A DNA stretch of 58,431 bases from a virus (lineage: Duplodnaviria; Caudoviricetes): IMG/VR virus record IMGVR_UViG_3300021425_000043, positions 1 through 58,431 of that record; one strand, written 5' to 3'. Shown here piece after piece: positions 1 to 58,431 of the stretch. The stretch's first letter is position 1, and the number at the start of each line of letters is the position of its first letter. The notes beneath the pieces are model-generated. The model saw nothing but the letters and a program-made list of their open reading frames with translations. It made no database searches and was not told the DNA's origin. The position numbers were made by a program, and so were the translations under genes.

Positions 1-2
1 TC

Positions 3-395
3 AATAGCCATGCACTCAACAATAGTTGGGTCATCGCATGGCACGTCAAGTCTTAACTCATCGTAATAACATAAGAACTTAGGTACATCGGTTGGTGGAC
101 AAATAAGCTGATAAGATAACTTAGTAGCATATTGATTACCGTCAGGATCATTATCAGATTCTACAACTTCTGATCTAAGCCTGATGTAATCAATAGTTTG
201 AACAGGCATAGTCCTGTCCCAAATGTCTTTGAACATTTTTTTAGTCTTTTCAACTTTGTCAACAATGCCTAGCCTTTGCATAACAGAGTACCCATCGTCT
301 GGGTACTCTTTTTTAGGATTAGCATTGTCAAACTTTTTACGAGCAGCATCTTTGATGTCTTCTTGTAATTGTGCAGATAATCTAACTGTTTTCAT
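3..395 (-). CDS. hypothetical early protein, truncated by window start
   Basis: Not in ORF track; ATG at 395 with AGGAGG RBS just after the AAA gene stop; open frame MKTVRLSAQLQEDIKDAARKKF... runs off the window edge. Confidence 0.75.
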   Translation of the reverse strand, partial: MKTVRLSAQLQEDIKDAARKKFDNANPKKEYPDDGYSVMQRLGIVDKVEKTKKMFKDIWDRTMPVQTIDYIRLRSEVVESDNDPDGNQYATKLSYQLICPPTDVPKFLCYYDELRLDVPCDDPTIVECMAI

Positions 396-403
396 ATAAC
401 CTC

Positions 404-1420
404 CTATAAAACAACGTTAGCGTTGTCAACGATCCACTTACGCACATCGTTGTGTGATTTGAGTTGTCTGTCTTTGGCCAAACAACCTTTAACTAAGACA
501 ACTTGAAACTCAACTGGTAACTTGTTGTTTAGCTTCATAATGTTTTCCATCATGTCATCCTGTGCTCTAGTAGCTACAGCAGTAGCAAGAGCGTACAACA
601 ACGCTGGGTTGTCGTCTTTCTTGTATGTTGATGGGTCTTTGAGCAACTGATCAATATCTGGTAGCTTGTTTGCAATTTCTTTGAATGCAATAAACTCACC
701 AGCTGGCCCATCACCGACTAGTGATGACACACCAAAGAACAAACGTTCTGGATCTGTGTTTGCCCTGGATAGCTTTTTGCTGACCATTGACCAAGCACGT
801 GGCGTTGGGAATGCATATTCGTCAGCGTCAAACTGTGATAACAGATTAGGTCTGTACTGTATGAACGAGATAACATCTGGGTCGATGTTGTGCTGATAAG
901 CCCACTGCACCCAATCGTCGAGTGTTGGCTCGAGCTCGTAATGTGCAAGTCTGTTACGTACAGGCGATGGCATCTGATAAACAGCTGCTGCATCGGTAAG
1001 TCTGTTGCCGGCACAGATGATTTGCCAACCGGCAGGCAATCTGTATTCACCAATTTGTTTTGTTAGTAACAGTTGTAAGAATGCGTTTTGCGTTGCTGGC
1101 GGTGCAGTTGGTAGCTCGTCGATGAAGAGCAAGCCACGTTCACCGTCGCGTTCAGCGATTGGGAAGACATCAGGCACAGCCCATGATGTAAACCGTTTAC
1201 CGGTTTCTTTGAGCTGTTTAATGTATGGAATACCACGTACATCGACAGGGTCGAACAAGTTAGCACGAAAATCGATGAGCGGAACGCCCATCTCATCGGC
1301 AACTTGTCTTGGTATTTCTGATTTACCAATGCCTGGCCCACCCCATATCATTGCAGGGTAGCCGGCATTGATGCAATCAGTTAGTTCTTGTTTAAGTTTT
1401 ACTGGATTAATTGTGTGCAT
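404..1420 (-). CDS. MoxR-like AAA+ ATPase
   Basis: Walker A GGPGIGKS, Walker B LLFIDE, CAGN sensor, 'SPVRNR' arginine finger; AGGAGG RBS. Confidence 0.85.
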   Translation of the reverse strand: MHTINPVKLKQELTDCINAGYPAMIWGGPGIGKSEIPRQVADEMGVPLIDFRANLFDPVDVRGIPYIKQLKETGKRFTSWAVPDVFPIAERDGERGLLFIDELPTAPPATQNAFLQLLLTKQIGEYRLPAGWQIICAGNRLTDAAAVYQMPSPVRNRLAHYELEPTLDDWVQWAYQHNIDPDVISFIQYRPNLLSQFDADEYAFPTPRAWSMVSKKLSRANTDPERLFFGVSSLVGDGPAGEFIAFKEIANKLPDIDQLLKDPSTYKKDDNPALLYALATAVATRAQDDMMENIMKLNNKLPVEFQVVLVKGCLAKDRQLKSHNDVRKWIVDNANVVL

Positions 1421-1435
1421 ATTTACCTCCTAAAA

Positions 1436-1873
1436 TTACCACGAACAGTCGTACCAGACCTTTTTGCCTTCATCAAGCCACTTGAGTGCTTGCTTACAGA
1501 ACTTAAGGTCGAGTTCTTTATACTCTTTCATTGATTCTTCTTGGAACTGTTGTCCCCAAAAGAATCCGTCTGGGCAGAAAGGCAAGTCATCATTTTCAAC
1601 AAGTTCTTGTAATCTAACGATGTCTTCACGTTCTAAAAACATAACTTCAGCATAGTCATGTTTGCCATCCATATGAAGTCCTTGCATGTATTTGCCTTCT
1701 TTACCAAATTTTCTTTCACGCCATAATCTTTGCATGTATTCTTGCAGTCTGGCATGTTTACGCCAATAAAATTCATCACCGCCTTGTAATGTTTCGTAAA
1801 AGGCATCGCTGTTAATTGGTTCTACATTCTCAGGTTGTGGCTCCTGAAAGCCTGCGTAAGCATCTAATCCCAT
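1436..1873 (-). CDS. conserved phage hypothetical protein (MGLD.../YWRK type)
   Basis: 145 aa ORF with AGGAGG RBS; N-terminal MGLDAY, YWRKH and terminal Y..SW pattern common in phage proteins. Confidence 0.7.
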   Translation of the reverse strand: MGLDAYAGFQEPQPENVEPINSDAFYETLQGGDEFYWRKHARLQEYMQRLWRERKFGKEGKYMQGLHMDGKHDYAEVMFLEREDIVRLQELVENDDLPFCPDGFFWGQQFQEESMKEYKELDLKFCKQALKWLDEGKKVWYDCSW

Positions 1874-1896
1874 AATTACCTCCTTGGAATAAAATT

Positions 1897-1920
1897 AAAA
1901 AAGGGGAGCCGAAGCCCCCC
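1897..1920 (-). terminator. rho-independent terminator
   Basis: Minus strand GGGGGGC-TTCG-GCTCCCC followed by TTTTTT, right after the stop at 1927. Confidence 0.85.
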
Positions 1921-1926
1921 GTTAGT

Positions 1927-2706
1927 TTAGGCTGAAGCAAACATGTTTGTAGTATGTTCTTTAGTAGCCTGGTTTAGCTCAGTTGCAACTTTGACAGAAG
2001 AATCAGCGTGATTCTTGAAGTTCCACTCAGCTAGTCGCTGTTGACGTCTTTCGATCTCATTTCTGACACGAACATCTTTTAGAGACAGATCGTGCAATCC
2101 GAATGATTCACCGATAAGACCAACAACAGCTGACAACATACGAGCTTTGCGACCGAGACCGAACATCTTCTCCTCACGCTCAACCAACCATACTGGTAAG
2201 TCATCGTTTGGATTAGCTGATTCAGTTTCTTCTTTGTACTCGTACGCAATAGACGCGAACTCTGCCCAAGTCCTGGTTGTCAACTGTAAGAAGTTGATAC
2301 CTGTTGATTGTGGGTCAGTCTCAAGCAATGGCATAAGACCGTCTGCAATCTGTTGAACTTGTTGAAGATAATAATCTTCTTCTTTTTTACGAAGTCCACT
2401 GTCTTCAGTGTTAAATACCATAGGTGTATTCTTTTTAGACTTGAATACTTCCATAATACCTTCTACTCTTGATGGCTGAGCAATTGGCTTGCCTTCGCCG
2501 TCAATAGAATATTTTCTGTAGTAAAAGTCAGGCAGATGCACAGGGTCCTGTGTTGCCCTGAGTTCACTACCAACTGGGTCACCGTTGGTGTCTGGTTTCC
2601 ATGCAGACTCTGGTGTTTTTTGGTCAGGCAGGAGCTCGCCTGTCTCACCGTTAGCCATGTCTACTATTTCTGGACCTAAGTCCGATGGGTCAAAATGATT
2701 TGCCAT
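1927..2706 (-). CDS. hypothetical protein
   Basis: ORF track 1927..2766; likely start MANHF at 2706 preceded by AGGAGG. Confidence 0.7.
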   Translation of the reverse strand: MANHFDPSDLGPEIVDMANGETGELLPDQKTPESAWKPDTNGDPVGSELRATQDPVHLPDFYYRKYSIDGEGKPIAQPSRVEGIMEVFKSKKNTPMVFNTEDSGLRKKEEDYYLQQVQQIADGLMPLLETDPQSTGINFLQLTTRTWAEFASIAYEYKEETESANPNDDLPVWLVEREEKMFGLGRKARMLSAVVGLIGESFGLHDLSLKDVRVRNEIERRQQRLAEWNFKNHADSSVKVATELNQATKEHTTNMFASA

Positions 2707-2851
2707 AATTACCTCCTTGGTTGGCGTTGATATCAACTCTTCTGATGAACTGCTTAAGCACCTCACCAGAAGACATAAATTCAGCTTGCGATTGTATTTC
2801 GCTTGCTTCGGCTTTTTCTAGCACCTCGTTGGGTACATGTACTTCTTCCAT
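2690..2851 (-). CDS. small hypothetical protein (53 aa)
   Basis: Read by hand: MEEVHVPNEVLEKAEASEIQ...; AAGGAGG RBS; overlaps start of next gene. Confidence 0.6.
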   Translation of the reverse strand: MEEVHVPNEVLEKAEASEIQSQAEFMSSGEVLKQFIRRVDINANQGGNYGKSF

Positions 2852-2961
2852 ACAAACCTCCTTGTAATAATAATGAAATACATTCTACTTACTAACTCGC
2901 ATGAGACATTTGTAATGGATCATGCACATATAAAGAGCCAGCACATTGTGCTGACCTTTTT

Positions 2962-2995
2962 AAAAAAGAAAAAAAGCTCGGCTTTTCATCCGAGC
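2962..2995 (-). terminator. probable rho-independent terminator
   Basis: GCTCGG/CCGAGC stem (2976-2995) followed on minus strand by a long T tract. Confidence 0.6.
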
Positions 2996-3110
2996 ATGTG
3001 CTTTTCGTAACAACCGCCCCGAGCTTTAATACGTCCTCGGGGTGACGTTGTGAGTGCTGGGTAGTCTCAAAGGACGTTCTGTATATTCCCCCAGATTCAC
3101 TCGTTGCCAA

Positions 3111-3326
3111 CTAAGCTACTGCTGTTGCTGGCTGTTCAACTGACTGAGCTTTTGGCTCAATCAGTCTTTTGAAGACTTTCACTTGGTTGCCGTCACTGTC
3201 CAATGGAACAGCTACGTCAAAGTGTAGAGTCTCGCTACCATCTTTGTTGGTAGTTGCAATTCCGATTTCTCTACTTCTAGATTTACCGTCTTTGCCTGCT
3301 TTTAAAATGTATAATGAATACAACAT
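3111..3326 (-). CDS. small hypothetical protein, possibly nucleic-acid binding
   Basis: 71 aa, AGGAGG RBS, beta-rich 'REIGIATTNKDGS..LHFD' pattern. Confidence 0.65.
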   Translation of the reverse strand: MLYSLYILKAGKDGKSRSREIGIATTNKDGSETLHFDVAVPLDSDGNQVKVFKRLIEPKAQSVEQPATAVA

Positions 3327-3394
3327 AATTTACCTCCTAGGTAAGTAATAATTAATGAGTCGATACACCCGTACCAACTTCATATAAATACACA

Positions 3395-3427
3395 CTAGCG
3401 CAGGACATCTATGATGGCCCGCGCCAG
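3395..3427 (-). promoter_or_regulatory. conserved hairpin motif copy 1 (CCATC-AWA-GATG...GCTAGT)
   Basis: Imperfect inverted repeat upstream of gene ending at 3326; two more copies at 4192 and 4866. Confidence 0.7.
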
Positions 3428-3439
3428 AGCGCTGTGCTA

Positions 3440-3967
3440 CTACTTGGAGATTGTTCTCCAAGTAATGTTGTAGCGTGTTTTGTTTTCCAGCGGTGTTGAT
3501 ACGCCGTGCGCGAGTTGGTTAAAGAACTCGCGATTGCCAATGATTAGCTCTCCGTTGTGGAGAGTAATCTTGTCGGCGGTGTAATCAAACACTGCTGGGG
3601 CTCCGAGGCTTAAAGATGCGATAGAGCCTTTGAGCTCTTTTTCGTCGTCTTTGTGTTTGTTGAGCTTTTGTCCTGGTTTATATTGATTAATAAGAACGTG
3701 GTTAAAGCTTTCGCCTGTTGTTTTGTTGAGCCAAGTAGTCAAAAGCTTAACTTTTGGTGTGTAGCCGGTGGCTATATGTGAACGGCCAGAGTAAATGTAG
3801 TTTAATCCGCGTTCGCCAAGCCAAGCTGTGCCTCTGCCGAATTCTTGTGTGAAGCTGAGCTGTTGCAGTTCAACAAGCAGAGGAGAAGCAAACTCAGGCT
3901 TGAGGGTCTGAGTTGCTTTTCGTAGTTGTGCTCCTGTGTTGTTAGTGTAAAGTGTTTCAAAATTCAT
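3440..3967 (-). CDS. AlkB-family 2OG-Fe(II) dioxygenase
   Basis: FNHVLINQY, HKD (HxD), IASLSLG, distal HGV and RYNITWR motifs of AlkB/ALKBH-like enzymes. Confidence 0.85.
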   Translation of the reverse strand: MNFETLYTNNTGAQLRKATQTLKPEFASPLLVELQQLSFTQEFGRGTAWLGERGLNYIYSGRSHIATGYTPKVKLLTTWLNKTTGESFNHVLINQYKPGQKLNKHKDDEKELKGSIASLSLGAPAVFDYTADKITLHNGELIIGNREFFNQLAHGVSTPLENKTRYNITWRTISK

Positions 3968-3977
3968 TTGTTTCTCC

Positions 3978-4151
3978 TTAATTAAATTTAACTCCCAATT
4001 TCAACTTAACAGTTAACTGTTCAATAAGCTGTGATTGTTCGTTTACTTGTTTTTCTAATTCTTGAATTTGTTTAGATGCTTCGTCTAGAATTGCAATTGC
4101 TTTGTCTTCCAATTCTTTTCGTATTCTTTGTTGTTCTAATAGTTTGTTCAT
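3978..4151 (-). CDS. small coiled-coil protein (57 aa)
   Basis: Read by hand: MNKLLEQQRIRKELEDKAIAILDEASKQIQELEKQVNEQSQLIEQL...; AGGAG RBS. Confidence 0.7.
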   Translation of the reverse strand: MNKLLEQQRIRKELEDKAIAILDEASKQIQELEKQVNEQSQLIEQLTVKLKLGVKFN

Positions 4152-4191
4152 AACAATCTCCTAATATGAATTAATAATACTCCTGTACATA

Positions 4192-4224
4192 CTAGCGATA
4201 GGGCATCTATGATGGCCATCGCTG
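4192..4224 (-). promoter_or_regulatory. conserved hairpin motif copy 2
   Basis: Plus strand AGCGAT-A-GG-G-CATC-TAT-GATG-G-CC-ATCGCT, upstream of gene starting at 4151. Confidence 0.7.
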
Positions 4225-4229
4225 ATATT

Positions 4230-4515
4230 TGGTTCCACTGGTTCCACTTGGTTCCACGAGTCATGGAACACAAAAAAGGTGATAACGATGCGTAGTTAGA
4301 GGTTTGGTTCCACTGGTTCCACTTGTTTTAGGTTAAGTTAATCTTTATTCATTAACCGTTGTCCGTGGTCCGTTACAAAACTAGGTTTTGTTTTACGCGG
4401 AACCACGGAACCACAAGTGTTGCAGATGCACACAAACACGCATTGCTATGCATATTTTGTATGGTTCCACGACTTGGTTCCACATCGGCATATTCCCGTG
4501 GAACACAAGGAACCA
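4230..4515. repeat. array of short TGGTTCCAC/GGAAC repeats in both orientations
   Basis: TGGTTCCAC at 4230, 4239, 4249, 4305, 4314, 4462, 4475; inverted GGAAC(CA) copies near 4265, 4399, 4407, 4500, 4509. Confidence 0.85.
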
Positions 4516-4574
4516 AAAATATATAACAATAATGCAAGTCGCAACTCGACATTGCACATTGATGATAGTAGTTA

Positions 4575-4604
4575 AATAAAAAAAGAAGGGGGCTGGACAC
4601 CCCC
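4575..4604 (-). terminator. probable rho-independent terminator
   Basis: GGGGG-N7-CCCCC then TTCTTTTTTT on minus strand after the stop at 4612. Confidence 0.65.
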
Positions 4605-4611
4605 ATTGATG

Positions 4612-4821
4612 CTAGGACTTAGCTTTGAGTTCAAGCTCTAATTGCTTAGGCTTTCTATTAGATATATAACCCTGTGCCATGGCTGAGCCATATTTGACAG
4701 TGGTTTGTTTTACAGAATCGATACCAGACTTAAGAGAAGAAGTGGATAAAGAATCGACACCGTTGTGAACTGACGCGGTCATTGAACCAAGGCCAGTGAA
4801 TAGTTTTGTCATGTAGTTCAT
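4612..4821 (-). CDS. hypothetical protein, first gene of the minus arm
   Basis: 69 aa ORF, AAGGAG RBS, terminator downstream. Confidence 0.65.
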   Translation of the reverse strand: MNYMTKLFTGLGSMTASVHNGVDSLSTSSLKSGIDSVKQTTVKYGSAMAQGYISNRKPKQLELELKAKS

Positions 4822-4865
4822 AATTTACTCCTTATATAAATGAATTAATAACACCCTAATACATA

Positions 4866-4896
4866 CTAGCTTTGTACATCTTTGATGGACACAGCT
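4866..4896 (-). promoter_or_regulatory. conserved hairpin motif copy 3
   Basis: Plus strand AGCT-T-TGT-A-CATC-TTT-GATG-G-ACA-C-AGCT, upstream of gene starting at 4821. Confidence 0.7.
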
Positions 4897-5026
4897 TTTT
4901 TCAATACAAGGTTCCAAGTAGTAAAATGACAGTTAGTTTCTGAGATTTGGAAAGGGGGGGAAGGGGGTCTGTGGTGATAGTAGTAACCGATGTCAGAGCG
5001 ATACTCACACATTTTTTCAAAAAAAT

Positions 5027-5070
5027 TTTTCCACAAAAAATTTACAAGTTATCCACAAATAAGATATGCT
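5027..5070 (+). promoter_or_regulatory. putative sigma70 promoter of terS with two DnaA-box-like 9-mers
   Basis: TTTACA (5041)-18 nt-TATGCT (5065); TTTTCCACA at 5027 and TTATCCACA at 5049. Confidence 0.5.
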
Positions 5071-5077
5071 TACGAGT

Positions 5078-5599
5078 ATGAGCTTAGTTGCAGATCAATC
5101 GACCACGGTCACCGAACAAGATAGATTGGAACTCCAATCACATTTTCCGTACGCGGGTGTAAAGTTATCCGAGCTTTCGGTTCAAGAAGAAAGATTAATT
5201 TTGTATTTTTTACGTGGCATGAGCAAAGCGGCAGCGGGCCGTGCGGCGGGGTACAGGAACCAAGATTCCGTGTACGAAGCTTTTAAGCGACCAAAGATTA
5301 TGCAGGCCATCGAGTATCTAAGAGAAGAGATGCGCGAAGAGGTTAGGTTCGATAAAAATACCGCGACCCAATTATATTTAGAAGCACATCGTAAATCAGC
5401 AACCGCGACTGAAGAAAAAAATGTCGTAGATTCGTTGTGCAAGCTCCACGGTCTATTCGCTCCAGAGCAAGCAACCCAAGTTAATATTAATTTAGATAAA
5501 ATCCAGCAACTAGAAAGACTGTCCGATTCTGAGTTGTTAAAGTTAGCTGGAGTAGATACAAAGTACCTAGAACCCCAAGGAGAAAATAATGGCGAATGA
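5078..5599 (+). CDS. terS: terminase small subunit
   Basis: HTH-like 'GMSKAAAGRAAGY', 'LCKLHGLF' C-terminal pattern, first gene of packaging arm upstream of terL; start 5066 or 5078. Confidence 0.7.
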   Translation: MSLVADQSTTVTEQDRLELQSHFPYAGVKLSELSVQEERLILYFLRGMSKAAAGRAAGYRNQDSVYEAFKRPKIMQAIEYLREEMREEVRFDKNTATQLYLEAHRKSATATEEKNVVDSLCKLHGLFAPEQATQVNINLDKIQQLERLSDSELLKLAGVDTKYLEPQGENNGE

Positions 5600-5747
5600 A
5601 AAATATATGCAAGCTACTAAAGCTCGTAGGAAAAAAAGAAAAGTTTCAAAAATGAAAAAATTTCCAGATTATTCTGGAGATGGTAAGATCACAAGAAGAG
5701 ATATTCTTATGGGCATAGGAGTTCTTCCAAAAAAGAGAGGTAAATAA
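5589..5747 (+). CDS. small basic protein with DxSGDGKITxxD (EF-hand/dockerin-like) loop
   Basis: Read by hand, 52 aa: MANEKYMQATKARRKKRKVSKMKKFPDYSGDGKITRRDILMGIGVLPKKRGK; AGGAG RBS. Confidence 0.7.
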   Translation: MANEKYMQATKARRKKRKVSKMKKFPDYSGDGKITRRDILMGIGVLPKKRGK

Positions 5748-5845
5748 TGCATTGTATAAACGCACCGGTAAAAAAGATGTCTATGAAAAAAGGCAAGAAA
5801 AAGAAAGGCTACTCTAAGAAAAGTTATAAAGGCGGTAAGAAATAA
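5747..5845 (+). CDS. tiny Lys-rich protein (32 aa)
   Basis: MHCINAPVKKMSMKKGKKKKGYSKKSYKGGKK; TAATG coupling at both ends. Confidence 0.6.
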   Translation: MHCINAPVKKMSMKKGKKKKGYSKKSYKGGKK

Positions 5846-6108
5846 TGGGCACACATAACAAAAAGAAAACTTTTAAACCTGCCGATGCTATAGGATACGA
5901 TGATAATAACGTAAGTAAGGTTAACACTACCTCGTTTGCAAATACTATTATCCCCGGAACAAAAAAAGGGGTTACTAAAGAGCAAAATTTTGATGCAGCC
6001 TTTAAAAAAGCTAGAAAAGAACTAGGCCCAAATAAAGAGTTTATGTATAAATTAAAAGATGATCCTAATTTTAAAAAATATACTACTAATTATAAAAAGG
6101 AAAAATAA
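5845..6108 (+). CDS. basic hypothetical protein
   Basis: 87 aa, TAATG coupling on both sides. Confidence 0.7.
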   Translation: MGTHNKKKTFKPADAIGYDDNNVSKVNTTSFANTIIPGTKKGVTKEQNFDAAFKKARKELGPNKEFMYKLKDDPNFKKYTTNYKKEK

Positions 6109-6290
6109 TGCCTAGGAAAAAAACTACCAGGAAAAAAACTAGTAAAAGAAAAGGCGCAACACCCACTAACCCAAGCTTATACGCTAGAGTAAAAGCAGAA
6201 GCTAAACGGAAGTTTAAGGTCTATCCTTCGGCATACGCCAACGGTTGGTTAGTAAGAACCTATAAAAAGCGTGGCGGTGGGTATAGGTAA
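6108..6290 (+). CDS. small basic phage protein
   Basis: 60 aa, 'KVYPSAYANGWLVRTYKKRGG' motif; translational coupling. Confidence 0.7.
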   Translation: MPRKKTTRKKTSKRKGATPTNPSLYARVKAEAKRKFKVYPSAYANGWLVRTYKKRGGGYR

Positions 6291-6610
6291 TGGCTAAGCC
6301 TACCGGTGGCCTAACCGCATGGTTTGGCAAAGGACCAAAAGGTGATTGGGTCGATATCGGTGCCCCTAAGAAAAAAGGTAAATACCAATCTTGCGGTAGG
6401 AAATCTGCAAAAGGTAAAAGTAAACGTAAATATCCAAAGTGCGTTCCAAGATCAAAAGCTCGGACTATGACTGCAGCGCAAAAACGAAGCGCAGTTACAA
6501 GAAAAAGAGCAGCGGGTAATCCAGGCGGGAAGCCTCGTAACGTAAAAACTATAGTTAGGAAGAGAAAACCAACTACAAGAAGGAGGACTCGTGCCAAGAA
6601 AAAGAAGTAA
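6290..6610 (+). CDS. small basic phage protein
   Basis: 106 aa, 'GL..WF...WVDI...CGR...YPKCVP' pattern, Arg/Lys-rich tail. Confidence 0.7.
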   Translation: MAKPTGGLTAWFGKGPKGDWVDIGAPKKKGKYQSCGRKSAKGKSKRKYPKCVPRSKARTMTAAQKRSAVTRKRAAGNPGGKPRNVKTIVRKRKPTTRRRTRAKKKK

Positions 6611-6875
6611 AATGCCTGCGAGGAATAAAAAGAACTTTAGGGCAACTAAAAAGGGTGCTGGGATGACTAAAGCTGGGGTAAAAGCCTACAGAAGAATGAA
6701 CCCAGGGTCTAAATTAAAGACCGCAGTAACAGGAAAAGTTAAAAAAGGCTCAAAAGCAGCAAAAAGACGTAAATCTTTCTGCGCTAGAAGTGCGGGGCAG
6801 ATGAAAAAGTTCCCAAAAGCAGCAAAAAATCCAAATTCAAGGCTAAGACAAGCCCGTAGAAGATGGAAATGTTAA
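6591..6875 (+). CDS. small basic phage protein
   Basis: 94 aa, 'RRKSFCARS.G...PNSR...ARRRWKC' pattern; AGGAGG RBS before GTG. Confidence 0.7.
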   Translation: MPRKRSKMPARNKKNFRATKKGAGMTKAGVKAYRRMNPGSKLKTAVTGKVKKGSKAAKRRKSFCARSAGQMKKFPKAAKNPNSRLRQARRRWKC

Positions 6876-6890
6876 TAAAAGGAGAAGAAA

Positions 6891-6980
6891 ATGGGATACG
6901 CAGGTATGTACAAAAAATCGTCACCAAAAAAAGCTAAAAAAGCTAAGAAAAAAACAGCAAAGAAAAGCAAGAAAAAGTAA
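6891..6980 (+). CDS. tiny Lys-rich protein (29 aa)
   Basis: MGYAGMYKKSSPKKAKKAKKKTAKKSKKK; AAGGAG RBS; stop abuts terL GTG. Confidence 0.65.
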   Translation: MGYAGMYKKSSPKKAKKAKKKTAKKSKKK

Positions 6981-8624
6981 GTGACGGACATTACCAAGAT
7001 AGAATGCTATAAGTGCAAAAAACTTTTAGCAGATAATTTAGTCCTACCCAAAGGGCTATGTGTTTACTGCGCGGCCGACGAAGCAGACAAACTACCACAG
7101 CCCCAAAAACAAGAAAAAGTTTCACAAAAAGAACAAAACGCTCAAATTAGAGCTGAACAAGAGTTGGCTAAACGTATTTTATCTAGAAAACGTATGCTGC
7201 CTTTTGTAGAAAAGTTTAACCCAGACTACCAAGCAGGCTGGGTACACAAAGATATATGTAATAGGTTAGAGAAATTTAGCCAAGACGTAGCAGATGAGAA
7301 ATCCCCAAGACTTATGCTGTTCATGCCCCCTCGTCATGGTAAATCTACTCTTGCAAGTATTGCCTTTCCTGCTTGGCACCTCGGACGTAACCCCGGACAT
7401 GAGTTTATAAGTTGTTCATATTCAGGCTCGTTAGCTATGAGTTTTTCTAGGAAAGTTAGACAAGTACTCAGAGAGCCAAATTATAAAAAAGTTTTTGAAT
7501 CTACTAAATTAGACAAAGATTCACAGTCTGTAGAGTCCTGGCAAACAACCCAAGGCGGCGGTTATGTAGCAGCTGGTGTCGGTGGTGGTATCACCGGTAA
7601 AGGTGCGCATATATTATTGATCGACGACCCGGTAAAAAACAGAGAAGATGCGGAATCAGAAAATAACAGAGAGGCAACCTGGGATTGGTATACTTCTACT
7701 GCCTATACTCGTTTGGCTCCAGGTGGCGGCATCTTAGTTATTTTGACAAGATGGCACGATGACGATTTAGCGGGCCGTTTACTAACGGCTAGTGAAAACG
7801 GTGCGGATGACTGGGAAGTAGTTAAGTATCCAGCAATTGCAGAAGAAGATGAAGAGTTTCGTGCAACAGGTGAGCCGCTGCACCCTGAACGGTACAGCGT
7901 AGAATCTTTAGAAAAAATACAAAAAGCCATAGGGCCTAGAGATTGGACTGCTTTGTATCAACAAAACCCAGTATCAGATGAGGGTGATTATTTTACTAGG
8001 GATATGGTTCAATATTATGACCCACCCGACCTAGATTATGATAGACTTCGATATTATTGCGCGTGGGATTTAGCAATTGGACAAAGAGATCGAAACGATT
8101 ACTCTGTTGGAGTAATGGTAGGGATCGACGAGTACGATAATATGTTTGTAGTTGATATTGTTCGAGGTAAATACGACGGTTTTGAGCTTGTAGAAAAAAT
8201 ATTAGATTTGTACGAGCAATGGCGACCAGGAATTGTCGGTATAGAGAAAGGGCACATAGAAATGGCTATTGGTCCTTTTCTACAGAAACGTGTAGCAGAA
8301 CGTAATTTACATTCTGCATATTTTAAAGATTTAAAAGTAGGTAGACGTGATAAAGAAGCAAGGGCTAGAGCTATCCAAGGTAGGATGCAACAGGGTAGAG
8401 TTTTTGTTCCAGAAAATGCAGTCTGGACTGGGCCTCTTGTGGCTGAACTTTTGCGTTTTCCTAACGGCGTGCATGATGACCAAGTTGATGCTTTGGCCTG
8501 GGTTGGTTTGATGATGACAGAGTACGCTAGTTTTTATGAAGCTCCAGAGCATGTACCTTCGTGGAGAGATAGGTTAAACTTAATTGCAAAAGGGCCGAAA
8601 AAGAAATCGGCAATGAGTGCGTAG
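6981..8624 (+). CDS. terL: terminase large subunit
   Basis: MPPRHGKST Walker A, LLIDDP Walker B, TRWH coupling motif, C-terminal WDLA and HDDQVD nuclease; N-terminal CxxC..CxxC. Confidence 0.92.
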   Translation: MTDITKIECYKCKKLLADNLVLPKGLCVYCAADEADKLPQPQKQEKVSQKEQNAQIRAEQELAKRILSRKRMLPFVEKFNPDYQAGWVHKDICNRLEKFSQDVADEKSPRLMLFMPPRHGKSTLASIAFPAWHLGRNPGHEFISCSYSGSLAMSFSRKVRQVLREPNYKKVFESTKLDKDSQSVESWQTTQGGGYVAAGVGGGITGKGAHILLIDDPVKNREDAESENNREATWDWYTSTAYTRLAPGGGILVILTRWHDDDLAGRLLTASENGADDWEVVKYPAIAEEDEEFRATGEPLHPERYSVESLEKIQKAIGPRDWTALYQQNPVSDEGDYFTRDMVQYYDPPDLDYDRLRYYCAWDLAIGQRDRNDYSVGVMVGIDEYDNMFVVDIVRGKYDGFELVEKILDLYEQWRPGIVGIEKGHIEMAIGPFLQKRVAERNLHSAYFKDLKVGRRDKEARARAIQGRMQQGRVFVPENAVWTGPLVAELLRFPNGVHDDQVDALAWVGLMMTEYASFYEAPEHVPSWRDRLNLIAKGPKKKSAMSA

Positions 8625-8625
8625 T

Positions 8626-10731
8626 ATGGCATATAGTAAAAAGAAAAAACAAACAGTAAAAGAAGCTCAAGAACTTGAACTAGCAAAGAGTCAATTTAAT
8701 GCGTATGTTAGAGCAAGAGACCATGGCCATGATGATTATATTGACATGGCTAAAAAATGCGATGCTTATTATAGAGGTGAGCAATGGGATGAGTTTGATA
8801 TGCAACAGCTCGATGACCAAGGTAGGCCTGCTTTAACCATTAATACTATTTTACCTACCATAAATGCAGTTTTAGCAGAACAAAGTTCAAAAAAAGCAGA
8901 TATACAATTTAAGCCTAGAGGCGGAGGCGATCAAGATATCGCAGACGTTCTTACACAGGTATATGGTTATATTTCAGACTACAACAAACTTGATTGGGTT
9001 GAATCGCAAGTATTTTCCGATGGTCTTATCCAAGACCGTGGTTGGTTTGATGTTCGTATTGATTTTACTGAACACGTGCAGGGCGAAATAACCATTGAAT
9101 CAAAAGACCCGTTGGATATTCTTATAGACCCTGATGCAAAACATTATGACCCAAAAACTTGGAATGAGATATTTGAAACTAAGTGGATGAGTTTAGATGA
9201 AATAGAAGAGACCTATGGGCAAGATAAAGCTGATAAGTTAAGAATGTTAGCAGAAACAGGTACCACTTTAGGCGCAGACTCTATGGAGTTTGAAGAAGAG
9301 AGATACGGAGATACTGACGAATATAACTACGGACAACAGTACCCCGGGGATCCTGAGAATGCACGAATGCTCAGGTCTATTAGAGTAATAGAAAGACAAT
9401 ATTACAGGTTAGATGATTGCATGTTTTATGTTGACCCTGTTACAGGCGATAAAAGAAAAGTTCCTAATCATTGGTCAAAAAAGAAAAGAGAAACGTTTGC
9501 TGATGAATATGCTCTAGAGATAATGGAGAAAAAAATGCGACGGGTCCGTTGGACAGTGACAGCAGATTCAGTTGTCTTGTTTGATGACTATTCTCCTTAT
9601 GACCATTTTACACTCGTGCCTTATTTTCCATACTTTCGAAGAGGAAAACCGTTTGGCATGGTCCGAAATTTATTATCTCCACAAGAACAATTAAATAAAA
9701 TTTCTTCACAAGAGCTGCACATTGTTAATACAACAGCTAACAGTGGTTGGATAGTGGAATCTGGTTCTCTTTCTGGTATGACAGCAGATGATCTGGAAGA
9801 ACACGGTGCAGAAACTGGCTTAGTTTTAGAGTATAATCGTGGCTCTACACCTCCTGGTAAGATACCACCTAATCAAATACCTACCGGTTTAGATAGAATC
9901 AGCCAAAAAGCAGCAGTTAATATTAAACAAATAAGCGGCATTGGAGATGCTATGTTAGGGCAAACAAGCCCGGAGCTTTCTGGTGTGGCAATTAAGTCCT
10001 TAGAAAATAGAGGCTCTTTGATGTTACAGGTGCCTTTAGATAACTTAGCAAAGACAAGGCAGTATCTTGCTGAAAAGATATTATCAATGATTCAGGCTTA
10101 CTACACAGAAGAACGTGTTATTCAAATAACAGACCAATCTGATCCTTACAAACCTAGAAAAAAATTAAGAGTAAATCAAATGACACCTGAAGGTGAAATT
10201 ATTAATGATTTAACCTTAGGAGACTATGATGTTATTGTAGGTACAGCTCCTGCTAGAGACAACTTTGATGAAATGCAGTTTGCTGAAGCTATTGAACTTA
10301 GAAGCGCGGGTGTCCCAATACCAGATGATATGATTGTTGAATACTCTCACCTATCACGTAAAGCAGATATTGCAGAAAGAATTAGACAAATGCAGGGCAC
10401 TGCTCCACCGTCTGACGAACAGATACAGTTACAACAGTTCCAAATGGAGTCGCAGATCAGAAGTACGCAGCTTGAGATTGCTAAATTAGAAGCAGAAGTT
10501 GCAAGATTACAAACAGAAGCGCAACTTAACCAGGCTAAGACGCAAGCAACTGCAGCAGATCCACAGTTGAAGGTTGCTGAATTACAGAGTAAAATCCAAA
10601 CTAAGCAAGAGGAGCTTCAGTTACGTGAAAGGCTATCAGCTTTAACGAATGACATGAGGAAAAACCAAAGCGATACTGCAGCTGCTGCCAAGATGGCGGC
10701 TGCGGCCATGAAACCAACAGGAGGTAATTAA
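8626..10731 (+). CDS. portal protein (P22-like)
   Basis: ~700 aa after terL; 'YYRGEQW', 'GRPALTINTI', 'SGVAI' motifs and C-terminal coiled-coil barrel. Confidence 0.85.
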   Translation: MAYSKKKKQTVKEAQELELAKSQFNAYVRARDHGHDDYIDMAKKCDAYYRGEQWDEFDMQQLDDQGRPALTINTILPTINAVLAEQSSKKADIQFKPRGGGDQDIADVLTQVYGYISDYNKLDWVESQVFSDGLIQDRGWFDVRIDFTEHVQGEITIESKDPLDILIDPDAKHYDPKTWNEIFETKWMSLDEIEETYGQDKADKLRMLAETGTTLGADSMEFEEERYGDTDEYNYGQQYPGDPENARMLRSIRVIERQYYRLDDCMFYVDPVTGDKRKVPNHWSKKKRETFADEYALEIMEKKMRRVRWTVTADSVVLFDDYSPYDHFTLVPYFPYFRRGKPFGMVRNLLSPQEQLNKISSQELHIVNTTANSGWIVESGSLSGMTADDLEEHGAETGLVLEYNRGSTPPGKIPPNQIPTGLDRISQKAAVNIKQISGIGDAMLGQTSPELSGVAIKSLENRGSLMLQVPLDNLAKTRQYLAEKILSMIQAYYTEERVIQITDQSDPYKPRKKLRVNQMTPEGEIINDLTLGDYDVIVGTAPARDNFDEMQFAEAIELRSAGVPIPDDMIVEYSHLSRKADIAERIRQMQGTAPPSDEQIQLQQFQMESQIRSTQLEIAKLEAEVARLQTEAQLNQAKTQATAADPQLKVAELQSKIQTKQEELQLRERLSALTNDMRKNQSDTAAAAKMAAAAMKPTGGN

Positions 10732-10732
10732 T

Positions 10733-11770
10733 ATGGCAAAAGATAATAACACCCCGGATGATAAAATCGAACTAGAGGTAATGCCTGGAGCAGACCCTAT
10801 TTCTGAAGAAGATGCGAAAGGGTTTGAAGTTGATATGAACTTTGAATCACCTGAAGAAGATGAAATAGAATTTCCCAAGGAGGAAGAAATTGAAGAAGTC
10901 GAAGAGCTTAAGGCTGAAGAAGAACCATCTGAAGAGTCTGAAGAGGAAGCAGAAGAGGAAGATGTTGAACCTGCAGACGAAGACACAGAAGATTCAGGAG
11001 AAGAAACAGTACTGGCAGATGATGAGGGAGATGCACAACAACCTGTTGAACCAGTACAGGAAAAATCTGAGGAACCAAAAGAACCTATGATTCCAAAGTC
11101 TAGGTTTGATGAAGTTCTAGCAAAACAAAAAGCGTTACAAAAGAAAGTAGAGGAACTTTCTAATCCTGTTGAAAGAATAGAAAAAGCTCCAGAGTTTGAC
11201 TTTGATGCTAAAGAAGTTGAGTACCAAGAGTTGATTCTAAATGGACAAGCCGCAGAAGCCGCTAAGTTAAGAGCAGAAATTAGAGCAGCCGAGAAGCAAA
11301 CTATGATGTTTGAGGTACAAAACCAAATGGGCCAAACGGTGCAACAGAGCACTGAAACTATGAGACTACAGCAAAAAGCAGCTGAAGTTGCAGAGAAGCA
11401 TCCGATTCTAGATGAAAGTAGTTCAAAGTATGATGAGGTAAAAACTCAAGAAGTTTTAGGTTTAAGAGATGCATACATTATCCAAGGGTATGAAGGCGCA
11501 GATGCTTTGCAAAAAGCAGTAGACTTATTAATTCCTACTGTTGTGGAACCTGTACCTCTTAATGAACCTACTCCAGTGCAACAAAAAGTTATAGAGAAAA
11601 AACAAGTTGCTAATACTAAAAAGAAGATAGAAGCAGCTGAAAAACAGCCACCTGCTATGAAAGGTAAAAACAAAACAGAAAAAAAAGTTGATATTAATGC
11701 AATGTCAATCGAAGAATTTGATGCTTTACCTGCTGAAACTTTACGCAGAATGCGTGGTGATTTTGGATAA
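10733..11770 (+). CDS. capsid scaffolding protein
   Basis: Acidic N-terminus, 'IPKSRFDEV' motif, coiled coils; between portal and capsid gene. Confidence 0.7.
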   Translation: MAKDNNTPDDKIELEVMPGADPISEEDAKGFEVDMNFESPEEDEIEFPKEEEIEEVEELKAEEEPSEESEEEAEEEDVEPADEDTEDSGEETVLADDEGDAQQPVEPVQEKSEEPKEPMIPKSRFDEVLAKQKALQKKVEELSNPVERIEKAPEFDFDAKEVEYQELILNGQAAEAAKLRAEIRAAEKQTMMFEVQNQMGQTVQQSTETMRLQQKAAEVAEKHPILDESSSKYDEVKTQEVLGLRDAYIIQGYEGADALQKAVDLLIPTVVEPVPLNEPTPVQQKVIEKKQVANTKKKIEAAEKQPPAMKGKNKTEKKVDINAMSIEEFDALPAETLRRMRGDFG

Positions 11771-11772
11771 AG

Positions 11773-11982
11773 TGTGGTATAAAATAAATAAGTTCGCACG
11801 TAAGAGCGATATCTTACCGGGGTCGTGTCCGTAAAAAACGTTATTCGCCTGTTAGTGCGTAAAACTATCCGGGTTCGTAATCCGTAAACAACGAGAGCGT
11901 CACCCCAACGACAAAGGGTACACGGATAAAAAGTCGCTCCAAAAGTCGACTGGTTAATTAATTTAATGATAGGAGAAATATC
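11773..11982 (+). ncRNA. putative structured 5' leader of major capsid gene
   Basis: TGTGGTATAAAAT promoter-like element, then four hairpins with CGTAA in the loops. Confidence 0.5.
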
Positions 11983-13128
11983 ATGGCAAATACTAACTTT
12001 GCTTCTTTGACCAGTGAACAGCTTACTATCTGGTCTAGAGATTTCTGGCGTGTAGCTAGAAATATGTCCTTCATTAACCAATTCGCGGGTAGCGGAAACA
12101 ACGCTATGGTTCAGAGAATATCTGAGCTTACCCAATCAGAAAAGGGAGCTAGAGCTGTATTAACACTTTTAGCTGACATGACTGGTGACGGTATTGTTGG
12201 AGACAACACTCTCGAAGGTAATGAAGAATCACTAAGAGCGTTCGACATAGTCGTAACAATCGACCAACTAAGATTTGCGAACAGACTGTCAGGTAGACTG
12301 GCTGATCAAAAATCAGTTGTGAACTTCAGGGAACATTCAAGAGATGCTCTTGCTTATGCAATGGCTGACAGAATGGACCAATTAGCATTCCTTACACTAA
12401 GTGGTATTGGATATAACTTGAAAAACAATGGTGGTCTAAGAGCCTCAATGAATTCAGGTCAAAACCTAAACGACTTAGAGTTCTCAAGCTCTGTAAGTGC
12501 GCCAACTTCTAATAGACATAGAAGAGTGGATGCAACTAACGGTCTTGTAGCTGGTGATGTTACTGCTTTAGAAGCAGCTGACAAAATAAGCTACAGCACT
12601 ATTGTAGATCTAAAAGCTTACGCTAAAGATCAATACATTAGAGGACTAAGAGGTGCGGGTAACGACGAGACATTCCATCTCTTCGTAACACCACAAGTAA
12701 TGGCTGACCTAAAACTTGATTCAGACTTCCTTGCTAACGTAAGAAATGCTGGAGTAAGAGGGCCAGGTTCAAGCTTGTTCTCAGGTTCATCATCTCTAAT
12801 GGTTGATGGCATCATGGTTCACGAGTTTAGACATGTGTTTAATACAAGTGGCGCTTTAACCGGTACTTCAGCAAATGCTGGTGCTGCTGGTTATAAAGGT
12901 GGTGCAGATGCAGACATAAACTACTCAAGATGTTTATTCTGTGGCGCTCAATCATTAGCTATGGCAGATATTGGTATACCAGAGATAGTAGAAGATACCT
13001 TCGACTATGGTAACCAAAACGGTATTTCAATTGGTAAAATCTTCGGACTCAAGAAGCCAGTCTACAATTCAGACCACACAGGTCAGGATGAAGACTTCGG
13101 CGTTATTGCGTTAGATGTAGCATACTAA
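11983..13128 (+). CDS. major capsid protein (N4-gp56/DUF4043-like, HK97 fold)
   Basis: 381 aa after scaffold, strong RBS, 'GDNTLEGNEE', 'IDQLRFA', 'DYGN..GIS', 'EDFGVI' motifs. Confidence 0.85.
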   Translation: MANTNFASLTSEQLTIWSRDFWRVARNMSFINQFAGSGNNAMVQRISELTQSEKGARAVLTLLADMTGDGIVGDNTLEGNEESLRAFDIVVTIDQLRFANRLSGRLADQKSVVNFREHSRDALAYAMADRMDQLAFLTLSGIGYNLKNNGGLRASMNSGQNLNDLEFSSSVSAPTSNRHRRVDATNGLVAGDVTALEAADKISYSTIVDLKAYAKDQYIRGLRGAGNDETFHLFVTPQVMADLKLDSDFLANVRNAGVRGPGSSLFSGSSSLMVDGIMVHEFRHVFNTSGALTGTSANAGAAGYKGGADADINYSRCLFCGAQSLAMADIGIPEIVEDTFDYGNQNGISIGKIFGLKKPVYNSDHTGQDEDFGVIALDVAY

Positions 13129-13141
13129 TTGTGGTATATTT

Positions 13142-13172
13142 TATGGGTGGCTTTTGTTAGCCACCCATATTT
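13142..13172 (+). terminator. hairpin after capsid gene
   Basis: TATGGGTGGCT/AGCCACCCATA 11-bp stem followed by TTT. Confidence 0.65.
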
Positions 13173-13184
13173 AAGGAGAAAATT

Positions 13185-13547
13185 ATGTGGATAGTATCAA
13201 ACGAAGACAAATCAGTAGCATCTACTTGGGGTGCAGTTATACACTTAAAAGCTGGCGAACCTAGACAAGTTGGTGATGATTTAGGTTTACTTTGTTTACA
13301 AGCCGGATGCACGGAAGTAAAAGACATTAAACAAGCCCCAGTAGTAGAACCTGCTCCTATAGTAGAAGAAGTTTCAATAGAGGAAGAAGCTGTTATAGAG
13401 GAAGCTCCAGCAGTTGAAGACCCAAAACCAAACTTTGAAGGTATGACTAAAGTAGAGCTAGAAGAATACGGTAGAACTATTGGAATAGAATTAGACAGGC
13501 GCAAAAAGAAATCAGATTTAATAGCAGAGCTTGAACAAGCGGAGTAA
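13185..13547 (+). CDS. hypothetical head-associated protein with C-terminal HeH/Rho-N-like motif
   Basis: 'MTKVELEEYGRTIGIELDRRKKKSDLI' helix-extension-helix pattern. Confidence 0.6.
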   Translation: MWIVSNEDKSVASTWGAVIHLKAGEPRQVGDDLGLLCLQAGCTEVKDIKQAPVVEPAPIVEEVSIEEEAVIEEAPAVEDPKPNFEGMTKVELEEYGRTIGIELDRRKKKSDLIAELEQAE

Positions 13548-13553
13548 TAAATT

Positions 13554-14267
13554 ATGGCAGGGACACTCACGGGCACTAATTTACTAGATCGAATTAGGGA
13601 CACTTTACAAGATACAACCAGTGTTAGATGGACTGAGGCTGAGCTTTTAAATTATATAAATGACGCTCAGAGAGAGATTGTTAATTTTAGACCAGAATCT
13701 AGCGCTACTACAACAAATGTTCAATTAGTTACAGGTACAAAACAAACTTTACCCTCAGGTGGGTTGAGGCTAATCAAAATAACTAGGAACATGTCTGATG
13801 CTTCTGGTGGTGCTACAGGTAAAAGAGCGATTAGAATAGTAAACGTAGATATTCTTAACACACAAGAGCCAGATTGGCACGATGGGAACGTATCTACACA
13901 TGGAACAACTGTTAAACATTATGTTTTTGACGACGATGATCCTCGCAATTACTATGTTTATCCTGGAGTATCCGGTAACGCTTATGTAGAAATTGTTTAC
14001 TCAGCTGCACCTACAGATTTATCAGCAGCTAGTGAGACCATTAGTGTTGATGATATTTATGCTAACCCTATTATTGATTTTGTTCTCTATAGAGCATATA
14101 TGAAAGATGCGGAGTACGCAGGAAACTCTCAAAGGGCAAGCACACATTATCAGTTGTTTACAGCAAGTATAGGCCAAGGCGGTCAAGCACAAATGTTGTT
14201 AGACCCAAACAATGATATGGTTTCTAATATAGGGTCTGTTCCAAAAATAATGCAGCAAGGAGGATAA
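13554..14267 (+). CDS. head-tail adaptor protein
   Basis: 'VRWTEAELLNYINDAQREI' and 'FVLYRAYMKDAEY' patterns; position after capsid. Confidence 0.65.
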   Translation: MAGTLTGTNLLDRIRDTLQDTTSVRWTEAELLNYINDAQREIVNFRPESSATTTNVQLVTGTKQTLPSGGLRLIKITRNMSDASGGATGKRAIRIVNVDILNTQEPDWHDGNVSTHGTTVKHYVFDDDDPRNYYVYPGVSGNAYVEIVYSAAPTDLSAASETISVDDIYANPIIDFVLYRAYMKDAEYAGNSQRASTHYQLFTASIGQGGQAQMLLDPNNDMVSNIGSVPKIMQQGG

Positions 14268-14268
14268 G

Positions 14269-14943
14269 GTGGCAGCCTATTCTTCTTTAGTTAAAGAAAT
14301 TTTACCCTACGTACCTTTATGCCCAGACCCTTTAGTGGAACAAAATATACGTTCTGCGACTATTGAGTTTTGCGAAAGGTCAAAAGCTTATATATTAGAC
14401 ATGGATCCATTCAACACTATTGCAGGTGTTTACGAGTATGATTTTGATCTTCCAGTAGCTACAGAAGTTCATCAAGTTTTATACATGACCCACGACGGTA
14501 ACGATATGGATCCTATAAGCCCTAGGAGCTTAGAATTAAACTACCCAGACTGGAGAAATAGAACAGGTAACCCTCATGTATACTTGCAAAAGTCACCAAG
14601 TCTATTTTGGATTGTGCCTGTCCCAAGTGGGGCAAAAGAAGTTATAGCTAGTGTAGCTTTAAAACCAACCCGAACAAGTAATAATATTGATACTACAGTA
14701 GCTAATCAGTATAGAGATGCTTTAATTTATGGGACTTTGTACAGATTGCTAAGACTTCCCAACAGAGAGTGGACAGATGTAGCTGCTGCACAAGAGTATC
14801 TATACCAGTTTAACTTAGAAATAAAACAAGCAGAATTAAGAGCTCGAGGCGGAGATTTAGGAGTCAAAAGGACTGTTAAATATAAAGGCATAGGGCTACC
14901 TAGGAGACGGTATGGCAGATACGGAAAGGAAATCGACTATTGA
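14269..14943 (+). CDS. second adaptor or tail tubular-like protein
   Basis: 224 aa, 'IRSATIEFCERS', 'YRDALIYGTLYRL'; synteny. Confidence 0.55.
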   Translation: MAAYSSLVKEILPYVPLCPDPLVEQNIRSATIEFCERSKAYILDMDPFNTIAGVYEYDFDLPVATEVHQVLYMTHDGNDMDPISPRSLELNYPDWRNRTGNPHVYLQKSPSLFWIVPVPSGAKEVIASVALKPTRTSNNIDTTVANQYRDALIYGTLYRLLRLPNREWTDVAAAQEYLYQFNLEIKQAELRARGGDLGVKRTVKYKGIGLPRRRYGRYGKEIDY

Positions 14944-15340
14944 AGATTTTGTCTGCGTTGATATACGCACTTGCTGGGAAGAAGTAAAGCCCGGTATTGT
15001 TGAAATTCTTAAAGATAGGACTTTAAGTTATAGAGCTGAAGACGTTTATGCAGCTTGTGTGAATAACAAAGCTTATCTGTATAAAGCTGATCATAGTTTT
15101 GTAATTCTTACTATTGAAGTAGATGAGTTTACCAATGAGCAGACTTTATTTATTTGGTTAGGCTACGCGTATGAGAAAGGCACAAATGTTTGGGCTCAAA
15201 AACGAGATTGGTTTGATCAACTTGCTAAAAGTATAGGTTGCAGATATATAGCAGCTCATACTAAAATTAAGGAATTAGAATCCTATTTTCTAAAAGAAGG
15301 ATGGGAATTGGATACAAGGGTATTTAGGAGAAAAGTTTAA
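14912..15340 (+). CDS. hypothetical protein, possible GNAT-like fold
   Basis: 142 aa; 'AKSIGCRYI...LKEGW' pattern; position before ejection genes. Confidence 0.5.
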   Translation: MADTERKSTIEDFVCVDIRTCWEEVKPGIVEILKDRTLSYRAEDVYAACVNNKAYLYKADHSFVILTIEVDEFTNEQTLFIWLGYAYEKGTNVWAQKRDWFDQLAKSIGCRYIAAHTKIKELESYFLKEGWELDTRVFRRKV

Positions 15341-15945
15341 TGGGCGGATTTGTAAGAAAAATAACAGGTAAACCTAAAAAAGAAAGATATAAAGCTACTT
15401 CTATGGAGAAGTTCCAAACCCAGTTTAGTACTGAGTTGTTAAAAAGATTAGATCCTAATATTAGAAACGTTATAAGCGCTATTCGGGATTATGGTTCGCA
15501 AGATTTTGCGTCAGAGCAAGAAGGTATTGCTAATTTTGATGCAATGAAAGCTGCTTCTACAATTCCAGGTCCTATTGGTACCGGTGTTGCGCTCGGTATT
15601 GGGGTGGGTAATATTATGAAGAGAACTAGTAATGTTGATCAATCAGCAGATAGATTAATTGGAACTCTGTCTAATATGTCAACTGCTTCTACTAAAGGTA
15701 AGGTAAAAGCAACAGAAGCTAATATGCTCGCTGTAAAAGGTCAAGCTGGTGAGTTTGATACCCTTACAAAAGGCATAGGGGCAAACGTTAAATTATCTAC
15801 TTCAGACTTGTTAGGACAAGCTGCTTATAAAACTAAACGAGATTCAGCAGCTATGAATTTGTTTATGCCCGCTTTTACAGCCGCAGGTGCTGCAGCTGGT
15901 AACGCTTTAACAGACTCTTCAGCTACAGAGGACGGAGATAAATAA
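15340..15945 (+). CDS. putative internal virion (ejection) protein
   Basis: Ala/Gly-rich helical protein in podovirus-like ejectosome position. Confidence 0.5.
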   Translation: MGGFVRKITGKPKKERYKATSMEKFQTQFSTELLKRLDPNIRNVISAIRDYGSQDFASEQEGIANFDAMKAASTIPGPIGTGVALGIGVGNIMKRTSNVDQSADRLIGTLSNMSTASTKGKVKATEANMLAVKGQAGEFDTLTKGIGANVKLSTSDLLGQAAYKTKRDSAAMNLFMPAFTAAGAAAGNALTDSSATEDGDK

Positions 15946-16487
15946 TGGCTTTAGATCCAGGATATGACCCAACAGGACAACTAGAAGGGTTTTTACGTTC
16001 AGATTATGATCGTTTTATGAAAGAAGATGCGCCTTTTCAAGAACGTCTTCTTAGACAAGCTATGTCAGACACTTCAATTATTGATAGAGCTCGAACTATT
16101 GCGCCTAGAGAGATAGAAAAACAAAATCAAATTATGCGTCGTAATTTAGAAAGATACGGTGGAGGGAATTTAACACCGGCACAAAGACGGGAAATGAATA
16201 GAGCTCAACAAAGAGGCGGACAACTTGCAACGGCTAATACGATTAATCTAGCGAGAAGGAACCAAAGAGAAGTTAATCAAGCTTTAAGAGCGCAGCTGTT
16301 GTCTGTTTTTAATAGACAAAAATCACAAGCAACCGGTATGTTGGCACAATCTGGTCTTGCTCAAGTTTCTAGAGAGAATGCGTATAGAAATGCAAAAGCT
16401 TCTTATAGAGGAAATTTGTTTAGACTTGGCGGAGCTTTAATTAGTGGCGCTATCAAAGGGGCTACAGGGGGTGCAAGCGGTGGCTAA
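15945..16487 (+). CDS. putative internal virion (ejection) protein
   Basis: Gln/Arg/Ala helical body with Gly-rich hydrophobic C-terminus. Confidence 0.55.
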   Translation: MALDPGYDPTGQLEGFLRSDYDRFMKEDAPFQERLLRQAMSDTSIIDRARTIAPREIEKQNQIMRRNLERYGGGNLTPAQRREMNRAQQRGGQLATANTINLARRNQREVNQALRAQLLSVFNRQKSQATGMLAQSGLAQVSRENAYRNAKASYRGNLFRLGGALISGAIKGATGGASGG

Positions 16488-18975
16488 TAAATATATTCCA
16501 CAAGAAGAATACAAACCAAAAGGGCTCTTATATCAATTACCTATAATTGGAGATGCTCTTAAGGATGCCCTTATTCCACAGAGTGTGCAACAGTCTCAAC
16601 TTGCAAAACTTAATGAACAAAAACTTGTAAACAACGCTATTGATTACGGCTTTAATGATAATTTTTTAATAGACGCTAGGGCAGGCGGATTGCTTGGTAA
16701 TAACTATCAACCTATAGAAACAGAAGGAAAATCTTTTATTTCTAATTTACTTTCTGTGGAGTCATCTGAAGGTGGTAAACAATTTACTTTAAAAAATAAA
16801 GATTTTATAGAAGCCTTGGTAGCAGACTTTCCTCTTCTTACTAAAACTCAAACAGTTCAAGGGACTACAGAAGACTTTATTCCTAGTAGTGTAGTTTACA
16901 ACCCAAATAAAAACAGCGTTTTTATAGTAGGGAAGAACTATAAAGGAGATATGGCCCCTAAAACTTTAATGCAGTCTGATGCAACAGATGATGAGATAGC
17001 AGAATATTCTTTATCAGACGCTAACGAGTTGTTTAAATTAGCTCTTAATTATAAGTATGTTAACTCTAATCAAAAACCTGGCTACATAAGTGCTTCTCTT
17101 CAAGATGCGCAACCTTCAAATACATCTCTTGATATAGCTGAGGCTATCTCTGAAGCAAAGAAAAACGGGTTGTTAGAAGATGCAGAAGTAGTTGGGCAGT
17201 TTAATGAAAGTATTGCTGCTTTAATCGCAGAACAACAAGACCCAGAAGCAGCTGCAAAATTAGATGACGAGATACCACCTATTGCTTTGACTGAAGTTAG
17301 GCCTGAAATTGTCGAGTTATTACCGGACCAAGCAGGGCCACCAGAACCGGGTTCTAAACAAGCTCAAGCTATGGCTATGGTAGAGGGCTCACAACTCAGT
17401 GAAGAAGACACGAACGCAATGATACAGGCTTGGAATAACATGAACACTGCTGAAAAGGTATCTTTGTTAAGCACTGGGCTACTTGTTATACCAGGGGTTG
17501 GCGCTCTTACTTATGCAGGAGTTAGAGGTATTGCCCTTACTGCAGGAGTTTTATCAAGAGCAAATATAGGAACAAGACTGCTTAATTTTGCTAAGAGCAC
17601 TGTTACTAGGCCTAAAACACAGACTCAGGCTGTATCTAAAAGCGGCAAAAGATTTGATGTTGATTCTCCGCAAGGCAAACAAATTGTCAAAGCTGGTGAA
17701 GCTGATTTGAAAAAAAGATCAACTAGCGAAAAATTAATGGATTTTGGAAGAGGAAAAGGCTCACAGAACCCTAGAACAGTGACTGAAGTTGTAAAAGATT
17801 CTTCCGGTAACGTAGTAAGAGAATTTTCGCCGACAAGAGCTACCGGTTTGGGCTTAGCCGGCACTAGTATTGGCGGGAATATCGCTGGTGGCATGATCGA
17901 GGGAGAGCTTGATGAGATAGAAACAGCTAACGAGCAACAAGCTGGGACTGAGGCTGTCGCTTTTGATGTTCCAGAGTTTAAGAGCGCGCAAGAGGCCACT
18001 ACTTATTTTAGTGATGAAAACAATTACAACAACTTTGTCAAGGCCGCAAGCAGCACAGGCGCTCAAAACGTAGCAGAACGTTTAGAGTCTGCTCTTGACA
18101 GTTTAGGAGTTACAGATGGGCAATCTTTTACTGCTAATATAGACAAAATAGTAGCTAGCATTAACCCAACTAATGATGTTAACACTAATAGGATAGCTGC
18201 AGCTTTGATTGCTGAAAGATCAGGAGCTTCTAGACCGGATCAAGCTAAACTTTTTTATAATACCCTCAATGCTTTTACTAGTTCAGATCGCTTAAGTTTT
18301 GATGCTTCTGCTAGACAAAGAGACTTACTAACAGAAACTAAAGATAGCTTTACAAGTTACTATCTCCCAGATACTGGTTTTGATACTAGTGGAGAGATAC
18401 AAGAGATACAAGAGTTGTTTGCAGGAGGTAGTTTTGATGAACTTACTGAAAATAACTCAATTAAATTAAACAGAGATGCTTTAGCTGGTAAGTATCAGGC
18501 TCTTTTTCCTGAGTATATTATGACAGATAATGGCCCTTTAAATATCAAAAGAGCACAGTTACAAACAGCCGGCCAAAGAGTTGGTTTAAACAGAACTGAA
18601 CTTGTGCAATTAACCAATAACCAAAGAGCAGTAGAAAACTTAGAAAGAATACAAACAAGTCAAGCTGTAAAAAGTTTGATAGACAAGTACAGCAGAACAG
18701 GGCTTTTTGAAGCTATAAGAAACTTTTTTGCAGGTAGAGTAGATTTTAAAGATCCTGAAGACGAAATATATCCTTACGTTTCAGCAGAAGTTAGAAAAAC
18801 AGAAACTGGCTATGACTTAGTAAGGTTAAGATTGAGACAACCGGGTTCTGGTGCTAAATCTAGTATAGTCATTGAAGACCAAGAGTTTACTAATGAGTTT
18901 GGTAATTTAGAAAGCCAGTTGCAACTTGGTTTTTATGCTAATTTAGGTAAACAAAATATCAAAGTAATAAATTAA
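16444..18975 (+). CDS. putative internal virion protein
   Basis: ~840 aa with central hydrophobic Gly/Ala segments; true start may be GTG at 16480. Confidence 0.55.
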   Translation: MALSKGLQGVQAVANKYIPQEEYKPKGLLYQLPIIGDALKDALIPQSVQQSQLAKLNEQKLVNNAIDYGFNDNFLIDARAGGLLGNNYQPIETEGKSFISNLLSVESSEGGKQFTLKNKDFIEALVADFPLLTKTQTVQGTTEDFIPSSVVYNPNKNSVFIVGKNYKGDMAPKTLMQSDATDDEIAEYSLSDANELFKLALNYKYVNSNQKPGYISASLQDAQPSNTSLDIAEAISEAKKNGLLEDAEVVGQFNESIAALIAEQQDPEAAAKLDDEIPPIALTEVRPEIVELLPDQAGPPEPGSKQAQAMAMVEGSQLSEEDTNAMIQAWNNMNTAEKVSLLSTGLLVIPGVGALTYAGVRGIALTAGVLSRANIGTRLLNFAKSTVTRPKTQTQAVSKSGKRFDVDSPQGKQIVKAGEADLKKRSTSEKLMDFGRGKGSQNPRTVTEVVKDSSGNVVREFSPTRATGLGLAGTSIGGNIAGGMIEGELDEIETANEQQAGTEAVAFDVPEFKSAQEATTYFSDENNYNNFVKAASSTGAQNVAERLESALDSLGVTDGQSFTANIDKIVASINPTNDVNTNRIAAALIAERSGASRPDQAKLFYNTLNAFTSSDRLSFDASARQRDLLTETKDSFTSYYLPDTGFDTSGEIQEIQELFAGGSFDELTENNSIKLNRDALAGKYQALFPEYIMTDNGPLNIKRAQLQTAGQRVGLNRTELVQLTNNQRAVENLERIQTSQAVKSLIDKYSRTGLFEAIRNFFAGRVDFKDPEDEIYPYVSAEVRKTETGYDLVRLRLRQPGSGAKSSIVIEDQEFTNEFGNLESQLQLGFYANLGKQNIKVIN

Positions 18976-18978
18976 TGT

Positions 18979-21900
18979 ATGGCTATACCAAAAGAGTTTA
19001 TAGGGAGTCAGTCTGAAAGAGACATAAGGGCTAACAACCTTAAAGACTTAGAGCCTTTAATAGGTACTCAATCTAAAAGAATTCTTGGGCCAGAAGATCG
19101 TGTAGAAGTTGATGATTTAACTTCTGGCATAGAACGTTTCCGTGCCTCTTTTAAAGCTGGACAAGCTAACCTTGTAAGTTCCCTTGCTAACTTTGATGCT
19201 TCTGTAGCGGCTTTGACCGGCAACGAAGAGAGGATGAATGAATCCTTAAAACGAGCAAAAGATGAACAAGAGGTAGGAGCTTATTATCTTTTAGACAGCC
19301 AACCTTTCGAAGAATTTATCAAAGCGCCTACTTTTAGTGGCTTCGTAGATAGTGCTATAGAAGCAACCGGTCAATTTGCCCCCACCGCAATCACAAGTGT
19401 TATTGCAGCCCTAGCGGGTGCAGGAGTAGGAGCGAGCTTGAGCTACTTAACAGGCTCTAGTAGTTTGTTTGCTGCAGCTGGTAGTACTGGTTTGACCACT
19501 ATACCTGCTAGTTTAGCTTCAAGAAAGTTTATTCAAACTGAAGTAGAAGATATCTTAAAAAAGAAAGTAACTTTAGATGTTCTTAAAAAACAAGGTAAAA
19601 AGACTGCAATAACTATGACACCTGAAGAGGATAAAGTTGTTAATCTTTTATACCCGTATTTAAGATCCCAACTCAGGAATAAGTACGCAACTAGAGGTGC
19701 CGTAGCGGGCGCTTTTGCACAAGAACAACCTATTGGTGCAGGTATAGCCTTTGGCGATTACGCTGAACAAGATATGACAGACCCCATAACCGCATTTAGA
19801 GCTCAACAACAAGGCGCTACATTTGGCCTGATTGGTGTTGGTAGTGAAGCTTTGATCTATAAAGCTATTGTTGGAAACTTAAAAAGCAAAGCAGCAAAAA
19901 ATCTAATTAACGAGAGAGCTATATTAGATGCTCCTTCAGCTGGTAAATCTACACTTGATATTGTTTCTAGAGGTTTAGGTGCTGGAGTACTCACAGGCGT
20001 TTCTGAAGGGGTAGCAGAAGGCTTGCAAGAAGAACTCTCCGTGCAACAAAAACTTAGAATAGATGACGAATACACGAAGACTCAAGCTAACTTAGATAGG
20101 CTCCAAGCTCTGTATATGGGAGCTATAGGTGGCATGGGAATTGGTACCGGCACTGGTACAAGTACTGCTGTGCTAGGAAAAATGAGAGAACTTGTTGAAA
20201 TAGGGTATGAAAAACGTATGTTTGATTTATACCAAAAAACAAAACAAGGCGAGAATAATCCTATTTTAGAAACACAAACAGATTTAAGTGCACAGTTTAG
20301 AGACCTACAAGACCCTAATATTAATAGAGATTTTGTTTGGGTAGATCAACAAAACTATGAAGAGTTTGGTCCTATTGCAAATAGGATAGAAAAAATATCA
20401 AACCTAGAAAGGACTATGATACCAGGGGTAGGTACTTTCTTTACTCTTGATGGCGACCTTAACCAAAGGTTTGTAAACACTATGAGCGCTGCGCCTTTGA
20501 ATAGAAAAAGACTGTTAGAGTTTTTAGATATTTATGGTAAGAACCCTCCTACTGAAGGTAAGGGCATGAGAGTAGTAGTGTCTGTACGTGGCCAAAACAA
20601 CGAAGTGTTAAAGAGGTATGATGTAGAAGCAGGCGAAGAGGAACAAACTGCTATAACAGCTGCTCAAAATTACATAGGGGGCCCAGATGGTACTAACAAT
20701 AGAAATATTGTTGTGCAAACTTTAGAGGCTTTTAATGAAGAACGTGCAGGTAAACTTCCTGTCCGAGAAGAAGAGTCCGCAATGGAAGAAGACTTAGATG
20801 ACTACGAAGCTAATCAAACTCCTTTTGAAACTTTTACAACTGAACAAGAAAGACTGTTTGCACAAGACACACAAACAGAACCCCAAATAGTACCAGATTT
20901 AAAAGCTAGAAATATTAGAGAACAACAAGGATCTCTTGAAAACCCTATCGGCAGGGAAACTGATGGTAGGCCTTTTGGGGTCGTAAAAAATCAAAAGTTT
21001 GTAGTTAAAAAGGGAGATGAGTTATACAACAAGATATTGAACGGTGCAGAAGACACTACACCTTTAGCCCCAGAGTTTGTTACAGAGTTTGATAGACTAG
21101 TTACAGCAGGAAAAATTAGTGAAGGTGTAGCTAATAGATATTTAAAACTTAATCAAGCTTTAGCCCGTAGTGATTTGTTAGGAAACCAAGCTTACGGTTT
21201 TGGAGAACAATCAGAGGGCATAGTTATTTATAAATATAATATGCCTGGAGTCTCAGCAGCTGTTGGCACACAAAATGTTACTCCTGATTTAGCACAAAAA
21301 GTTGCAGCTATTGTAGGAAGAGGTAGAACTAACAAACCCCCTAAAGATAGGGATCCACGTAGTCAAAGAAGGTTTACAAGGTTTGAATTAGAGAAAGATG
21401 GAGAGAAAACCCCTGTAGACCCTAATAGGTTTACCAATATAGGTAGGAATATATCTAAAGCTTTTGGTAATAATATCGAAGGAGATTTTCAATCTGCTAT
21501 AGGAGGCTTTGGTTTCTTGTTAGCAGAAATGTCCGCAAACGGTTACACCCTTTTATTTGAAGGCAAACCTTTTACTGATGAACAAGCTGGTATTGCTCAA
21601 ATTTATAATAAAGATGGTAGGTCTTTAACTCTTGAGCAAATGCAAAGGCAGATAGGCAGAGAAACAAGCCTACAAAGAAATCGTAATGTGCCTTTGACCG
21701 AGACTTCTACTTTAGAAGGAATAGAAAGAGATGACCTAGAAGCTGCACAAAATTTAGTAGAAGAAGCAGAAAAACAAGTAAAACTAGCAAAAGAAGAACT
21801 TGAACAAGTTAAAGAAGATGTTGAGGTTGAAAAAGCTGCACTTAAGCAAGGCTTAACAGAAGAAGAAATAAGTAGTGGCATGTTTGTAAGCCAAACTGGT

Positions 21901-24873
21901 AAGAAAGTAAAACCTTTTAGACCAAAAGGTCAGCAAGAAGCAGTCAACCTTAGTTCTAGAGAAGCAGCTATAGATAGAAAAGTTGAAAGAGCGGAAAGAA
22001 AATTAACAGCAGCTACAAAAGGAGAGGATGTTGCAAATAATGTTTTCTTCCAAGCAGAGAAACAAGGAGAGCAAGAAATCCAAGAAGATCCAACTGATCA
22101 ATACGCTTTCGATAGCAATCCTTTGTTTAGAGAATGGGCTAAAAAACCTGCGCGGTCTGCAGAACAACGAGAACTAGATGCAACGCAAGCAAAGGCGGGA
22201 AAAGAATATGTGCAATATAGTTCTACTATAGAGAAGCATCTTGGTGTAGAAGTTTTAGATGCTTTAAAAAACATTGCTAAAAATACATTAGGGCTAAATA
22301 GAGAGATGTTATTCTTCAGTGCAGAAGATACTATTGTTCTAGAAGATAAAAATTTAGAAAAAAGAGCAAGAGCTGCACAGGCTAAATTTGGGCCTGAGTC
22401 TAATCAACGTGGTATAAATATACGAGGCCGTGGCAACACTGACGTTATTATTATACAGACTAGAGACGGTTTTAACGCAGAAGACCAAGGAGCTCGACTT
22501 TTTGCTGTAGCCCACGAAATAGGACATTCTTTTATTTATCAAGAATTAGATAGAAGTTTAGGTGTAAAAACCCTTAGAAATGCTTTACAAAAAGCTTTTG
22601 ATGAAGAACTAAAGACTAATACAACTGATCAATATTCTTTGCCGGACGGTAAAGGTTTCCAAGAATGGGTATCAGACCAAGTAGCCGTATTTTTAATTGA
22701 TGAGACTAAGAAAGCTAAAAACCAAACAGAGTCATTCTTTAAAAATATTGCAAATAAAGTAAAAGCTTTCTTCTCTAAGTATGAAGCTGTAGCAAAAAGA
22801 AGGTTCACACAAAACCCTGCTTTTAATGATTATATCCAAGAAGTTATGTCTTCTACTAAAAACAATAAATTTAAGTATGAACAAAAAGCTAGAGTAGAAG
22901 AAAAAATAGAAGAAGTTAAACAGGTATTAGACAAAGGGGCCGCACAAACTCTTAAACGTATAACCAACAAAATTGTAGAAGATGGAGAAATACCTAATTC
23001 TAGAGTAGATGCAGCAACACGTACTCTTAGAACTATCTTTCAAGATGCCGATGGGCTACTTAGGAGTTTTGGAGAACCAGGCAAAGCCTTAGCAAGGCTC
23101 TTTAAGCAAAGAGTGGGTACTAAAGAAAAGACTGCTTACCTAACTAAAGTATTTAGTCTTGCTCGTGCAAAGATGAATGAGATACAAACTATTTTGAACG
23201 TAGAGTCCCCAGGTGATATGAATGAAGCAGTTGAACAAGTATTACAAGAGTTAGAAAATCCAGATACTCCTTTTGAACAGTTATCACCGCAAGCTCAACA
23301 GATGCGCACCTTTTTAATTAAACACTACAACGATTTAAATTTAGGTGAGTTAGGAGTGGGTTTCTTAGAAAACTATTTCCCTAGGTTGTATAAGATAGAA
23401 GAACTATTGAATGACCCTGGTTTAAGAGAAACTTTAATTGAAACCTTAGTTCAATATAATCCTGGCTTGTCAAAAAGTGACGCAACAGATGCTGTTGTAG
23501 ATATGTTACGTGACCCAAGTGAAGATGCTAACTTTAATAGGGCTGCAGAAGATGAGTATGCAGTGGGTATGTTAGCGCAGAGAGCAGAGTTATTTAGAAA
23601 TATACCTACAGATGCTTTAAGAAATGCTGAGCTTTTAGAAGACGCTTCTTACGCTTTACAGAGATACATACAGAACTCTACTAAAAGAAGAGGTTTTGCT
23701 GATTTTGGCGGTACACAAGCCATAGAAGAACAGCTAAGCCTTATAAAAGACCCTAAAGAAAGAGAACTAGCTAAAGATGCAGTTAAAGCAATACTAGGTA
23801 GGGTTGACCCTATAGAGAGTAAAACTTTTAGAAACATTAACAATGCAGGTTTATTTTTTAATGTCACTACATTATTACCTTTATCTGTCTTTGCTTCTTT
23901 CCCAGATCTAGCAGGCCCTATCTTGCGTTACAGAGGCATACCTAACTTTTTAGAGACTATGCGTACTGTTACTGCAGCTATGTCGGAAGCAGAAGTAGAT
24001 CAATTTGCAAAAGATATAGGAGCTGTTGGTATTAATGCTATGAATGAGCAATATGTGGGTGCGGGAGAACTACAGTACACAAGTAAAAAGACTAAAAAAT
24101 GGACTAATAATTTCTTTAGGTTTATACAATTAGAACAGTTTACTAATTTTACTAGACGATTTGCTGCAGGCATGGCCCGTGTATTTTTAATAGATAATGC
24201 GAATAAAGCTTTAGCAGGAGATGAGACTGCACAACGTTACCTAGGAGAGCTTGATGTAACAGCTGACGAAGTTATAGCATGGGGTGGGGGAGATATCACT
24301 GCTCCGTCCCATCAAAGAGTTAGACTAGCGGCTGCTAGATTTGTAGATGAGGCTATTGTTAGACCTAATGCAGCCGAGAGGCCTGTTTGGGCTTCTGATC
24401 CTAGGTTTGCCTTAGTTTGGCAACTTAAGTCTTTCTTTTATTCTTACGGCAAAAACATCGTAATGGGCACAGGTAGAGAGATGCAATCTAGAATGGCAGA
24501 AGTTGGTATGAAAGGGGCTGCAATACCTTTATTTATGGGTGCAGTTACTCTGCTTCCTTTAACTATGTTAGGCCTTGATTTAAGAGAAAGATTTAAAATT
24601 GGTTTAGCTTGGGCGTTGCCGGGTGTTAGCCCTGAAGATAAGAATTATAGAAGGTCTTTAGATATGGACATGGGGGAATATAGCGTTGAGATTATAGATA
24701 GATCTGGAATATTAGGCCCATATACAATGGCGTTGCCTTTATTCATAGAGAGAAAACGTTATGGAGACCCTCTATGGGTAGGGCCATTAGGGCCTACTAT
24801 AGGTACAGGTTATGATTTGATATCGGGTGATATTAAACCAAAGAATTTAATTCCATTTTATTCACCATTATAG
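18979..24873 (+). CDS. large internal virion/polyvalent protein with zincin-like motif
   Basis: 1964 aa; Gly/Ala hydrophobic N-terminal helices, HEIGH plus downstream 'FQEWVSD', helical C-terminal region. Confidence 0.65.
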   Translation: MAIPKEFIGSQSERDIRANNLKDLEPLIGTQSKRILGPEDRVEVDDLTSGIERFRASFKAGQANLVSSLANFDASVAALTGNEERMNESLKRAKDEQEVGAYYLLDSQPFEEFIKAPTFSGFVDSAIEATGQFAPTAITSVIAALAGAGVGASLSYLTGSSSLFAAAGSTGLTTIPASLASRKFIQTEVEDILKKKVTLDVLKKQGKKTAITMTPEEDKVVNLLYPYLRSQLRNKYATRGAVAGAFAQEQPIGAGIAFGDYAEQDMTDPITAFRAQQQGATFGLIGVGSEALIYKAIVGNLKSKAAKNLINERAILDAPSAGKSTLDIVSRGLGAGVLTGVSEGVAEGLQEELSVQQKLRIDDEYTKTQANLDRLQALYMGAIGGMGIGTGTGTSTAVLGKMRELVEIGYEKRMFDLYQKTKQGENNPILETQTDLSAQFRDLQDPNINRDFVWVDQQNYEEFGPIANRIEKISNLERTMIPGVGTFFTLDGDLNQRFVNTMSAAPLNRKRLLEFLDIYGKNPPTEGKGMRVVVSVRGQNNEVLKRYDVEAGEEEQTAITAAQNYIGGPDGTNNRNIVVQTLEAFNEERAGKLPVREEESAMEEDLDDYEANQTPFETFTTEQERLFAQDTQTEPQIVPDLKARNIREQQGSLENPIGRETDGRPFGVVKNQKFVVKKGDELYNKILNGAEDTTPLAPEFVTEFDRLVTAGKISEGVANRYLKLNQALARSDLLGNQAYGFGEQSEGIVIYKYNMPGVSAAVGTQNVTPDLAQKVAAIVGRGRTNKPPKDRDPRSQRRFTRFELEKDGEKTPVDPNRFTNIGRNISKAFGNNIEGDFQSAIGGFGFLLAEMSANGYTLLFEGKPFTDEQAGIAQIYNKDGRSLTLEQMQRQIGRETSLQRNRNVPLTETSTLEGIERDDLEAAQNLVEEAEKQVKLAKEELEQVKEDVEVEKAALKQGLTEEEISSGMFVSQTGKKVKPFRPKGQQEAVNLSSREAAIDRKVERAERKLTAATKGEDVANNVFFQAEKQGEQEIQEDPTDQYAFDSNPLFREWAKKPARSAEQRELDATQAKAGKEYVQYSSTIEKHLGVEVLDALKNIAKNTLGLNREMLFFSAEDTIVLEDKNLEKRARAAQAKFGPESNQRGINIRGRGNTDVIIIQTRDGFNAEDQGARLFAVAHEIGHSFIYQELDRSLGVKTLRNALQKAFDEELKTNTTDQYSLPDGKGFQEWVSDQVAVFLIDETKKAKNQTESFFKNIANKVKAFFSKYEAVAKRRFTQNPAFNDYIQEVMSSTKNNKFKYEQKARVEEKIEEVKQVLDKGAAQTLKRITNKIVEDGEIPNSRVDAATRTLRTIFQDADGLLRSFGEPGKALARLFKQRVGTKEKTAYLTKVFSLARAKMNEIQTILNVESPGDMNEAVEQVLQELENPDTPFEQLSPQAQQMRTFLIKHYNDLNLGELGVGFLENYFPRLYKIEELLNDPGLRETLIETLVQYNPGLSKSDATDAVVDMLRDPSEDANFNRAAEDEYAVGMLAQRAELFRNIPTDALRNAELLEDASYALQRYIQNSTKRRGFADFGGTQAIEEQLSLIKDPKERELAKDAVKAILGRVDPIESKTFRNINNAGLFFNVTTLLPLSVFASFPDLAGPILRYRGIPNFLETMRTVTAAMSEAEVDQFAKDIGAVGINAMNEQYVGAGELQYTSKKTKKWTNNFFRFIQLEQFTNFTRRFAAGMARVFLIDNANKALAGDETAQRYLGELDVTADEVIAWGGGDITAPSHQRVRLAAARFVDEAIVRPNAAERPVWASDPRFALVWQLKSFFYSYGKNIVMGTGREMQSRMAEVGMKGAAIPLFMGAVTLLPLTMLGLDLRERFKIGLAWALPGVSPEDKNYRRSLDMDMGEYSVEIIDRSGILGPYTMALPLFIERKRYGDPLWVGPLGPTIGTGYDLISGDIKPKNLIPFYSPL

Positions 24874-24885
24874 GTATAATTAATT

Positions 24886-25260
24886 ATGGCATACTCAGAT
24901 ACAATAAAGTTAGTAGTTGGAGATACACTACCAGAGCTTACTTTTAATTTAAAAGATAGTAACTCAGCAGCAAGTGGTCAGACTTTAGACATAGAAGATA
25001 GCACTACGTGGGCTCCTATTGATCTAACCAACGGCACTGTGAAGTTAAGAATAAGAGAAGTAGGTAAATCTACAGTTCTTTCTACTATTACTGCTACTAT
25101 TTCTGCCCCTAGTTCAGGGACTTGTACACTAATATTCCCGTCTGGAACTTGGACGGCAGCAGGTACATTTGAAGGAGAACTTGAGTTTACTAAATCTGAT
25201 GGCAACATTCAGACAGTACAAGACTTAATAAAGTTTAAAGTACGTGACGACTTTGATTAA
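24886..25260 (+). CDS. virion structural protein (BppU N-terminal-like)
   Basis: 'GDT.P.L.F.L', 'IDLT..TV', 'GTFEGELEFT..DG.IQT' Ig-like pattern. Confidence 0.55.
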   Translation: MAYSDTIKLVVGDTLPELTFNLKDSNSAASGQTLDIEDSTTWAPIDLTNGTVKLRIREVGKSTVLSTITATISAPSSGTCTLIFPSGTWTAAGTFEGELEFTKSDGNIQTVQDLIKFKVRDDFD

Positions 25261-26591
25261 TGGCATTCAAGTTTACCGTAGACTACAAACAGCTACGGCT
25301 GATAATTCAGACAGACTCTACTGAGTCTGTAAGCTTATTTGAACATCTAAAAAGCACGGTAGATTTTATAGATCTACAACAAATTGTTGCCTTTCAACAA
25401 CTTACAGCTGCAAATGTAAACATAGACGCTGATACCCTAAACAGATATTTTACTGAACAATACAATTCTCCTAACGCAGAGAGCTTTGGGTTTAGTGATG
25501 CTCAGGCATTAGCCCCCAGTTTAGTTAAAGCAGACTCATCTGTTATTAGTGAAATTTTAGCTAAAGACTTAGACAAAGCACTTGCAGATGCCCCTACACT
25601 TACCGAAGAGCTAAGCAGAGTCGTACAATACGTACGAGACTTTACTGATGCACCTGCTCTTTCTGAAGCAATAACTTCTTTAGATACGGCTTTAGGTAAA
25701 GAAGATACAACTTCTGTTACAGAAGAACTAGCAAAACTGTTTGAGACTTCTTTTTCTGATGCCCCTACAGTAACAGAAGAACTAGTACAAGATGTAGGCC
25801 TAGCTAAAGCAGACACTCCTACACTGACAGACTCTGAAGTTCTTGATACATCTTTAGCAAAAGACGACTCTACTAGCGTAACAGAAGATTTAGCTAGTTT
25901 ATTTTCTGCTGCAAAAGCTGATACTACAAGCCTCTCTGAGTCTGATGCAAAAGAAGTAGGTAAAGCTGCAGACAATGACACTGTTAGCGTAGCAGAATCT
26001 TTTGATAGAAATGTTACTTTCTTACGTACCTTTGCAGATGCAGCAGCTTTAGATGACGCAGCTAGTGCTACAGATGAGTTAGCAACACAATCTGATCTAG
26101 TAAAAAACAACGTATTTGGTTTTACCGACTCTGAAGCAAAAGATTTTAGTAAGCCTGGAATTACTGACAGCCCAAGTTTAAGTGAAGATTTAAGTTATCT
26201 AGCTGGTTTAGCACCCTCTGATACTTTAGGTGCTTCGGACGCGGCCCCTGTTTTTTCTACTTCACTAACACGTGCAGATACTACATCTTTGTCTGAAGAT
26301 TTAAGTATTGCTAGCACTAATGCATTAGCGGATGCCTTTAGTATAACTGAATCAAGTAGTTTTAGTTTAGCTTCTAGCGCTGCAGATACATTAGCTATAA
26401 CAGAAGTTTTGACACACGAATTTGGCCTTAGTTCGTCAGATGCTGTGTCTGTAGCAGAAAGTTTAGTGCAGAGTTTTGGCAAAACTGCAACAGATAGTGC
26501 TACAATAACTGAGTCGATTAGTATTTTGTTTATACCCGGTGGTGGCTCTATACTTAATACTGCGGCTTTAAATACATTTGTATTAAATTAA
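25260..26591 (+). CDS. repeat-rich acidic virion protein
   Basis: Many degenerate ~19-aa repeats 'D(A/T)(P/T)(T/S)(L/V)(T/S)E'; C-terminal LNTAALNTFVLN. Confidence 0.6.
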   Translation: MAFKFTVDYKQLRLIIQTDSTESVSLFEHLKSTVDFIDLQQIVAFQQLTAANVNIDADTLNRYFTEQYNSPNAESFGFSDAQALAPSLVKADSSVISEILAKDLDKALADAPTLTEELSRVVQYVRDFTDAPALSEAITSLDTALGKEDTTSVTEELAKLFETSFSDAPTVTEELVQDVGLAKADTPTLTDSEVLDTSLAKDDSTSVTEDLASLFSAAKADTTSLSESDAKEVGKAADNDTVSVAESFDRNVTFLRTFADAAALDDAASATDELATQSDLVKNNVFGFTDSEAKDFSKPGITDSPSLSEDLSYLAGLAPSDTLGASDAAPVFSTSLTRADTTSLSEDLSIASTNALADAFSITESSSFSLASSAADTLAITEVLTHEFGLSSSDAVSVAESLVQSFGKTATDSATITESISILFIPGGGSILNTAALNTFVLN

Positions 26592-26603
26592 TGGAGACTA
26601 TAG

Positions 26604-27029
26604 ATGATAAATGATGATCTAAAACTTAAAGGTAAACTTGCTATTGCTCTTAACGGAGAAGTAGTACAGGAGATAGACAACCTTGTAGTTACTGATGGTA
26701 AAGAGTACGTTGCTTCTAGAATGAAAGACGCTACTGCAACAGCTATGTCGCACATGGCTATTGGTAGTGGTTCTACAGCAGCTGCCGCTTCAAACTCCGC
26801 ACTAGGCAATCAACTTGGTAGAGTATCTCTAACAAGTACTACTGTTTCTGGTGCTGTTGTGACTTACGTTGCGACTTTTGGAGCTGGTACAGGTACTGGT
26901 GCCGTAACAGAAGCTGGCTTATTTAATGCTTCTTCTAGTGGTACTATGCTTTGCAGAACAGTTTTTTCAGTAGTAAACAAGGGTGCAGCCGACTCAATGA
27001 CAATTACCTGGACAGTAACAGTCAGCTAA
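26604..27029 (+). CDS. tail structural protein
   Basis: 'NLVVT.G', 'HMAIGSG', 'VTEAGLFN', 'NKG..DS..ITWT' typical of tail-fibre N-terminal-like proteins. Confidence 0.65.
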   Translation: MINDDLKLKGKLAIALNGEVVQEIDNLVVTDGKEYVASRMKDATATAMSHMAIGSGSTAAAASNSALGNQLGRVSLTSTTVSGAVVTYVATFGAGTGTGAVTEAGLFNASSSGTMLCRTVFSVVNKGAADSMTITWTVTVS

Positions 27030-27049
27030 TTTAACAGGAGGCTTTTACT

Positions 27050-29833
27050 GTGGGAATTGTTTTTAAGAACAATGCCAAGACTACACTTGCATCGAACTTG
27101 TCAAACTCTGCAACGAGTGCGACAGTTACAGATGGAAGCGTTTTTCCGTCCTTATCTGCCGGTGAATTTTTTCTACTTACCTTTGATGACGGAACGAATA
27201 ATGAAATATGTAAGTGTACAGCTAGATCTGGCAATACCTTAACTATTGTACGTGCTCAAGAGGGCACTACAGCAAGGGCTTTCTCTTCTGGAGATGCGGC
27301 CGAAGGTAGGGTAACGGCTGGAGTTCTTGAAACAATCCAAGAAAACATTGCAGCTAAGTCTGCAAACCAAACGGTTTACAATGCCACTACCGCATCAAGT
27401 GCTACAGATTATGATATAGGCATAGATCCTAGCGTAGAAGCAAACGCTATGGTCTTTTTAAATGGTGTTATGCAGCACCATGATACTTTTTCTTTTAGTG
27501 GTAGCACTTTAACATTTGATGCAGCTCCGCCAAACGGCATGGCATTAGAAGTTATAGTTGATAACTTAATTAACCTACAGTCTTCTAATCTTACCGTAGA
27601 TACCTTTACAGCTACTTCAGGGCAAACAGACTTTGTTCTATCTGATACCCCAGCCGCAGAAACTAATCTTATTGTGTTCGTGGATGGTGTATTTCAGGAT
27701 CAGGACTCTTACACGATTTCTAATAACACTTTAACTATTACAGACGGAGTTGTTTTAAATAGGGGCGTTACTGTATATGTAATAAACCCAGTAAACATAG
27801 GAACTCCAAGCGATGGTACTGTAACTAGTTCCAAGCTATCTGGTAATATTACTATGCCTGCTGATCTTACAGTAACAGGAGATGTTGCTTTTGATTCACC
27901 AACCTTCGTAGTTGACAACGCTAACTCAAGAGTAGGTATTGGTACAGCCTCACCTTCTACTCTTTTAGATATAGTCGGCGATGTAAAAATGTCCGCCAAC
28001 TTAACAGTCGACACAGATACCCTACATGTTGATGCTACAAATAATAGAGTTGGAATTGGGACTACGAGTCCAGCATATACCCTAGATGTTAATTCAGGGA
28101 CTACAAATGATACAGTTAGGTTTAAATCTTCAGACGATACAGTAAGTATAGTATTAGAAGATGACGACACACTTAATGAAATTGAATCTAGTGCTACAGG
28201 TATACGTTTTGATTTAAGCGGTTCTGAAAGACTCCGCATCAATGCTAGTGGCAGCGTCACCGTAAATAATAGTGGCACTATCCCTACAGGTGTTTTATTA
28301 GGAAGACAATTGGTAGTAGGAAGTTCAACAGGCTCAGAGGTTATTGCCTTTAGAGAAGACACGTCTGTTGCTGTTGGTGACAAGGTTGGTGCATTTTTAA
28401 TAGGTAACTCTGATACAGATGGGGCTGAAGACCACTTTGTTGGAATGTGGGGCAAGGTATCTTCTACCAATGGTTCGCAAGACCTTCACTTTGCCGCAGG
28501 TCGTTCAGGTTACGAAGGCGATGTGCCACAGATGACTCTTGATTCTTCAGGCAACGTTGGAATTGGTACCGATAGTCCTGCAAGAAAATTAGAAATCCAT
28601 AATTCTGCAACAAACGCAGAAGGTTTTAGGGTCTTACAAACAACGGCGGGAAGAACATCAGGCGGAGCATTGGGTTTATTTTATGATGATCAGGCTGGGA
28701 CAACACAAACCACTTTGCAGGTCATTCAAAACGGCACTGGTGACATTTTCCAATTATTTGATGGAGCGTCTCAGGTATTAACCGTCAAAGATGGCGGCAA
28801 CGTTGGAATTGGAACGAATAATCCTACAGCACCTTTACACGTTGATGCAGCAGGTATGGGAGATGTTTATTCAGGGTTAATTGAAAATACAACCACTGAT
28901 ACAGACCATTATAATGTTGTTAGATTTATGCAAGGAGCATCAGGGTCGGCAACAGGATTTGTAGGTACTGGTGGTTCTGCGACAAGTAATACTGCTTTTA
29001 GAAATACGTTTGTAGTTGGTACTCAAACTAGTAATGATTTTGTTGTAGCTACTAACGATACAGAAAGAATGCGTATTGATTCTTCAGGCAATGTTGGAAT
29101 TGGAACTGATAGTCCTGCTCAAAGCCTTGATACGACTGGTAAGATAAGAATAAGAGATGGTGGTAATACAACAATTCCATCAATACAAATGGGAGCATCA
29201 GGTGTAGATGGTTTATCTTTACCATCTACAAATACAGTTGCTTTCATCACTAATTCAGCAGAAAGAATGCGTATTGATGCTGGTGGTGCTATGCACATAG
29301 GCACGACAGCACAACCTGGTGGTGGCTGGGATACACATTTAAACGTAGCACATGATACTAATGCTGCTTATTTTAGAAGTACAGGTTCAGGTGGTTCTGC
29401 TGGTGTGGGAATACAAGTAGGTACTTATACAGCTACAACCTATGCTCTTGTATTTTATAATGGTCAACAAGGTAGTGCTGGTGGTGTTTCATTAGCTAAT
29501 GCAAATGCAAGTACATCAGTTACCTATAACACTTCTTCAGATTATAGAATGAAAGAAAATATCAAACCTTTAGAAAATGGTCTTGATAGATTAAAACAAT
29601 TAAAACCTGTTAAATTTGATTGGAAAACAAATGATGAAACCTCAGAAGGTTTTATAGCACACGAAGTCCAAGAAATATTCCCTGATGCTATAGCAGGTGA
29701 AAAAGATGGCGAAGAAATGCAAGGTATGGACTATGGAAGAATTACACCATTAATTGTAAAAGCCATCCAAGAACAACAAGAACTAATAGAAACACTCAAG
29801 CAGGAAATCCGGGAGATAAGAGAAGGTGGCTAA
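27050..29833 (+). CDS. tail fibre 1 with C-terminal peptidase S74 chaperone
   Basis: GNVGIGT / ERMRIDSSG repeats; SDYRMKENI...GFIAHE...DYGRITP chaperone. Confidence 0.85.
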   Translation: MGIVFKNNAKTTLASNLSNSATSATVTDGSVFPSLSAGEFFLLTFDDGTNNEICKCTARSGNTLTIVRAQEGTTARAFSSGDAAEGRVTAGVLETIQENIAAKSANQTVYNATTASSATDYDIGIDPSVEANAMVFLNGVMQHHDTFSFSGSTLTFDAAPPNGMALEVIVDNLINLQSSNLTVDTFTATSGQTDFVLSDTPAAETNLIVFVDGVFQDQDSYTISNNTLTITDGVVLNRGVTVYVINPVNIGTPSDGTVTSSKLSGNITMPADLTVTGDVAFDSPTFVVDNANSRVGIGTASPSTLLDIVGDVKMSANLTVDTDTLHVDATNNRVGIGTTSPAYTLDVNSGTTNDTVRFKSSDDTVSIVLEDDDTLNEIESSATGIRFDLSGSERLRINASGSVTVNNSGTIPTGVLLGRQLVVGSSTGSEVIAFREDTSVAVGDKVGAFLIGNSDTDGAEDHFVGMWGKVSSTNGSQDLHFAAGRSGYEGDVPQMTLDSSGNVGIGTDSPARKLEIHNSATNAEGFRVLQTTAGRTSGGALGLFYDDQAGTTQTTLQVIQNGTGDIFQLFDGASQVLTVKDGGNVGIGTNNPTAPLHVDAAGMGDVYSGLIENTTTDTDHYNVVRFMQGASGSATGFVGTGGSATSNTAFRNTFVVGTQTSNDFVVATNDTERMRIDSSGNVGIGTDSPAQSLDTTGKIRIRDGGNTTIPSIQMGASGVDGLSLPSTNTVAFITNSAERMRIDAGGAMHIGTTAQPGGGWDTHLNVAHDTNAAYFRSTGSGGSAGVGIQVGTYTATTYALVFYNGQQGSAGGVSLANANASTSVTYNTSSDYRMKENIKPLENGLDRLKQLKPVKFDWKTNDETSEGFIAHEVQEIFPDAIAGEKDGEEMQGMDYGRITPLIVKAIQEQQELIETLKQEIREIREGG

Positions 29834-31796
29834 TACTAAGATCACAGCAGCAAACATAGACAGTACCAGCACTGGGATTACTCTTGCGGATCTTACTGTA
29901 AATGGCGATATTAACCTCGGCGATAACGACAAAGCTATCTTTGGTGCTGGTTCAGATGCTTCCATCTTTAGTGATGGGTCAAATGGGTATATGAGAGGGT
30001 TTCTTGCCTTACAAAATAATGTAGGAGACCAAGATTTTATTTCATTCGCAGATGGTGGGGCTACATCTCTTTATTACGACAATGGAGCAAAACTAGCCAC
30101 AACCTCAACAGGCATAGACGTAACAGGTACAACTACAACAAACAATTTAACTATAGATGATGGTGTTATAGAGTTTGATAAGCCAAGTGTTTATGGTTTT
30201 AGATTTTTACATAATGATGCAGGTAATGATTTATCTATACAACAAGGCGATGCTAATAATGCAAACTATGTAACTAGGCTTAACATAAATTCTTCAGGTA
30301 ACTTACAATTAGGAACAACAAGCTCCTCGCAAACTATATTGCAATTTCTTTCAGCTACTAATGGTGCTAATACAATTCATTTTGGAGATGGTTCAAGTGC
30401 AGATGCTTATAGAGGATATATAAACTATAACCACACAGGCGATAGAATGGAATTTGCTACATCAGGCACAGAAAGAATGCGTATTGATTCTTCAGGTGCA
30501 GTTGGCATAGGACAAGTTCCTGAAACAGCAAGATTTTCAGGACATGATATTTTACAAGTCGGTGGAAGAGCAACACTTTTAGGAAACGATACTGTTTCAG
30601 CTACAGGTCAAACAGTACTATTAGATAATCTTTATTACGATGCAAGTGGAACTTTTCAACACAGAGGAGATTCTCGTGGTGTTGCAATGCAGTTTGTTGA
30701 AGGTCAAGTAATTTTTTCAAATTCAAACCAAACTACAGGTACTCCAACAGTATCAGAAAGAATGCGTATTAATAGTGTTGGCAACTTGTTGGTTGGCACT
30801 ACTGACTCTACACCTTATAATAATAGTTCAGGTTCTTCTGCTGATAATGGTTTTGCTTACCAAGCAAGTACAAGCATACTTTCTGTAGCAAGATACACAA
30901 CAACTACTGCTTCCTCACCATTTTTAGTCAATCGTACAGGTAGTGATGGTGTAGTTGCAGAGTTTAGAAAAGATGGCTCAACAGTTGGAACTATTGGTGC
31001 TAAAGATGGAGATATGGCTCTTGGAACAGGAGATACTGGTTTAAGATTTATAGATGGTTCTGATGCAATTACCCCTCATAACACTTCTACAAATGCAGGT
31101 AGAGATAATGCTATAGATTTAGGTTCATCAGGTGCAAGATTCAAAGACCTTTACCTTTCAAGCAAAGTTAATCTTGGTGATACAAACAGAAACTTAATGT
31201 ATAGGTCAGCTAATAATGACCTGCTTTTAGAAGCTGCTAGTGGTTTATTTTATAGACAGGATATAGGCAATACCAATCATTCTTGGTTTACTGGAAACAC
31301 AGAAAGAATGCGTATTCAGTCAAATGGTAGAACTGCATTATTTCAAACAACTGGTGGTGGTGCATTAACAATTAGAGGAGAGGGTGGTACTAGCTTCATA
31401 GCAATATCATTTACCCATAACAGTGATAATGGAGTTGGTTATATACAAACAGCATCTAGTTCTGTTACTTATTCAACATCTTCAGACTATAGATTAAAAG
31501 AAAATGTAGTTCCTATGGAAAATGGACTAGAAAGAATACAAAAATTAAAACCAGTTAAATTTAATTGGAAATTAGATGGAGAAGAATCAGAAGGTTTCTT
31601 AGCACATGAAGTACAAGAAGCAGGATGGAATGATGGGATTACTGGTAGTAAAGATGATAATTTAATTGAAGAAGGTCAACAAACTTATCAAGGTATGGAC
31701 TATGGAAGAATTACACCTTTACTTGTCAAAGCCATCCAAGAACAACAAACAATAATAGACGATTTAAAATCAAGAATAGAGGTATTGGAAGGATAA
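29826..31796 (+). CDS. tail fibre 2 with C-terminal peptidase S74 chaperone
   Basis: ERMRI repeats; SDYRLKENV...GFLAHE...DYGRITP. Confidence 0.85.
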   Translation: MANTKITAANIDSTSTGITLADLTVNGDINLGDNDKAIFGAGSDASIFSDGSNGYMRGFLALQNNVGDQDFISFADGGATSLYYDNGAKLATTSTGIDVTGTTTTNNLTIDDGVIEFDKPSVYGFRFLHNDAGNDLSIQQGDANNANYVTRLNINSSGNLQLGTTSSSQTILQFLSATNGANTIHFGDGSSADAYRGYINYNHTGDRMEFATSGTERMRIDSSGAVGIGQVPETARFSGHDILQVGGRATLLGNDTVSATGQTVLLDNLYYDASGTFQHRGDSRGVAMQFVEGQVIFSNSNQTTGTPTVSERMRINSVGNLLVGTTDSTPYNNSSGSSADNGFAYQASTSILSVARYTTTTASSPFLVNRTGSDGVVAEFRKDGSTVGTIGAKDGDMALGTGDTGLRFIDGSDAITPHNTSTNAGRDNAIDLGSSGARFKDLYLSSKVNLGDTNRNLMYRSANNDLLLEAASGLFYRQDIGNTNHSWFTGNTERMRIQSNGRTALFQTTGGGALTIRGEGGTSFIAISFTHNSDNGVGYIQTASSSVTYSTSSDYRLKENVVPMENGLERIQKLKPVKFNWKLDGEESEGFLAHEVQEAGWNDGITGSKDDNLIEEGQQTYQGMDYGRITPLLVKAIQEQQTIIDDLKSRIEVLEG

Positions 31797-33242
31797 ATGG
31801 CAAAGACTAAAGTACATGGTGAATATTTAGACCCCTCAGTTATTTCAGCACAGACTGAGGTTACGGCTGTTGGATCTGACCATATGCTTATCTTTGACGC
31901 TACGGACAATGCCCTGAAGAAAGCTCTACTGTCCGATCTAATAGAGACCGTAGGATCTACCCCAACTTTTACAAGTGCAGTTATATCTGGCGATCTAACA
32001 GTTGATACTTCAACCCTTAAAGTAGACTCATCAAATAATAGAGTTGGAATTGGTGTTACAAGTCCAACAGGTAAGCTAGGAATTTATGGTGGTAATATTG
32101 ATGACATTCCTTTAGTTATTACTCATGCTTGGGGTTCATCTAGTACAGCACTTATTTCAGCATCTAATGCATCATCTGAGGTTTTTAAAGTTGAACGTTC
32201 AGGCAACGTTGGAATTGGAGGTTCACCTGATACACAATTAAATATTAAAAATGGAGACGATGCAGTTGTTCGTATTGAATCTATAGGTTCAGAATCAGGT
32301 GATGATGCAAGGCTAGAATTAAAAACAACCAATGGCACATTTACCATACAAAATGACAGAAGTCTTGGTACAAGTGGTGCTTTAACTTTTGCAGGAAATA
32401 CATCTGATAATTTAGTTATTGACCATAATTTAGGACTAATTGGAATTGGAACAGCTTCCCCTGAAACTTATTTACATATAAAAACAACATCACCTACTAT
32501 ATCAATGACTGATACCAATAGTTTTTCAGATACTAATGATAGGTTTCAAATCAGAGCCAATGCTGACGTAGGCCAGTTCCAATGGTACGATGATTCAGCA
32601 TCATCAACTACTACTCTTATGACTTTAACTCCTTCAGGCTATGTTGAAATTGCTAGTGCTTCACAAGTTAGATTAACACTTGGTAATTCAGGAACAGCAG
32701 GAACAAATACTGCTAACTGGGTAAGGGGAACTGGTAATGAATTAGGTTTCAATTCTGCTGGTGGCGGTTTTCATTGGGAAATAGGCGGTACAGAACGCAT
32801 GAGGATTTTAGCTTCAGGCGGTCTTACCTTCAACGGAGACACAGCAGCAGCTAACGCACTTGACGATTATGAAGAAGGTACTTGGACTCCTGGCTTTGGT
32901 GGAGCTACTTTAAGCACTGCTACAGGTCATTACACAAAAATTGGTAATCAAGTTACTGTTCATTATCATATAGTTTCTTCTGGTGGAATGCCTACAAGTT
33001 CAGCACAAGTTCAAATAAGCGGCTTACCTTTTACTATAGATAGTAATGGGGCAGGAGCAATATATGCCAGATACTATACTCCAAATGATTCTACATTAAC
33101 AACTATTTTAGTTGATGGTGATAGTTTTATTAGATTAATCAATATAAATGAACAAAATTTTGATTATACAGTTTATGGTGAATTAGAAGCATCACATAAT
33201 AACTCTGTTGATATAAGAGGAACAGCTACATACAAAGTTTAA
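31797..33242 (+). CDS. tail fibre 3
   Basis: RVGIG repeats, 'ANALDDYEEGTWTP', 'YTKIGNQV', 'SGLPF' receptor-binding-type C-terminus. Confidence 0.8.
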   Translation: MAKTKVHGEYLDPSVISAQTEVTAVGSDHMLIFDATDNALKKALLSDLIETVGSTPTFTSAVISGDLTVDTSTLKVDSSNNRVGIGVTSPTGKLGIYGGNIDDIPLVITHAWGSSSTALISASNASSEVFKVERSGNVGIGGSPDTQLNIKNGDDAVVRIESIGSESGDDARLELKTTNGTFTIQNDRSLGTSGALTFAGNTSDNLVIDHNLGLIGIGTASPETYLHIKTTSPTISMTDTNSFSDTNDRFQIRANADVGQFQWYDDSASSTTTLMTLTPSGYVEIASASQVRLTLGNSGTAGTNTANWVRGTGNELGFNSAGGGFHWEIGGTERMRILASGGLTFNGDTAAANALDDYEEGTWTPGFGGATLSTATGHYTKIGNQVTVHYHIVSSGGMPTSSAQVQISGLPFTIDSNGAGAIYARYYTPNDSTLTTILVDGDSFIRLININEQNFDYTVYGELEASHNNSVDIRGTATYKV

Positions 33243-33288
33243 CAACTAATATACCTAGTGGATTCTAGGTACGGACATAGGAGAAAAA

Positions 33289-33597
33289 ATGGCGTTAAGA
33301 AAACGAATATTCGAAGATAAGATAGAAGTTGTAGGCGACTACAAAACTATACAAGTAAGAACAGCTACTGTTGTAGAAGAAGGCACAGATGCAAAAGGCT
33401 ACACTGAGCTTTCAAGGTCTTTTCACAGACACGCATTAGATTGTGTAAACTCTGTACAAGACGAAGATGGTAACTGGACACATACAGATACAGACGTATC
33501 AGGTGAAAGCGATGAGGTTCAGGGCATTGCAAACTCAGTTTGGACTGATACAATTAAAGCAGCAAAAAGAACCGCTAACGAGGAATCTAGCATCTAA
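33289..33597 (+). CDS. hypothetical protein, likely fibre-associated
   Basis: 102 aa, 'DKIEVV...IQVR...ELSRSFHRH...WT'; AGGAG RBS. Confidence 0.65.
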   Translation: MALRKRIFEDKIEVVGDYKTIQVRTATVVEEGTDAKGYTELSRSFHRHALDCVNSVQDEDGNWTHTDTDVSGESDEVQGIANSVWTDTIKAAKRTANEESSI

Positions 33598-33794
33598 TGA
33601 GCACGGTAAAAGAATCTATGGCAAAAATAGCAGCGCACGAACGTGAGTGTGCTATTCGCTATGAGAATATAGAAAAGCGTCTAGATAAAGGCGACGCTAA
33701 GTTCGATGCTATGGACACCAAATTTACTAGGTACATTATAGGTTTATACCTACTTATCATAGCCGCTAGTGGCCTTGATAGAATCTTTTCTTAA
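33597..33794 (+). CDS. small membrane protein (coiled coil plus C-terminal TM)
   Basis: 'HERECAIRY..IEKRL' then a hydrophobic helix; near lysozyme. Confidence 0.6.
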   Translation: MSTVKESMAKIAAHERECAIRYENIEKRLDKGDAKFDAMDTKFTRYIIGLYLLIIAASGLDRIFS

Positions 33795-33838
33795 ATATAT
33801 ACTAAATAATTATTGTTGACTAAATAAGGAGTATTTAC

Positions 33839-34087
33839 ATGGAAGACAACAAAATAAAAGAAATAAACTTCAACGGCAACGTTTACGCTATTGAAGATCT
33901 AACACCTAGAGCAATCGAAGGTTTTAATGCTTTGTTTAAGGCACAACAGAAACTTAACGATCTTGCTGTAGAAGTAAAAATCGTGCAGGGAGGGCAAAGT
34001 CATTTAAGTGCGGAATTGGAAAAAGTCATTACAGAAGATAAAATCAAGCCTCAGCCACCAGTCGAAGAAGAAAAAGCCGAAAAGTAA
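33839..34087 (+). CDS. hypothetical protein
   Basis: 82 aa, AAGGAG RBS. Confidence 0.65.
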   Translation: MEDNKIKEINFNGNVYAIEDLTPRAIEGFNALFKAQQKLNDLAVEVKIVQGGQSHLSAELEKVITEDKIKPQPPVEEEKAEK

Positions 34088-34088
34088 A

Positions 34089-34541
34089 ATGGATATCGAA
34101 AAGTGCAAAGCTGATATCAAAAGGCACGAAGGCGAAGTTCTTGAGATATATGAAGATAGTTTAGGCTATAAAACACTAGGCGTTGGCCATCTGTGCCAAC
34201 CAGGCGACCCAGAGTACGATTGGGAAGTAGGTACACCGGTGAGTCAGGAAGTAGTTGATATGTACTACGAAGATGACTTTGATAAACACTACAAAGAAGC
34301 TATTCACGTCTTTGGTAGTGAAGAAGATTTTGATAAATTACCCGAAGATATACAACACGTATTGGTTAATATGTGTTTTAATCTAGGAGGTAGCAGGCTT
34401 TCTAAGTTTAGAAATATGTTAGATGCCTGTAGAAAACATGAATGGGAACGAATGGCTGCTGAAATGGAAGACAGTAGGTGGTTTAAACAAGTAGGAAGAA
34501 GGAGTCTAGAACTACAAGCATTAGTTCGTAATACTGTATAA
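34089..34541 (+). CDS. endolysin, T4-like lysozyme (GH24)
   Basis: HEG...YEDSLGYKTLGVGH catalytic E-D-T pattern, NMCFNLG, SRWFKQVGRR; start at ATG 34089. Confidence 0.9.
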   Translation: MDIEKCKADIKRHEGEVLEIYEDSLGYKTLGVGHLCQPGDPEYDWEVGTPVSQEVVDMYYEDDFDKHYKEAIHVFGSEEDFDKLPEDIQHVLVNMCFNLGGSRLSKFRNMLDACRKHEWERMAAEMEDSRWFKQVGRRSLELQALVRNTV

Positions 34542-34548
34542 TGAATAA

Positions 34549-36540
34549 ATGGCATATTTTAAACTTATTACCTTCGGAGGCAAAGCACCTAGAGTATCTC
34601 CTAGGCTTCTAGCAGACACCCTTGCGCAAACTGCAACCGATGTAAACTTAGAAAGTGGACGTCTTGTACCTGTAAAAGAGAATTCCACAGTAGACCCTTC
34701 TAACGGAGTTTCTACTCTTGCCAACACTACCAAACAAAGCATATTTAAATACACTGATAGCCCAGAACGTTGGCTACAGTTTGATGAAGATGTAGACGTC
34801 GTACGTGGACCGTTGCCCGGGGACACCAACGACACGATCTATTGGTCAGGTCAATCTTTTCCTAGAATGGGTAGAAGTGATATTGTTTTAGGTGGTGCTC
34901 CTTATCCAAACGCTTTTTACAGATTAGGTATACCTGCACCAACTGCAGCTCCTACTGTAGCAATAACAGCACCAACACAGATAAATGCAACCATAACAAC
35001 TACTAATGGTTCGGGAACTATAACGGTAACAACAGCAAGCAATCACAACGCTTCTGTAGATCAATTTGTAACTTTAGTAGGATTTAGTGCAACTAATGGT
35101 TTAACAGCAGATGAAATAAATGGAGATTTTAAAATAAAAAGTGTGCCTTCTGCTACTACTTTAAGCGTAGATACTAATGGGTCTGCTACTAGTGCAGGTA
35201 CATCAAGCTCTATAACAAACGGTGCTAGTTTTGGTGGACCTTCGGACGCTAACCTGGATTTTGAAACTTCTTACGTGTACACCTTTGTTTCAGCATACGG
35301 CGAAGAAGGGCCACCTTCTCCAGCATCTACTGTTATAACAACAGATGACAATCAAGTTGTAGACGTTAGTGGTTTAGAAACTAGTAGTTCAAAATCAAAT
35401 ACTAACTTATTTAAAAAACGTATCTACAGATCAAATACGGGGTCAAATAGTTCTGCTTTTCAATTTGTAGCAGAAGTAACACTAGCAACAACAAGCTATT
35501 CTGATAGTTCAGACAACAGTGATTTAGGTGAAGTTATACCCTCTACTACATGGATTGCACCTCCGGATGATGACACTAGCCTATACCCAGACGGCCCAAT
35601 GAAAGGGTTATGTGCTCTACCTGGTGGTATTTTTGCTGGTTTTACTGGCAAACGTATATGTTTTAGTGAGCCTTTTTTACCTCATGCCTGGCCTGTTAAT
35701 TACAGAATAACGTTAGAAGAAGAGATAGTTGGAATAAAAGTGATATCAAATGGCGTGTTAGTTACAACCAAAGGCGTACCGTACTTAGTTACAGGGTCTG
35801 GGCCCGATACTATGACTGCAATACGTATCGAAAGTTCACAAGCTAACTTAAACAAAAGATCAATGGTAGACATGGGCCCATACGTTATCTATGCAAGTCC
35901 GGACGGATTGATCGCAGCAGAAGGTACAAGTGTACGAAATCTTACTGAAGGTATTATTACTTCTAGTCAATGGCAAGCTAGTTATTACCCTGCAACGATT
36001 ACCGGGTTCTTGTGGGAAGAAAGGTATGTTGGTTTCTACAACACAGGTAGTGGTTACGGCGGGTTTATCTTTGACCCAAGAGTGAACGACGGCACAAGTT
36101 TCGTAGATTTAGATGCTAGTGCGTTGATACGTGGTGGACATACAGATCCGGACGACAGCCAGTTATATTTAATTATAAGTAACACGATTAAAAAGTTCCA
36201 AGGCGGTGGTAGTAATTTGACATTTAATTGGAAGTCAAAAGAATATGTTATGCCAAAACCTACAAGTATGGGATTCGTAAAGATAGATGCAGAAAGTTAT
36301 CCAGTAAGAGTCAAAGTCTATGGTGATGGCTCTGTTATATATAATGCTCAGATATCAACAAGCGGTAGTACCTACAGCGTTACTGGCACTACACCTAGTT
36401 TTAGTGCTACTTCTATACCAGAACCAATACTAAGACTACCTGCAAGTGTACATAAGACTTTTGCAGTTGAAGTAGAAGGCGCTACTATTGTCAACGAAAT
36501 CTGTGTAGGAGAATCCATAGATGAATTAAGGAGCATCTGA
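34549..36540 (+). CDS. tail nozzle/stabilisation-like virion protein
   Basis: 663 aa beta-rich; 'SYVYTFVS.YGEEGPPS', 'KRIYRS', 'FSEPFLPHAWP', 'YASPDGL'. Confidence 0.65.
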   Translation: MAYFKLITFGGKAPRVSPRLLADTLAQTATDVNLESGRLVPVKENSTVDPSNGVSTLANTTKQSIFKYTDSPERWLQFDEDVDVVRGPLPGDTNDTIYWSGQSFPRMGRSDIVLGGAPYPNAFYRLGIPAPTAAPTVAITAPTQINATITTTNGSGTITVTTASNHNASVDQFVTLVGFSATNGLTADEINGDFKIKSVPSATTLSVDTNGSATSAGTSSSITNGASFGGPSDANLDFETSYVYTFVSAYGEEGPPSPASTVITTDDNQVVDVSGLETSSSKSNTNLFKKRIYRSNTGSNSSAFQFVAEVTLATTSYSDSSDNSDLGEVIPSTTWIAPPDDDTSLYPDGPMKGLCALPGGIFAGFTGKRICFSEPFLPHAWPVNYRITLEEEIVGIKVISNGVLVTTKGVPYLVTGSGPDTMTAIRIESSQANLNKRSMVDMGPYVIYASPDGLIAAEGTSVRNLTEGIITSSQWQASYYPATITGFLWEERYVGFYNTGSGYGGFIFDPRVNDGTSFVDLDASALIRGGHTDPDDSQLYLIISNTIKKFQGGGSNLTFNWKSKEYVMPKPTSMGFVKIDAESYPVRVKVYGDGSVIYNAQISTSGSTYSVTGTTPSFSATSIPEPILRLPASVHKTFAVEVEGATIVNEICVGESIDELRSI

Positions 36541-38828
36541 TGGCTGCAACCAAAGTTCCGGCTCTAAAAAATGTACCAGTTAAAATAGATAGAGAGTTAA
36601 GAGATACTCTCGAGTCTATGAGAGAAGCTCAAGAAATAAGATTAGGTAGACGTGGTGACCCCTTAGACAGAGCTATAACCTTAAGAGAGTTAATAGATTC
36701 TGGTTTAGCTAAGAAACTTACCAACAGGCCTTTTAACCCTAACGGCTTAATTGATTTTATACCAAATGATGATACCGTTGGCGATTTAGATATACCGCCT
36801 GCGCCTACATCTTTAGAAGCTTCTGGTGCTTTTACAGAAATTATAGTTAGTTGGAATGGTATGAGCGCATCCGCTCCTTATAGAAACCATGCCTATACAG
36901 AGGTATGGCGTTCTAGAGATGACGAACTAGGAACTGCTGTTCTTATAACAACAACTAGTTCTTTTATTATTACAGACCCTGTAGGTTACAACCAAACTTA
37001 CTACTACTGGGTTAGGTATGTAAGTACTTCTGATGTTAAAGGTCCTTTTAATCAGACCAACGGCACAAAGGCTGAAACAGTAGAAAACATAGCTGAGGTA
37101 ATGCAACAGCTTTCAGAAGAGCTGCAAGATTTGCCTGGCTACGCAGCTTTGAATACTTTGATAACTAATGCAGACGTAGCAGTAGCTGCAAAAGCTGCAA
37201 ACGTTATTAGAGCTACTTCAGCCCCGACTACAAGAACAGACGGTTCTTCTTTACAAGCAGTCGATATTTGGGTAGATACTAATGACAACAACCAGGTTTA
37301 TATAAGAAACTCTAGTAACAACGGTTGGGAAAAAGCTAGAGATTCATCATTAATCTCACTTTATAATACTTTGAGTTCTACTGTATCAACTAACTCAACA
37401 AACATAGCAACCGCTCAGTCTGACATTGTTACCTTAACAACAGCTAATTCTTCTAGGGTTAGCGAGATAACAGAACTAGAAGCTACTTTAACTGGCTTTA
37501 GCAGTTCATCAACGGTTACTGCTGCTATAACAGCAGAACAAACAGCTAGGGCAAATGCTGACTCTTCTTTGGCTACTGACATTACAAATTTGACAGCGAC
37601 TGTAAACTCAAACACTTCTGCTATCTCAACAGAACAAACAACTAGAGCAAACGCAGATAGCGCATTAGCGACAGACATTACTAATTTAACCTCAACAGTT
37701 AACTCTAATACCTCTGCAATATCTTCTGAAGCAACAACCAGAGCTAACGCAGATTCTGCTTTAGCAACTGATATAACAAATTTGACATCTACGGTTGGGG
37801 GAAATAGTTCCAGTATAACTACTTTGAACACCACTACCGCTAATATAAACGGCGATTTAAATGCTATGTACGTGCTCCAGGTATCGACCGAAAGCAACGG
37901 CAGTGTATCTGCAGCTGGTATGGTTATTGGTTCCAATGCTAATAATGGATCTGGAGCACAATCTTACGTGCAATTCCAGGCAGATAAGTTTGCAATATGG
38001 AACGGGTCTTCTGCTACAGCTCCATTTATTGTAAGCGGTGGCACGGTTTTTATAGACAGTGCACGTATCCAAGACGGAGCTATAACAAACGCTAAAATTT
38101 TAAACGGTACTATTCAAGAAGCTAAGATAGGCGATGCTCAAATCACAACAGCTAAAATAGCGGATGCTAATATAACCAACGCTAAAATAGTTGATGCTAC
38201 TATACAAGGTGCAAAAATTGCTAATGCTGCAATTACAAATGCAAAAATAAATGATTTAAATGCTGACAAGATAAATGCGGGCATAATATCTGCTGACAGA
38301 ATTGGTGCTAATACTATTACAGCAACAAAAATAAACACAACTGATTTATTCCTACCCTCAAACGGTGGAGAAAAAACAGGTTCCACGTTAGGCTACTGGC
38401 ACGAGAACGATCTTAACTATAGACACGTAGCTGAGATAGGTTCAGGTGCTGGGTTTTATACAGGGTATATACGAGTTTATAAAGGAATTTATGCTGGTCA
38501 AATAAAAAACATTAGTTTTCTAGTATCGGATGGGACATTTGGTGCAAGTAGTGCTAATGATGTTAATACCAGTGTAACCTTTAGTGATATAACTAAAATA
38601 ACTGAAAGTGCCTCTCACGCTATTTTAGTTACCCCAAATCTACAGTATTTATCGGGAGGTTGGATTTCTAATAGTAGATTAACTACAGGTAAAGATAGTT
38701 CAAATATACCTATATCTTTTAGATACACCGGCACCGGAACTCTTAACTTTTTTATATATGCAGAGGCAGACAGTAATTATCAGTTGATGGGAGGAGCAGA
38801 CGCTAGGTTTGTTAAATTTAGCTCTTAA
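36540..38828 (+). CDS. tail spike/host-specificity protein with coiled-coil repeats
   Basis: FN3-like 'YYYWVRYV', three 32-aa repeats, 'ADKFAI...PFIV.GG.VFIDSA' segment, ITNAKI repeats. Confidence 0.7.
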   Translation: MAATKVPALKNVPVKIDRELRDTLESMREAQEIRLGRRGDPLDRAITLRELIDSGLAKKLTNRPFNPNGLIDFIPNDDTVGDLDIPPAPTSLEASGAFTEIIVSWNGMSASAPYRNHAYTEVWRSRDDELGTAVLITTTSSFIITDPVGYNQTYYYWVRYVSTSDVKGPFNQTNGTKAETVENIAEVMQQLSEELQDLPGYAALNTLITNADVAVAAKAANVIRATSAPTTRTDGSSLQAVDIWVDTNDNNQVYIRNSSNNGWEKARDSSLISLYNTLSSTVSTNSTNIATAQSDIVTLTTANSSRVSEITELEATLTGFSSSSTVTAAITAEQTARANADSSLATDITNLTATVNSNTSAISTEQTTRANADSALATDITNLTSTVNSNTSAISSEATTRANADSALATDITNLTSTVGGNSSSITTLNTTTANINGDLNAMYVLQVSTESNGSVSAAGMVIGSNANNGSGAQSYVQFQADKFAIWNGSSATAPFIVSGGTVFIDSARIQDGAITNAKILNGTIQEAKIGDAQITTAKIADANITNAKIVDATIQGAKIANAAITNAKINDLNADKINAGIISADRIGANTITATKINTTDLFLPSNGGEKTGSTLGYWHENDLNYRHVAEIGSGAGFYTGYIRVYKGIYAGQIKNISFLVSDGTFGASSANDVNTSVTFSDITKITESASHAILVTPNLQYLSGGWISNSRLTTGKDSSNIPISFRYTGTGTLNFFIYAEADSNYQLMGGADARFVKFSS
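37536..37823 (+). repeat. three degenerate 96-bp tandem coding repeats
   Basis: E(Q/A)T(A/T)RANADS(S/A)LATDITNLT units starting at 37536, 37632, 37728. Confidence 0.8.
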
Positions 38829-38836
38829 ATATTTTT

Positions 38837-39190
38837 ATGGCTTGGAATAGTACAGTATCAGATATACACACTTTTACTACAGTGTTTACCGTTAAAAACA
38901 TTTACCACAGACAAAAAGAGATGGACGGTGAGCAAGTTGTTTACAACATACACTTCAAAGTAGTAGGAACAGACACAGATGGCAGTGGTAATACTTACAC
39001 ACTTGAGGATGAAATGTTAGCTTTTGATATGTCCTCTGTTGATACTGCAAGTTCAGATTTTATTAACATAGATGATGTTACAAACGAAATAGCTAAACAG
39101 TGGGTTGTAGACTTTTTTGCTGGTAACAACAATCTAGATGTAGCATTTACCAACTTGTTATATGGTGTTCCAGATACAGATGGAACGTGA
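38837..39190 (+). CDS. hypothetical protein
   Basis: 117 aa acidic ORF after tail spike. Confidence 0.6.
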   Translation: MAWNSTVSDIHTFTTVFTVKNIYHRQKEMDGEQVVYNIHFKVVGTDTDGSGNTYTLEDEMLAFDMSSVDTASSDFINIDDVTNEIAKQWVVDFFAGNNNLDVAFTNLLYGVPDTDGT

Positions 39191-39201
39191 TAATATAAAC
39201 T

Positions 39202-39396
39202 ATGGCGTATAAAAGAAAAACAACTAGAAAAGCACCAACAAAAAAGAAGTCTTTGACTAAAAGACAAGAAGCTAGTATGAAGCGGCATTCTAAACACCAT
39301 AGTGCAAGTCATATGAAATATATGAAAAGGCGTATGCTTATGGGTGATACATTTAGAACTGCTCATAAAAAAGCACAAGCAAAAGTAGGTAAGTAA
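39202..39396 (+). CDS. small basic His/Lys-rich protein
   Basis: 64 aa 'KRHSKHHSASHMKYMK...F..AHKKA'. Confidence 0.65.
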   Translation: MAYKRKTTRKAPTKKKSLTKRQEASMKRHSKHHSASHMKYMKRRMLMGDTFRTAHKKAQAKVGK

Positions 39397-39818
39397 TGTA
39401 CGAATACAGTTGCGGTATAACTAGGATCGTGGACGGAGATACTGTCGACGCTGAGATAGACTTAGGCTTTGACATTGTATATAAGTCTCGTGTCAGACTA
39501 TACGGAATCGACACGCCAGAATCACGAACACGTGATTTAGATGAAAAAGCTAGAGGTAAACTAGCAGCAAAGTTTTTATCCGATGCTATCTTGCATGCAG
39601 ATACATTAGTCATACAAACAAAACTAGATAAGAAAGGGAAGTTCGGTAGAGTTCTAGGCGTTATCGTTGCAGATGGCGTAGATCTAAACCAAGCGCTTAT
39701 AGACAATCATCTTGCTGTTGCCTACACAGGCCAGAGTAAAGATGATATAGAGGCACAACATTTAGCAAACAAGGAGGAGCTGTTAAAGCTTGGAAAATAT
39801 GAAGAAATTATTAACTAA
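39396..39818 (+). CDS. thermonuclease (SNase-like)
   Basis: VDGDT, RVRLYGIDTPE, GKFGRVLG motifs. Confidence 0.88.
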   Translation: MYEYSCGITRIVDGDTVDAEIDLGFDIVYKSRVRLYGIDTPESRTRDLDEKARGKLAAKFLSDAILHADTLVIQTKLDKKGKFGRVLGVIVADGVDLNQALIDNHLAVAYTGQSKDDIEAQHLANKEELLKLGKYEEIIN

Positions 39819-40269
39819 CATAGTAGGGAGCGTAGCTCCAACATTAGGTGCGGCACTCGGTGGCCCTTTAGGTGGCATGGCAGGTGACGTTATATCCAAA
39901 GTATTAGGTGTAGAAAACAATCCAGCATCATTAGAAAAAGCAATTGCACAAGCAACACCAGAACAATTGATGGAAATTAAAAAAGCAGAGATAGAGTTCG
40001 AAGCTAAGATGAAAGAGCTGGATGTAGACATATACAAAATAGAAGCTGAAGAGAAGAAAGACGCACGTAAACACTTTTCTAAAGACTGGACTGCTAGGAT
40101 TATAGGTATAGCCATGGTTGGTGGTTTTCTTGGTTATATCTTTCTTGTAACGCTACAACCACCAGAGCAAAATAGTGAGGCTCTGATTAATTTAGTGCTA
40201 GGTTACTTGGGTGGCCTAGCGTCTGCAGTAATATCATTTTATTTCGGAGCCTCCAATAAACAAGAATGA
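39799..40269 (+). CDS. holin-like membrane protein
   Basis: 'VAPTLGAALGGPLGG' N-terminus, two TM helices, terminal 'SFYFGAS'; AGGAGGAG RBS region. Confidence 0.6.
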   Translation: MKKLLTNIVGSVAPTLGAALGGPLGGMAGDVISKVLGVENNPASLEKAIAQATPEQLMEIKKAEIEFEAKMKELDVDIYKIEAEEKKDARKHFSKDWTARIIGIAMVGGFLGYIFLVTLQPPEQNSEALINLVLGYLGGLASAVISFYFGASNKQE

Positions 40270-40616
40270 CCGAAGCGATTACGGTAATCCAAGAAGTTGG
40301 TTTTCCTATAGCAGCTGCAGCTGGTTTAGGTTGGTTTATTTATAAACTAATCATGCGTATTGTGGACGGTATGGAGACAAAACTTGATACCGTAGATGAA
40401 AAAGTAGAATCTCAAATAGCAGCCATAGAAGAACGACTAGGCACAAAACTTGACTCACAGCATGGTATTTTAGTAGCCTTAATAGACAGGGTGCGTAGTT
40501 TAGATAACGAAATTATAAGACAAGACACTTTGATAAAGACTATTCTTGGCGTACCTCAACTAATAGATAGCAATAAAATTGCTAAGGCGGATAGAGATGA
40601 CCAAAGAAAAGATTAA
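40266..40616 (+). CDS. membrane-anchored coiled-coil protein
   Basis: 'IQEVGFPIAAA' N-terminal TM, then coiled coil; overlaps both neighbours. Confidence 0.65.
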   Translation: MTEAITVIQEVGFPIAAAAGLGWFIYKLIMRIVDGMETKLDTVDEKVESQIAAIEERLGTKLDSQHGILVALIDRVRSLDNEIIRQDTLIKTILGVPQLIDSNKIAKADRDDQRKD

Positions 40617-41139
40617 AAGAAAAAGAGGCAGACCCTCTAACGCAGAACTAAAGCGTAGAAAAGAAGAAAGGGAAAAGGATCTTATCCTAAGGGTATTGCT
40701 TGCGATAGGGGTTTTTCTAATTGGTGCTATAGTTTCACAAAACTTATTAGCAGACCAAATGACCCATAAGTTTAAGTCTCCTTCTTTTAGTGGAGAAAAT
40801 ACTTCTAGTCACTACCTAACAATAGATAATGTTGAATACACTAGAAAAATGTCTATAAAAGCAGAATTAAAAGCTTTGCAAGACCAAATAAAAAGAGACA
40901 AAGAGAACACAACCCTTGCTAGATTTGTCCGTAATTTAGAGTCTAGGATTTATGCACAGTTGTCTAGACAACTTGTAGAAGCTTTGTTTGGAGAGACTCC
41001 AAGCGATAATGGTACAATTGAGTTAGAAGGTAATACAATTACCTATAGTGTAGTAGACGGTATAATAACTCTAACTGTGGTGGACTCGGACGGCAATGAA
41101 ACAATTATTCAAATTCCTATCGGTAGTTTTACTTTCTAG
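40597..41139 (+). CDS. csgF: curli assembly protein CsgF homolog
   Basis: Hydrophobic signal/TM then 'HKFKSPSFSG' (cf. CsgF F.NP.FGG), 'F..NLESRIYAQLS', C-terminal 'TIIQIP'; directly before csgG. Confidence 0.8.
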   Translation: MTKEKIKRKRGRPSNAELKRRKEEREKDLILRVLLAIGVFLIGAIVSQNLLADQMTHKFKSPSFSGENTSSHYLTIDNVEYTRKMSIKAELKALQDQIKRDKENTTLARFVRNLESRIYAQLSRQLVEALFGETPSDNGTIELEGNTITYSVVDGIITLTVVDSDGNETIIQIPIGSFTF

Positions 41140-41956
41140 TTGTGCGTCCTTAATATTTGACCCGATAGAAAATAACATAGGCCCAATCCAAAAAATAGAA
41201 AGGGCAGAGGTAGAAACACTCGCAGTATCTAATCTTTCTTCTGTTGGAGTGCCAACACGTAAACCAGTCATTGCAGTTTATCCTACAAGTTTTACAGACC
41301 AAACAGGACAAAGGTTAAGCAATTCAAGCTACGCTTCTTTCTCTACTGCAATAACTCAACTACCAAGTGCCTATTTAATAAGAGCTTTGCATAAAGCAGG
41401 CTCGGATCACGGGGGGTTTTTTACTGTAGTTGAAAGGGTAGGTTTAGATAACTTAACTAAAGAACGCCAAATTATAAGAAGCACTAGAGAAAAAGAAGAT
41501 AATGCCAAGGAGCTAGGGGCCCTTTTGTTCGCAGGTTTAATTATAGAAGGGGGTGTGATAGGATATGAGAGTAACGTTACGTCTGGCGGTGCTGGAGCAC
41601 GCTATTTAGGCTTAGGTGCAACCAAAGCGTATAGAAGAGATTCAGTAACAGTACAACTTAGGTTGGTATCTGTTACAACGGGAAAAGTTTTGCTAGAGAC
41701 ACTGGTGACTAAAACAATACTAAGTGCCTCATTAAGTAACGATGTTTTTCGATTTATTTCTGATAATACAGAGTTAGTCGAAATAGAAAGTGGTGTTGTA
41801 AGAAACGAATCCGGAGGATTGGCTTTAAGGGCCGCCATAGAAACAGCAGTTCTGCAGATAATTAAGGAGGGTACAGAAGCAGGCTATTGGAGTATACATG
41901 AAAAATATAAAACTATTGATTGCGATGCTGATTGTGTCGCCTCTGTACGCGGCTGA
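41096..41956 (+). CDS. csgG: curli secretion channel CsgG homolog (lipoprotein)
   Basis: Lipobox LSSC; 'FTDQTGQR', 'FSTAITQ', 'VVERVGLDNLTKERQIIR', 'EGGVIGYESN..SGGAGARYLG', 'YRRD.VTV.LR.V'. Confidence 0.92.
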   Translation: MKQLFKFLSVVLLSSCASLIFDPIENNIGPIQKIERAEVETLAVSNLSSVGVPTRKPVIAVYPTSFTDQTGQRLSNSSYASFSTAITQLPSAYLIRALHKAGSDHGGFFTVVERVGLDNLTKERQIIRSTREKEDNAKELGALLFAGLIIEGGVIGYESNVTSGGAGARYLGLGATKAYRRDSVTVQLRLVSVTTGKVLLETLVTKTILSASLSNDVFRFISDNTELVEIESGVVRNESGGLALRAAIETAVLQIIKEGTEAGYWSIHEKYKTIDCDADCVASVRG

Positions 41957-42608
41957 TAACGAAATATATGTAGATCAAGCCGGTGCTACTTTAAACCTAG
42001 ACTTAGAACAACTTGGTTCTGGTAATATTATAGGCGGGCTTAATGCTGCTGCTGGTAGTATGACTGCTCTTGACCTTGATGGCGCTACTATGACTTTAGA
42101 CATAAACCAAATAGGTGGTTCTAATACATTTTTAGGGGATATTTTAGCTGACAATTTTACAGGTTTTTTTGAGTTTGATGGAGACAGTAATGACTTTACA
42201 ATCCAAGTAGACCCTACTAATACCTATGGAGCTGACGGTAGTAATCTTAATGTAGACGTTACAGGAGACAGCAACGACTTTACGTTAAACGTAGGGACAA
42301 CAGCTTTAACTGGTAATTTAGACTTAGATTGGATTATAAATGGTTCTAGTAATACATTTGATTTTGATATTAACTACGATGGTGCTACATCTTATGTAGA
42401 CGTAGATGGTGATTCTAACAATGTTACATTTGATGGTTCAGGCTATGCAGGCGGATATTTTTACCTTGACCAAACAGGTAATAGTAGAACATTTAATATT
42501 CAACAACTGAGTACCCAAGATAATGACTGGCTTAAAATTATATCTAACGGTAATGGTGGTACTGTTTGCGTCATTCAAAACGACCAAGGCACAGGCACAA
42601 GCTGTTAA
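41898..42608 (+). CDS. secreted curlin-like beta-solenoid protein
   Basis: Sec signal then 'DNEIYVDQAG' and repeated x-G-(D/S/G)-S-N turns with alternating hydrophobics; C-terminal Cys pair. Confidence 0.7.
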   Translation: MKNIKLLIAMLIVSPLYAADNEIYVDQAGATLNLDLEQLGSGNIIGGLNAAAGSMTALDLDGATMTLDINQIGGSNTFLGDILADNFTGFFEFDGDSNDFTIQVDPTNTYGADGSNLNVDVTGDSNDFTLNVGTTALTGNLDLDWIINGSSNTFDFDINYDGATSYVDVDGDSNNVTFDGSGYAGGYFYLDQTGNSRTFNIQQLSTQDNDWLKIISNGNGGTVCVIQNDQGTGTSC

Positions 42609-43632
42609 TATTGGAGATATTTCTGAACTAAAAGGGACTGCTAGCGTCTTAAGAGACCAACCTTACGGCGCTGAATTAGATTTTGACATTCAACAAATGG
42701 ATGACGTTCGTACAACTAACGGACGTGTAGGCATAACATTCCTGGACAATTCTATTGTACGACTGACGGAACATTCTAAACTTGTCATAACTGAATACAT
42801 TTACGACCCTGACCCTTCAAAAGGTAAAATGGCCATGACGTTTGCTAGCGGTACGGCTAGGTTTATAAGCAGTAAACTAGGCAAGATTGATAAAAAAAAC
42901 ATAAAACTTTCTACACCTACAGCTGACATTGCAATTCGTGGGACTGATTTTACGTGTACCGTAGACGAACTTGGACGTTCGCTTATTATTTTACTACCTG
43001 ATGCTAACGGTTTATCTAGTGGCGAAATACTTGTTACAACCGCTGCAGGCACAGTTACTTTAAACAGACCTTATGAAGCTACGACTGTTAATGTATTTGA
43101 AAACGCACCTAGTAAACCTGTTATATTAGATTTAACTTTAGACATAATAGACAACATGTTGATTGTTAGTCCTCCGGACGAATCAAAGTTATCCACAGAA
43201 TCATCCACAACGTCCGGAAATACTGGGGCAATTTTAGATATAGACTATTTAGAGTTTGAGGATTTAGAGTTTGATTATCTAGCAGAAGACTCGCTTGAAT
43301 TTAGTGAGCTTGATATAAATTATTTAGATGTTAATTTTTTTGAAGATTTATTAGAAGTTATAGAAGAATTAGATACTTTGGGAGACCAGGCATTGACTAC
43401 AGGTTCAGTGCTGCAGGGCACAACCTTTGGGCAAGATTTAGTTACGCAAATTACAACTTTTAAACAAGATGAAAGCATTATTTTAGAAAGAGCAGTAACG
43501 CAAGCTACTAAGTTGACCCTAAACATATCGCAGGGCTATACTATAATATTACTGCAGGATGGTAAAACACAACAAGTGTTAATAAATGGTGGAGGTGACT
43601 CTACTATAAGGATTACACAGGGGTCAGGATGA
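42523..43632 (+). CDS. FecR-domain periplasmic protein
   Basis: Signal peptide; 'DDVRT...ITFLDNS.VRL.EHS.L', 'GTARF', 'TPTADIAIRGTDF'; acidic linker and beta-rich C-terminus. Confidence 0.82.
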   Translation: MTGLKLYLTVMVVLFASFKTTKAQAQAVNIGDISELKGTASVLRDQPYGAELDFDIQQMDDVRTTNGRVGITFLDNSIVRLTEHSKLVITEYIYDPDPSKGKMAMTFASGTARFISSKLGKIDKKNIKLSTPTADIAIRGTDFTCTVDELGRSLIILLPDANGLSSGEILVTTAAGTVTLNRPYEATTVNVFENAPSKPVILDLTLDIIDNMLIVSPPDESKLSTESSTTSGNTGAILDIDYLEFEDLEFDYLAEDSLEFSELDINYLDVNFFEDLLEVIEELDTLGDQALTTGSVLQGTTFGQDLVTQITTFKQDESIILERAVTQATKLTLNISQGYTIILLQDGKTQQVLINGGGDSTIRITQGSG

Positions 43633-45380
43633 AGAAATGGATTTCGTTATTAGCAATACCAATACTAGCTATACCACTGCTGTTTAACTGGCAGGCACTA
43701 GAGATACTTAAATTAAAAACATTTGATGCTTTCGTACAAAAACAAGATCCATCTGGCTGGTTTGTAACTTTAGATATAACAGAAGAAGATGTAGCAACTG
43801 CAGGTGGGTGGCCGTACCCGCGTCAGGACTTGGCACGCATTCATTTAGATTTATTAGAAGCAGGAGCTTTAGGTGTAGGTTGGGTTGTTGCTTTTCCACA
43901 AGCAGATAGGTTTGGTGGCGACCAAGCATTTGGAGATGCTTTGTTACAAGGTGCGAGTGTTATTGCTACTTTTGAAGGTGGGGCTTCGTATGCACCTACC
44001 ACAGGCACAGTCATACTAGGAGATGGTATACCTATAGAAGCTATAAAAGCTCAAGGTGTTATTGGAAATGTACCCGTGCTAGCAGAGTCAGCTTACCAGG
44101 GGCTGGCAGTTGCACGAACTGACGTAGATAATTTAGTTAGACGTTTACCCTTACTATTACAAACACCTGATGGTTGGACGCCGTCTTTTGGTATACAAGT
44201 AATGAAGATGATTGGTGGCGCAGATACGTACATTATTAAAGGGCAGCAAGGGCAGATAGAAGAACTGACTGTACCTAACTACGCACAAATACCTGTAGAT
44301 AGCATTGGGCGTCGTTGGGTGTCTTGGGTTGATACGCCAAGCACAAGCCTAGAAGAGATGGATGTACGAGATAAATTTGTGTTTATAGGCGTGAGTGCAA
44401 AAGGTGTTATGCCTCAAATAGCTACGCCAGTTGGATTGTTGTACCCACATGAGATACAAGCTGCACTAGCTGAGAGTATGACAATGGATGTACCAGCTAT
44501 ACCAGGCAATGCTCTATTATATGAATTACTTATATTAGTTACAGTACTAACCTTAGCCATAGTTATAATACGTACATTAGGGCTCGTCGGAACTTTAGTA
44601 GGGACCGTGGGCCTCGTATCGTTAACCGCGGTCGGAGGTTGGTACTTAATTGCATCGAATATACTTATAGATGTTACTTATAGTATATTATCAGCCATAC
44701 TTATATCTATTCAAGAATTTTATTTACGCTTTAACGAACAATTTAAACTTAGACAATTAATAAAGAAACAGTTTGAACACTACTTAGATCCGAAACAAGT
44801 TGCACGATTACAAAACAACCCTGGCTTATTACAATTAGGTGGAGAAAAACGTATATGTACATTCTTGTTCACAGACGTCAGAGGGTTCACGAATCTGTCC
44901 GAAAAATTATCTCCTGAAGAAGTAACAGAAATAATGAATAAAGTTCTTACTGTACAAGTTACATGTATTCAAGCACATGGTGGTATGGTAGATAAGTTTA
45001 TAGGCGACGCATGTATGGCCATCTTTAATGCCCCCCTATCTATAGATGAACATGAAAAACGTGCAGTCGCCTGTGCTCAGGATATGCGTACGGCTATTCG
45101 CATGCTGCAAAAAGAATTGTCCGAACCAATTGCAATAGGCATAGGTGTTAATACAGGCGAAGCAGTAATAGGTAACATGGGCTCAGATACTAGGTTTGAT
45201 TATTCAGCAATAGGAGATGCGGTAAATACGGCTGCACGATTAGAGAGTGCAACTAAAGAAGCTGGAGTAGATATTTTAATTGGAGAAACTACTGCTAAGA
45301 AGATGTTGTATGATCTGACACTATTAGCTCCTATAAAAGTAAAAGGTAAAGCAAAACCTTTAAAGGTGTATACTATATAA
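43629..45380 (+). CDS. CHASE2-domain class III adenylate cyclase
   Basis: CHASE2 'GGWPYPR', 'D.DNLVRR.PL', 'DKFVFIG', 3 TM helices; cyclase FTDVRGFT, DKFIGD, DYSAIGDAVNTAARLE. Confidence 0.92.
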   Translation: MKKWISLLAIPILAIPLLFNWQALEILKLKTFDAFVQKQDPSGWFVTLDITEEDVATAGGWPYPRQDLARIHLDLLEAGALGVGWVVAFPQADRFGGDQAFGDALLQGASVIATFEGGASYAPTTGTVILGDGIPIEAIKAQGVIGNVPVLAESAYQGLAVARTDVDNLVRRLPLLLQTPDGWTPSFGIQVMKMIGGADTYIIKGQQGQIEELTVPNYAQIPVDSIGRRWVSWVDTPSTSLEEMDVRDKFVFIGVSAKGVMPQIATPVGLLYPHEIQAALAESMTMDVPAIPGNALLYELLILVTVLTLAIVIIRTLGLVGTLVGTVGLVSLTAVGGWYLIASNILIDVTYSILSAILISIQEFYLRFNEQFKLRQLIKKQFEHYLDPKQVARLQNNPGLLQLGGEKRICTFLFTDVRGFTNLSEKLSPEEVTEIMNKVLTVQVTCIQAHGGMVDKFIGDACMAIFNAPLSIDEHEKRAVACAQDMRTAIRMLQKELSEPIAIGIGVNTGEAVIGNMGSDTRFDYSAIGDAVNTAARLESATKEAGVDILIGETTAKKMLYDLTLLAPIKVKGKAKPLKVYTI

Positions 45381-45626
45381 ATGCCAAGAAACTATAAATT
45401 AGAATACGAAAGATATCACAAGTCACCTGAGCAAAAGAAACGTCGTGCGGCACGAAATAAAATACGCAGAGAGCTATTAAGTAGTGGTAGAGTTAGAAAA
45501 GGAAGTCGTGTTGATGTACATCATAGAGATGGAAACCCAGAAAATAACTCTCCAGGCAACATTGTTTTGCAAGATAGGTCAAAAAACCGTTCTTTTGCCA
45601 GAAATAGCAAATCTGGGAAAAAATGA
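45381..45626 (+). CDS. small HNH-like protein
   Basis: 'DVHHRDGNPENN..GN......NR' motif. Confidence 0.7.
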   Translation: MPRNYKLEYERYHKSPEQKKRRAARNKIRRELLSSGRVRKGSRVDVHHRDGNPENNSPGNIVLQDRSKNRSFARNSKSGKK

Positions 45627-45684
45627 CCTCACAGAAGGCCGCCTGTTGCATTTTGTTAAGGTACCTAAGGCCTTAGGTCCAAAA

Positions 45685-45948
45685 CTATCTAAAATCGTTT
45701 GGCGGGCTTGTACGTGCGTCCTCTGCGTTTTCTTCTTTTTCGAGTGTTTTAATTAATCTTTTTAGATACCATTCAGCTTTTAAGACATCTTGTAGCCCTT
45801 TTTTGGCTTCATAGCGCCACATATACTTTTGAATGTTACCTTTAAGATAACCTTTAAAGGCTTCAGGGGTCATACTTTCTTCTATTGCCACAATACATTC
45901 CACATTTCCTGTGTTGTAATGCGGAGGTGAGTTTACATAATCAGTCAT
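45685..45948 (-). CDS. DUF3310-like protein
   Basis: 'VNSPPHY...ECI.AI...GN..KY.WRY..K.G.QD..KA.WYL'. Confidence 0.8.
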   Translation of the reverse strand: MTDYVNSPPHYNTGNVECIVAIEESMTPEAFKGYLKGNIQKYMWRYEAKKGLQDVLKAEWYLKRLIKTLEKEENAEDARTSPPNDFR

Positions 45949-46342
45949 TTGTTTCTCCTAAACAAAAATTAGTTAATACTTTTATAAATATTTTAAACGG
46001 TATCGCTTCTTTTACAAATTGCGCTACTGTAATGTGTGTGGTTGTAAAATCTTCAGTGACGTACACTAGATCCCCAGATGCAAATACTGCGTACGTAAAG
46101 ACACCATGTTCTTTTTGGCGAGTAAGCCAAATGCGCTGTTGCTCAGATAAGTTAATTTTTATTTTTGAGTTAAGCTTTGCAGGCAAGTCTTCTTTGTATT
46201 TATATTCAATCCAACAATGATTTGCTGGTCCTGAGTAGTAAGTGTCCGATACACCTCCGTGGTAAGGATCATTGATCTTCCACCTATAAACTTCTTTAGG
46301 TAGTTTTCTGTGGACTTTATTTATGAACTCCTTTTCACGCAC
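45941..46342 (-). CDS. VRR-NUC-like nuclease/resolvase
   Basis: 'REKEF', 'GVSD', 'WIEYK', 'LSEQQ..W'; likely start GTG at 46342. Confidence 0.7.
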   Translation of the reverse strand: MREKEFINKVHRKLPKEVYRWKINDPYHGGVSDTYYSGPANHCWIEYKYKEDLPAKLNSKIKINLSEQQRIWLTRQKEHGVFTYAVFASGDLVYVTEDFTTTHITVAQFVKEAIPFKIFIKVLTNFCLGETND

Positions 46343-46441
46343 ATCCTGAGTATAACATACGTACAAGGGTGCGAAGAAATAGTTCGTAGGGTGTACGTAC
46401 TTGGATGCGACAATATATGTCGCACCCGTACGAATACTTAC

Positions 46442-47116
46442 CTAGGACTTAGCAAATGTTTTGTTGTAAAAACCTTTTGCAATTTCGTAAGTTTCTTCTT
46501 TCAACCAACCAACGTTAGAAACAGCAATGTTCATAAATCGTTGTCCAGCTTTGTTAGCTGTTTGTACTGAAGACATTTTCCATAAGGAAGAAAATCTATC
46601 GCCCCCTAACTTAGCAATTTGTGTATTCCATTCTCTAGAAACTTTTAATTTAGAGATTGAACAATCAAACAAGAAAGGTATATCTGATATATCTCCTGTC
46701 TTTTCATCTACTTTTAATAGTGTATGAGTTTGAGTTCTGTTTATATCATAGTCCTCTACTTTAAGACCTTCATCTTCTAGATGTTGTAATGCTTCTGCTT
46801 GAGAGTTAAAAGTCCCTGCAAGACCACCACCTTTTTCTAATTGTTTCCACACTACAAACTCTTCTTTGAAGTGTACGTTAACTAGATAAAGTTCTTTACC
46901 GTAGTTTTCTTTGGTTACAGTATTAATGAAGTCACCTACTTTAGCGCCTTCAATATACTCGCTATGGTTTTCATCTACTTCGTTTGATAACTGCTGCAGC
47001 TGTTTCAAACGTGGTGTAGACAAATGCTCTGAGTTAATGTTTTCATTACCCAGATTTGTGCCATTCTTTACATGAGCTGGCATGGTGCTCGTTACTATAC
47101 TTATATCATTAGACAT
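46442..47116 (-). CDS. putative ssDNA-binding/replication protein
   Basis: 224 aa in replication module; 'PRLKQLQQLS.EV', 'GAKVGDF.NTVT'. Confidence 0.5.
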   Translation of the reverse strand: MSNDISIVTSTMPAHVKNGTNLGNENINSEHLSTPRLKQLQQLSNEVDENHSEYIEGAKVGDFINTVTKENYGKELYLVNVHFKEEFVVWKQLEKGGGLAGTFNSQAEALQHLEDEGLKVEDYDINRTQTHTLLKVDEKTGDISDIPFLFDCSISKLKVSREWNTQIAKLGGDRFSSLWKMSSVQTANKAGQRFMNIAVSNVGWLKEETYEIAKGFYNKTFAKS

Positions 47117-47146
47117 TGAACGTTCTCCTTTTTATCTAAATTAATA

Positions 47147-47515
47147 TTATGCTGACCTGAAATTAATTCTGGTCAACTCCGTACTTTTAACACCAGGTAC
47201 ATCAGTACCAGTTGCTATAAGTTCTCTGTAAGCTGTTGCAGACACACGTTTTTGCAAAAGCTCAAACTGACCTGTGTTTGTTACGTGCTGGTGCAATGCA
47301 TCCCAATCTTCTACAGTTGGCACAATCTCATTTTTAAGTGAAATTGTACAAATATCATTAGAGATCTTGTCGAGCCCTTGCTCTTGCATCCTAATAGATA
47401 TTTGACTTTCTAGTTCGCGTTGTTGTGATTTCAAAAGCTTTTCTTCTGACTGCACAACTTTAATTTGATTACGAACTTTAGCTGTTTCTGCTAATAAATC
47501 ATTTAGTTTTTTCAT
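47147..47515 (-). CDS. conserved phage hypothetical protein
   Basis: Coiled coil then 'VEDWDAL...LLQKRVS..A.RE....VPGV'. Confidence 0.65.
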   Translation of the reverse strand: MKKLNDLLAETAKVRNQIKVVQSEEKLLKSQQRELESQISIRMQEQGLDKISNDICTISLKNEIVPTVEDWDALHQHVTNTGQFELLQKRVSATAYRELIATGTDVPGVKSTELTRINFRSA

Positions 47516-48861
47516 GATACCTCCTTTAAGATATGTAATAAGTTTTCCATACGACCTAACTTAGTATTAAGTTTTTTGTACACCTCAGGTTCCCAAGTAT
47601 TTCTAGCTTGGATGAGTATTGTTTCAGTCTTTTGTGTTTGACCTGCACGATAAATACGCTGGTTAAATTGTTGGTAGTGCTCAGCATTGTATGTAGGTGA
47701 ACACCAGATTACTGTACTAGCTTTAGTCAATGTAAGACCGTGGCCCGCTGATTGCGGGTGACAGAACAAGACTTTAATTTGGCCTGCTTGATATCTTGCT
47801 ACAATATCACTACGTTTTTCAGCTTTTATTGAACCGTCAATAACTTCGTAACTAATACCCTCTTTCTGTGCTATTTCTACCAGCGCGTCACGTTCGTGCT
47901 TCCAGTTGAATGCAACCAGGCTATGCGCACGTTGTGCTACAAGTGTCATAACTATGTCGTATCTTTCTTGATGTACAAACTGAACAACTCCATCTTCGTC
48001 GTACACAGCACCTGTTACAAGTTGTAGTAGTTTCTTGACACGAGCTGCTGCATGAACAGCGTTGACTGTACCTGACTTGGTATACAAGACAGATTCATCT
48101 GCTAACGTTTTGTATTGTTTTTGTACGTTAGGAGTTAGTTTAGTGTTGACTGTACGTACAATGTTATCTGGTAAATCCATACAATCAGACAAAGCAAACC
48201 GTATGGATATGTCAGATAGCTTGTTAGCTACAGCTTCTTCTATACCAGGCTTATCAATCCATTCATTAGCAAAGCCATTAAACTTTGGTGTACAAGCTTG
48301 GTGTCTGAATGCATAGAATCTAGAGCCCAGACGTTCCCCGCCATCGACGAGGAAGACTGGATGCCAGATATCTAGAATAGTATTACTATTAGGAGTACCA
48401 GACATGGCAATCCTATTAGTAAAATATGAGATAATTTTGTTGAGATTTTTACTGCGTTTGGCTTCCCTATTTTTAAAAGCGGTAAACTCGTCAATAACGA
48501 TTGTATTGAACTGCTTACAATATTGTGGATTTTTTTGTAAGAAGTTGACAGCTTCAAAATTAGTGATGACCATTTCGTTTGTATCATCTTCAAATATTTT
48601 TGCACGATTTTTTGCATAAGCTACTCCATATTTTATTTGAGGTTGGAACTTACTTATGTCCTCCCCCCACGCTGCTTCCAATATTGAAAGTGGCGCCAAG
48701 ACTAATGTCTTGCCCCCAAGTATAGCATGCGCGTCTAGCACTGCACGTGTTTTACCAGTGCCTGGATCTGACGTAATCAGACAACACTTGGTATCTACTA
48801 TAAAATCTGTTGTTGTTTTTTGATGCGCGTAAGGCGCAGGGATATTATTATTATTTATCAT
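47512..48861 (-). CDS. SNF2-like helicase
   Basis: PYAHQ, DPGTGKT, VIDE, MSGTP, AGHGLTL, QFNQRIYRAGQ. Confidence 0.88.
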   Translation of the reverse strand: MINNNNIPAPYAHQKTTTDFIVDTKCCLITSDPGTGKTRAVLDAHAILGGKTLVLAPLSILEAAWGEDISKFQPQIKYGVAYAKNRAKIFEDDTNEMVITNFEAVNFLQKNPQYCKQFNTIVIDEFTAFKNREAKRSKNLNKIISYFTNRIAMSGTPNSNTILDIWHPVFLVDGGERLGSRFYAFRHQACTPKFNGFANEWIDKPGIEEAVANKLSDISIRFALSDCMDLPDNIVRTVNTKLTPNVQKQYKTLADESVLYTKSGTVNAVHAAARVKKLLQLVTGAVYDEDGVVQFVHQERYDIVMTLVAQRAHSLVAFNWKHERDALVEIAQKEGISYEVIDGSIKAEKRSDIVARYQAGQIKVLFCHPQSAGHGLTLTKASTVIWCSPTYNAEHYQQFNQRIYRAGQTQKTETILIQARNTWEPEVYKKLNTKLGRMENLLHILKEVS

Positions 48862-48922
48862 CTATACTCCACCATTGCGTTCGGTGTTATTTGGGTGAAC
48901 GCTTATGTAATGTTAATTATAC

Positions 48923-49678
48923 TTAACTTATGCCCCATTCACAATGGGGTTCTTGACCTTTGCCAAAAGAACACCACCTACAGTTATATGTACTTGGGTT
49001 AGGTGGAAATTTAGTAGCAGTAGTCATAGCTACAGCTCGCTCATGTAGCTTTGGCATAAACACCATAGCTTCATCTCGCGTGTACGTTTGCTCCATCGTA
49101 GTACCATGATCTAGATACCACATTTCTGTGTTAAGTATTTCTAAATCAGGATACATGAAGAAGGTGCCGATAGCATAGATGAGCGCTTGTTGGCTGTGCG
49201 CGATTTCATTGCCCATCTGTTTACCAGTTTTATAATCTATGACACGAGCTGATGTCTCGGACTCATGTACTAAAGCATCTAGTTTGATACGTGCCCAAGT
49301 GTCAGGAGAAATCCAACCTGTCGGTTCCCATTTTTGAGTAAACCCCCATTCTCCTTCAGTTTCGACTTTTCCATCTGCAAAAAGTTGTTTTAGCTCTTCA
49401 AAATTTTGAGAAAATTTTCTGAGTGTTTCTGGTAATTCGCTTAGTTCAGAACGTACGAATTGTTCTGCCTGATCATGTATGCGTGTACCGCGTTCTGCTG
49501 CAGGGCCAAAGTCTTCTTGTACACGTTTTACTTTAGATATGTAGGTTCTGTATGCGCAAGACTCGAAGGTTTTTAAGGCCGAGTAAGACCATGCTGGCAC
49601 CAGACCTAGTTCTAAATCCTCCGTGACCTCAACCGTTGAGATTAGGTCTGGACGTTTGGGTGATGTTAGATTCTCCAT
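48923..49678 (-). CDS. PD-(D/E)XK exonuclease (Cas4/RecB-like)
   Basis: WSYS....FESC, RGTRIH, KLD, VIDYKTG, Q..IY, C-terminal CRWC...C. Confidence 0.82.
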   Translation of the reverse strand: MENLTSPKRPDLISTVEVTEDLELGLVPAWSYSALKTFESCAYRTYISKVKRVQEDFGPAAERGTRIHDQAEQFVRSELSELPETLRKFSQNFEELKQLFADGKVETEGEWGFTQKWEPTGWISPDTWARIKLDALVHESETSARVIDYKTGKQMGNEIAHSQQALIYAIGTFFMYPDLEILNTEMWYLDHGTTMEQTYTRDEAMVFMPKLHERAVAMTTATKFPPNPSTYNCRWCSFGKGQEPHCEWGIS

Positions 49679-52118
49679 TATCTAATAAGTTTAAATCCCT
49701 TTCGTCGAAATGTTCTTTTATTAACTCTTCTCGAACATTATTATCTATTTTCCATGTCAATACAACCCCGCGTGGTATACCAGCTGTACGATCTTTACTA
49801 ATACGCTTACGTGCAGTTTTAATATTTAATCGTGACATAGCTTTAGAAAAGTCTCTTTGTGACATGGTGTTGCGACTATCTGTTAATGTATCGTACACAA
49901 CTTTAAAGTGAGCTAGTGGTATTATTGTTTCAGTACCAAGACTAGCTATCCATTCTTTTACGTATCTTTGTGATGTGCTTACGCCACCAGCATCAAAGGT
50001 GTTTGTAAGTGGTATATCCAACACATCTGTAAAATACTCAAGGTTGCGTGTACGAATTGCGTTTGCAAATTCTTCAAGAACAGACATAGATACTTCTTTC
50101 ATTTCTTTCTTCGCGTCATTCTCCAGCGCTGTATGAGCCATACGTACGTCAACTTTAAATTTGTTTAATACTCCTGCAAGAATATATAACTCGGGTTCTA
50201 GTGCATCTAAGTTTTGTAATAGTTCTGGAAAAGCTTGTTCTATTTTTTCTTCTTGTCGTGGTGCTACGTTATATCTTCTGTCGCTGTCTTCGATCTTGAC
50301 TGCGTCTGCTCTGTTTGTAAGAAAGATAAAGTTCGTGAAAGACGGCAGCTCGATTTGGTTTGTACGCATAGCTCTAATAGTTAAATTAGGTTCTGTAATT
50401 TGATGTTTTAATTTATCGGCCATTTTACCGACAGATCCTGAGTCAGCCATACGAAACTCATCAACTACTAAAAACAATGCAGTACGCATATATAAGTTGA
50501 ACTGTTCTTCTATATTTTCTAAAGCTCTCATTGGTGTTTGCATTTCACCAAACAGTGGTTTTAATATTTTGTGTACAAACAAACCTTTACCAGTGCCCGG
50601 TATGCCCGTAAATATCCATGCAGTCATTGTTTTCTTTCTGTATTGGTATATGTAAGCTAACCAATTCATAAAGTGTTCAAACTCAGGTTTGCCATTACCA
50701 AGTGCGTGCATCATAAGTTTGTAAAAGTTAGGTGCAATTTTTTGAATCTGAATGGCTTCACCGTACGATAGTTCTTTTACGTTCTCTTCGCTACGCAGCA
50801 TATATGGCGTACGTCTAAATAAATTTACTGAGTATGGAACGGTCTCCAAGTCAATACCTTTGTCACTGCTAGGATCGAATACGACACGAGCATCAGGAAC
50901 AAAGTCCATGGCAGGGCGACCATGAGACTTAAGAAAATCATTAATAGAGCTTTTGCCCGTTGGTGTAAGGGGATACTCGTCGTCAAATTGTTGTTTTGTT
51001 TCATCATACACTCCGTTGTAATAGGTATCTGTGAAAAAATCACGTAATACAATTGGTTTCTTTTTAGTTTCGTTATCTATTTTATCTGCAAATATTTCAA
51101 AGATACTACGATAGAAATCTGGGTCTGCTTTTTCTATTTCCCATACAGGTTCACCTTTAAAGTTGTACATGTAATGAGGGTTAGTTAGTAAAAAGTAATA
51201 ACCTCCGCTGTCACCATTGTTTACATTACAGTTAACAAAAGGTTCGGACACGCGTGTGATCTGGATGGTCATTTTGTCTGGGTTTTGTAGTACTTCGTGT
51301 GCTTCTCCAGCAACGTTGACCGTAGTTACTTTACCAACTCTTTTTGGAAGATTGTTTTTCTTCCTTAAATTATCTTTAATTTGCAAACCAAGGGTATGTA
51401 CCTTTTCAGGATTAACACCGATTAAAGATGAGGAGATTTCAAGAACTGGGGAACCACGGTCAACCTTGATAAATCTACCATTAGGGTAAGGGTCTTCTAC
51501 ATTAACAAATTTAGGAGTTGCAATATAAATTAATTTGCTGTTGTCAGCTACAGATGGATCTAGTATGTACGAAAGACTTTGACCGTTAGCTGATAACTTA
51601 ATTTGTTCTGCAAGAAACTCTGTTTTGTAGTTAATCATACGAATAAAATCTTTTAAAGTTTTTGGATGGACGGGCATATCTAATAGAAAGAAAAGGTGTA
51701 ATGACACGGTATCTTTCTTAAAGCCTAAAGACGCACTAGCTTGAGCAATATAACTTACATTATGAAAAACCTCTGGAAGTTGTAAGACTATTTTGTCGGC
51801 CAGTGCTTGAAGATCTCCTGGATTAGATGTATGTAAACCATCTACATCCAGCACTAATAGCTGCGTAGTTTTTGCACGTTCGGACATAAAAGCCCGGGGT
51901 TCGTTGTCCAGTGTTCGTTTAAGCGAACCTTTGTGTAAACATGCGCCTTTATCAGCTTGTTCTGTTAATAGTTTGTATAGTTTATTTAGTCCTTTTTTAT
52001 CTACAGATATATCAAAATGTTCTGAACTAAAGTCTTTGACTAATGGATATGGCTTGATGCCATCTTCTGATATTTCTTTGGACAGGGGTTTTTTAGCGTT
52101 TAAAAACACAACTTCCAT
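49629..52118 (-). CDS. primase-helicase (AEP-like N-terminus, SF3/DUF5906-like C-terminus)
   Basis: LVLDVDG and LHLFF motifs; GIPGTGKG, VVDE, FLTN, DRRY. Confidence 0.8.
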   Translation of the reverse strand: MEVVFLNAKKPLSKEISEDGIKPYPLVKDFSSEHFDISVDKKGLNKLYKLLTEQADKGACLHKGSLKRTLDNEPRAFMSERAKTTQLLVLDVDGLHTSNPGDLQALADKIVLQLPEVFHNVSYIAQASASLGFKKDTVSLHLFFLLDMPVHPKTLKDFIRMINYKTEFLAEQIKLSANGQSLSYILDPSVADNSKLIYIATPKFVNVEDPYPNGRFIKVDRGSPVLEISSSLIGVNPEKVHTLGLQIKDNLRKKNNLPKRVGKVTTVNVAGEAHEVLQNPDKMTIQITRVSEPFVNCNVNNGDSGGYYFLLTNPHYMYNFKGEPVWEIEKADPDFYRSIFEIFADKIDNETKKKPIVLRDFFTDTYYNGVYDETKQQFDDEYPLTPTGKSSINDFLKSHGRPAMDFVPDARVVFDPSSDKGIDLETVPYSVNLFRRTPYMLRSEENVKELSYGEAIQIQKIAPNFYKLMMHALGNGKPEFEHFMNWLAYIYQYRKKTMTAWIFTGIPGTGKGLFVHKILKPLFGEMQTPMRALENIEEQFNLYMRTALFLVVDEFRMADSGSVGKMADKLKHQITEPNLTIRAMRTNQIELPSFTNFIFLTNRADAVKIEDSDRRYNVAPRQEEKIEQAFPELLQNLDALEPELYILAGVLNKFKVDVRMAHTALENDAKKEMKEVSMSVLEEFANAIRTRNLEYFTDVLDIPLTNTFDAGGVSTSQRYVKEWIASLGTETIIPLAHFKVVYDTLTDSRNTMSQRDFSKAMSRLNIKTARKRISKDRTAGIPRGVVLTWKIDNNVREELIKEHFDERDLNLLDNGESNITQTSRPNLNG

Positions 52119-52120
52119 AA

Positions 52121-52306
52121 TTAAATCTCCTTATCTAAGTATACTTCCTCTCTATCTATCCGTACAGATTTGTCTGCCTGGAACCCTAGTTTGCATTGGG
52201 TAGGTGATATATTAGTTACGGTTACAGTACAAATTACTTTACCGTCTTGTTGTATAACAACTTTATCGCCTTTCTTTCGAGTTAGTATTAAATTTTTATT
52301 TGTCAT
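52121..52306 (-). CDS. csrA: carbon storage regulator CsrA/RsmA homolog
   Basis: 'LILTRKKGDKVVI...I.TVTV...KLGFQA.KSVRIDREEVY' matches CsrA MLILTR..GE...I...V.V...V..G..AP..V...REE. Confidence 0.85.
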   Translation of the reverse strand: MTNKNLILTRKKGDKVVIQQDGKVICTVTVTNISPTQCKLGFQADKSVRIDREEVYLDKEI

Positions 52307-54092
52307 ATACCTGACTTACGCCTCCCTCAGCATCGAGTGGTAAATCTTGACACCACTCTGGGGCTGTACGCATGATTTCTATAATTTTATCCATTGTAGC
52401 ATCAGCATTGTATTCTGAGCCAATAGCAATTATTTCGTCATGTACCTGTAAAACAATATCTACTTCAGGTAGTGCTTGTATCTCTAGCATTTGATCGGTA
52501 ATGACCAGCCTAGCTAGTGCTTGTACGACGTTTTCTGTAATACGAGGGCCATGTGTACGGATCATCTCACGTTCAGTTTTGTATATAAACTGACCAGCTT
52601 GATAATGTAAACCTGGATAACTTAGTCGCATGCCATTTGGTAGTTCGAGTGCGTGTCGTTGGATCGTAAGAGGCCCGTACTTTAATCCGATACCACGTGG
52701 GTTAATCATTTGAAAGAGTGAATCTTTCATCCCGGACCAAAGTCTGGGAATGTTGGAATACATTGCACGGTATTGCATAACAATAGCTTGAGCTGTAGCA
52801 TCTCCTACGTCTACGGATGGGGAGCCAGTTTTCAGCGTTGCTTGGAACTTGTCGGCTCCCATACCGTACCCGAGACCAAGAATAGCTGTTTTACCTACGT
52901 ATCTTTCTAGTTTGTCAGCTTTGGTAATTGTACGCCCATATATCTGTGAAGCAAATTCACAGTATACATCGCGACCTGTAGCAAAAGCCTGAACTAGTTC
53001 ATGTTCTTTAGCTAACCATGCGAGCATACGTGCTTCGATATTAGACAAGTCAGCTATATAGAGCTTTTGTCCTTCAGGCGCCATCAGTGCCGTACGTAAC
53101 TTTGAACCCCGGGGGAGGTTTTGTAGATTAATCTTATCAGAGCCACCAAATCTACCTGTGTGTGCGGCATAATAACGCAGCGGAATACTGAACGTACCGT
53201 CAGGGTTGCACGAATCAATAAAACGCTGTGCTCTAGTTTCTTCAATACGAGACTTTACCATCTCTCTAGCTTCCCAAATATGATTGTATTCTGGGTACAT
53301 GTTACACATCTGTATGTAAGCGCTGTCGTTTTTACCGAATGCAGGTATTTGTTGGCCAGTAGTTGGGCTTTTCTTTGTAGGGACAGTTATACCTAATGAT
53401 TCTAAATGTTCTTTGAACTTTACTTGTGAAGCCAGTACTTCTCGTGTAACGCCTGAGTCCTGGATCGCTTGTTCTGTACGCTTTGTTATGTCGTCTTTGT
53501 AGGCTATTAGTGATCCGCGGTCCAGCATAAGTTTTGGCTCTACAAACATACGTACAGTTAGATCTATAATCTGAAGCTCTTTGTCTGGATAACCAGCGCT
53601 GTAGCTTTTAAATAGTTCGTACGTTAAATCGACATCCTGGATACAATAACCGCCGATCTGTGCATCAAGCTCTGGGTCCAGGTCACGCACGCCTTTAGCA
53701 TTTACAAGTTCTTCACCTTTACGTTTTGTTTCGTCGTTTGGAAACTCTCGTTTGCACGCATTAGCAAGGCTTGCGGACATGTTTGGATAGAGGCCACGGG
53801 ACATAGCCGCAGTATCATAATAAAATGCAGGCTTGTAACCATAATATTGTGTTAGTATGTAGGCATCAAATAAAGTATTGTGGCACACAACGGCAGTAGC
53901 TGCCCAATTAATTTGTCCGAGTATTTCTGGTGTTTCTTCTTCGTTGTACCATTCGGTTGGTCCGTCTTCTACTTTGATACCAACCCCCCATACTTTGAAG
54001 TCTGGATGGTTGACATACTGTACGGTGCTCATTTTGGTGAGAGACAGTTGTACGTCATAGTAAGTTTCAAAGTCTAAGTAAATTTTTTGCAT
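52296..54092 (-). CDS. polA: DNA polymerase family A with 3'-5' exonuclease
   Basis: YLDFET ExoI, HN..FD, YCIQD, TGRF, NLQNLP, ADLSNIEAR motif A, KTAILGLGYG motif B, QVHDE motif C. Confidence 0.92.
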   Translation of the reverse strand: MQKIYLDFETYYDVQLSLTKMSTVQYVNHPDFKVWGVGIKVEDGPTEWYNEEETPEILGQINWAATAVVCHNTLFDAYILTQYYGYKPAFYYDTAAMSRGLYPNMSASLANACKREFPNDETKRKGEELVNAKGVRDLDPELDAQIGGYCIQDVDLTYELFKSYSAGYPDKELQIIDLTVRMFVEPKLMLDRGSLIAYKDDITKRTEQAIQDSGVTREVLASQVKFKEHLESLGITVPTKKSPTTGQQIPAFGKNDSAYIQMCNMYPEYNHIWEAREMVKSRIEETRAQRFIDSCNPDGTFSIPLRYYAAHTGRFGGSDKINLQNLPRGSKLRTALMAPEGQKLYIADLSNIEARMLAWLAKEHELVQAFATGRDVYCEFASQIYGRTITKADKLERYVGKTAILGLGYGMGADKFQATLKTGSPSVDVGDATAQAIVMQYRAMYSNIPRLWSGMKDSLFQMINPRGIGLKYGPLTIQRHALELPNGMRLSYPGLHYQAGQFIYKTEREMIRTHGPRITENVVQALARLVITDQMLEIQALPEVDIVLQVHDEIIAIGSEYNADATMDKIIEIMRTAPEWCQDLPLDAEGGVSQVYDK

Positions 54093-54158
54093 ATCCACTC
54101 CCATGCTTTTTTAAGGTCAGCGTTTAAGTTTTCTAACATTTGTAATAAGTTATTAAAT

Positions 54159-54413
54159 TCATTTTTCATGGCTGTATTGATTTTTTGCTCTTTCTATAGT
54201 TTTATCTATTATTAGTTCTGCATTTTCTGCATCTGGTGCAAGATTGTAAGTAATACCAACAAAGTAATCTAAACATACGTGTAAGATATGCGGTATGTCT
54301 AAATCTTTTGCTGCCTTAGATATAATTTCATCTAAATCTTCAAACAACTGGTCGTGGGCTAATTCTTGTGGTGATTTTATAGGTTGACCATCCTTATTTA
54401 TTATTTTACTCAT
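54159..54413 (-). CDS. hypothetical protein
   Basis: 84 aa, GGAGG RBS, overlapping upstream gene. Confidence 0.6.
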   Translation of the reverse strand: MSKIINKDGQPIKSPQELAHDQLFEDLDEIISKAAKDLDIPHILHVCLDYFVGITYNLAPDAENAELIIDKTIERAKNQYSHEK

Positions 54414-54643
54414 AGTTCCTCCTGAACTTGTAGTTGTATTGGATCCATGTCTCCGTACCAGTCGACATAGTCATCTTCAGTTACATCTTTACCTAATTCT
54501 TCTTGCAAGTGTTGATGCCACTCTTGTTCTTTTTTTTCTCTATAATCTTCTTCTAAATCTTTATTATTAAAAAAAGCATCGGCTCTAACTACTTCGTAGT
54601 CATGACCATATTTACTATTTTTAATTAATATTTGTACTTTCAT
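54410..54643 (-). CDS. hypothetical protein
   Basis: 77 aa, GGAGG RBS, ATGA overlaps. Confidence 0.6.
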   Translation of the reverse strand: MKVQILIKNSKYGHDYEVVRADAFFNNKDLEEDYREKKEQEWHQHLQEELGKDVTEDDYVDWYGDMDPIQLQVQEEL

Positions 54644-54852
54644 AGTTCCTCCTTGAACTTATTCATTTTCGTACACCAGTCCTCATACTCGCTGCGCTTT
54701 GCACGCTCCCAGCCTATTTGTTTACTAGTATACATATTATATGCAACAGAAATCTTTACATATTTCCATTGTATAAACGGCAAGTCTGCTGGATCGTTGT
54801 AAGTGTACGGATGTATAGGGTTACGTTTAACGTAAACGTGGGTTGGGGGCAT
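54640..54852 (-). CDS. hypothetical protein
   Basis: 70 aa, GGAG RBS. Confidence 0.6.
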   Translation of the reverse strand: MPPTHVYVKRNPIHPYTYNDPADLPFIQWKYVKISVAYNMYTSKQIGWERAKRSEYEDWCTKMNKFKEEL

Positions 54853-54950
54853 CTAATTACTCCGTTAATTAAACTTGACAAAACCCATTTCTGTCTTTAT
54901 GACTATAGATATTACCTAATAATGGGTAATAACACAAATGGAGAATTGAT

Positions 54951-55358
54951 ATGGCAACATATAAATCAGACATGGTTAATGGTAATCAGTCATTCAAACC
55001 GTTCCCAAGTGGAGCTGTTGGCGTAAGATACGCTAGTTTTGAAGCTAGTACTGCATTAGCATTAAATGATGTTATTCAAATAGTTGACGTATTCTCTGGT
55101 GAAACTGTGCATGATATAATCATCAAAACTGACGACTTAGATACAGGTACAGCATTAGTTCTCGACGTAGGAGATGGTTCAGACACTGACTACTACATTG
55201 ATGGTTCTACTGTTGGCCAAGCTGGTGGTACTGATGAGAAAGATGCTAACGTAGCACCAAAAGAATATTCAGCTGATGATACGATCGACATTCTTGTACA
55301 AGTCGCACCTGGTGGTGGCGGTACTGGTACTATTGAGTGTTGGGTATACGTATCCTAA
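54951..55358 (+). CDS. putative capsid decoration/cement-like protein, isolated on + strand
   Basis: 135 aa all-beta acidic: 'LALNDVI', 'DDLDTGT.L.LDVG..SD.D..ID', 'GTGTI'; GGAG RBS; TTGACA at 54875. Confidence 0.6.
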   Translation: MATYKSDMVNGNQSFKPFPSGAVGVRYASFEASTALALNDVIQIVDVFSGETVHDIIIKTDDLDTGTALVLDVGDGSDTDYYIDGSTVGQAGGTDEKDANVAPKEYSADDTIDILVQVAPGGGGTGTIECWVYVS

Positions 55359-55399
55359 AAAACGCATAGCCCAAGCCGGGACACCGAATCTTGGGCTAT
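55357..55399. terminator. hairpin between convergent transcripts
   Basis: ATAGCCCAAG/CTTGGGCTAT 10-bp stem, with T tract nearby on minus strand. Confidence 0.6.
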
Positions 55400-55630
55400 A
55401 CTAATGCCACTCCTTGGCATGTTCAAAGGCGGGTAAGGTTTCATCGCACCGCAAGAGCCTTACTTAATACCGTTCTCATCTATGTTTACATAGGGTGCAC
55501 TGTACCGGGTAATCCTAAACTTAAATGACTCTCTATCTCCACCTGCGTTGTCGGTGCCTAATCCTATTGTTTAAACCGATTATGCGATCGCTTAGGCCAT
55601 TGGGTGGCTCTTCCTCAAGAGAGTCTAAAC

Positions 55631-55828
55631 TTAGTGCAATACTGGACCTTGCAAATGGCCTTCTTCAACGAATTGTTCCCATTCGCCTTGGAAGCCACAA
55701 GCAAGTAATATGCAAAGTTTTACATCATCTTCTGTTAGATGATGTTTAATGGCTGTAGCTTCGATGCCGATTTGCATGGCTTCTTCGCCTACGTCCATCA
55801 TGGCTGATTTAAGTCTGCCCATATTCAT
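55631..55828 (-). CDS. hypothetical protein
   Basis: ORF track 55631..55846; likely later start near MNMGRLK after AAGGA. Confidence 0.55.
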   Translation of the reverse strand: MNMGRLKSAMMDVGEEAMQIGIEATAIKHHLTEDDVKLCILLACGFQGEWEQFVEEGHLQGPVLH

Positions 55829-56000
55829 TCCTTGGATAATATTCATTGAACTTCATTTCTGCTTGTTCAAGGGTAAGTTGTGGTTCATTGTACTGTTTAC
55901 GTTCAAAGTTAACAGCATCTACCCAGCTACTCATATTAGCTTCGTATGAGTATTCTGAATTATATTTCCACGGTTTTTCTTGTACAGTTGAATCCCCCAT
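55809..56000 (-). CDS. hypothetical protein
   Basis: 63 aa, TAATG-coupled to upstream gene. Confidence 0.6.
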   Translation of the reverse strand: MGDSTVQEKPWKYNSEYSYEANMSSWVDAVNFERKQYNEPQLTLEQAEMKFNEYYPRNEYGQT

Positions 56001-56833
56001 TAGTCATCTCCTAATAATTTATTAGTTAATATTACCTCATTCATCTGTTCTTTCAACTCGTCAGGTATAATTTGATCTGGAGTCATACGATTAGCTTGAC
56101 TAGGTTTTTTCTTAGCAAGCATACGTTGTAGGTATTCATCAGGTACTAAACTCTTGCCACCAGGCCATTCGTCAATAAATCTTTTAAGCGTTGTAATTTT
56201 GTCAATATACTCTACAAAAGTATCTAGATCTTTATTAACTTTAATTTCTATTTCGCCAATTGGTGATAACTGCTCACATAGTTTAGGGTCAGTAACAATA
56301 ATAGCCATGTTACCTACATGTGGTGCATACTGCTTTTCGCCCCAACCTCTTTGATAACTAACACCAAGATGAGTTGGTGAATAAAAAGGTTCTAAGTCTT
56401 TAAGTTTTACAGGTATGTCACCTTCTACATAATTATCAGAAGCTGGTTTTATTGAACCTTCAGTGCTGTACATATCTTTGTATTCTGTATGCCAGTCTGT
56501 AATATAAGTACCATCCTCTGAAGCGGGTCTGTTTGGATTACAAATAAGACCAAGCTCTGTTGATGTATCTACAATATTTTCACATATGCGTTTGTTACTA
56601 TTATAGTAACCACCAGTTGAATACCTGTTTTTAACAGATTCGATAGTTTTCTTGTGTGCTTCTTGCAATTGGCACAGTACCGAGAACTCAGGATCGTTGT
56701 CCGTGATTCGGTGTATGATTGTATCAATTGCACCTTGTACGTTGTGCGATTTACGATACGCACTATACAATTGTTGTTTATAATTTTCTGTTATTTGGTC
56801 ACGTAATGTTTGTGACATTTGTACACTAGCCAT
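56000..56833 (-). CDS. hypothetical protein, possibly Nmad5-like
   Basis: Start MASVQMSQTLRDQI after GGAGG; C-terminal 'TTLKRFIDEWP' recalls Nmad5-type phage proteins. Confidence 0.55.
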   Translation of the reverse strand: MASVQMSQTLRDQITENYKQQLYSAYRKSHNVQGAIDTIIHRITDNDPEFSVLCQLQEAHKKTIESVKNRYSTGGYYNSNKRICENIVDTSTELGLICNPNRPASEDGTYITDWHTEYKDMYSTEGSIKPASDNYVEGDIPVKLKDLEPFYSPTHLGVSYQRGWGEKQYAPHVGNMAIIVTDPKLCEQLSPIGEIEIKVNKDLDTFVEYIDKITTLKRFIDEWPGGKSLVPDEYLQRMLAKKKPSQANRMTPDQIIPDELKEQMNEVILTNKLLGDD

Positions 56834-56834
56834 A

Positions 56835-57170
56835 TTATTTCCTCCATTGTGGCTGTTTAGTTTGCCATTCAGCACGAACAGTTGGAATACTGACGTTGAA
56901 TGGTTTAGTAAACAAAGTTTTAGTATCTTTACGAAACTCAAGGGTTTCGTGAACAACAGTTTTTTTGAGAACAAAAAGAACCAAAGAAGCTGTCAAACCG
57001 CCAACCATAGCAGCAGTCATACCGCTGAATGTACCGTAAAAACACACCATTAGTGTGACTGTAATGAGTACGTCAACAAATATATCGTGGCCGATTGTTT
57101 TACGACCGCCAGCTTTAAGCGCCAGCAAAAGCAGCCCTAGCGCGCTGACTATGCCTACTAGTAACATCAT
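56835..57170 (-). CDS. membrane protein (about 3 TM)
   Basis: AGGAGG RBS before MMLLVGIV; three hydrophobic segments, 'FYGTFSGM.AA..GG'. Confidence 0.7.
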   Translation of the reverse strand: MMLLVGIVSALGLLLLALKAGGRKTIGHDIFVDVLITVTLMVCFYGTFSGMTAAMVGGLTASLVLFVLKKTVVHETLEFRKDTKTLFTKPFNVSIPTVRAEWQTKQPQWRK

Positions 57171-57267
57171 TCCTCCTTTGCCATGCAAGAAACGCCATAT
57201 ACGCAAATTGTATAAGCTCGATTAGAATCCACAATGCTGTGGTAATAGTACCGACTATATTAGTCAT
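57115..57267 (-). CDS. small membrane protein
   Basis: MTNIVGTITTALWILIELIQFAYMAFLAW; GGAGG RBS. Confidence 0.55.
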   Translation of the reverse strand: MTNIVGTITTALWILIELIQFAYMAFLAWQRRNDVTSRHSQRARAAFAGA

Positions 57268-57446
57268 TAAGTTAACCTCCATAATAAATAAATAATACAC
57301 CCGAGGCCGATTCCGACACCGAGCAGAAGCAACGAGTATTGAATACTAGTTGCAAGACCGAATAATAAAAACAACACAGCTGTGCCGGTCAACACAGAAA
57401 TACCAAAGTCTTTGGCATATTGTTTACATTTTGATAACTTCTCCAT
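57267..57446 (-). CDS. small 2-TM membrane protein
   Basis: MEKLSKCKQYAKDFGISVLTG...; GAGGAGG RBS. Confidence 0.6.
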   Translation of the reverse strand: MEKLSKCKQYAKDFGISVLTGTAVLFLLFGLATSIQYSLLLLGVGIGLGCIIYLLWRLT

Positions 57447-58431
57447 AGGGAGCCTCCTCTGCATTAGTTGATATAAATAACACTGGATATTGTGGTTTGT
57501 CTCCAAAATCTGATTCATGCACCTCAAGATCAGTAAGATAGACAAGAGCAGCAACATTTGGATAATTAGCATTAACAACATCAATTACTGGGCTAATACT
57601 TGTACCACCTCTGCCTTTGTATGTAATTTCAAGAGGCAATGATTCACGCGTGTACTCGCATATATCTTGTACTTCATAGTCACATTGAATAAACTGCACA
57701 CGCTCAGGGTTGAGCTCATGCAATATGTACGAAGTTTCAGAAGTAAACTGTGCTAACTCGTCATCTGAAATAGAACCAGATGTATCTACCGCAATCGCAA
57801 TCTCTTCGAGACATGGATTATGGAGACTAGGCAGATACATGCCTTGGCCAATGAATCGTCTGTTAGGACGAGCCCATGTAAAATCAGATTTGTTGTTCGC
57901 ACGTAAGAAACGAGCCAACACAGCTTTCCAATCAACTTTTGGATCTGTAATTTCTGACACTAGTTTTTGCATATTGCCAGATAGTTTGCCTTGTGCTTTA
58001 GCAGCTTCAGCTGCTTGGTTAACTGCTACTTGCAGTTCCGATTCAATAGCACTAGCAGTACCGCTTGTACCATCAGAATCGGGATGATCCAGCACGCCAC
58101 CACAACCACCGCTATCTTTGTATGCAGCGTCCCATCCCTGAGGAGGTTCAGGTAGCATATTGTAGATAGCTTCGGTGGTCATGTTTTCGTACTGGTCATC
58201 CACCAGACCGCCTTTAGGCAAAATAAAACCTTCAGCTATGAGATGGTTGTTGATAGCGTAGTCAGCTGCAACATTCCATTTGTGACCGTTGCGTTCTTGT
58301 CTACGCGTGTGATGCATAAGAACCAGGTGCATAACTTCGTGCGCCAGGAAACCCACACGCTCCATCTCTGTAAGCTTTTCAAACCACTTGGGATTGTAGA
58401 ACAAATGTTTACCGTCTACTGCACCAGTTGG
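57424..58431 (-). CDS. DUF2201-like metallopeptidase plus VWA domain protein, N-terminus outside window
   Basis: HEVMH zincin, WNVAADYAIN, VDTSGS MIDAS, GRGGT, YLTD; frame open to window end. Confidence 0.85.
   Translation of the reverse strand, partial: PTGAVDGKHLFYNPKWFEKLTEMERVGFLAHEVMHLVLMHHTRRQERNGHKWNVAADYAINNHLIAEGFILPKGGLVDDQYENMTTEAIYNMLPEPPQGWDAAYKDSGGCGGVLDHPDSDGTSGTASAIESELQVAVNQAAEAAKAQGKLSGNMQKLVSEITDPKVDWKAVLARFLRANNKSDFTWARPNRRFIGQGMYLPSLHNPCLEEIAIAVDTSGSISDDELAQFTSETSYILHELNPERVQFIQCDYEVQDICEYTRESLPLEITYKGRGGTSISPVIDVVNANYPNVAALVYLTDLEVHESDFGDKPQYPVLFISTNAEEAPYGEVIKM

Follow-up and report, generated by a model that had tools for sequence, protein, structure and literature searches.

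The early region and its four elements

The window, that is, the whole stretch of DNA analysed here, is a 58,431-base virus record that is about 98% complete and whose nearest cultured relative is the Pseudomonas phage KPP25. It falls in a group of uncultured marine podoviruses, distant kin of KPP25, that is common in marine metagenomes, one scan having returned 211 terminase relatives. A DNA search of positions 2800-5400 against 50,697 phage records gave no match, and the listings and abstract openings of the literature on KPP25 and Kochitakasuvirus name no transcription study. Relatives of CsgG, taken as a clue to the host, were found at 6 loci of mixed taxa and indicated no decisive host. 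Four copies of a hairpin-bearing element (c1 to c4) lie in the window between 2885 and 4901, all on the minus strand, one at the head of each early unit, and three of the four units are closed by a terminator. The features are as follows, with bit scores from the covariance model described below.

4917..5065, minus strand: non-coding block upstream of site A, kept in all lineages, with an A/T tract, a TATCGCT motif, a C-rich, G-poor tract, TTGGAACCTTGT
4855..4901, minus strand: copy c3 (site A), heading gene 1; hairpin at about 4868-4896, AGCTGTGTCCATC-AAA-GATGTACAAAGCT; box GCTAGTATGTA at 4860-4870; 52.4 bits
4612..4821, minus strand: gene 1 (69 aa), first of the early genes; its family of small, fast-diverging proteins occurs in every sister lineage
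4588..4604, minus strand: intrinsic-terminator-like hairpin and T run closing unit 1, with equivalents in relatives L131 and L086
4231..4482, minus strand: iteron block of seven copies of TGGAACC, kept across lineages whatever the element type, adjoined by site B
4181..4228, minus strand: copy c2 (site B); hairpin at about 4194-4223 with a one-base bulge; box at 4186-4196; 49.3 bits
3384..3430, minus strand: copy c1; hairpin at about 3398-3424, extended by G-T pairs to 3395-3427; box at 3389-3399; 59.1 bits
2936..2995, minus strand: two terminator-like hairpins closing unit 2 just before c4, at 2976-2995 with a T7 run and at 2936-2956
2885..2931, minus strand: copy c4; hairpin at 2899-2925, GCATGATCCATT-ACA-AATGTCTCATGC; degenerate box GAGTTAGTA at about 2890-2898; 47.8 bits
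1903..1920, minus strand: terminator-like hairpin closing the unit headed by c4

In each window copy an imperfect 12-16-bp hairpin, closed by a loop of 3 nt and bearing a conserved pyrimidine-pyrimidine mismatch, runs into TAGTRTGTA and then into the leader. The initial annotation had described three such hairpins on the minus strand, and reading of that strand together with exact matches bears this out: CCATCAWAGATG occurs exactly 3 times (3406-3417, 4204-4215 and 4877-4888), as does GCTAGTRTGTA (3389-3399, 4186-4196 and 4860-4870), in every case on the minus strand. The outer stems pair as they had been written, with the G-T pairs of c1 on the minus strand, and the count of three proved too low, the copy at 2885-2931 having been found with the covariance model. 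That model gives exactly four matches in the window (47.8-59.1 bits, the next best reaching 12.4 bits), all of them on the gene strand and packed into 2 kb where the leftward arm begins; the rest of the 58 kb has none. When up to one mismatch is allowed, CCATCAWAGATG yields 6 matches against 0.43 expected, a number reached by 0 of 100 shuffles, and GCTAGTRTGTA yields 6 against 2.45 expected; because 5 of 100 shuffles equal the latter, the box alone is weak evidence. Copy c2 begins 7 nt past the last iteron, a single TGGAACC stands ahead of site A, and c1 starts 13 nt past the stop of an AlkB-like gene, between two genes that have no terminator between them. Copy c4, with the core CATT-ACA-AATG, directly follows two terminator-like hairpins.

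Conservation of base pairing in the hairpin

Covariation was assessed over 26 distinct copies from 8 sources. When the covariance model was built and searched in the window and its relatives, pairing proved to be conserved, with 89.9% of stem cells paired as against 32.5-36.5% with the partners slid; 10 of the 12 stem pairs have changed on both sides, and the covariation score is reached by 0 of 500 shuffles. The hairpin pairing is under selection. The CATC-N3-GATG core, at first called invariant, varies by matched substitution in c4 and in relatives (CATT/AATG, CAGC/GCTG, GACC/GGTC and CAGG/CCTG), and the single genome L073 holds CATC/GATG, CATT/AATG and GACC/GGTC. The mismatch five pairs below the loop is non-pairing in 20 of the 26 copies and is C.T in 16, further mismatches or bulges are present in the stems, and the loop measures 3 nt in 23 copies, 2 nt in two and 4 nt in one. 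Loops read on the gene strand are ACA (11), ATA (4), GCA (4), AGA (2), AAA (1) and CTA (1). Rfam covariance models returned 0 matches, and thus no family, at E <= 1 over 2500-5300 on both strands.

An operator lying over the TAGTAT sequence had been among the mechanisms proposed in the initial annotation. The CCATC-N3-GATGY core, a 12-bp palindrome common to three window copies, could indeed be bound as duplex by a dimeric phage repressor. However, half-sites differ between copies in one genome and change in matched pairs, as in L073, which is the signature of base pairing rather than of half-site recognition. The palindrome is also regularly interrupted at a single position, and the outer stems are unrelated in sequence; an operator is therefore disfavoured to the point of being scarcely credible.

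Folded as RNA, the four window copies give z-scores of -2.15, -2.70, -4.96 and -0.78 relative to shuffles, which are not striking, and the case for the structure thus rests on covariation. Among 18 copies of the window's own type the gene strand is the more stable in 10, the other strand in 7, and the two are equal in 1. G-U pairs in these folds number 17 versus 2, mostly confined to a single outer pair or the G/T-rich box, and the stems of the model alignment hold 18 G-T/T-G against 7 A-C/C-A combinations, 13 of the 18 in the outermost pair. An assignment of the strand from the G-T pairs of this type was attempted and was not decisive, as the excess sits mostly in that outer pair or in the box. 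In c1, G-U pairs carry the stem into the box. Sister elements of the CAGTCGC type fold at -19 to -23.5 kcal/mol on the gene strand, via G-U pairs, versus -9 to -12 kcal/mol on the other strand, a preference that favours reading as RNA or on the sense strand.

Position of the elements in the early units

As first noted, copies lie upstream of the ATGs at 3326, 4151 and 4821, at 69, 41 and 45 nt from the ends originally assigned to them. Measured from the box, the leader to the ATG is 34-38 nt long, with a Shine-Dalgarno site, in three of the four window copies and 62 nt long in c1. The order of element, genes and terminator recurs in the window, in L131 (with 5 elements) and in L086, there with another element type. 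Should the elements act as RNA, a host-type promoter would be expected within 4917..5065; in that block TTGAAA and TATAT(C) are conserved but lie 9-10 nt apart, and no sigma-70 promoter could be assigned. Between 2821 and 5065 the gene strand of the window showed no sigma-70-like site, and of four sites found in L131 between 3500 and 8207, none was on the gene strand. Only about 5 nt separate the terminator tail from the start of c4, too little to fit another promoter. Nine RNA-labelled sequencing runs matched the window, each with at most 0.10 of its words, and four of these gave only short, low-depth contigs of relatives, over 2600-3377, 4264-4562 and 5011-5049, with no usable joints, starts or ends.

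It is possible, if doubtful, that hairpin and box are transcribed within a polycistronic early RNA and serve there as a processing or stability site, cleavage at or beside the box leaving the hairpin as a protective 3' end of the upstream message and creating the 5' end of the next. The RNase III-type site named in the initial annotation is retained in this form. Every block of early genes, the first among them, has an element ahead of it at a roughly constant spacing from the ATG, which would suit such a role, as would the placement of c1 between two genes without a terminator, the entry of its fold into the box, the gene-strand stability of the CAGTCGC-type elements and the conserved C-rich, G-poor tract upstream of site A, which looks as if it were transcribed; moreover, an imperfect hairpin with a conserved internal mismatch is what protein-read RNA hairpins often present. 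The same proposal requires a promoter upstream of every unit, where none was detected, and it sits poorly with a copy directly after two terminators (c4), with the lack of strand bias in the window's own type and with boxes that are lineage-specific, which a host RNase would leave unexplained. Classical RNase III substrates, with a double-stranded stem of about two helical turns, are also longer than stems of 12-16 bp. In T7, RNase III sites lie between the early genes as irregular hairpins about 30-40 nt from the start codon, and the present elements share the irregular hairpin before each early gene, the first included, and the distance of about 30-40 nt; the hairpins here are, however, shorter and joined to a lineage-specific box, and the early arm is broken by intrinsic terminators.

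The terminators themselves bring in antitermination, also raised at the outset and kept here as an unlikely rival, in which host RNA polymerase would be brought past the terminators of the early arm by the hairpin and box of the nascent leader, acting unaided or together with a small phage protein, in the manner of lambda nut or HK022 put. The early arm does contain strong terminators, which in three lineages immediately follow gene 1, and at least one element stands ahead of every terminator within its unit. At the c4 site, L040 and L046 have no element and a weaker T run, and genomes with a strong terminator there carry the element; in L040 and L046 the ribosome site of a conserved gene comes immediately after the terminator, with neither element nor promoter between, a layout that needs read-through. 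On the other hand, c4 comes after rather than before its adjoining terminators, a fixed distance to the ATG is not expected of a nut site, and four or five copies per genome are found where one or two would suffice. In lambda, nutL precedes N, and the first element here likewise occupies the leader of the first gene, whose family is universal and fast-diverging, its subfamily co-occurring with the window's element type. The co-occurrence of gene 1 and site A may nevertheless be simple linkage, and the conserved C-terminal Q-x-E-hydrophobic-x-hydrophobic motif of the gene-1 family, which we take to resemble the consensus of sliding-clamp-binding motifs, would point to replication and not to RNA binding. 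Gene 1 showed no significant similarity to KPP25 gp27 (E 0.18), and no N-like protein was recognised with PHROG/Pfam or relaxed Pfam searches. About 100 nt upstream of site A stands a conserved CGCTC-containing motif that may be comparable to boxA. Lambda nut comprises boxA followed by the boxB hairpin and acts with a cognate N protein, its specificity differing among lambdoid phages. The resemblance to nut and put thus extends to a two-part arrangement of hairpin and linear box in early leaders upstream of terminators, the first copy preceding the first early gene, and to specificity that differs between related phages, the boxes here being lineage-specific; in contrast to nut, the order is reversed, with hairpin then box, the stems vary within a genome, the copies are more numerous, the distance to the ribosome site is fixed and one copy lies just after terminators.

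Exchange of the element among sister lineages

Sister lineages carry other hairpins and other boxes at the same anchor points, the modules being about 45 nt long and exchanged between conserved flanks, with 2-5 elements per genome. The cultured phage KPP25 has two hairpins with GGA loops, at about 24031 and 24332 of its record. At the c1 site the window and L040 have both flanks in common and different modules inside; the homology blocks of L037 stop at 4230 and resume at 3377. R1 matches were found in 10 of 10 loci with the MN[YI]M..HNG subfamily of gene 1 and, elsewhere, as one weak 20-bit match at one locus. A scan of viral contigs for the exact pattern of core and box returned 32 loci, of which the model recognised true elements in one (L022, the same contig as L058) and 31 were chance. 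That relatives have differing versions of hairpin and box at matching places suggests a signal for gene starts that is specific to each lineage and hitherto undescribed.

The homology shared by relatives ends precisely where the elements lie, as would be expected if they were cassettes comparable to the PeSLs of T4-type phages. [quoted passage not shown] By analogy, a host sigma-70 promoter could be formed by a -35-like TnGnCA in the 5' arm and, 17-18 bp on, by TAGTRT, the stem-loop attenuating upstream transcription and the cassette doubling as a linker for recombination that shuffles early genes; no reader specific to the phage would then be needed. Cassette layout, G-T stems and modular shuffling match that description as extracted, and within the element copies position 2 of the box is invariably A and position 6 nearly always T, as for the bases -11A and -7T. 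Yet by manual reading the copies fit the consensus at only 6-8 of 12 positions, the best being TGGCCA-18-TAGTAT (8/12), and a promoter scan listed none at the elements. Sister boxes show no consistent TAnnnT adjoining the hairpin and no consistent -10/-35 pair. TAGTAT as a -10 sequence, as the initial annotation had it, is possible in this lineage; the sister boxes are unfit for a sigma-70 -10 at the same place. The hairpins have no U run, and the differences between stems within a genome in which core and box are kept indicate selection on those parts, arguing against plain gene conversion. As far as the extracts go, the likeness lies in a conserved composite cassette, stem-loop included, that spans from the stop codon to the next ATG of small early genes and marks points of gene replacement between close relatives, while PeSLs differ in having strong sigma-70 -35 and -10 sequences, stems with G/C runs and dozens of copies per myovirus genome (PMC2839356), as opposed to the absence of a convincing sigma-70 pair, the A/T-containing stem, the fixed mismatch and triloop, the 2-5 copies per podovirus genome and the lineage-specific boxes seen here. 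A composite of this kind is quite unlikely.

Because module boundaries coincide with the elements, a signal at the DNA level apart from transcription may also be entertained, such as a tf-like nick site, a site for lagging-strand priming by the phage primase-helicase beside the origin or a structure-specific recombination site, although we regard it as very unlikely. Site B adjoins the iteron block at 4231..4482, probably the replication origin, and the lone TGGAACC before site A would agree with such a function. The phage tf nick consensus is given as TACT/RTGMC, with nick sites spread over the genome and a change at position 3 not tolerated (PMC3517423, extracts); the box matches it at 6 of 9 positions and differs at position 3, and the tf sites are genome-wide and come without reported hairpins, the word 'hairpin' occurring 0 times in that text. 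Nor would orientation along the gene strand or a fixed distance to the ribosome site be expected of nicking or priming sites. PHROG/Pfam searches of the genome showed neither an integrase nor an HUH nuclease.

Candidate readers and comparison with known phage promoters

The N4 early promoters, to which the elements had initially been compared, are described in the excerpted account as hairpins with stems of 5-7 bp, short enough to extrude from supercoiled duplex, that vary in sequence around a fixed loop and fixed start bases, the template-strand loop obeying a 5'-GNA-3' rule closed by C:G and being read by an injected virion RNA polymerase (PMC4496689). On that account both systems share a small number of copies where the early region begins, 3-nt-loop hairpins whose stems differ between copies while loop, loop-proximal and start bases are fixed, and units that end at a terminator. 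However, the stems here are 12-16 bp with a conserved mismatch, and the template-strand loops are of the TNT type, since those on the gene strand are mostly A-N-A, whereas N4 has GNA. N4 further encodes a giant virion polymerase, and none was found here: the Pfam RNA_pol model PF00940 had no match in six frames, although the control genomes were silent too, and no PHROG or Pfam polymerase match was found. An N4-type hairpin promoter in the strict sense consequently fails on stem length and template loop. A second comparison is offered by the phiEco32 sigma factor gp36, which in the excerpted text recognises a single AATGTA box near -11.5 (PMC12276001); the short T/G/A box without a -35 is shared, the RTGTA part of the present box resembling AATGTA, but gp36 serves middle and late genes, no hairpin is described in that text, and no sigma-like gene was found here.

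The search for a reader extended to individual proteins. A relaxed Pfam search of 10 early or unknown proteins gave no sigma domain even at E <= 10 and no polymerase domain either, and the DxDGD motif is absent from the virion proteins, occurring only in two accessory-region frames. For an 843-aa virion protein, the AlphaFold model has a pLDDT of 58.8 and no Foldseek match in the PDB at E <= 0.001, the ESM Atlas holds no match at or above 0.8, and the PDB searched by sequence gave two matches at E 0.22-0.9. A 1964-aa virion protein, for which the PDB searched by sequence gave nothing, has as its nearest ESM Atlas clusters LPD, internal-core and MuF_C and carries a HEIGH motif; from its sequence it looks like a polyvalent or internal-core protein. 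The term 'RNA polymerase' occurs 0 times in the A1002 structure paper.

Discussion

The early reading of the locus as a structure-dependent signal ahead of early genes is upheld by covariation and by position, and the mechanisms named with it survive only in part. Taken together, the data allow a model in which the element would be a portable start-of-unit signal, composed of an imperfect hairpin with a mostly A-N-A loop, a directly joined box, (G)C-TAGTRTGTA, and then the leader. The box may supply the -10 or initiation region, the palindrome may act as the upstream recognition part, read by its shape and not its sequence, and mRNA would begin within or just past the box. Host RNA polymerase aided by a phage factor could be the reader, as could a phage enzyme that escaped recognition in the sequence and fold searches. 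We infer both the start of transcription at the element and the choice of strand or molecule in which the hairpin is recognised; hairpins so imperfect, with a conserved mismatch and bulges, should extrude less readily as cruciforms from duplex DNA. The leading reading is a promoter working in the manner of N4, though not N4-type by membership, and the element is tentatively taken, at less than an even chance, to be a lineage-specific, structure-assisted, promoter-type signal at the start of units. More speculatively, and rather unlikely as a whole, the earliest genes of a large group of uncultured marine podoviruses, in which neither a phage RNA polymerase nor a sigma factor is recognisable, may be started from hairpin promoters read by shape, through an unrecognised injected or very early phage factor whose specificity has diversified between lineages along with the box. 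Were this so, promoter recognition that depends on structure, as in N4, would have a second and independent example, and the swappable module of hairpin plus box would be the unit of early-region evolution.

Little is known, beyond a few model systems, of how early transcription starts in phages without a polymerase of their own. The element described here is a compact cis-element backed by compensatory changes, with a grammar of one copy per early unit, lineage-specific boxes and modular exchange, and as a small portable part it is suited to reporters and to compensatory mutants. As a promoter it would imply an unrecognised reader and a new way of initiating transcription by structure; as an RNA it would be a leader element for processing or antitermination of a kind so far undescribed. 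Either way, it provides a ready marker of early-unit boundaries in these genomes.

Copies of the element and selection on its pairing

The three hairpins reported by the initial annotation are present on the minus strand as described, although their count falls short, as a fourth copy (c4, with the core CATT-ACA-AATG) was found by a hairpin scan and recovered by a covariance model. With filters off, this model, for which 16 copies from the window and four relatives were used, gives exactly four matches in the window, all minus, at 47.8-59.1 bits, the next best reaching 12.4 bits. Each copy joins an imperfect hairpin to a short box, and the copies lie in the early region as follows, in minus-strand order.

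Upstream of c3, minus: conserved non-coding block, first in order
4855..4901, minus: copy c3, followed by gene 1 (4612..4821, 69 aa)
4604-4588, minus: terminator of gene 1
4231-4482, minus: iteron block, 7 x TGGAACC, between the gene-1 terminator and c2
4181..4228, minus: copy c2, followed by a 57-aa gene and the AlkB-like gene
3384..3430, minus: copy c1, followed by a conserved 71-aa gene
2995-2976 and 2956-2936, minus: two terminator-like hairpins, after the 71-aa gene and before c4
2885..2931, minus: copy c4, followed by further genes
1920-1903, minus: terminator after these genes

The 12-nt core occurs exactly three times in the window, always on the minus strand, and with one mismatch allowed gives 6 matches against 0.43 expected, a number reached by none of 100 shuffles. 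The 11-nt box likewise has exactly three exact occurrences, and its 6 one-mismatch matches (2.45 expected; 5 of 100 shuffles reach 6) are not far above chance.

In the first set, of 16 sequences, pairing holds in 92.1% of cells but falls to 32.0-37.7% once the 3' partners are shifted by 1-3 columns, and 10 of 12 pairs are altered on both sides. Searching related phages with the model enlarged the set to 35 matches in 8 sources, giving 26 distinct rows, in which pairing is again conserved: 89.9% of cells pair against 32.5-36.5% slid, a percentage biased upward by an alignment fitted to the model and by many copies first found by hairpin scan. Both-side changes fall in 10 of 12 pairs, the diversity of pair types per position is free of that bias, and the covariation score is reached by none of 500 shuffles. 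The feature is real, and its pairing is clearly under selection. The core, initially called invariant, in fact varies by matched changes (CATC/GATG, CATT/AATG, CAGC/GCTG, GACC/GGTC, CAGG/CCTG). Five pairs below the loop, 20 of the 26 rows keep a mismatch (C.T 16, T.C 2, T.T 1, C.C 1), the remaining 6 having a C-G pair there. Loops are mostly of 3 nt (ACA 11, ATA 4, GCA 4, AGA 2, AAA 1, CTA 1), with a 2-nt TA in two rows and a 4-nt TACA in one. The 3' end of the stem overlaps into the box, where the first 16 copies all have A at position 2 and nearly all have T at position 6.

As to the strand that is read, the gene-strand fold of the window's type is better in 10 of 18 copies, the other strand in 7, with 1 equal, and the G-U pair excess (17 vs 2) is mostly due to a single outer pair and the G/T-rich box. 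For sister elements of the CAGTCGC type the fold energy is -19 to -23.5 kcal/mol on the gene strand and -9 to -12 on its complement, and reading as RNA or gene-strand DNA is therefore favoured for that type. A conserved mismatch and bulges are expected to disfavour cruciform extrusion. A duplex operator is hardly credible as an account of the element, and other DNA-level roles are very unlikely.

Placement at the start of early units

The distance from box to ATG is 34-38 nt in three of the four window copies, and the c1 leader, of 62 nt, contains a second hairpin. A consensus scan of 2821-5065, minus strand, gave no sigma-70-like site. The unit grammar of the window is repeated in two relatives. 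In L131 the first of five elements leads to gene 1 and a terminator, a double terminator precedes the fifth, and none of the 4 promoter-like sites found there lies on the gene strand; L086, with another element type, has two elements, a strong terminator closing each unit and an iteron block between them.

TGGAACC occurs 12 times in the window against 4.58 expected, and an eighth copy of the early region lies at 4910-4916 (minus), just upstream of site A, the anchor where c3 sits. The iteron block, the best-conserved non-coding stretch among relatives of any element type (up to 93.8% identity to L037), is probably a replication origin bound by the primase-helicase encoded at 49629-52118. At 5049-5057 (plus), in the spacer of a promoter-like site (TTTACA-18-TATGCT) before the small terminase gene, stands TTATCCACA, which we take to be a perfect DnaA box and which is conserved in many relatives. 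On the early-gene strand, a tract rich in C and poor in G (4925-4975, minus), lying between site A and a conserved TATCGCT motif, keeps its composition, not its sequence, across lineages, and a similar C-rich tract precedes the first KPP25 hairpin (KPP25 23920-24010); such a tract would fit a transcribed, unstructured leader.

Relatives and exchange of modules

With 58,431 bases, the window spans an entire virus record, estimated to be 98% complete and podovirus-like in layout by PHROG and Pfam scans. A rightward arm from 5066 encodes small and large terminase, portal, major head protein, 843-aa and 1964-aa virion proteins and tail fibres. A leftward arm begins near 4900, passes the record start and resumes at 58431 down to about 45941, carrying small early genes, an AlkB-like oxygenase, a MoxR-like ATPase, a VWA/metallopeptidase protein, DNA polymerase A, primase-helicase, exonuclease and helicase. 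Because both record ends cut this arm, the genome is circularly permuted or the record was opened arbitrarily at that point; an ORF runs off the record start (1-395, minus) and the VWA/metallopeptidase (DUF2201) gene, whose usual partner would be the MoxR-like AAA ATPase at 404-1420, off its end (57424-58431, minus). The AlkB-like 2OG-Fe(II) oxygenase (PF13532, E 1.6e-15; 3440-3967, minus), among the earliest genes, is also encoded in L040 and L114, both with other element types. An accessory cluster inside the phage (40579-45380, plus) encodes CsgF-like, CsgG-like and FecR-domain proteins and a CHASE2-adenylate/guanylate cyclase fusion, the closest relatives of CsgG coming from mixed proteobacterial assemblies (38-65% identity).

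At the DNA level, 2800-5400 has no match in a set of 50,697 phage records. Judged by the major head protein, KPP25, phiR18 and relatives, all Pseudomonas phages, are the closest in culture (51.1% identity), and they have the same divergent two-arm layout. The large terminase has 211 confirmed relatives in IMG/VR, of which the best 80 (85-96% identity) were kept; among these loci, many of which stop short of the early region, only L050, L058, L073 and L074 gave strong model matches, with a weak one (20 bits) in L061. BLAST of 2600-5100 against the 80 loci showed conserved blocks at 5100-4950, 4520-4230 (the iterons) and 3377-2600, and the breaks between them coincide with elements. Two anchors, directly after TTGGAACCTTGT (site A) and directly after the last iteron (site B), hold different hairpins in relatives, each leading into a short box of its own, of the following types.

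Box TTCCATATAG
Box TTTCTATAG
Box ATATTYAYTT
CAGTCGC-containing two-tier hairpin, then a YTRGTRTGT-like sequence

In 17 of 24 distinct loci showing both anchors, typed by eye, the two anchors have the same box type; L087 probably does, and L056 is ambiguous. In the other five, site A shows no element in the 75 nt examined; for one of these, L104, a box seen separately at site A differs from that of site B. Where c1 stands in the window, L040 has a different hairpin-plus-box module, although the two share the flanks on either side (the end of the AlkB-like gene, and the leader of the conserved 71-aa gene). At the c4 site the element is present in genomes of the window's type; L040 and L046 pass from a weaker terminator straight to the ribosome site without it, and L037 has other hairpins. 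The TTCCATATAG lineage has exactly two hairpin-linked boxes per locus, both on the early strand, even in 17.6-kb loci including 9.6 kb of the structural arm. A TTCCATTTAG box flanked by an 8-bp inverted repeat (CTACAGTC ... GACTGTAG) is conserved in three loci of this lineage on the plus strand, opposite the early genes (L066 about 3344, L086 about 3483, L110 about 3203). KPP25 carries a pair of 9-11-bp hairpins, both with GGA as the loop, ahead of its first two early genes, at about 24031 and 24332 (plus), as C-GGA-G triloops 40 nt before the genes; no further GGA-loop hairpin passed a scan of that genome for 3-nt loops with at least 7 matched pairs. The KPP25 gene-strand loop is of the very stable GNA mini-hairpin form, which N4 uses on the template strand.

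Search for a reader

The type of element goes with the first early gene. Where gene 1 belongs to the MN[YI]M...HNG subfamily, every locus has 3-5 model matches (the window, L050, L058, L073 and L074, and 5 of 5 additional loci retrieved by means of that protein), several of these being from near-identical viruses; the co-occurrence may be plain linkage to site A. The gene-1 family is found in every lineage as first or second gene, diverges fast but for a C-terminal Q-x-E-hydrophobic-x-hydrophobic motif, which is retained. Its products of 60-100 aa (4612-4821, minus, in the window; also L037, L040, L046, L051, L066, L075, L092, L098, L114 and L115) end in variants such as QLELEL, QGEFDF, QAEFDF, QMELEV and QPELP. 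The motif resembles the bacterial sliding-clamp-binding motif, and for this reason gene 1 may encode a host-replication takeover or clamp-recruiting protein; as a lead only, it would argue against gene 1 as the nucleic-acid reader.

No RNA polymerase or sigma factor was found in the window by PHROGs or Pfam, no sigma/polymerase domain in ten small or unknown proteins by Pfam even at E <= 10, no PF00940 match in six frames (control genomes being equally silent) and no DxDGD motif in the virion proteins. The 1964-aa virion protein (18979-24873, plus) is similar to polyvalent or internal-core proteins and has a zinc-peptidase-like HEIGH motif; it has Gly/Ala-rich hydrophobic stretches, a coiled-coil region and C-terminal hydrophobic segments, and it is marked as a polyvalent and probably injected protein by its nearest Atlas clusters, which carry LPD39, LPD22, LPD38 and MuF_C domains. 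The 843-aa protein gave a poor structure model (pLDDT 58.8), a fold search of which was without match.

A model for the element and its alternatives

The element may be a promoter-type, shape-assisted start signal with an unrecognised reader. One element would start each early unit, the cassette running to the ribosome site, and box specificity would come from a phage-encoded reader. The layout is that expected of a start-of-unit signal, with one element per unit, no other promoter seen, c4 right after terminators and a fixed cassette, and the lineage-specific boxes argue for a phage-encoded reader and against plain host sigma-70 recognition. Against this stand the failure of the searches to find a reader, the imperfect hairpins and the sense-strand folding of one sister type, which pull towards an RNA element; weighed together, these points leave the start signal as a tentative preference, held with modest confidence. 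RNA processing or stabilisation is somewhat doubtful. A nut/put-like antitermination role is unlikely; the systems compared here were lambda nut and HK022 put, along with the RNase III sites of T7.

In logic, the nearest known system is that of the N4 early promoters, a type that the initial annotation named among its options; the stem length and template-strand GNA loop that define them (PMC4496689) are not those of the element, and no counterpart of the N4 virion polymerase described there was found in the window by PHROGs, Pfam or DxDGD search. PeSL cassettes are the closest in genomic behaviour (PMC2839356); a PeSL-like host promoter plus attenuator is quite improbable, as these cassettes require strong sigma-70 boxes, absent here. 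The box also resembles, as short-motif leads, the phiEco32 gp36 box AATGTA (PMC12276001) and the tf nick consensus (PMC3517423). Among the papers listed for KPP25 and Kochitakasuvirus no transcription study was seen, and neither a published description of the element nor a matching Rfam family (E <= 1, 2500-5300, both strands) was found; we see it as a variant of the phage early-gene regulatory hairpin cassettes already known.

Taken together, the elements belong to a family of hairpin-plus-box modules that are swappable and occur across a widespread uncultured marine podovirus group, and their mechanism is testable: the promoter and processing readings both predict mature 5' ends at the box and differ in end chemistry, so that one experiment can separate three readings.

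Follow-up and report, generated by a model that had tools for sequence, protein, structure and literature searches.

A curli-type secretion module with an adjoining FecR/CHASE2 pair in a podovirus-like phage of 58 kb, and its possible reporting to cAMP

Genes of the module

The stretch of DNA analysed here (the window) corresponds to an entire IMG/VR virus record of 58,431 bp (58.4 kb) derived from a marine habitat, with a CheckV completeness of 98%. Terminase, portal, major head, tail fibre and internal virion proteins are encoded in the window, which is a near-complete phage genome, its phage origin being confirmed. The capsid and terminase are nearer to those of KPP25-like and phiA008 phages. 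The module and the membrane gene preceding it comprise the following features:

39790..40269, + strand: membrane protein of 159 aa, possibly holin-like (phrog_1544)
40266..40616, + strand: cc116, TM/coiled-coil protein of 116 aa, conserved first gene of the module
40597..41139, + strand: CsgF (Pfam PF10614, phrog_35372)
41096..41956, + strand: CsgG outer-membrane lipoprotein, channel subunit (Pfam PF03783, phrog_20175)
41898..42608, + strand: Rep, secreted curlin-like beta-solenoid repeat protein (CsgA/B-like) of 236 aa (model and profile matches)
42523..43632, + strand: secreted FecR-domain protein (Pfam PF04773, phrog_37870)
43629..45380, + strand: CHASE2 class III receptor adenylate cyclase (Pfam CHASE2 and Guanylate_cyc)

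A preliminary description of this DNA had placed a unit of five consecutive, overlapping and intact genes at 40597-45380. All five open reading frames, encoding CsgF, CsgG, the curlin-like protein, the FecR-domain protein and the cyclase, are indeed intact on the + strand, but the 5′ limit of the module lies one gene further upstream, at 40266, where the sixth gene, cc116, begins. From csgF to the cyclase gene, neighbours overlap by 44, 59, 86 and 4 nt in turn, as calculated from their coordinates, the last being the overlap of the FecR stop codon with the cyclase start codon (ATGA), and these overlaps suggest coupled translation. The Pfam scan covered 51 window proteins, while nine large proteins were compared against PHROGs only.

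The CsgF protein (PF10614; e-value: 2.7e-16; phrog_35372: 2.2e-40) starts with a basic stretch and a hydrophobic segment, either signal or anchor, after which come a conserved mature N-terminus and a C-terminal domain. The mature N-terminal motif, H-x-F-x-x-P-x-F-x-G, is common to phage and alphaproteobacterial CsgF, and P68, G72, S76, H78 and L80 are invariant in the CsgF alignment. CsgG (PF03783; e-value: 8.5e-49; phrog_20175: 1.7e-65) shares 39-49% amino acid identity with alphaproteobacterial CsgG, and its residues 1-271 match the E. coli CsgG chains 3X2R, 4Q79 and 6L7A (phmmer; e-value: 2.1e-42). A lipobox, LLSSC, can be read from the sequence and aligns with LLSGC of E. coli. Members of the CsgE, CsgC, CsgD and CsgH families were not found in the window by the Pfam scan.

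Rep has no Pfam match at an e-value ≤ 0.1. Its earlier designation as curlin-like is supported by the Rep family profile, for which curlin protein 8C50 is the best match in the PDB, albeit at a marginal e-value of 0.047, by an AlphaFold (AF2) model that takes the form of an all-beta solenoid (pLDDT 87.2) with Pontibacter CsgA (8c50_A) as its best VIA match (Z 17.5; rmsd 8.7; 194 residues; 22% identity; second-best row: Z 15.8), and by hhalign comparison with the Curlin_rpt-matching (Pfam) region of an HTVC008M protein (probability: 97.5%). Furthermore, the family HMM matches, at 7e-7, a protein of alphaproteobacterial origin that contains 11 Curlin_rpt repeats and is encoded beside csgFG. The motif Q/D-x-G-x-x-N repeats every ~22-25 residues with invariant G and N columns in the alignment, and 3684 Rep homologues were found in metagenomes. 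Curli formation in E. coli takes a nucleator in addition to the major subunit, whereas the window carries one curlin-like gene, an observation that counts against the working proposed below for the module.

The FecR-domain protein (PF04773; e-value: 3.3e-11; phrog_37870: 8.2e-74) begins with a signal peptide and a FecR/PupR-type beta domain (~28-205); an acidic linker modelled at low confidence then leads to a small beta region at the C-terminus. Residues 28-205 are modelled by AF2 at a pLDDT of ~85 and the remainder at < 50. The domain model matches the C-terminal cell-surface signalling domain of PupR (6ovk_R; Foldseek e-value: 7.3e-5; rmsd 2.7; 148 columns), a fold which according to the title of entry 6OVK binds an outer-membrane transducer domain, as well as the anti-sigma factor 4M0H. 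In the cyclase (CHASE2: 5.8e-29; Guanylate_cyc: 2.5e-22), a TM helix precedes the periplasmic CHASE2 domain (~22-296), which three further TM helices connect to a class III cyclase domain (~410-581). D416, K456, D460, R522, N533 and R537, which we take to be the metal-binding, adenine-specifying and transition-state residues of class III cyclases, are invariant in 37 phage sequences, and at the sequence level the catalytic residues are intact.

The cc116 product combines a transmembrane helix at the N-terminus with a coiled coil, and its gene overlaps csgF by 20 nt. The gene adjoins or overlaps csgF in all 37 viral loci that extend 700 nt or more upstream of the latter (27 counted directly and 10 with overlaps of 16-32 nt), and its Atlas clusters contain viruses only and no Pfam family. 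The 159-aa membrane protein is rich in glycine at the N-terminus, has two hydrophobic helices towards the C-terminus, matches phrog_1544 (unknown function; 8.2e-25) and shows a weak match to Pfam GTA_holin_3TM (window e-value: 0.05; ≤ 0.1 in 7/24 family members). In 12 of 80 cyclase-seeded loci its gene precedes the module, and in 18 it follows the cyclase at a distance of 2-219 nt; the protein is linked to the module and is possibly holin-like. A histidine-kinase (HK) label has been published for the gene or genes before csgF, which, to judge by position, probably correspond to those described here; it was not adopted, as no kinase domain is present here, with a histidine-kinase family matched by 0/27 cc116 family members at an e-value ≤ 0.1 and not by the 159-aa protein (Pfam).

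Conservation among viruses and bacterial relatives

CsgF, CsgG, Rep and FecR occur in constant order in all 34 cyclase-seeded viral loci whose upstream flank reaches 4.3 kb or more. Of the 42 CsgG-seeded viral loci with a downstream flank of 5.2 kb or more, 40 contain Rep, FecR and the cyclase. FecR follows Rep in 69/69 CsgG-seeded loci whose downstream flank measures 2 kb or more. The conserved gene set and order would support selection on the whole set. L251 and L267 (2/42) retain cc116, CsgF, CsgG, Rep and FecR without the cyclase, so that FecR has a cyclase-independent role and the cyclase is dispensable. The FecR-to-cyclase spacing exceeds 500 nt in 15/75 loci, and in the one locus read, L007, a DNA methyltransferase gene lies between the two. 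Identities in L004 are 75% for FecR and 94% for the cyclase, and the distance matrices of the six module genes correlate weakly (0.19-0.61); from the differing identities across the junction and the weak correlation it follows that the module genes recombine freely.

The full unit had been thought undescribed in phages. This does not hold, as Wittmers et al. 2022 (PMC9599517) already describe the set HK-CsgF-CsgG-CsgA/B-FecR-(CsgA/B)-AC in marine podophages and pelagimyophages, reporting it at 65/65 GOV2.0 stations and also in metatranscriptomes, in an account that is computational only. The window module is a further copy of this marine-phage type VIII secretion (T8SS; curli) module, and the unit is not new. 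The earlier statement that csgF and csgG occur in T4-like marine phages is correct, and the two have been discussed there as lysis or aggregation genes (PMC9004378, PMC7029224).

Of the 80 bacterial loci with the closest CHASE2 cyclases, 44 have a FecR-domain reading frame, at ≤ 500 nt from the cyclase in 36, in agreement with the earlier statement that the two occur together in bacterial signalling loci (PMC5192318, PMC5498481). The FecR proteins in question bear TPR, RTX or cadherin-type extra domains, and the cyclases, at 26-32% identity, belong mostly to Alphaproteobacteria. CsgG, CsgF and Rep are present in 0/80 of these loci, any CsgG in 0/5 genomes drawn from them, and FecR or cyclase genes within ~10 kb in 0/7 alphaproteobacterial csgFG loci. 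The FecR/CHASE2 sensor pair appears to be bacterial in origin and older than the phages, and its join to the T8SS was seen in none of the bacterial loci examined.

Possible function and alternative readings

The module closes the block of late, structural genes and would probably be made late in infection. Lipidated CsgG is predicted to form an outer-membrane channel into which the CsgF N-terminus inserts, and the curlin-like Rep may pass out through this channel and be displayed, or polymerise, on the surface of the infected cell. The last two gene products would represent a bacterial-type envelope sensor pair that a phage lineage joined to secretion genes, the FecR protein reporting the state of the channel, cargo or periplasm to the periplasmic CHASE2 domain, which may in turn switch the cytoplasmic cyclase and raise host cAMP. 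We tentatively prefer this combination of fibre export with FecR/CHASE2 reporting to cAMP, while holding it at somewhat less than an even chance; the putative relay of the preliminary description, from a solenoid on the pore through FecR and CHASE2 to cAMP, is plausible. It is favoured by the fold that the FecR domain shares with PupR, by which the latter binds the periplasmic domain of an outer-membrane protein, by the FecR genes adjoining the closest bacterial CHASE2 cyclases (36/80), and by the reported activation of S. meliloti CHASE2 cyclases by way of NsrA, a beta-barrel in the outer membrane (PMC13001267). Strict coupling is disfavoured by the 2/42 loci which keep the T8SS genes and FecR without the cyclase. 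As none of the 51 Pfam-scanned window proteins is a cAMP receptor or has a cyclic-nucleotide-binding domain, a self-contained circuit is likewise disfavoured, and the output would have to act on host proteins.

It is conceivable, if unlikely, that two separate cargoes travel together. One would be a curli-type fibre that forms a coat on infected cells or makes them aggregate, to capture siblings or to shield against superinfection. The other, an independent FecR/CHASE2 cyclase, would respond to a cue in the periplasm or outside the cell that has nothing to do with the channel, and would reprogram host metabolism through cAMP. Both units do stand alone in bacteria, the T8SS core (csgF, csgG, curlin) in 7/7 alphaproteobacterial loci and the FecR/cyclase pair in 36/80 loci, 0 of them with csgG; the recombination and insertions between FecR and the cyclase fit this reading, and the published hypotheses are fibre-based (PMC9599517; PMC9004378 quoting Zaragoza-Solas). 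The association of FecR with T8SS genes in every one of the 69 loci, even without the cyclase, would however be unexpected if FecR served the cyclase only. Two phage families retain the join of both units, and Buchholz et al. (PMC9004378) report no clumping of Melnitz-infected cells.

A role in lysis timing is improbable in our view. Here CsgG/CsgF, cc116 and the membrane protein would form a gated envelope pore that triggers or delays lysis, with FecR and the cyclase as a checkpoint; a pinholin or secretin function of the CsgG/CsgF pore was raised by Buchholz et al. (PMC9004378). An endolysin or Rz/Rz1 spanin homologue is located ≤ 1.5 kb after the module in 39/79 unique related loci for which 2 kb or more of downstream sequence is available, and in L251 FecR is directly followed by Rz-like (phrog_739; 4.6e-12), Rz1-like (phrog_812; 1.3e-12) and endolysin (phrog_7; 1.6e-59) genes. 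In 30/80 loci the holin-like membrane gene lies next to the module, either before or after it, the nearest named Atlas clusters of cc116 are holin and releasin families (scores < 0.9, leads only), and a search with L251 queries found no spanin homologue in the window. Against this, the window endolysin lies 5.4 kb from the module, behind tail genes, accessory genes are common at the late operon end, where adjacency may be functionally meaningless, and a pore has no need of curlin-like cargo or a cyclase. An outer-membrane channel, moreover, cannot depolarise the inner membrane, the trigger of holins, and the co-occurrence of spanins and module in many loci argues that CsgG does not replace spanins. 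Wittmers et al. (PMC9599517) raised a further alternative, an uptake channel, in which a CsgG pore left ungated without CsgE admits cofactors or iron compounds to the periplasm and FecR is an iron-related regulator. The absence of a CsgE family match in the window agrees with it, yet we consider it highly improbable, given that the conserved curlin-like cargo gene speaks for export and that the window yielded neither a TonB-dependent transducer nor an ECF sigma factor nor a transporter (Pfam/PHROGs). The FecR domain is, furthermore, a protein-protein signalling fold, as its match to 6ovk_R indicates, and no iron binder.

Comparison with known systems

The marine podophage ('HTVC023P-type') and pelagimyophage (HTVC008M, KC465899; Melnitz, MZ577097) module has a set and order identical to those of the window, namely small membrane gene, csgF, csgG, curlin-like, FecR and cyclase. 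The window (58,431 bp) is close to the mean genome size of 58,776 reported for the published module carriers (PMC9599517), and both are marine, but only 4/60 window proteins have a match in the initial 50 kb of HTVC023P. The T4-like HTVC008M and Melnitz share the gene order at 31-45% protein identity (cyclase: 31.6% and 31.2%, respectively), with a cc116 counterpart 5′ of csgF (32% identity), and differ from the window, which has one curlin-like gene, in carrying a second between FecR and cyclase (Curlin_rpt: 5.2e-8 and 1.9e-4). With bacterial curli (E. coli; alphaproteobacterial csgF-csgG-curlin) the window has in common the CsgG lipoprotein channel, the CsgF N-terminus and a CsgA-like solenoid, whereas it lacks CsgE/CsgC/CsgD/CsgH family matches, has a single subunit gene and attaches FecR and the cyclase; the phage host need not carry curli genes.

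The CyaD1, CyaD2 and CyaK proteins of S. meliloti are, like the phage enzyme, CHASE2 class III cyclases of alphaproteobacterial type. The FecR-domain neighbour of cyaD1, SMc02177, is reported to be dispensable for signal perception (PMC5498481). The outer-membrane partner there is the NsrA barrel, in contrast to the CsgG proposed in the phage, and a Crp-type receptor, Clr, is encoded alongside the cyclases, of which no counterpart was found in the phage. A secreted FecR gene also directly precedes the CHASE2 receptor in the LysM-FecR and CHASE2 operon of Burkholderia and P. aeruginosa (PMC5192318), although this operon has a histidine kinase and response regulator output, a LysM domain on FecR and no secretion genes. 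The FecA-FecR-FecI and PupB-PupR systems share the FecR domain fold with the phage protein (6ovk_R; e-value: 7.3e-5), in which a signal peptide replaces the cytoplasmic anti-sigma domain and membrane anchor of FecR/PupR. The link which FecA- and PupB-type systems provide, from an outer-membrane protein to an inner-membrane signalling step, is the role proposed for the phage FecR protein.

Gene content of the module and identity of its products

The window comprises an entire IMG/VR virus record (58,431 bases), a phage genome with an estimated completeness of 98% (CheckV). Its products include the large terminase, the portal, the major head protein, tail fibres and an internal virion protein, besides a DNA polymerase and a primase-like protein. 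A tail fibre gene is followed by two small genes, a staphylococcal-nuclease-like (SNase-like) gene, a 159 amino acid membrane protein gene, the 116 amino acid ORF cc116, a block of five genes and an HNH endonuclease gene, beyond which replication genes are located on the opposite strand. The features of this region and the endolysin gene are:

34008-34541: endolysin (Phage_lysozyme; e-value: 6e-9), 5.4 kb upstream of the module
39396-39818: SNase-like gene (Pfam SNase; e-value: 3.6e-12; phrog_452)
39790-40269: 159 amino acid membrane protein
40266-40616, + strand: cc116
40597-45380, + strand: five-gene block, successive ORF overlaps of 44, 59, 86 and 4 nt
within 40597-45380, + strand: CsgF (Pfam e-value: 2.7e-16)
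within 40597-45380, + strand: CsgG (Pfam e-value: 8.5e-49)
41898-42608, + strand: Rep, a 236 amino acid curlin-like repeat protein
within 40597-45380, + strand: FecR-domain protein (Pfam e-value: 3.3e-11)
within 40597-45380, + strand: CHASE2 cyclase (Pfam CHASE2 e-value: 5.8e-29; class III cyclase domain e-value: 2.5e-22)
45381-45626: HNH endonuclease (81 amino acids; Pfam HNH_3; e-value: 2.2e-5; phrog_4590)

Four of the five ORFs in the block, those for CsgF, CsgG, FecR and the CHASE2 cyclase, are named by Pfam, and each of the four has a PHROGs family (e-values: 2e-40 to 2e-111), so that the same genes are present in known phages. E. coli CsgG chains match the window CsgG (e-value: 2.1e-42) and its lipobox, LLSSC, lines up with the E. 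coli lipobox, which together with the Pfam match identifies the CsgG-family outer-membrane lipoprotein of a type VIII (curli) secretion system (T8SS). The CsgF component of such a system is likewise identified by its Pfam match and by a conserved mature N-terminal motif common to phage and alphaproteobacterial CsgF. A Pfam scan of 51 window proteins detected no CsgE, CsgC or CsgD, which characterise the gammaproteobacterial curli operon and not the T8SS core. The absence of CsgE from the phage module is also remarked upon in the available extracts of Wittmers et al. 2022 (PMC9599517).

The third product, Rep, has no Pfam match at E ≤ 0.1, including to Curlin_rpt. The best PDB sequence match of a profile of 37 Rep relatives is the curlin protein 8C50, at a marginal e-value of 0.047. 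Its AlphaFold model (pLDDT: 87.2; pTM: 0.80) is a β-solenoid behind a signal peptide, for which a Foldseek search of the PDB returned nothing at E ≤ 0.001 and only weak β-helix rows. In a VIA all-against-representatives search with the model, Pontibacter CsgA (8c50_A; Z: 17.5; rmsd: 8.7; 194 residues; 22% identity) ranks first, ahead of SufD-type β-helices (Z: 15-16; 5-8% identity). Comparison by hhalign gave 97.5% probability for the Rep family against the C-terminal half of AGE60352, a protein of the Pelagibacter phage HTVC008M which bears a Pfam Curlin_rpt match in that half, and 46% probability over 54 columns against a true alphaproteobacterial curlin. Furthermore, the Rep family HMM matches (e-value: 7e-7) an alphaproteobacterial protein that contains 11 curlin repeats and is encoded next to csgFG. 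These profile and model comparisons lend moderate support to Rep as a divergent CsgA/B-like subunit, and the five overlapping genes of the preliminary description (CsgF, CsgG, curlin-like protein, FecR and CHASE2 cyclase) are otherwise borne out by the ORFs and Pfam matches.

A search of metagenomes gave 3684 Rep homologues. The aligned family ends in a conserved TVCVxQNDxGTSTSC consensus, which contains two cysteines, the final residue being one; E. coli CsgA is not known to have a comparable ending. AGE60352 itself, the second repeat protein of HTVC008M (5583-6908 of its locus), combines a PA14 domain (e-value: 2.7e-6) with curlin repeats (e-value: 5.2e-8). PA14 modules serve in adhesion or in the binding of carbohydrates, and the occurrence of one here hints at an adhesive fibre tip.

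The FecR protein is confidently modelled by AlphaFold at residues 28-205 only (pLDDT about 85); pLDDT is below 50 in an acidic stretch and in a small β region at the C-terminus. Foldseek matches the confident domain to the C-terminal cell-surface signalling domain of PupR (6ovk_R; e-value: 7.3e-5; rmsd: 2.7; 148 columns) and to a Bacteroidetes anti-sigma factor (4m0h), identifying, with Pfam, a periplasmic FecR domain. FecR and PupR comprise a cytoplasmic anti-sigma domain and a membrane anchor, whereas the phage protein has a signal-peptide-like segment instead, immediately followed by the FecR domain. Neither sigma factor nor TonB-dependent transducer families were found in the window proteins. 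No fused FecR forms were detected at E ≤ 1e-5 among 647-2000 amino acid proteins, which is weak evidence, and a complex prediction for CHASE2 residues 22-296 with mature FecR residues 28-369 from 37-row alignments (score: 0.12; mark: 0.32) says nothing either way.

The cyclase comprises a periplasmic CHASE2 domain between transmembrane helices and a cytoplasmic cyclase domain, as judged from Pfam and the hydrophobic segments of the sequence. D416, K456, D460, R522, N533 and R537 are invariant among 37 phage cyclases, and because we take these to be the metal-binding, adenine-specifying and transition-state residues of class III enzymes, the protein looks active and specific for ATP.

Distribution and genomic surroundings among viruses

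For capsid and terminase, the nearest relatives of the window are Aeromonas phage phiA008 and the KPP25-like phages of Pseudomonas (41-51% identity). TerL shares 50.7% identity with phiA008 as against 35.5% with HTVC023P, and close HTVC023P-type membership seems doubtful, with matches to the first 50 kb of HTVC023P in only 4/60 window proteins. Pseudomonas podophages are the outgroup of the 'HTVC023P-type' group in the extracts of Wittmers et al. (PMC9599517), and the window may belong to this broad group. A 94 amino acid protein (6591-6875) is 84% identical to an HTVC023P region (gp43 by position), the rest being barely related, and possibly reflects an exchange of genes with phages of SAR11. 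No tRNA genes, which might have pointed to a host, were found in the window. Near-identical DNA (at least half of the sampled words) occurs in 18 runs, or 17 runs from 14 studies when a possible source run is subtracted, the studies being of seawater, estuary, salt marsh and marine metagenomes. Other window genes include an AAA ATPase match (404-1420), one left-end protein each of the DUF2201 metallopeptidase/VWA-like, 2OG-Fe(II) oxygenase, DUF3310 and PD-(D/E)XK nuclease types, and a 1964 amino acid ORF (18979-24873) with a weak match, in its C-terminal quarter only, to a virion structural family (phrog_30152; e-value: 2.4e-18).

A scan of IMG/VR with the cyclase gave at least 600 matches, of which the best 80 loci were examined; the best 80 of 328 CsgG relatives were also examined, CsgG seeding avoiding bias towards the cyclase. 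CsgF, CsgG, Rep and FecR occur in the window order in 34/34 of the best 80 cyclase-seeded loci with at least 4.3 kb upstream. Among the best 80 of the 328 CsgG-seeded loci, Rep and FecR are present in 69/69 with at least 2 kb downstream and the cyclase also in 40/42 with at least 5.2 kb downstream, so that the co-conservation proposed as a check in the preliminary description was observed from both seeds. Two loci, L251 (5377-6515) and L267, retain cc116, csgF, csgG, Rep and FecR and are without the cyclase. The gap between FecR and cyclase is at most 100 nt in 54/75 loci and exceeds 500 nt in 15/75 (from the top 80 of at least 600 matches). In another viral locus, L007, a 487 amino acid ORF (6563-8026), whose motifs we read as cytosine-5 DNA methyltransferase-like, is inserted between the two genes, and this junction therefore tolerates insertions.

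Identity to the window shifts from gene to gene along the module, with 75% for FecR and 94% for the cyclase in locus L004, and the distance matrices of the six genes correlate at 0.19-0.61, falling roughly with distance, a mirror-tree result that is uninformative about contacts. From these comparisons, the module genes recombine while the whole set is retained. No DNA-level relatives of the unit were found by blastn against 50,697 phage records, relatives being found by protein-level search alone. A scan of 38500-46500 gave no more promoters and terminators than expected from shuffled sequence. No RNA run was among those with near-identical DNA. Two runs labelled as metatranscriptomes, though flagged as probably DNA, contain contigs that resemble csgG, Rep and the cyclase at 90-99%, and these were not counted as expression.

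The cc116 product, with an N-terminal transmembrane helix and a coiled coil, is encoded adjoining or overlapping csgF in 37/37 loci with upstream room among the best 80 of the at least 600 cyclase-seeded viral loci, and counterparts with 32% identity precede csgF in both T4-like myophages, HTVC008M and Melnitz. Its conservation can lie far above that of downstream genes (92% identity to the window in one locus, as against 54% for CsgF and 52% for CsgG), and a shorter variant without 22 coiled-coil residues occurs among its aligned relatives. By position, cc116 and the 159 amino acid protein would be the genes labelled HK in the extracts of Wittmers et al. (PMC9599517). In the published module, as there described, an upstream gene is called a histidine kinase, whereas the upstream genes of the window have no kinase family; none was found in the window proteins, in 27 cc116 relatives or in 24 relatives of the 159 amino acid protein. 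We rejected a kinase identity on this ground, and because 116 and 159 amino acids are too short for a kinase core. In the Atlas, both proteins fall in virus-only clusters without Pfam families. A relationship of cc116 to i-spanins was also rejected (BLASTP e-value to the Rz-like protein of locus L251: 8.7). The 159 amino acid protein weakly resembles the GTA three-transmembrane holin family (7/24 members; e-value at best 0.012), and a holin assignment for 39790-40269 was not retained, the matches being sub-threshold only.

Lysis genes recur close to the module. An endolysin or spanin homologue lies within 1.5 kb after it in 39/79 unique loci with at least 2 kb of following sequence (drawn from the best-80 sets of at least 600 and of 328), and the 159 amino acid membrane gene follows it in 18/79. 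In L251, two spanin genes, one Rz-like and one Rz1-like, and an endolysin gene come directly after FecR. No credible spanin homologues or small lipoprotein candidates were found in the window. The HNH gene starts on the base following the cyclase stop codon, and the same gene follows the module in 26/79 of the unique loci. SNase-like genes occur within 1.5 kb of the module or lysis genes upstream in 31/159 and downstream in 42/159 loci, duplicates included. The lysis context seems undiscussed for podophages in the extracts of Wittmers et al. (PMC9599517), as 'holin' has 0 occurrences there and 'lysis' two, both general.

Bacterial counterparts of the two halves

A profile of eight phage cyclases was used to search bacteria, and the 80 best loci, mostly of Alphaproteobacteria, encode cyclases with 26-32% identity. 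HMMs built from the phage proteins located a FecR-domain ORF in 44/80 of these loci, no more than 500 nt away from the cyclase in 36/80 and upstream on the same strand in 26, in agreement with the preliminary description, where the two were said to occur together in Proteobacteria. A Pfam scan of five of the bacterial FecR proteins showed TPR repeats in two, RTX and DUF4114 in one, cadherin/Big_9 domains in one and nothing above threshold in one, which is consistent with FecR as a shared docking domain whose input parts vary. CsgG, CsgF, Rep and cc116 were found in 0/80 of the best bacterial cyclase loci, and CsgG is absent from five of those genomes searched whole.

Phage CsgG was matched at E ≤ 1e-8 in 15/401 sampled alphaproteobacterial genomes, seven of which contain close matches (39-49% identity). 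csgF adjoins csgG in all seven close loci and weak Rep-like matches occur in 4/7, while FecR or cyclase genes were found within about 10 kb in 0/7. In the phage unit, a curli core of alphaproteobacterial type is thus joined to a FecR/CHASE2 sensor pair of bacterial type. This join was not found in the bacteria examined.

Related pairs are known from the literature, here cited from extracts of each paper. A LysM-FecR and CHASE2 kinase operon occurs in Burkholderia and P. aeruginosa (PMC5192318). In S. meliloti, cyaD1 is paired with SMc02177, which is dispensable for signal perception (PMC5498481), and CHASE2 cyclases reportedly respond to a plant protein via the outer-membrane barrel NsrA (PMC13001267).

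Possible functions and relation to published phage modules

A tblastn search with the window cyclase matched HTVC008M (31.6% identity) and four records of Methylophilales phage Melnitz (31.2%), in which the order is csgF, csgG, curlin-associated, FecR or hypothetical, second repeat protein and cyclase. The extracts of Wittmers et al. (PMC9599517) describe the module in nine podophage genomes and in pelagimyophages, place FecR, HK and AC outside bacterial curli operons, infer that the genes arose in Alphaproteobacteria and were passed from one phage family to another, and report module genes at 65/65 GOV2.0 stations and in metatranscriptomes. The preliminary description knew of no functional description of the full five-gene unit in a phage, and a belief that the unit itself was undescribed is therefore wrong: the window contains a further copy of a published module, and the finding is real and biologically attractive. 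Literature searches found no later functional work on the module, and a search for phage curli and spanins gave PMC9004378 alone.

We tentatively suggest that the module quite possibly specifies an envelope apparatus. Its genes would be expressed late in infection, and the CsgG/CsgF channel would export the curlin-like solenoid and display it. The state of this apparatus or of the periplasm would be read by the FecR/CHASE2 cyclase pair, which would make cAMP acting on host proteins. Coupling of the two halves is favoured because FecR stays with the T8SS genes in 69/69 loci (best 80 of 328) and because the FecR fold serves elsewhere to hold outer-membrane proteins. Strict coupling is disfavoured by the dispensability of the cyclase in 2/42 loci (best 80 of 328), by the recombination of the genes and by the lack of a cAMP receptor among the 51 Pfam-scanned window proteins, nine large proteins having been scanned against PHROGs only. 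That the curli-type system and the FecR/CHASE2 cyclase are independent cargoes, unrelated in function, would accommodate the recombination of the genes and not the retention of FecR, and we consider it somewhat unlikely.

The recurrence of lysis genes beside the module bears on a pore formed by the CsgG/CsgF channel that times lysis. In the extracts of Buchholz et al. 2022 (PMC9004378), the CsgGF of Melnitz is a possible gated pore for lysis timing, and a synteny argument is used for a lysis role in the myophage, so that csgF and csgG had indeed been discussed as phage lysis genes, as the preliminary description stated. FecR and cyclase have 0 occurrences each in that text. Such a pore is quite unlikely as the function of the module, and an uptake channel is highly improbable.

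The envelope apparatus that we favour could also be, though this is unlikely, a phage-built cell-surface signalling pathway, in which sigma-factor control has been rewired to cAMP and sets lysis timing or host metabolism. The CsgG/CsgF pore with its curlin-like cap would be the surface element, the PupR-like FecR the periplasmic coupler and the CHASE2 cyclase the transmitter, and, with the module positioned among lysis genes, contact, superinfection or damage to the envelope could thereby be sensed by the infected cell.

Marine viruses widely carry the module (at least 600 cyclase matches, 3684 Rep homologues, and all 65 stations in the extracts of PMC9599517), which supplies infected cells with envelope machinery lacking in SAR11 and OM43, the hosts reported. 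Two cultured phage-host pairs carry it, HTVC008M on SAR11 and Melnitz on OM43, and make its function testable. The window matches the gene order in the extracts of Wittmers et al. (PMC9599517), namely small gene(s), csgF, csgG, curlin-like, FecR, (second curlin) and cyclase. Added here are that the FecR/CHASE2 pair forming the sensor half already existed in bacteria, that FecR has a PupR-type fold, which binds outer-membrane proteins, and remains with the secretion genes after cyclase loss, that the published 'histidine kinase', matched by position, is a small membrane/coiled-coil protein, and that in half of the related phages the module seems to lie inside a lysis cassette. If the signalling pathway were true, the module would correspond functionally to the lysis inhibition of T4, in the most abundant phage-host systems of the ocean.
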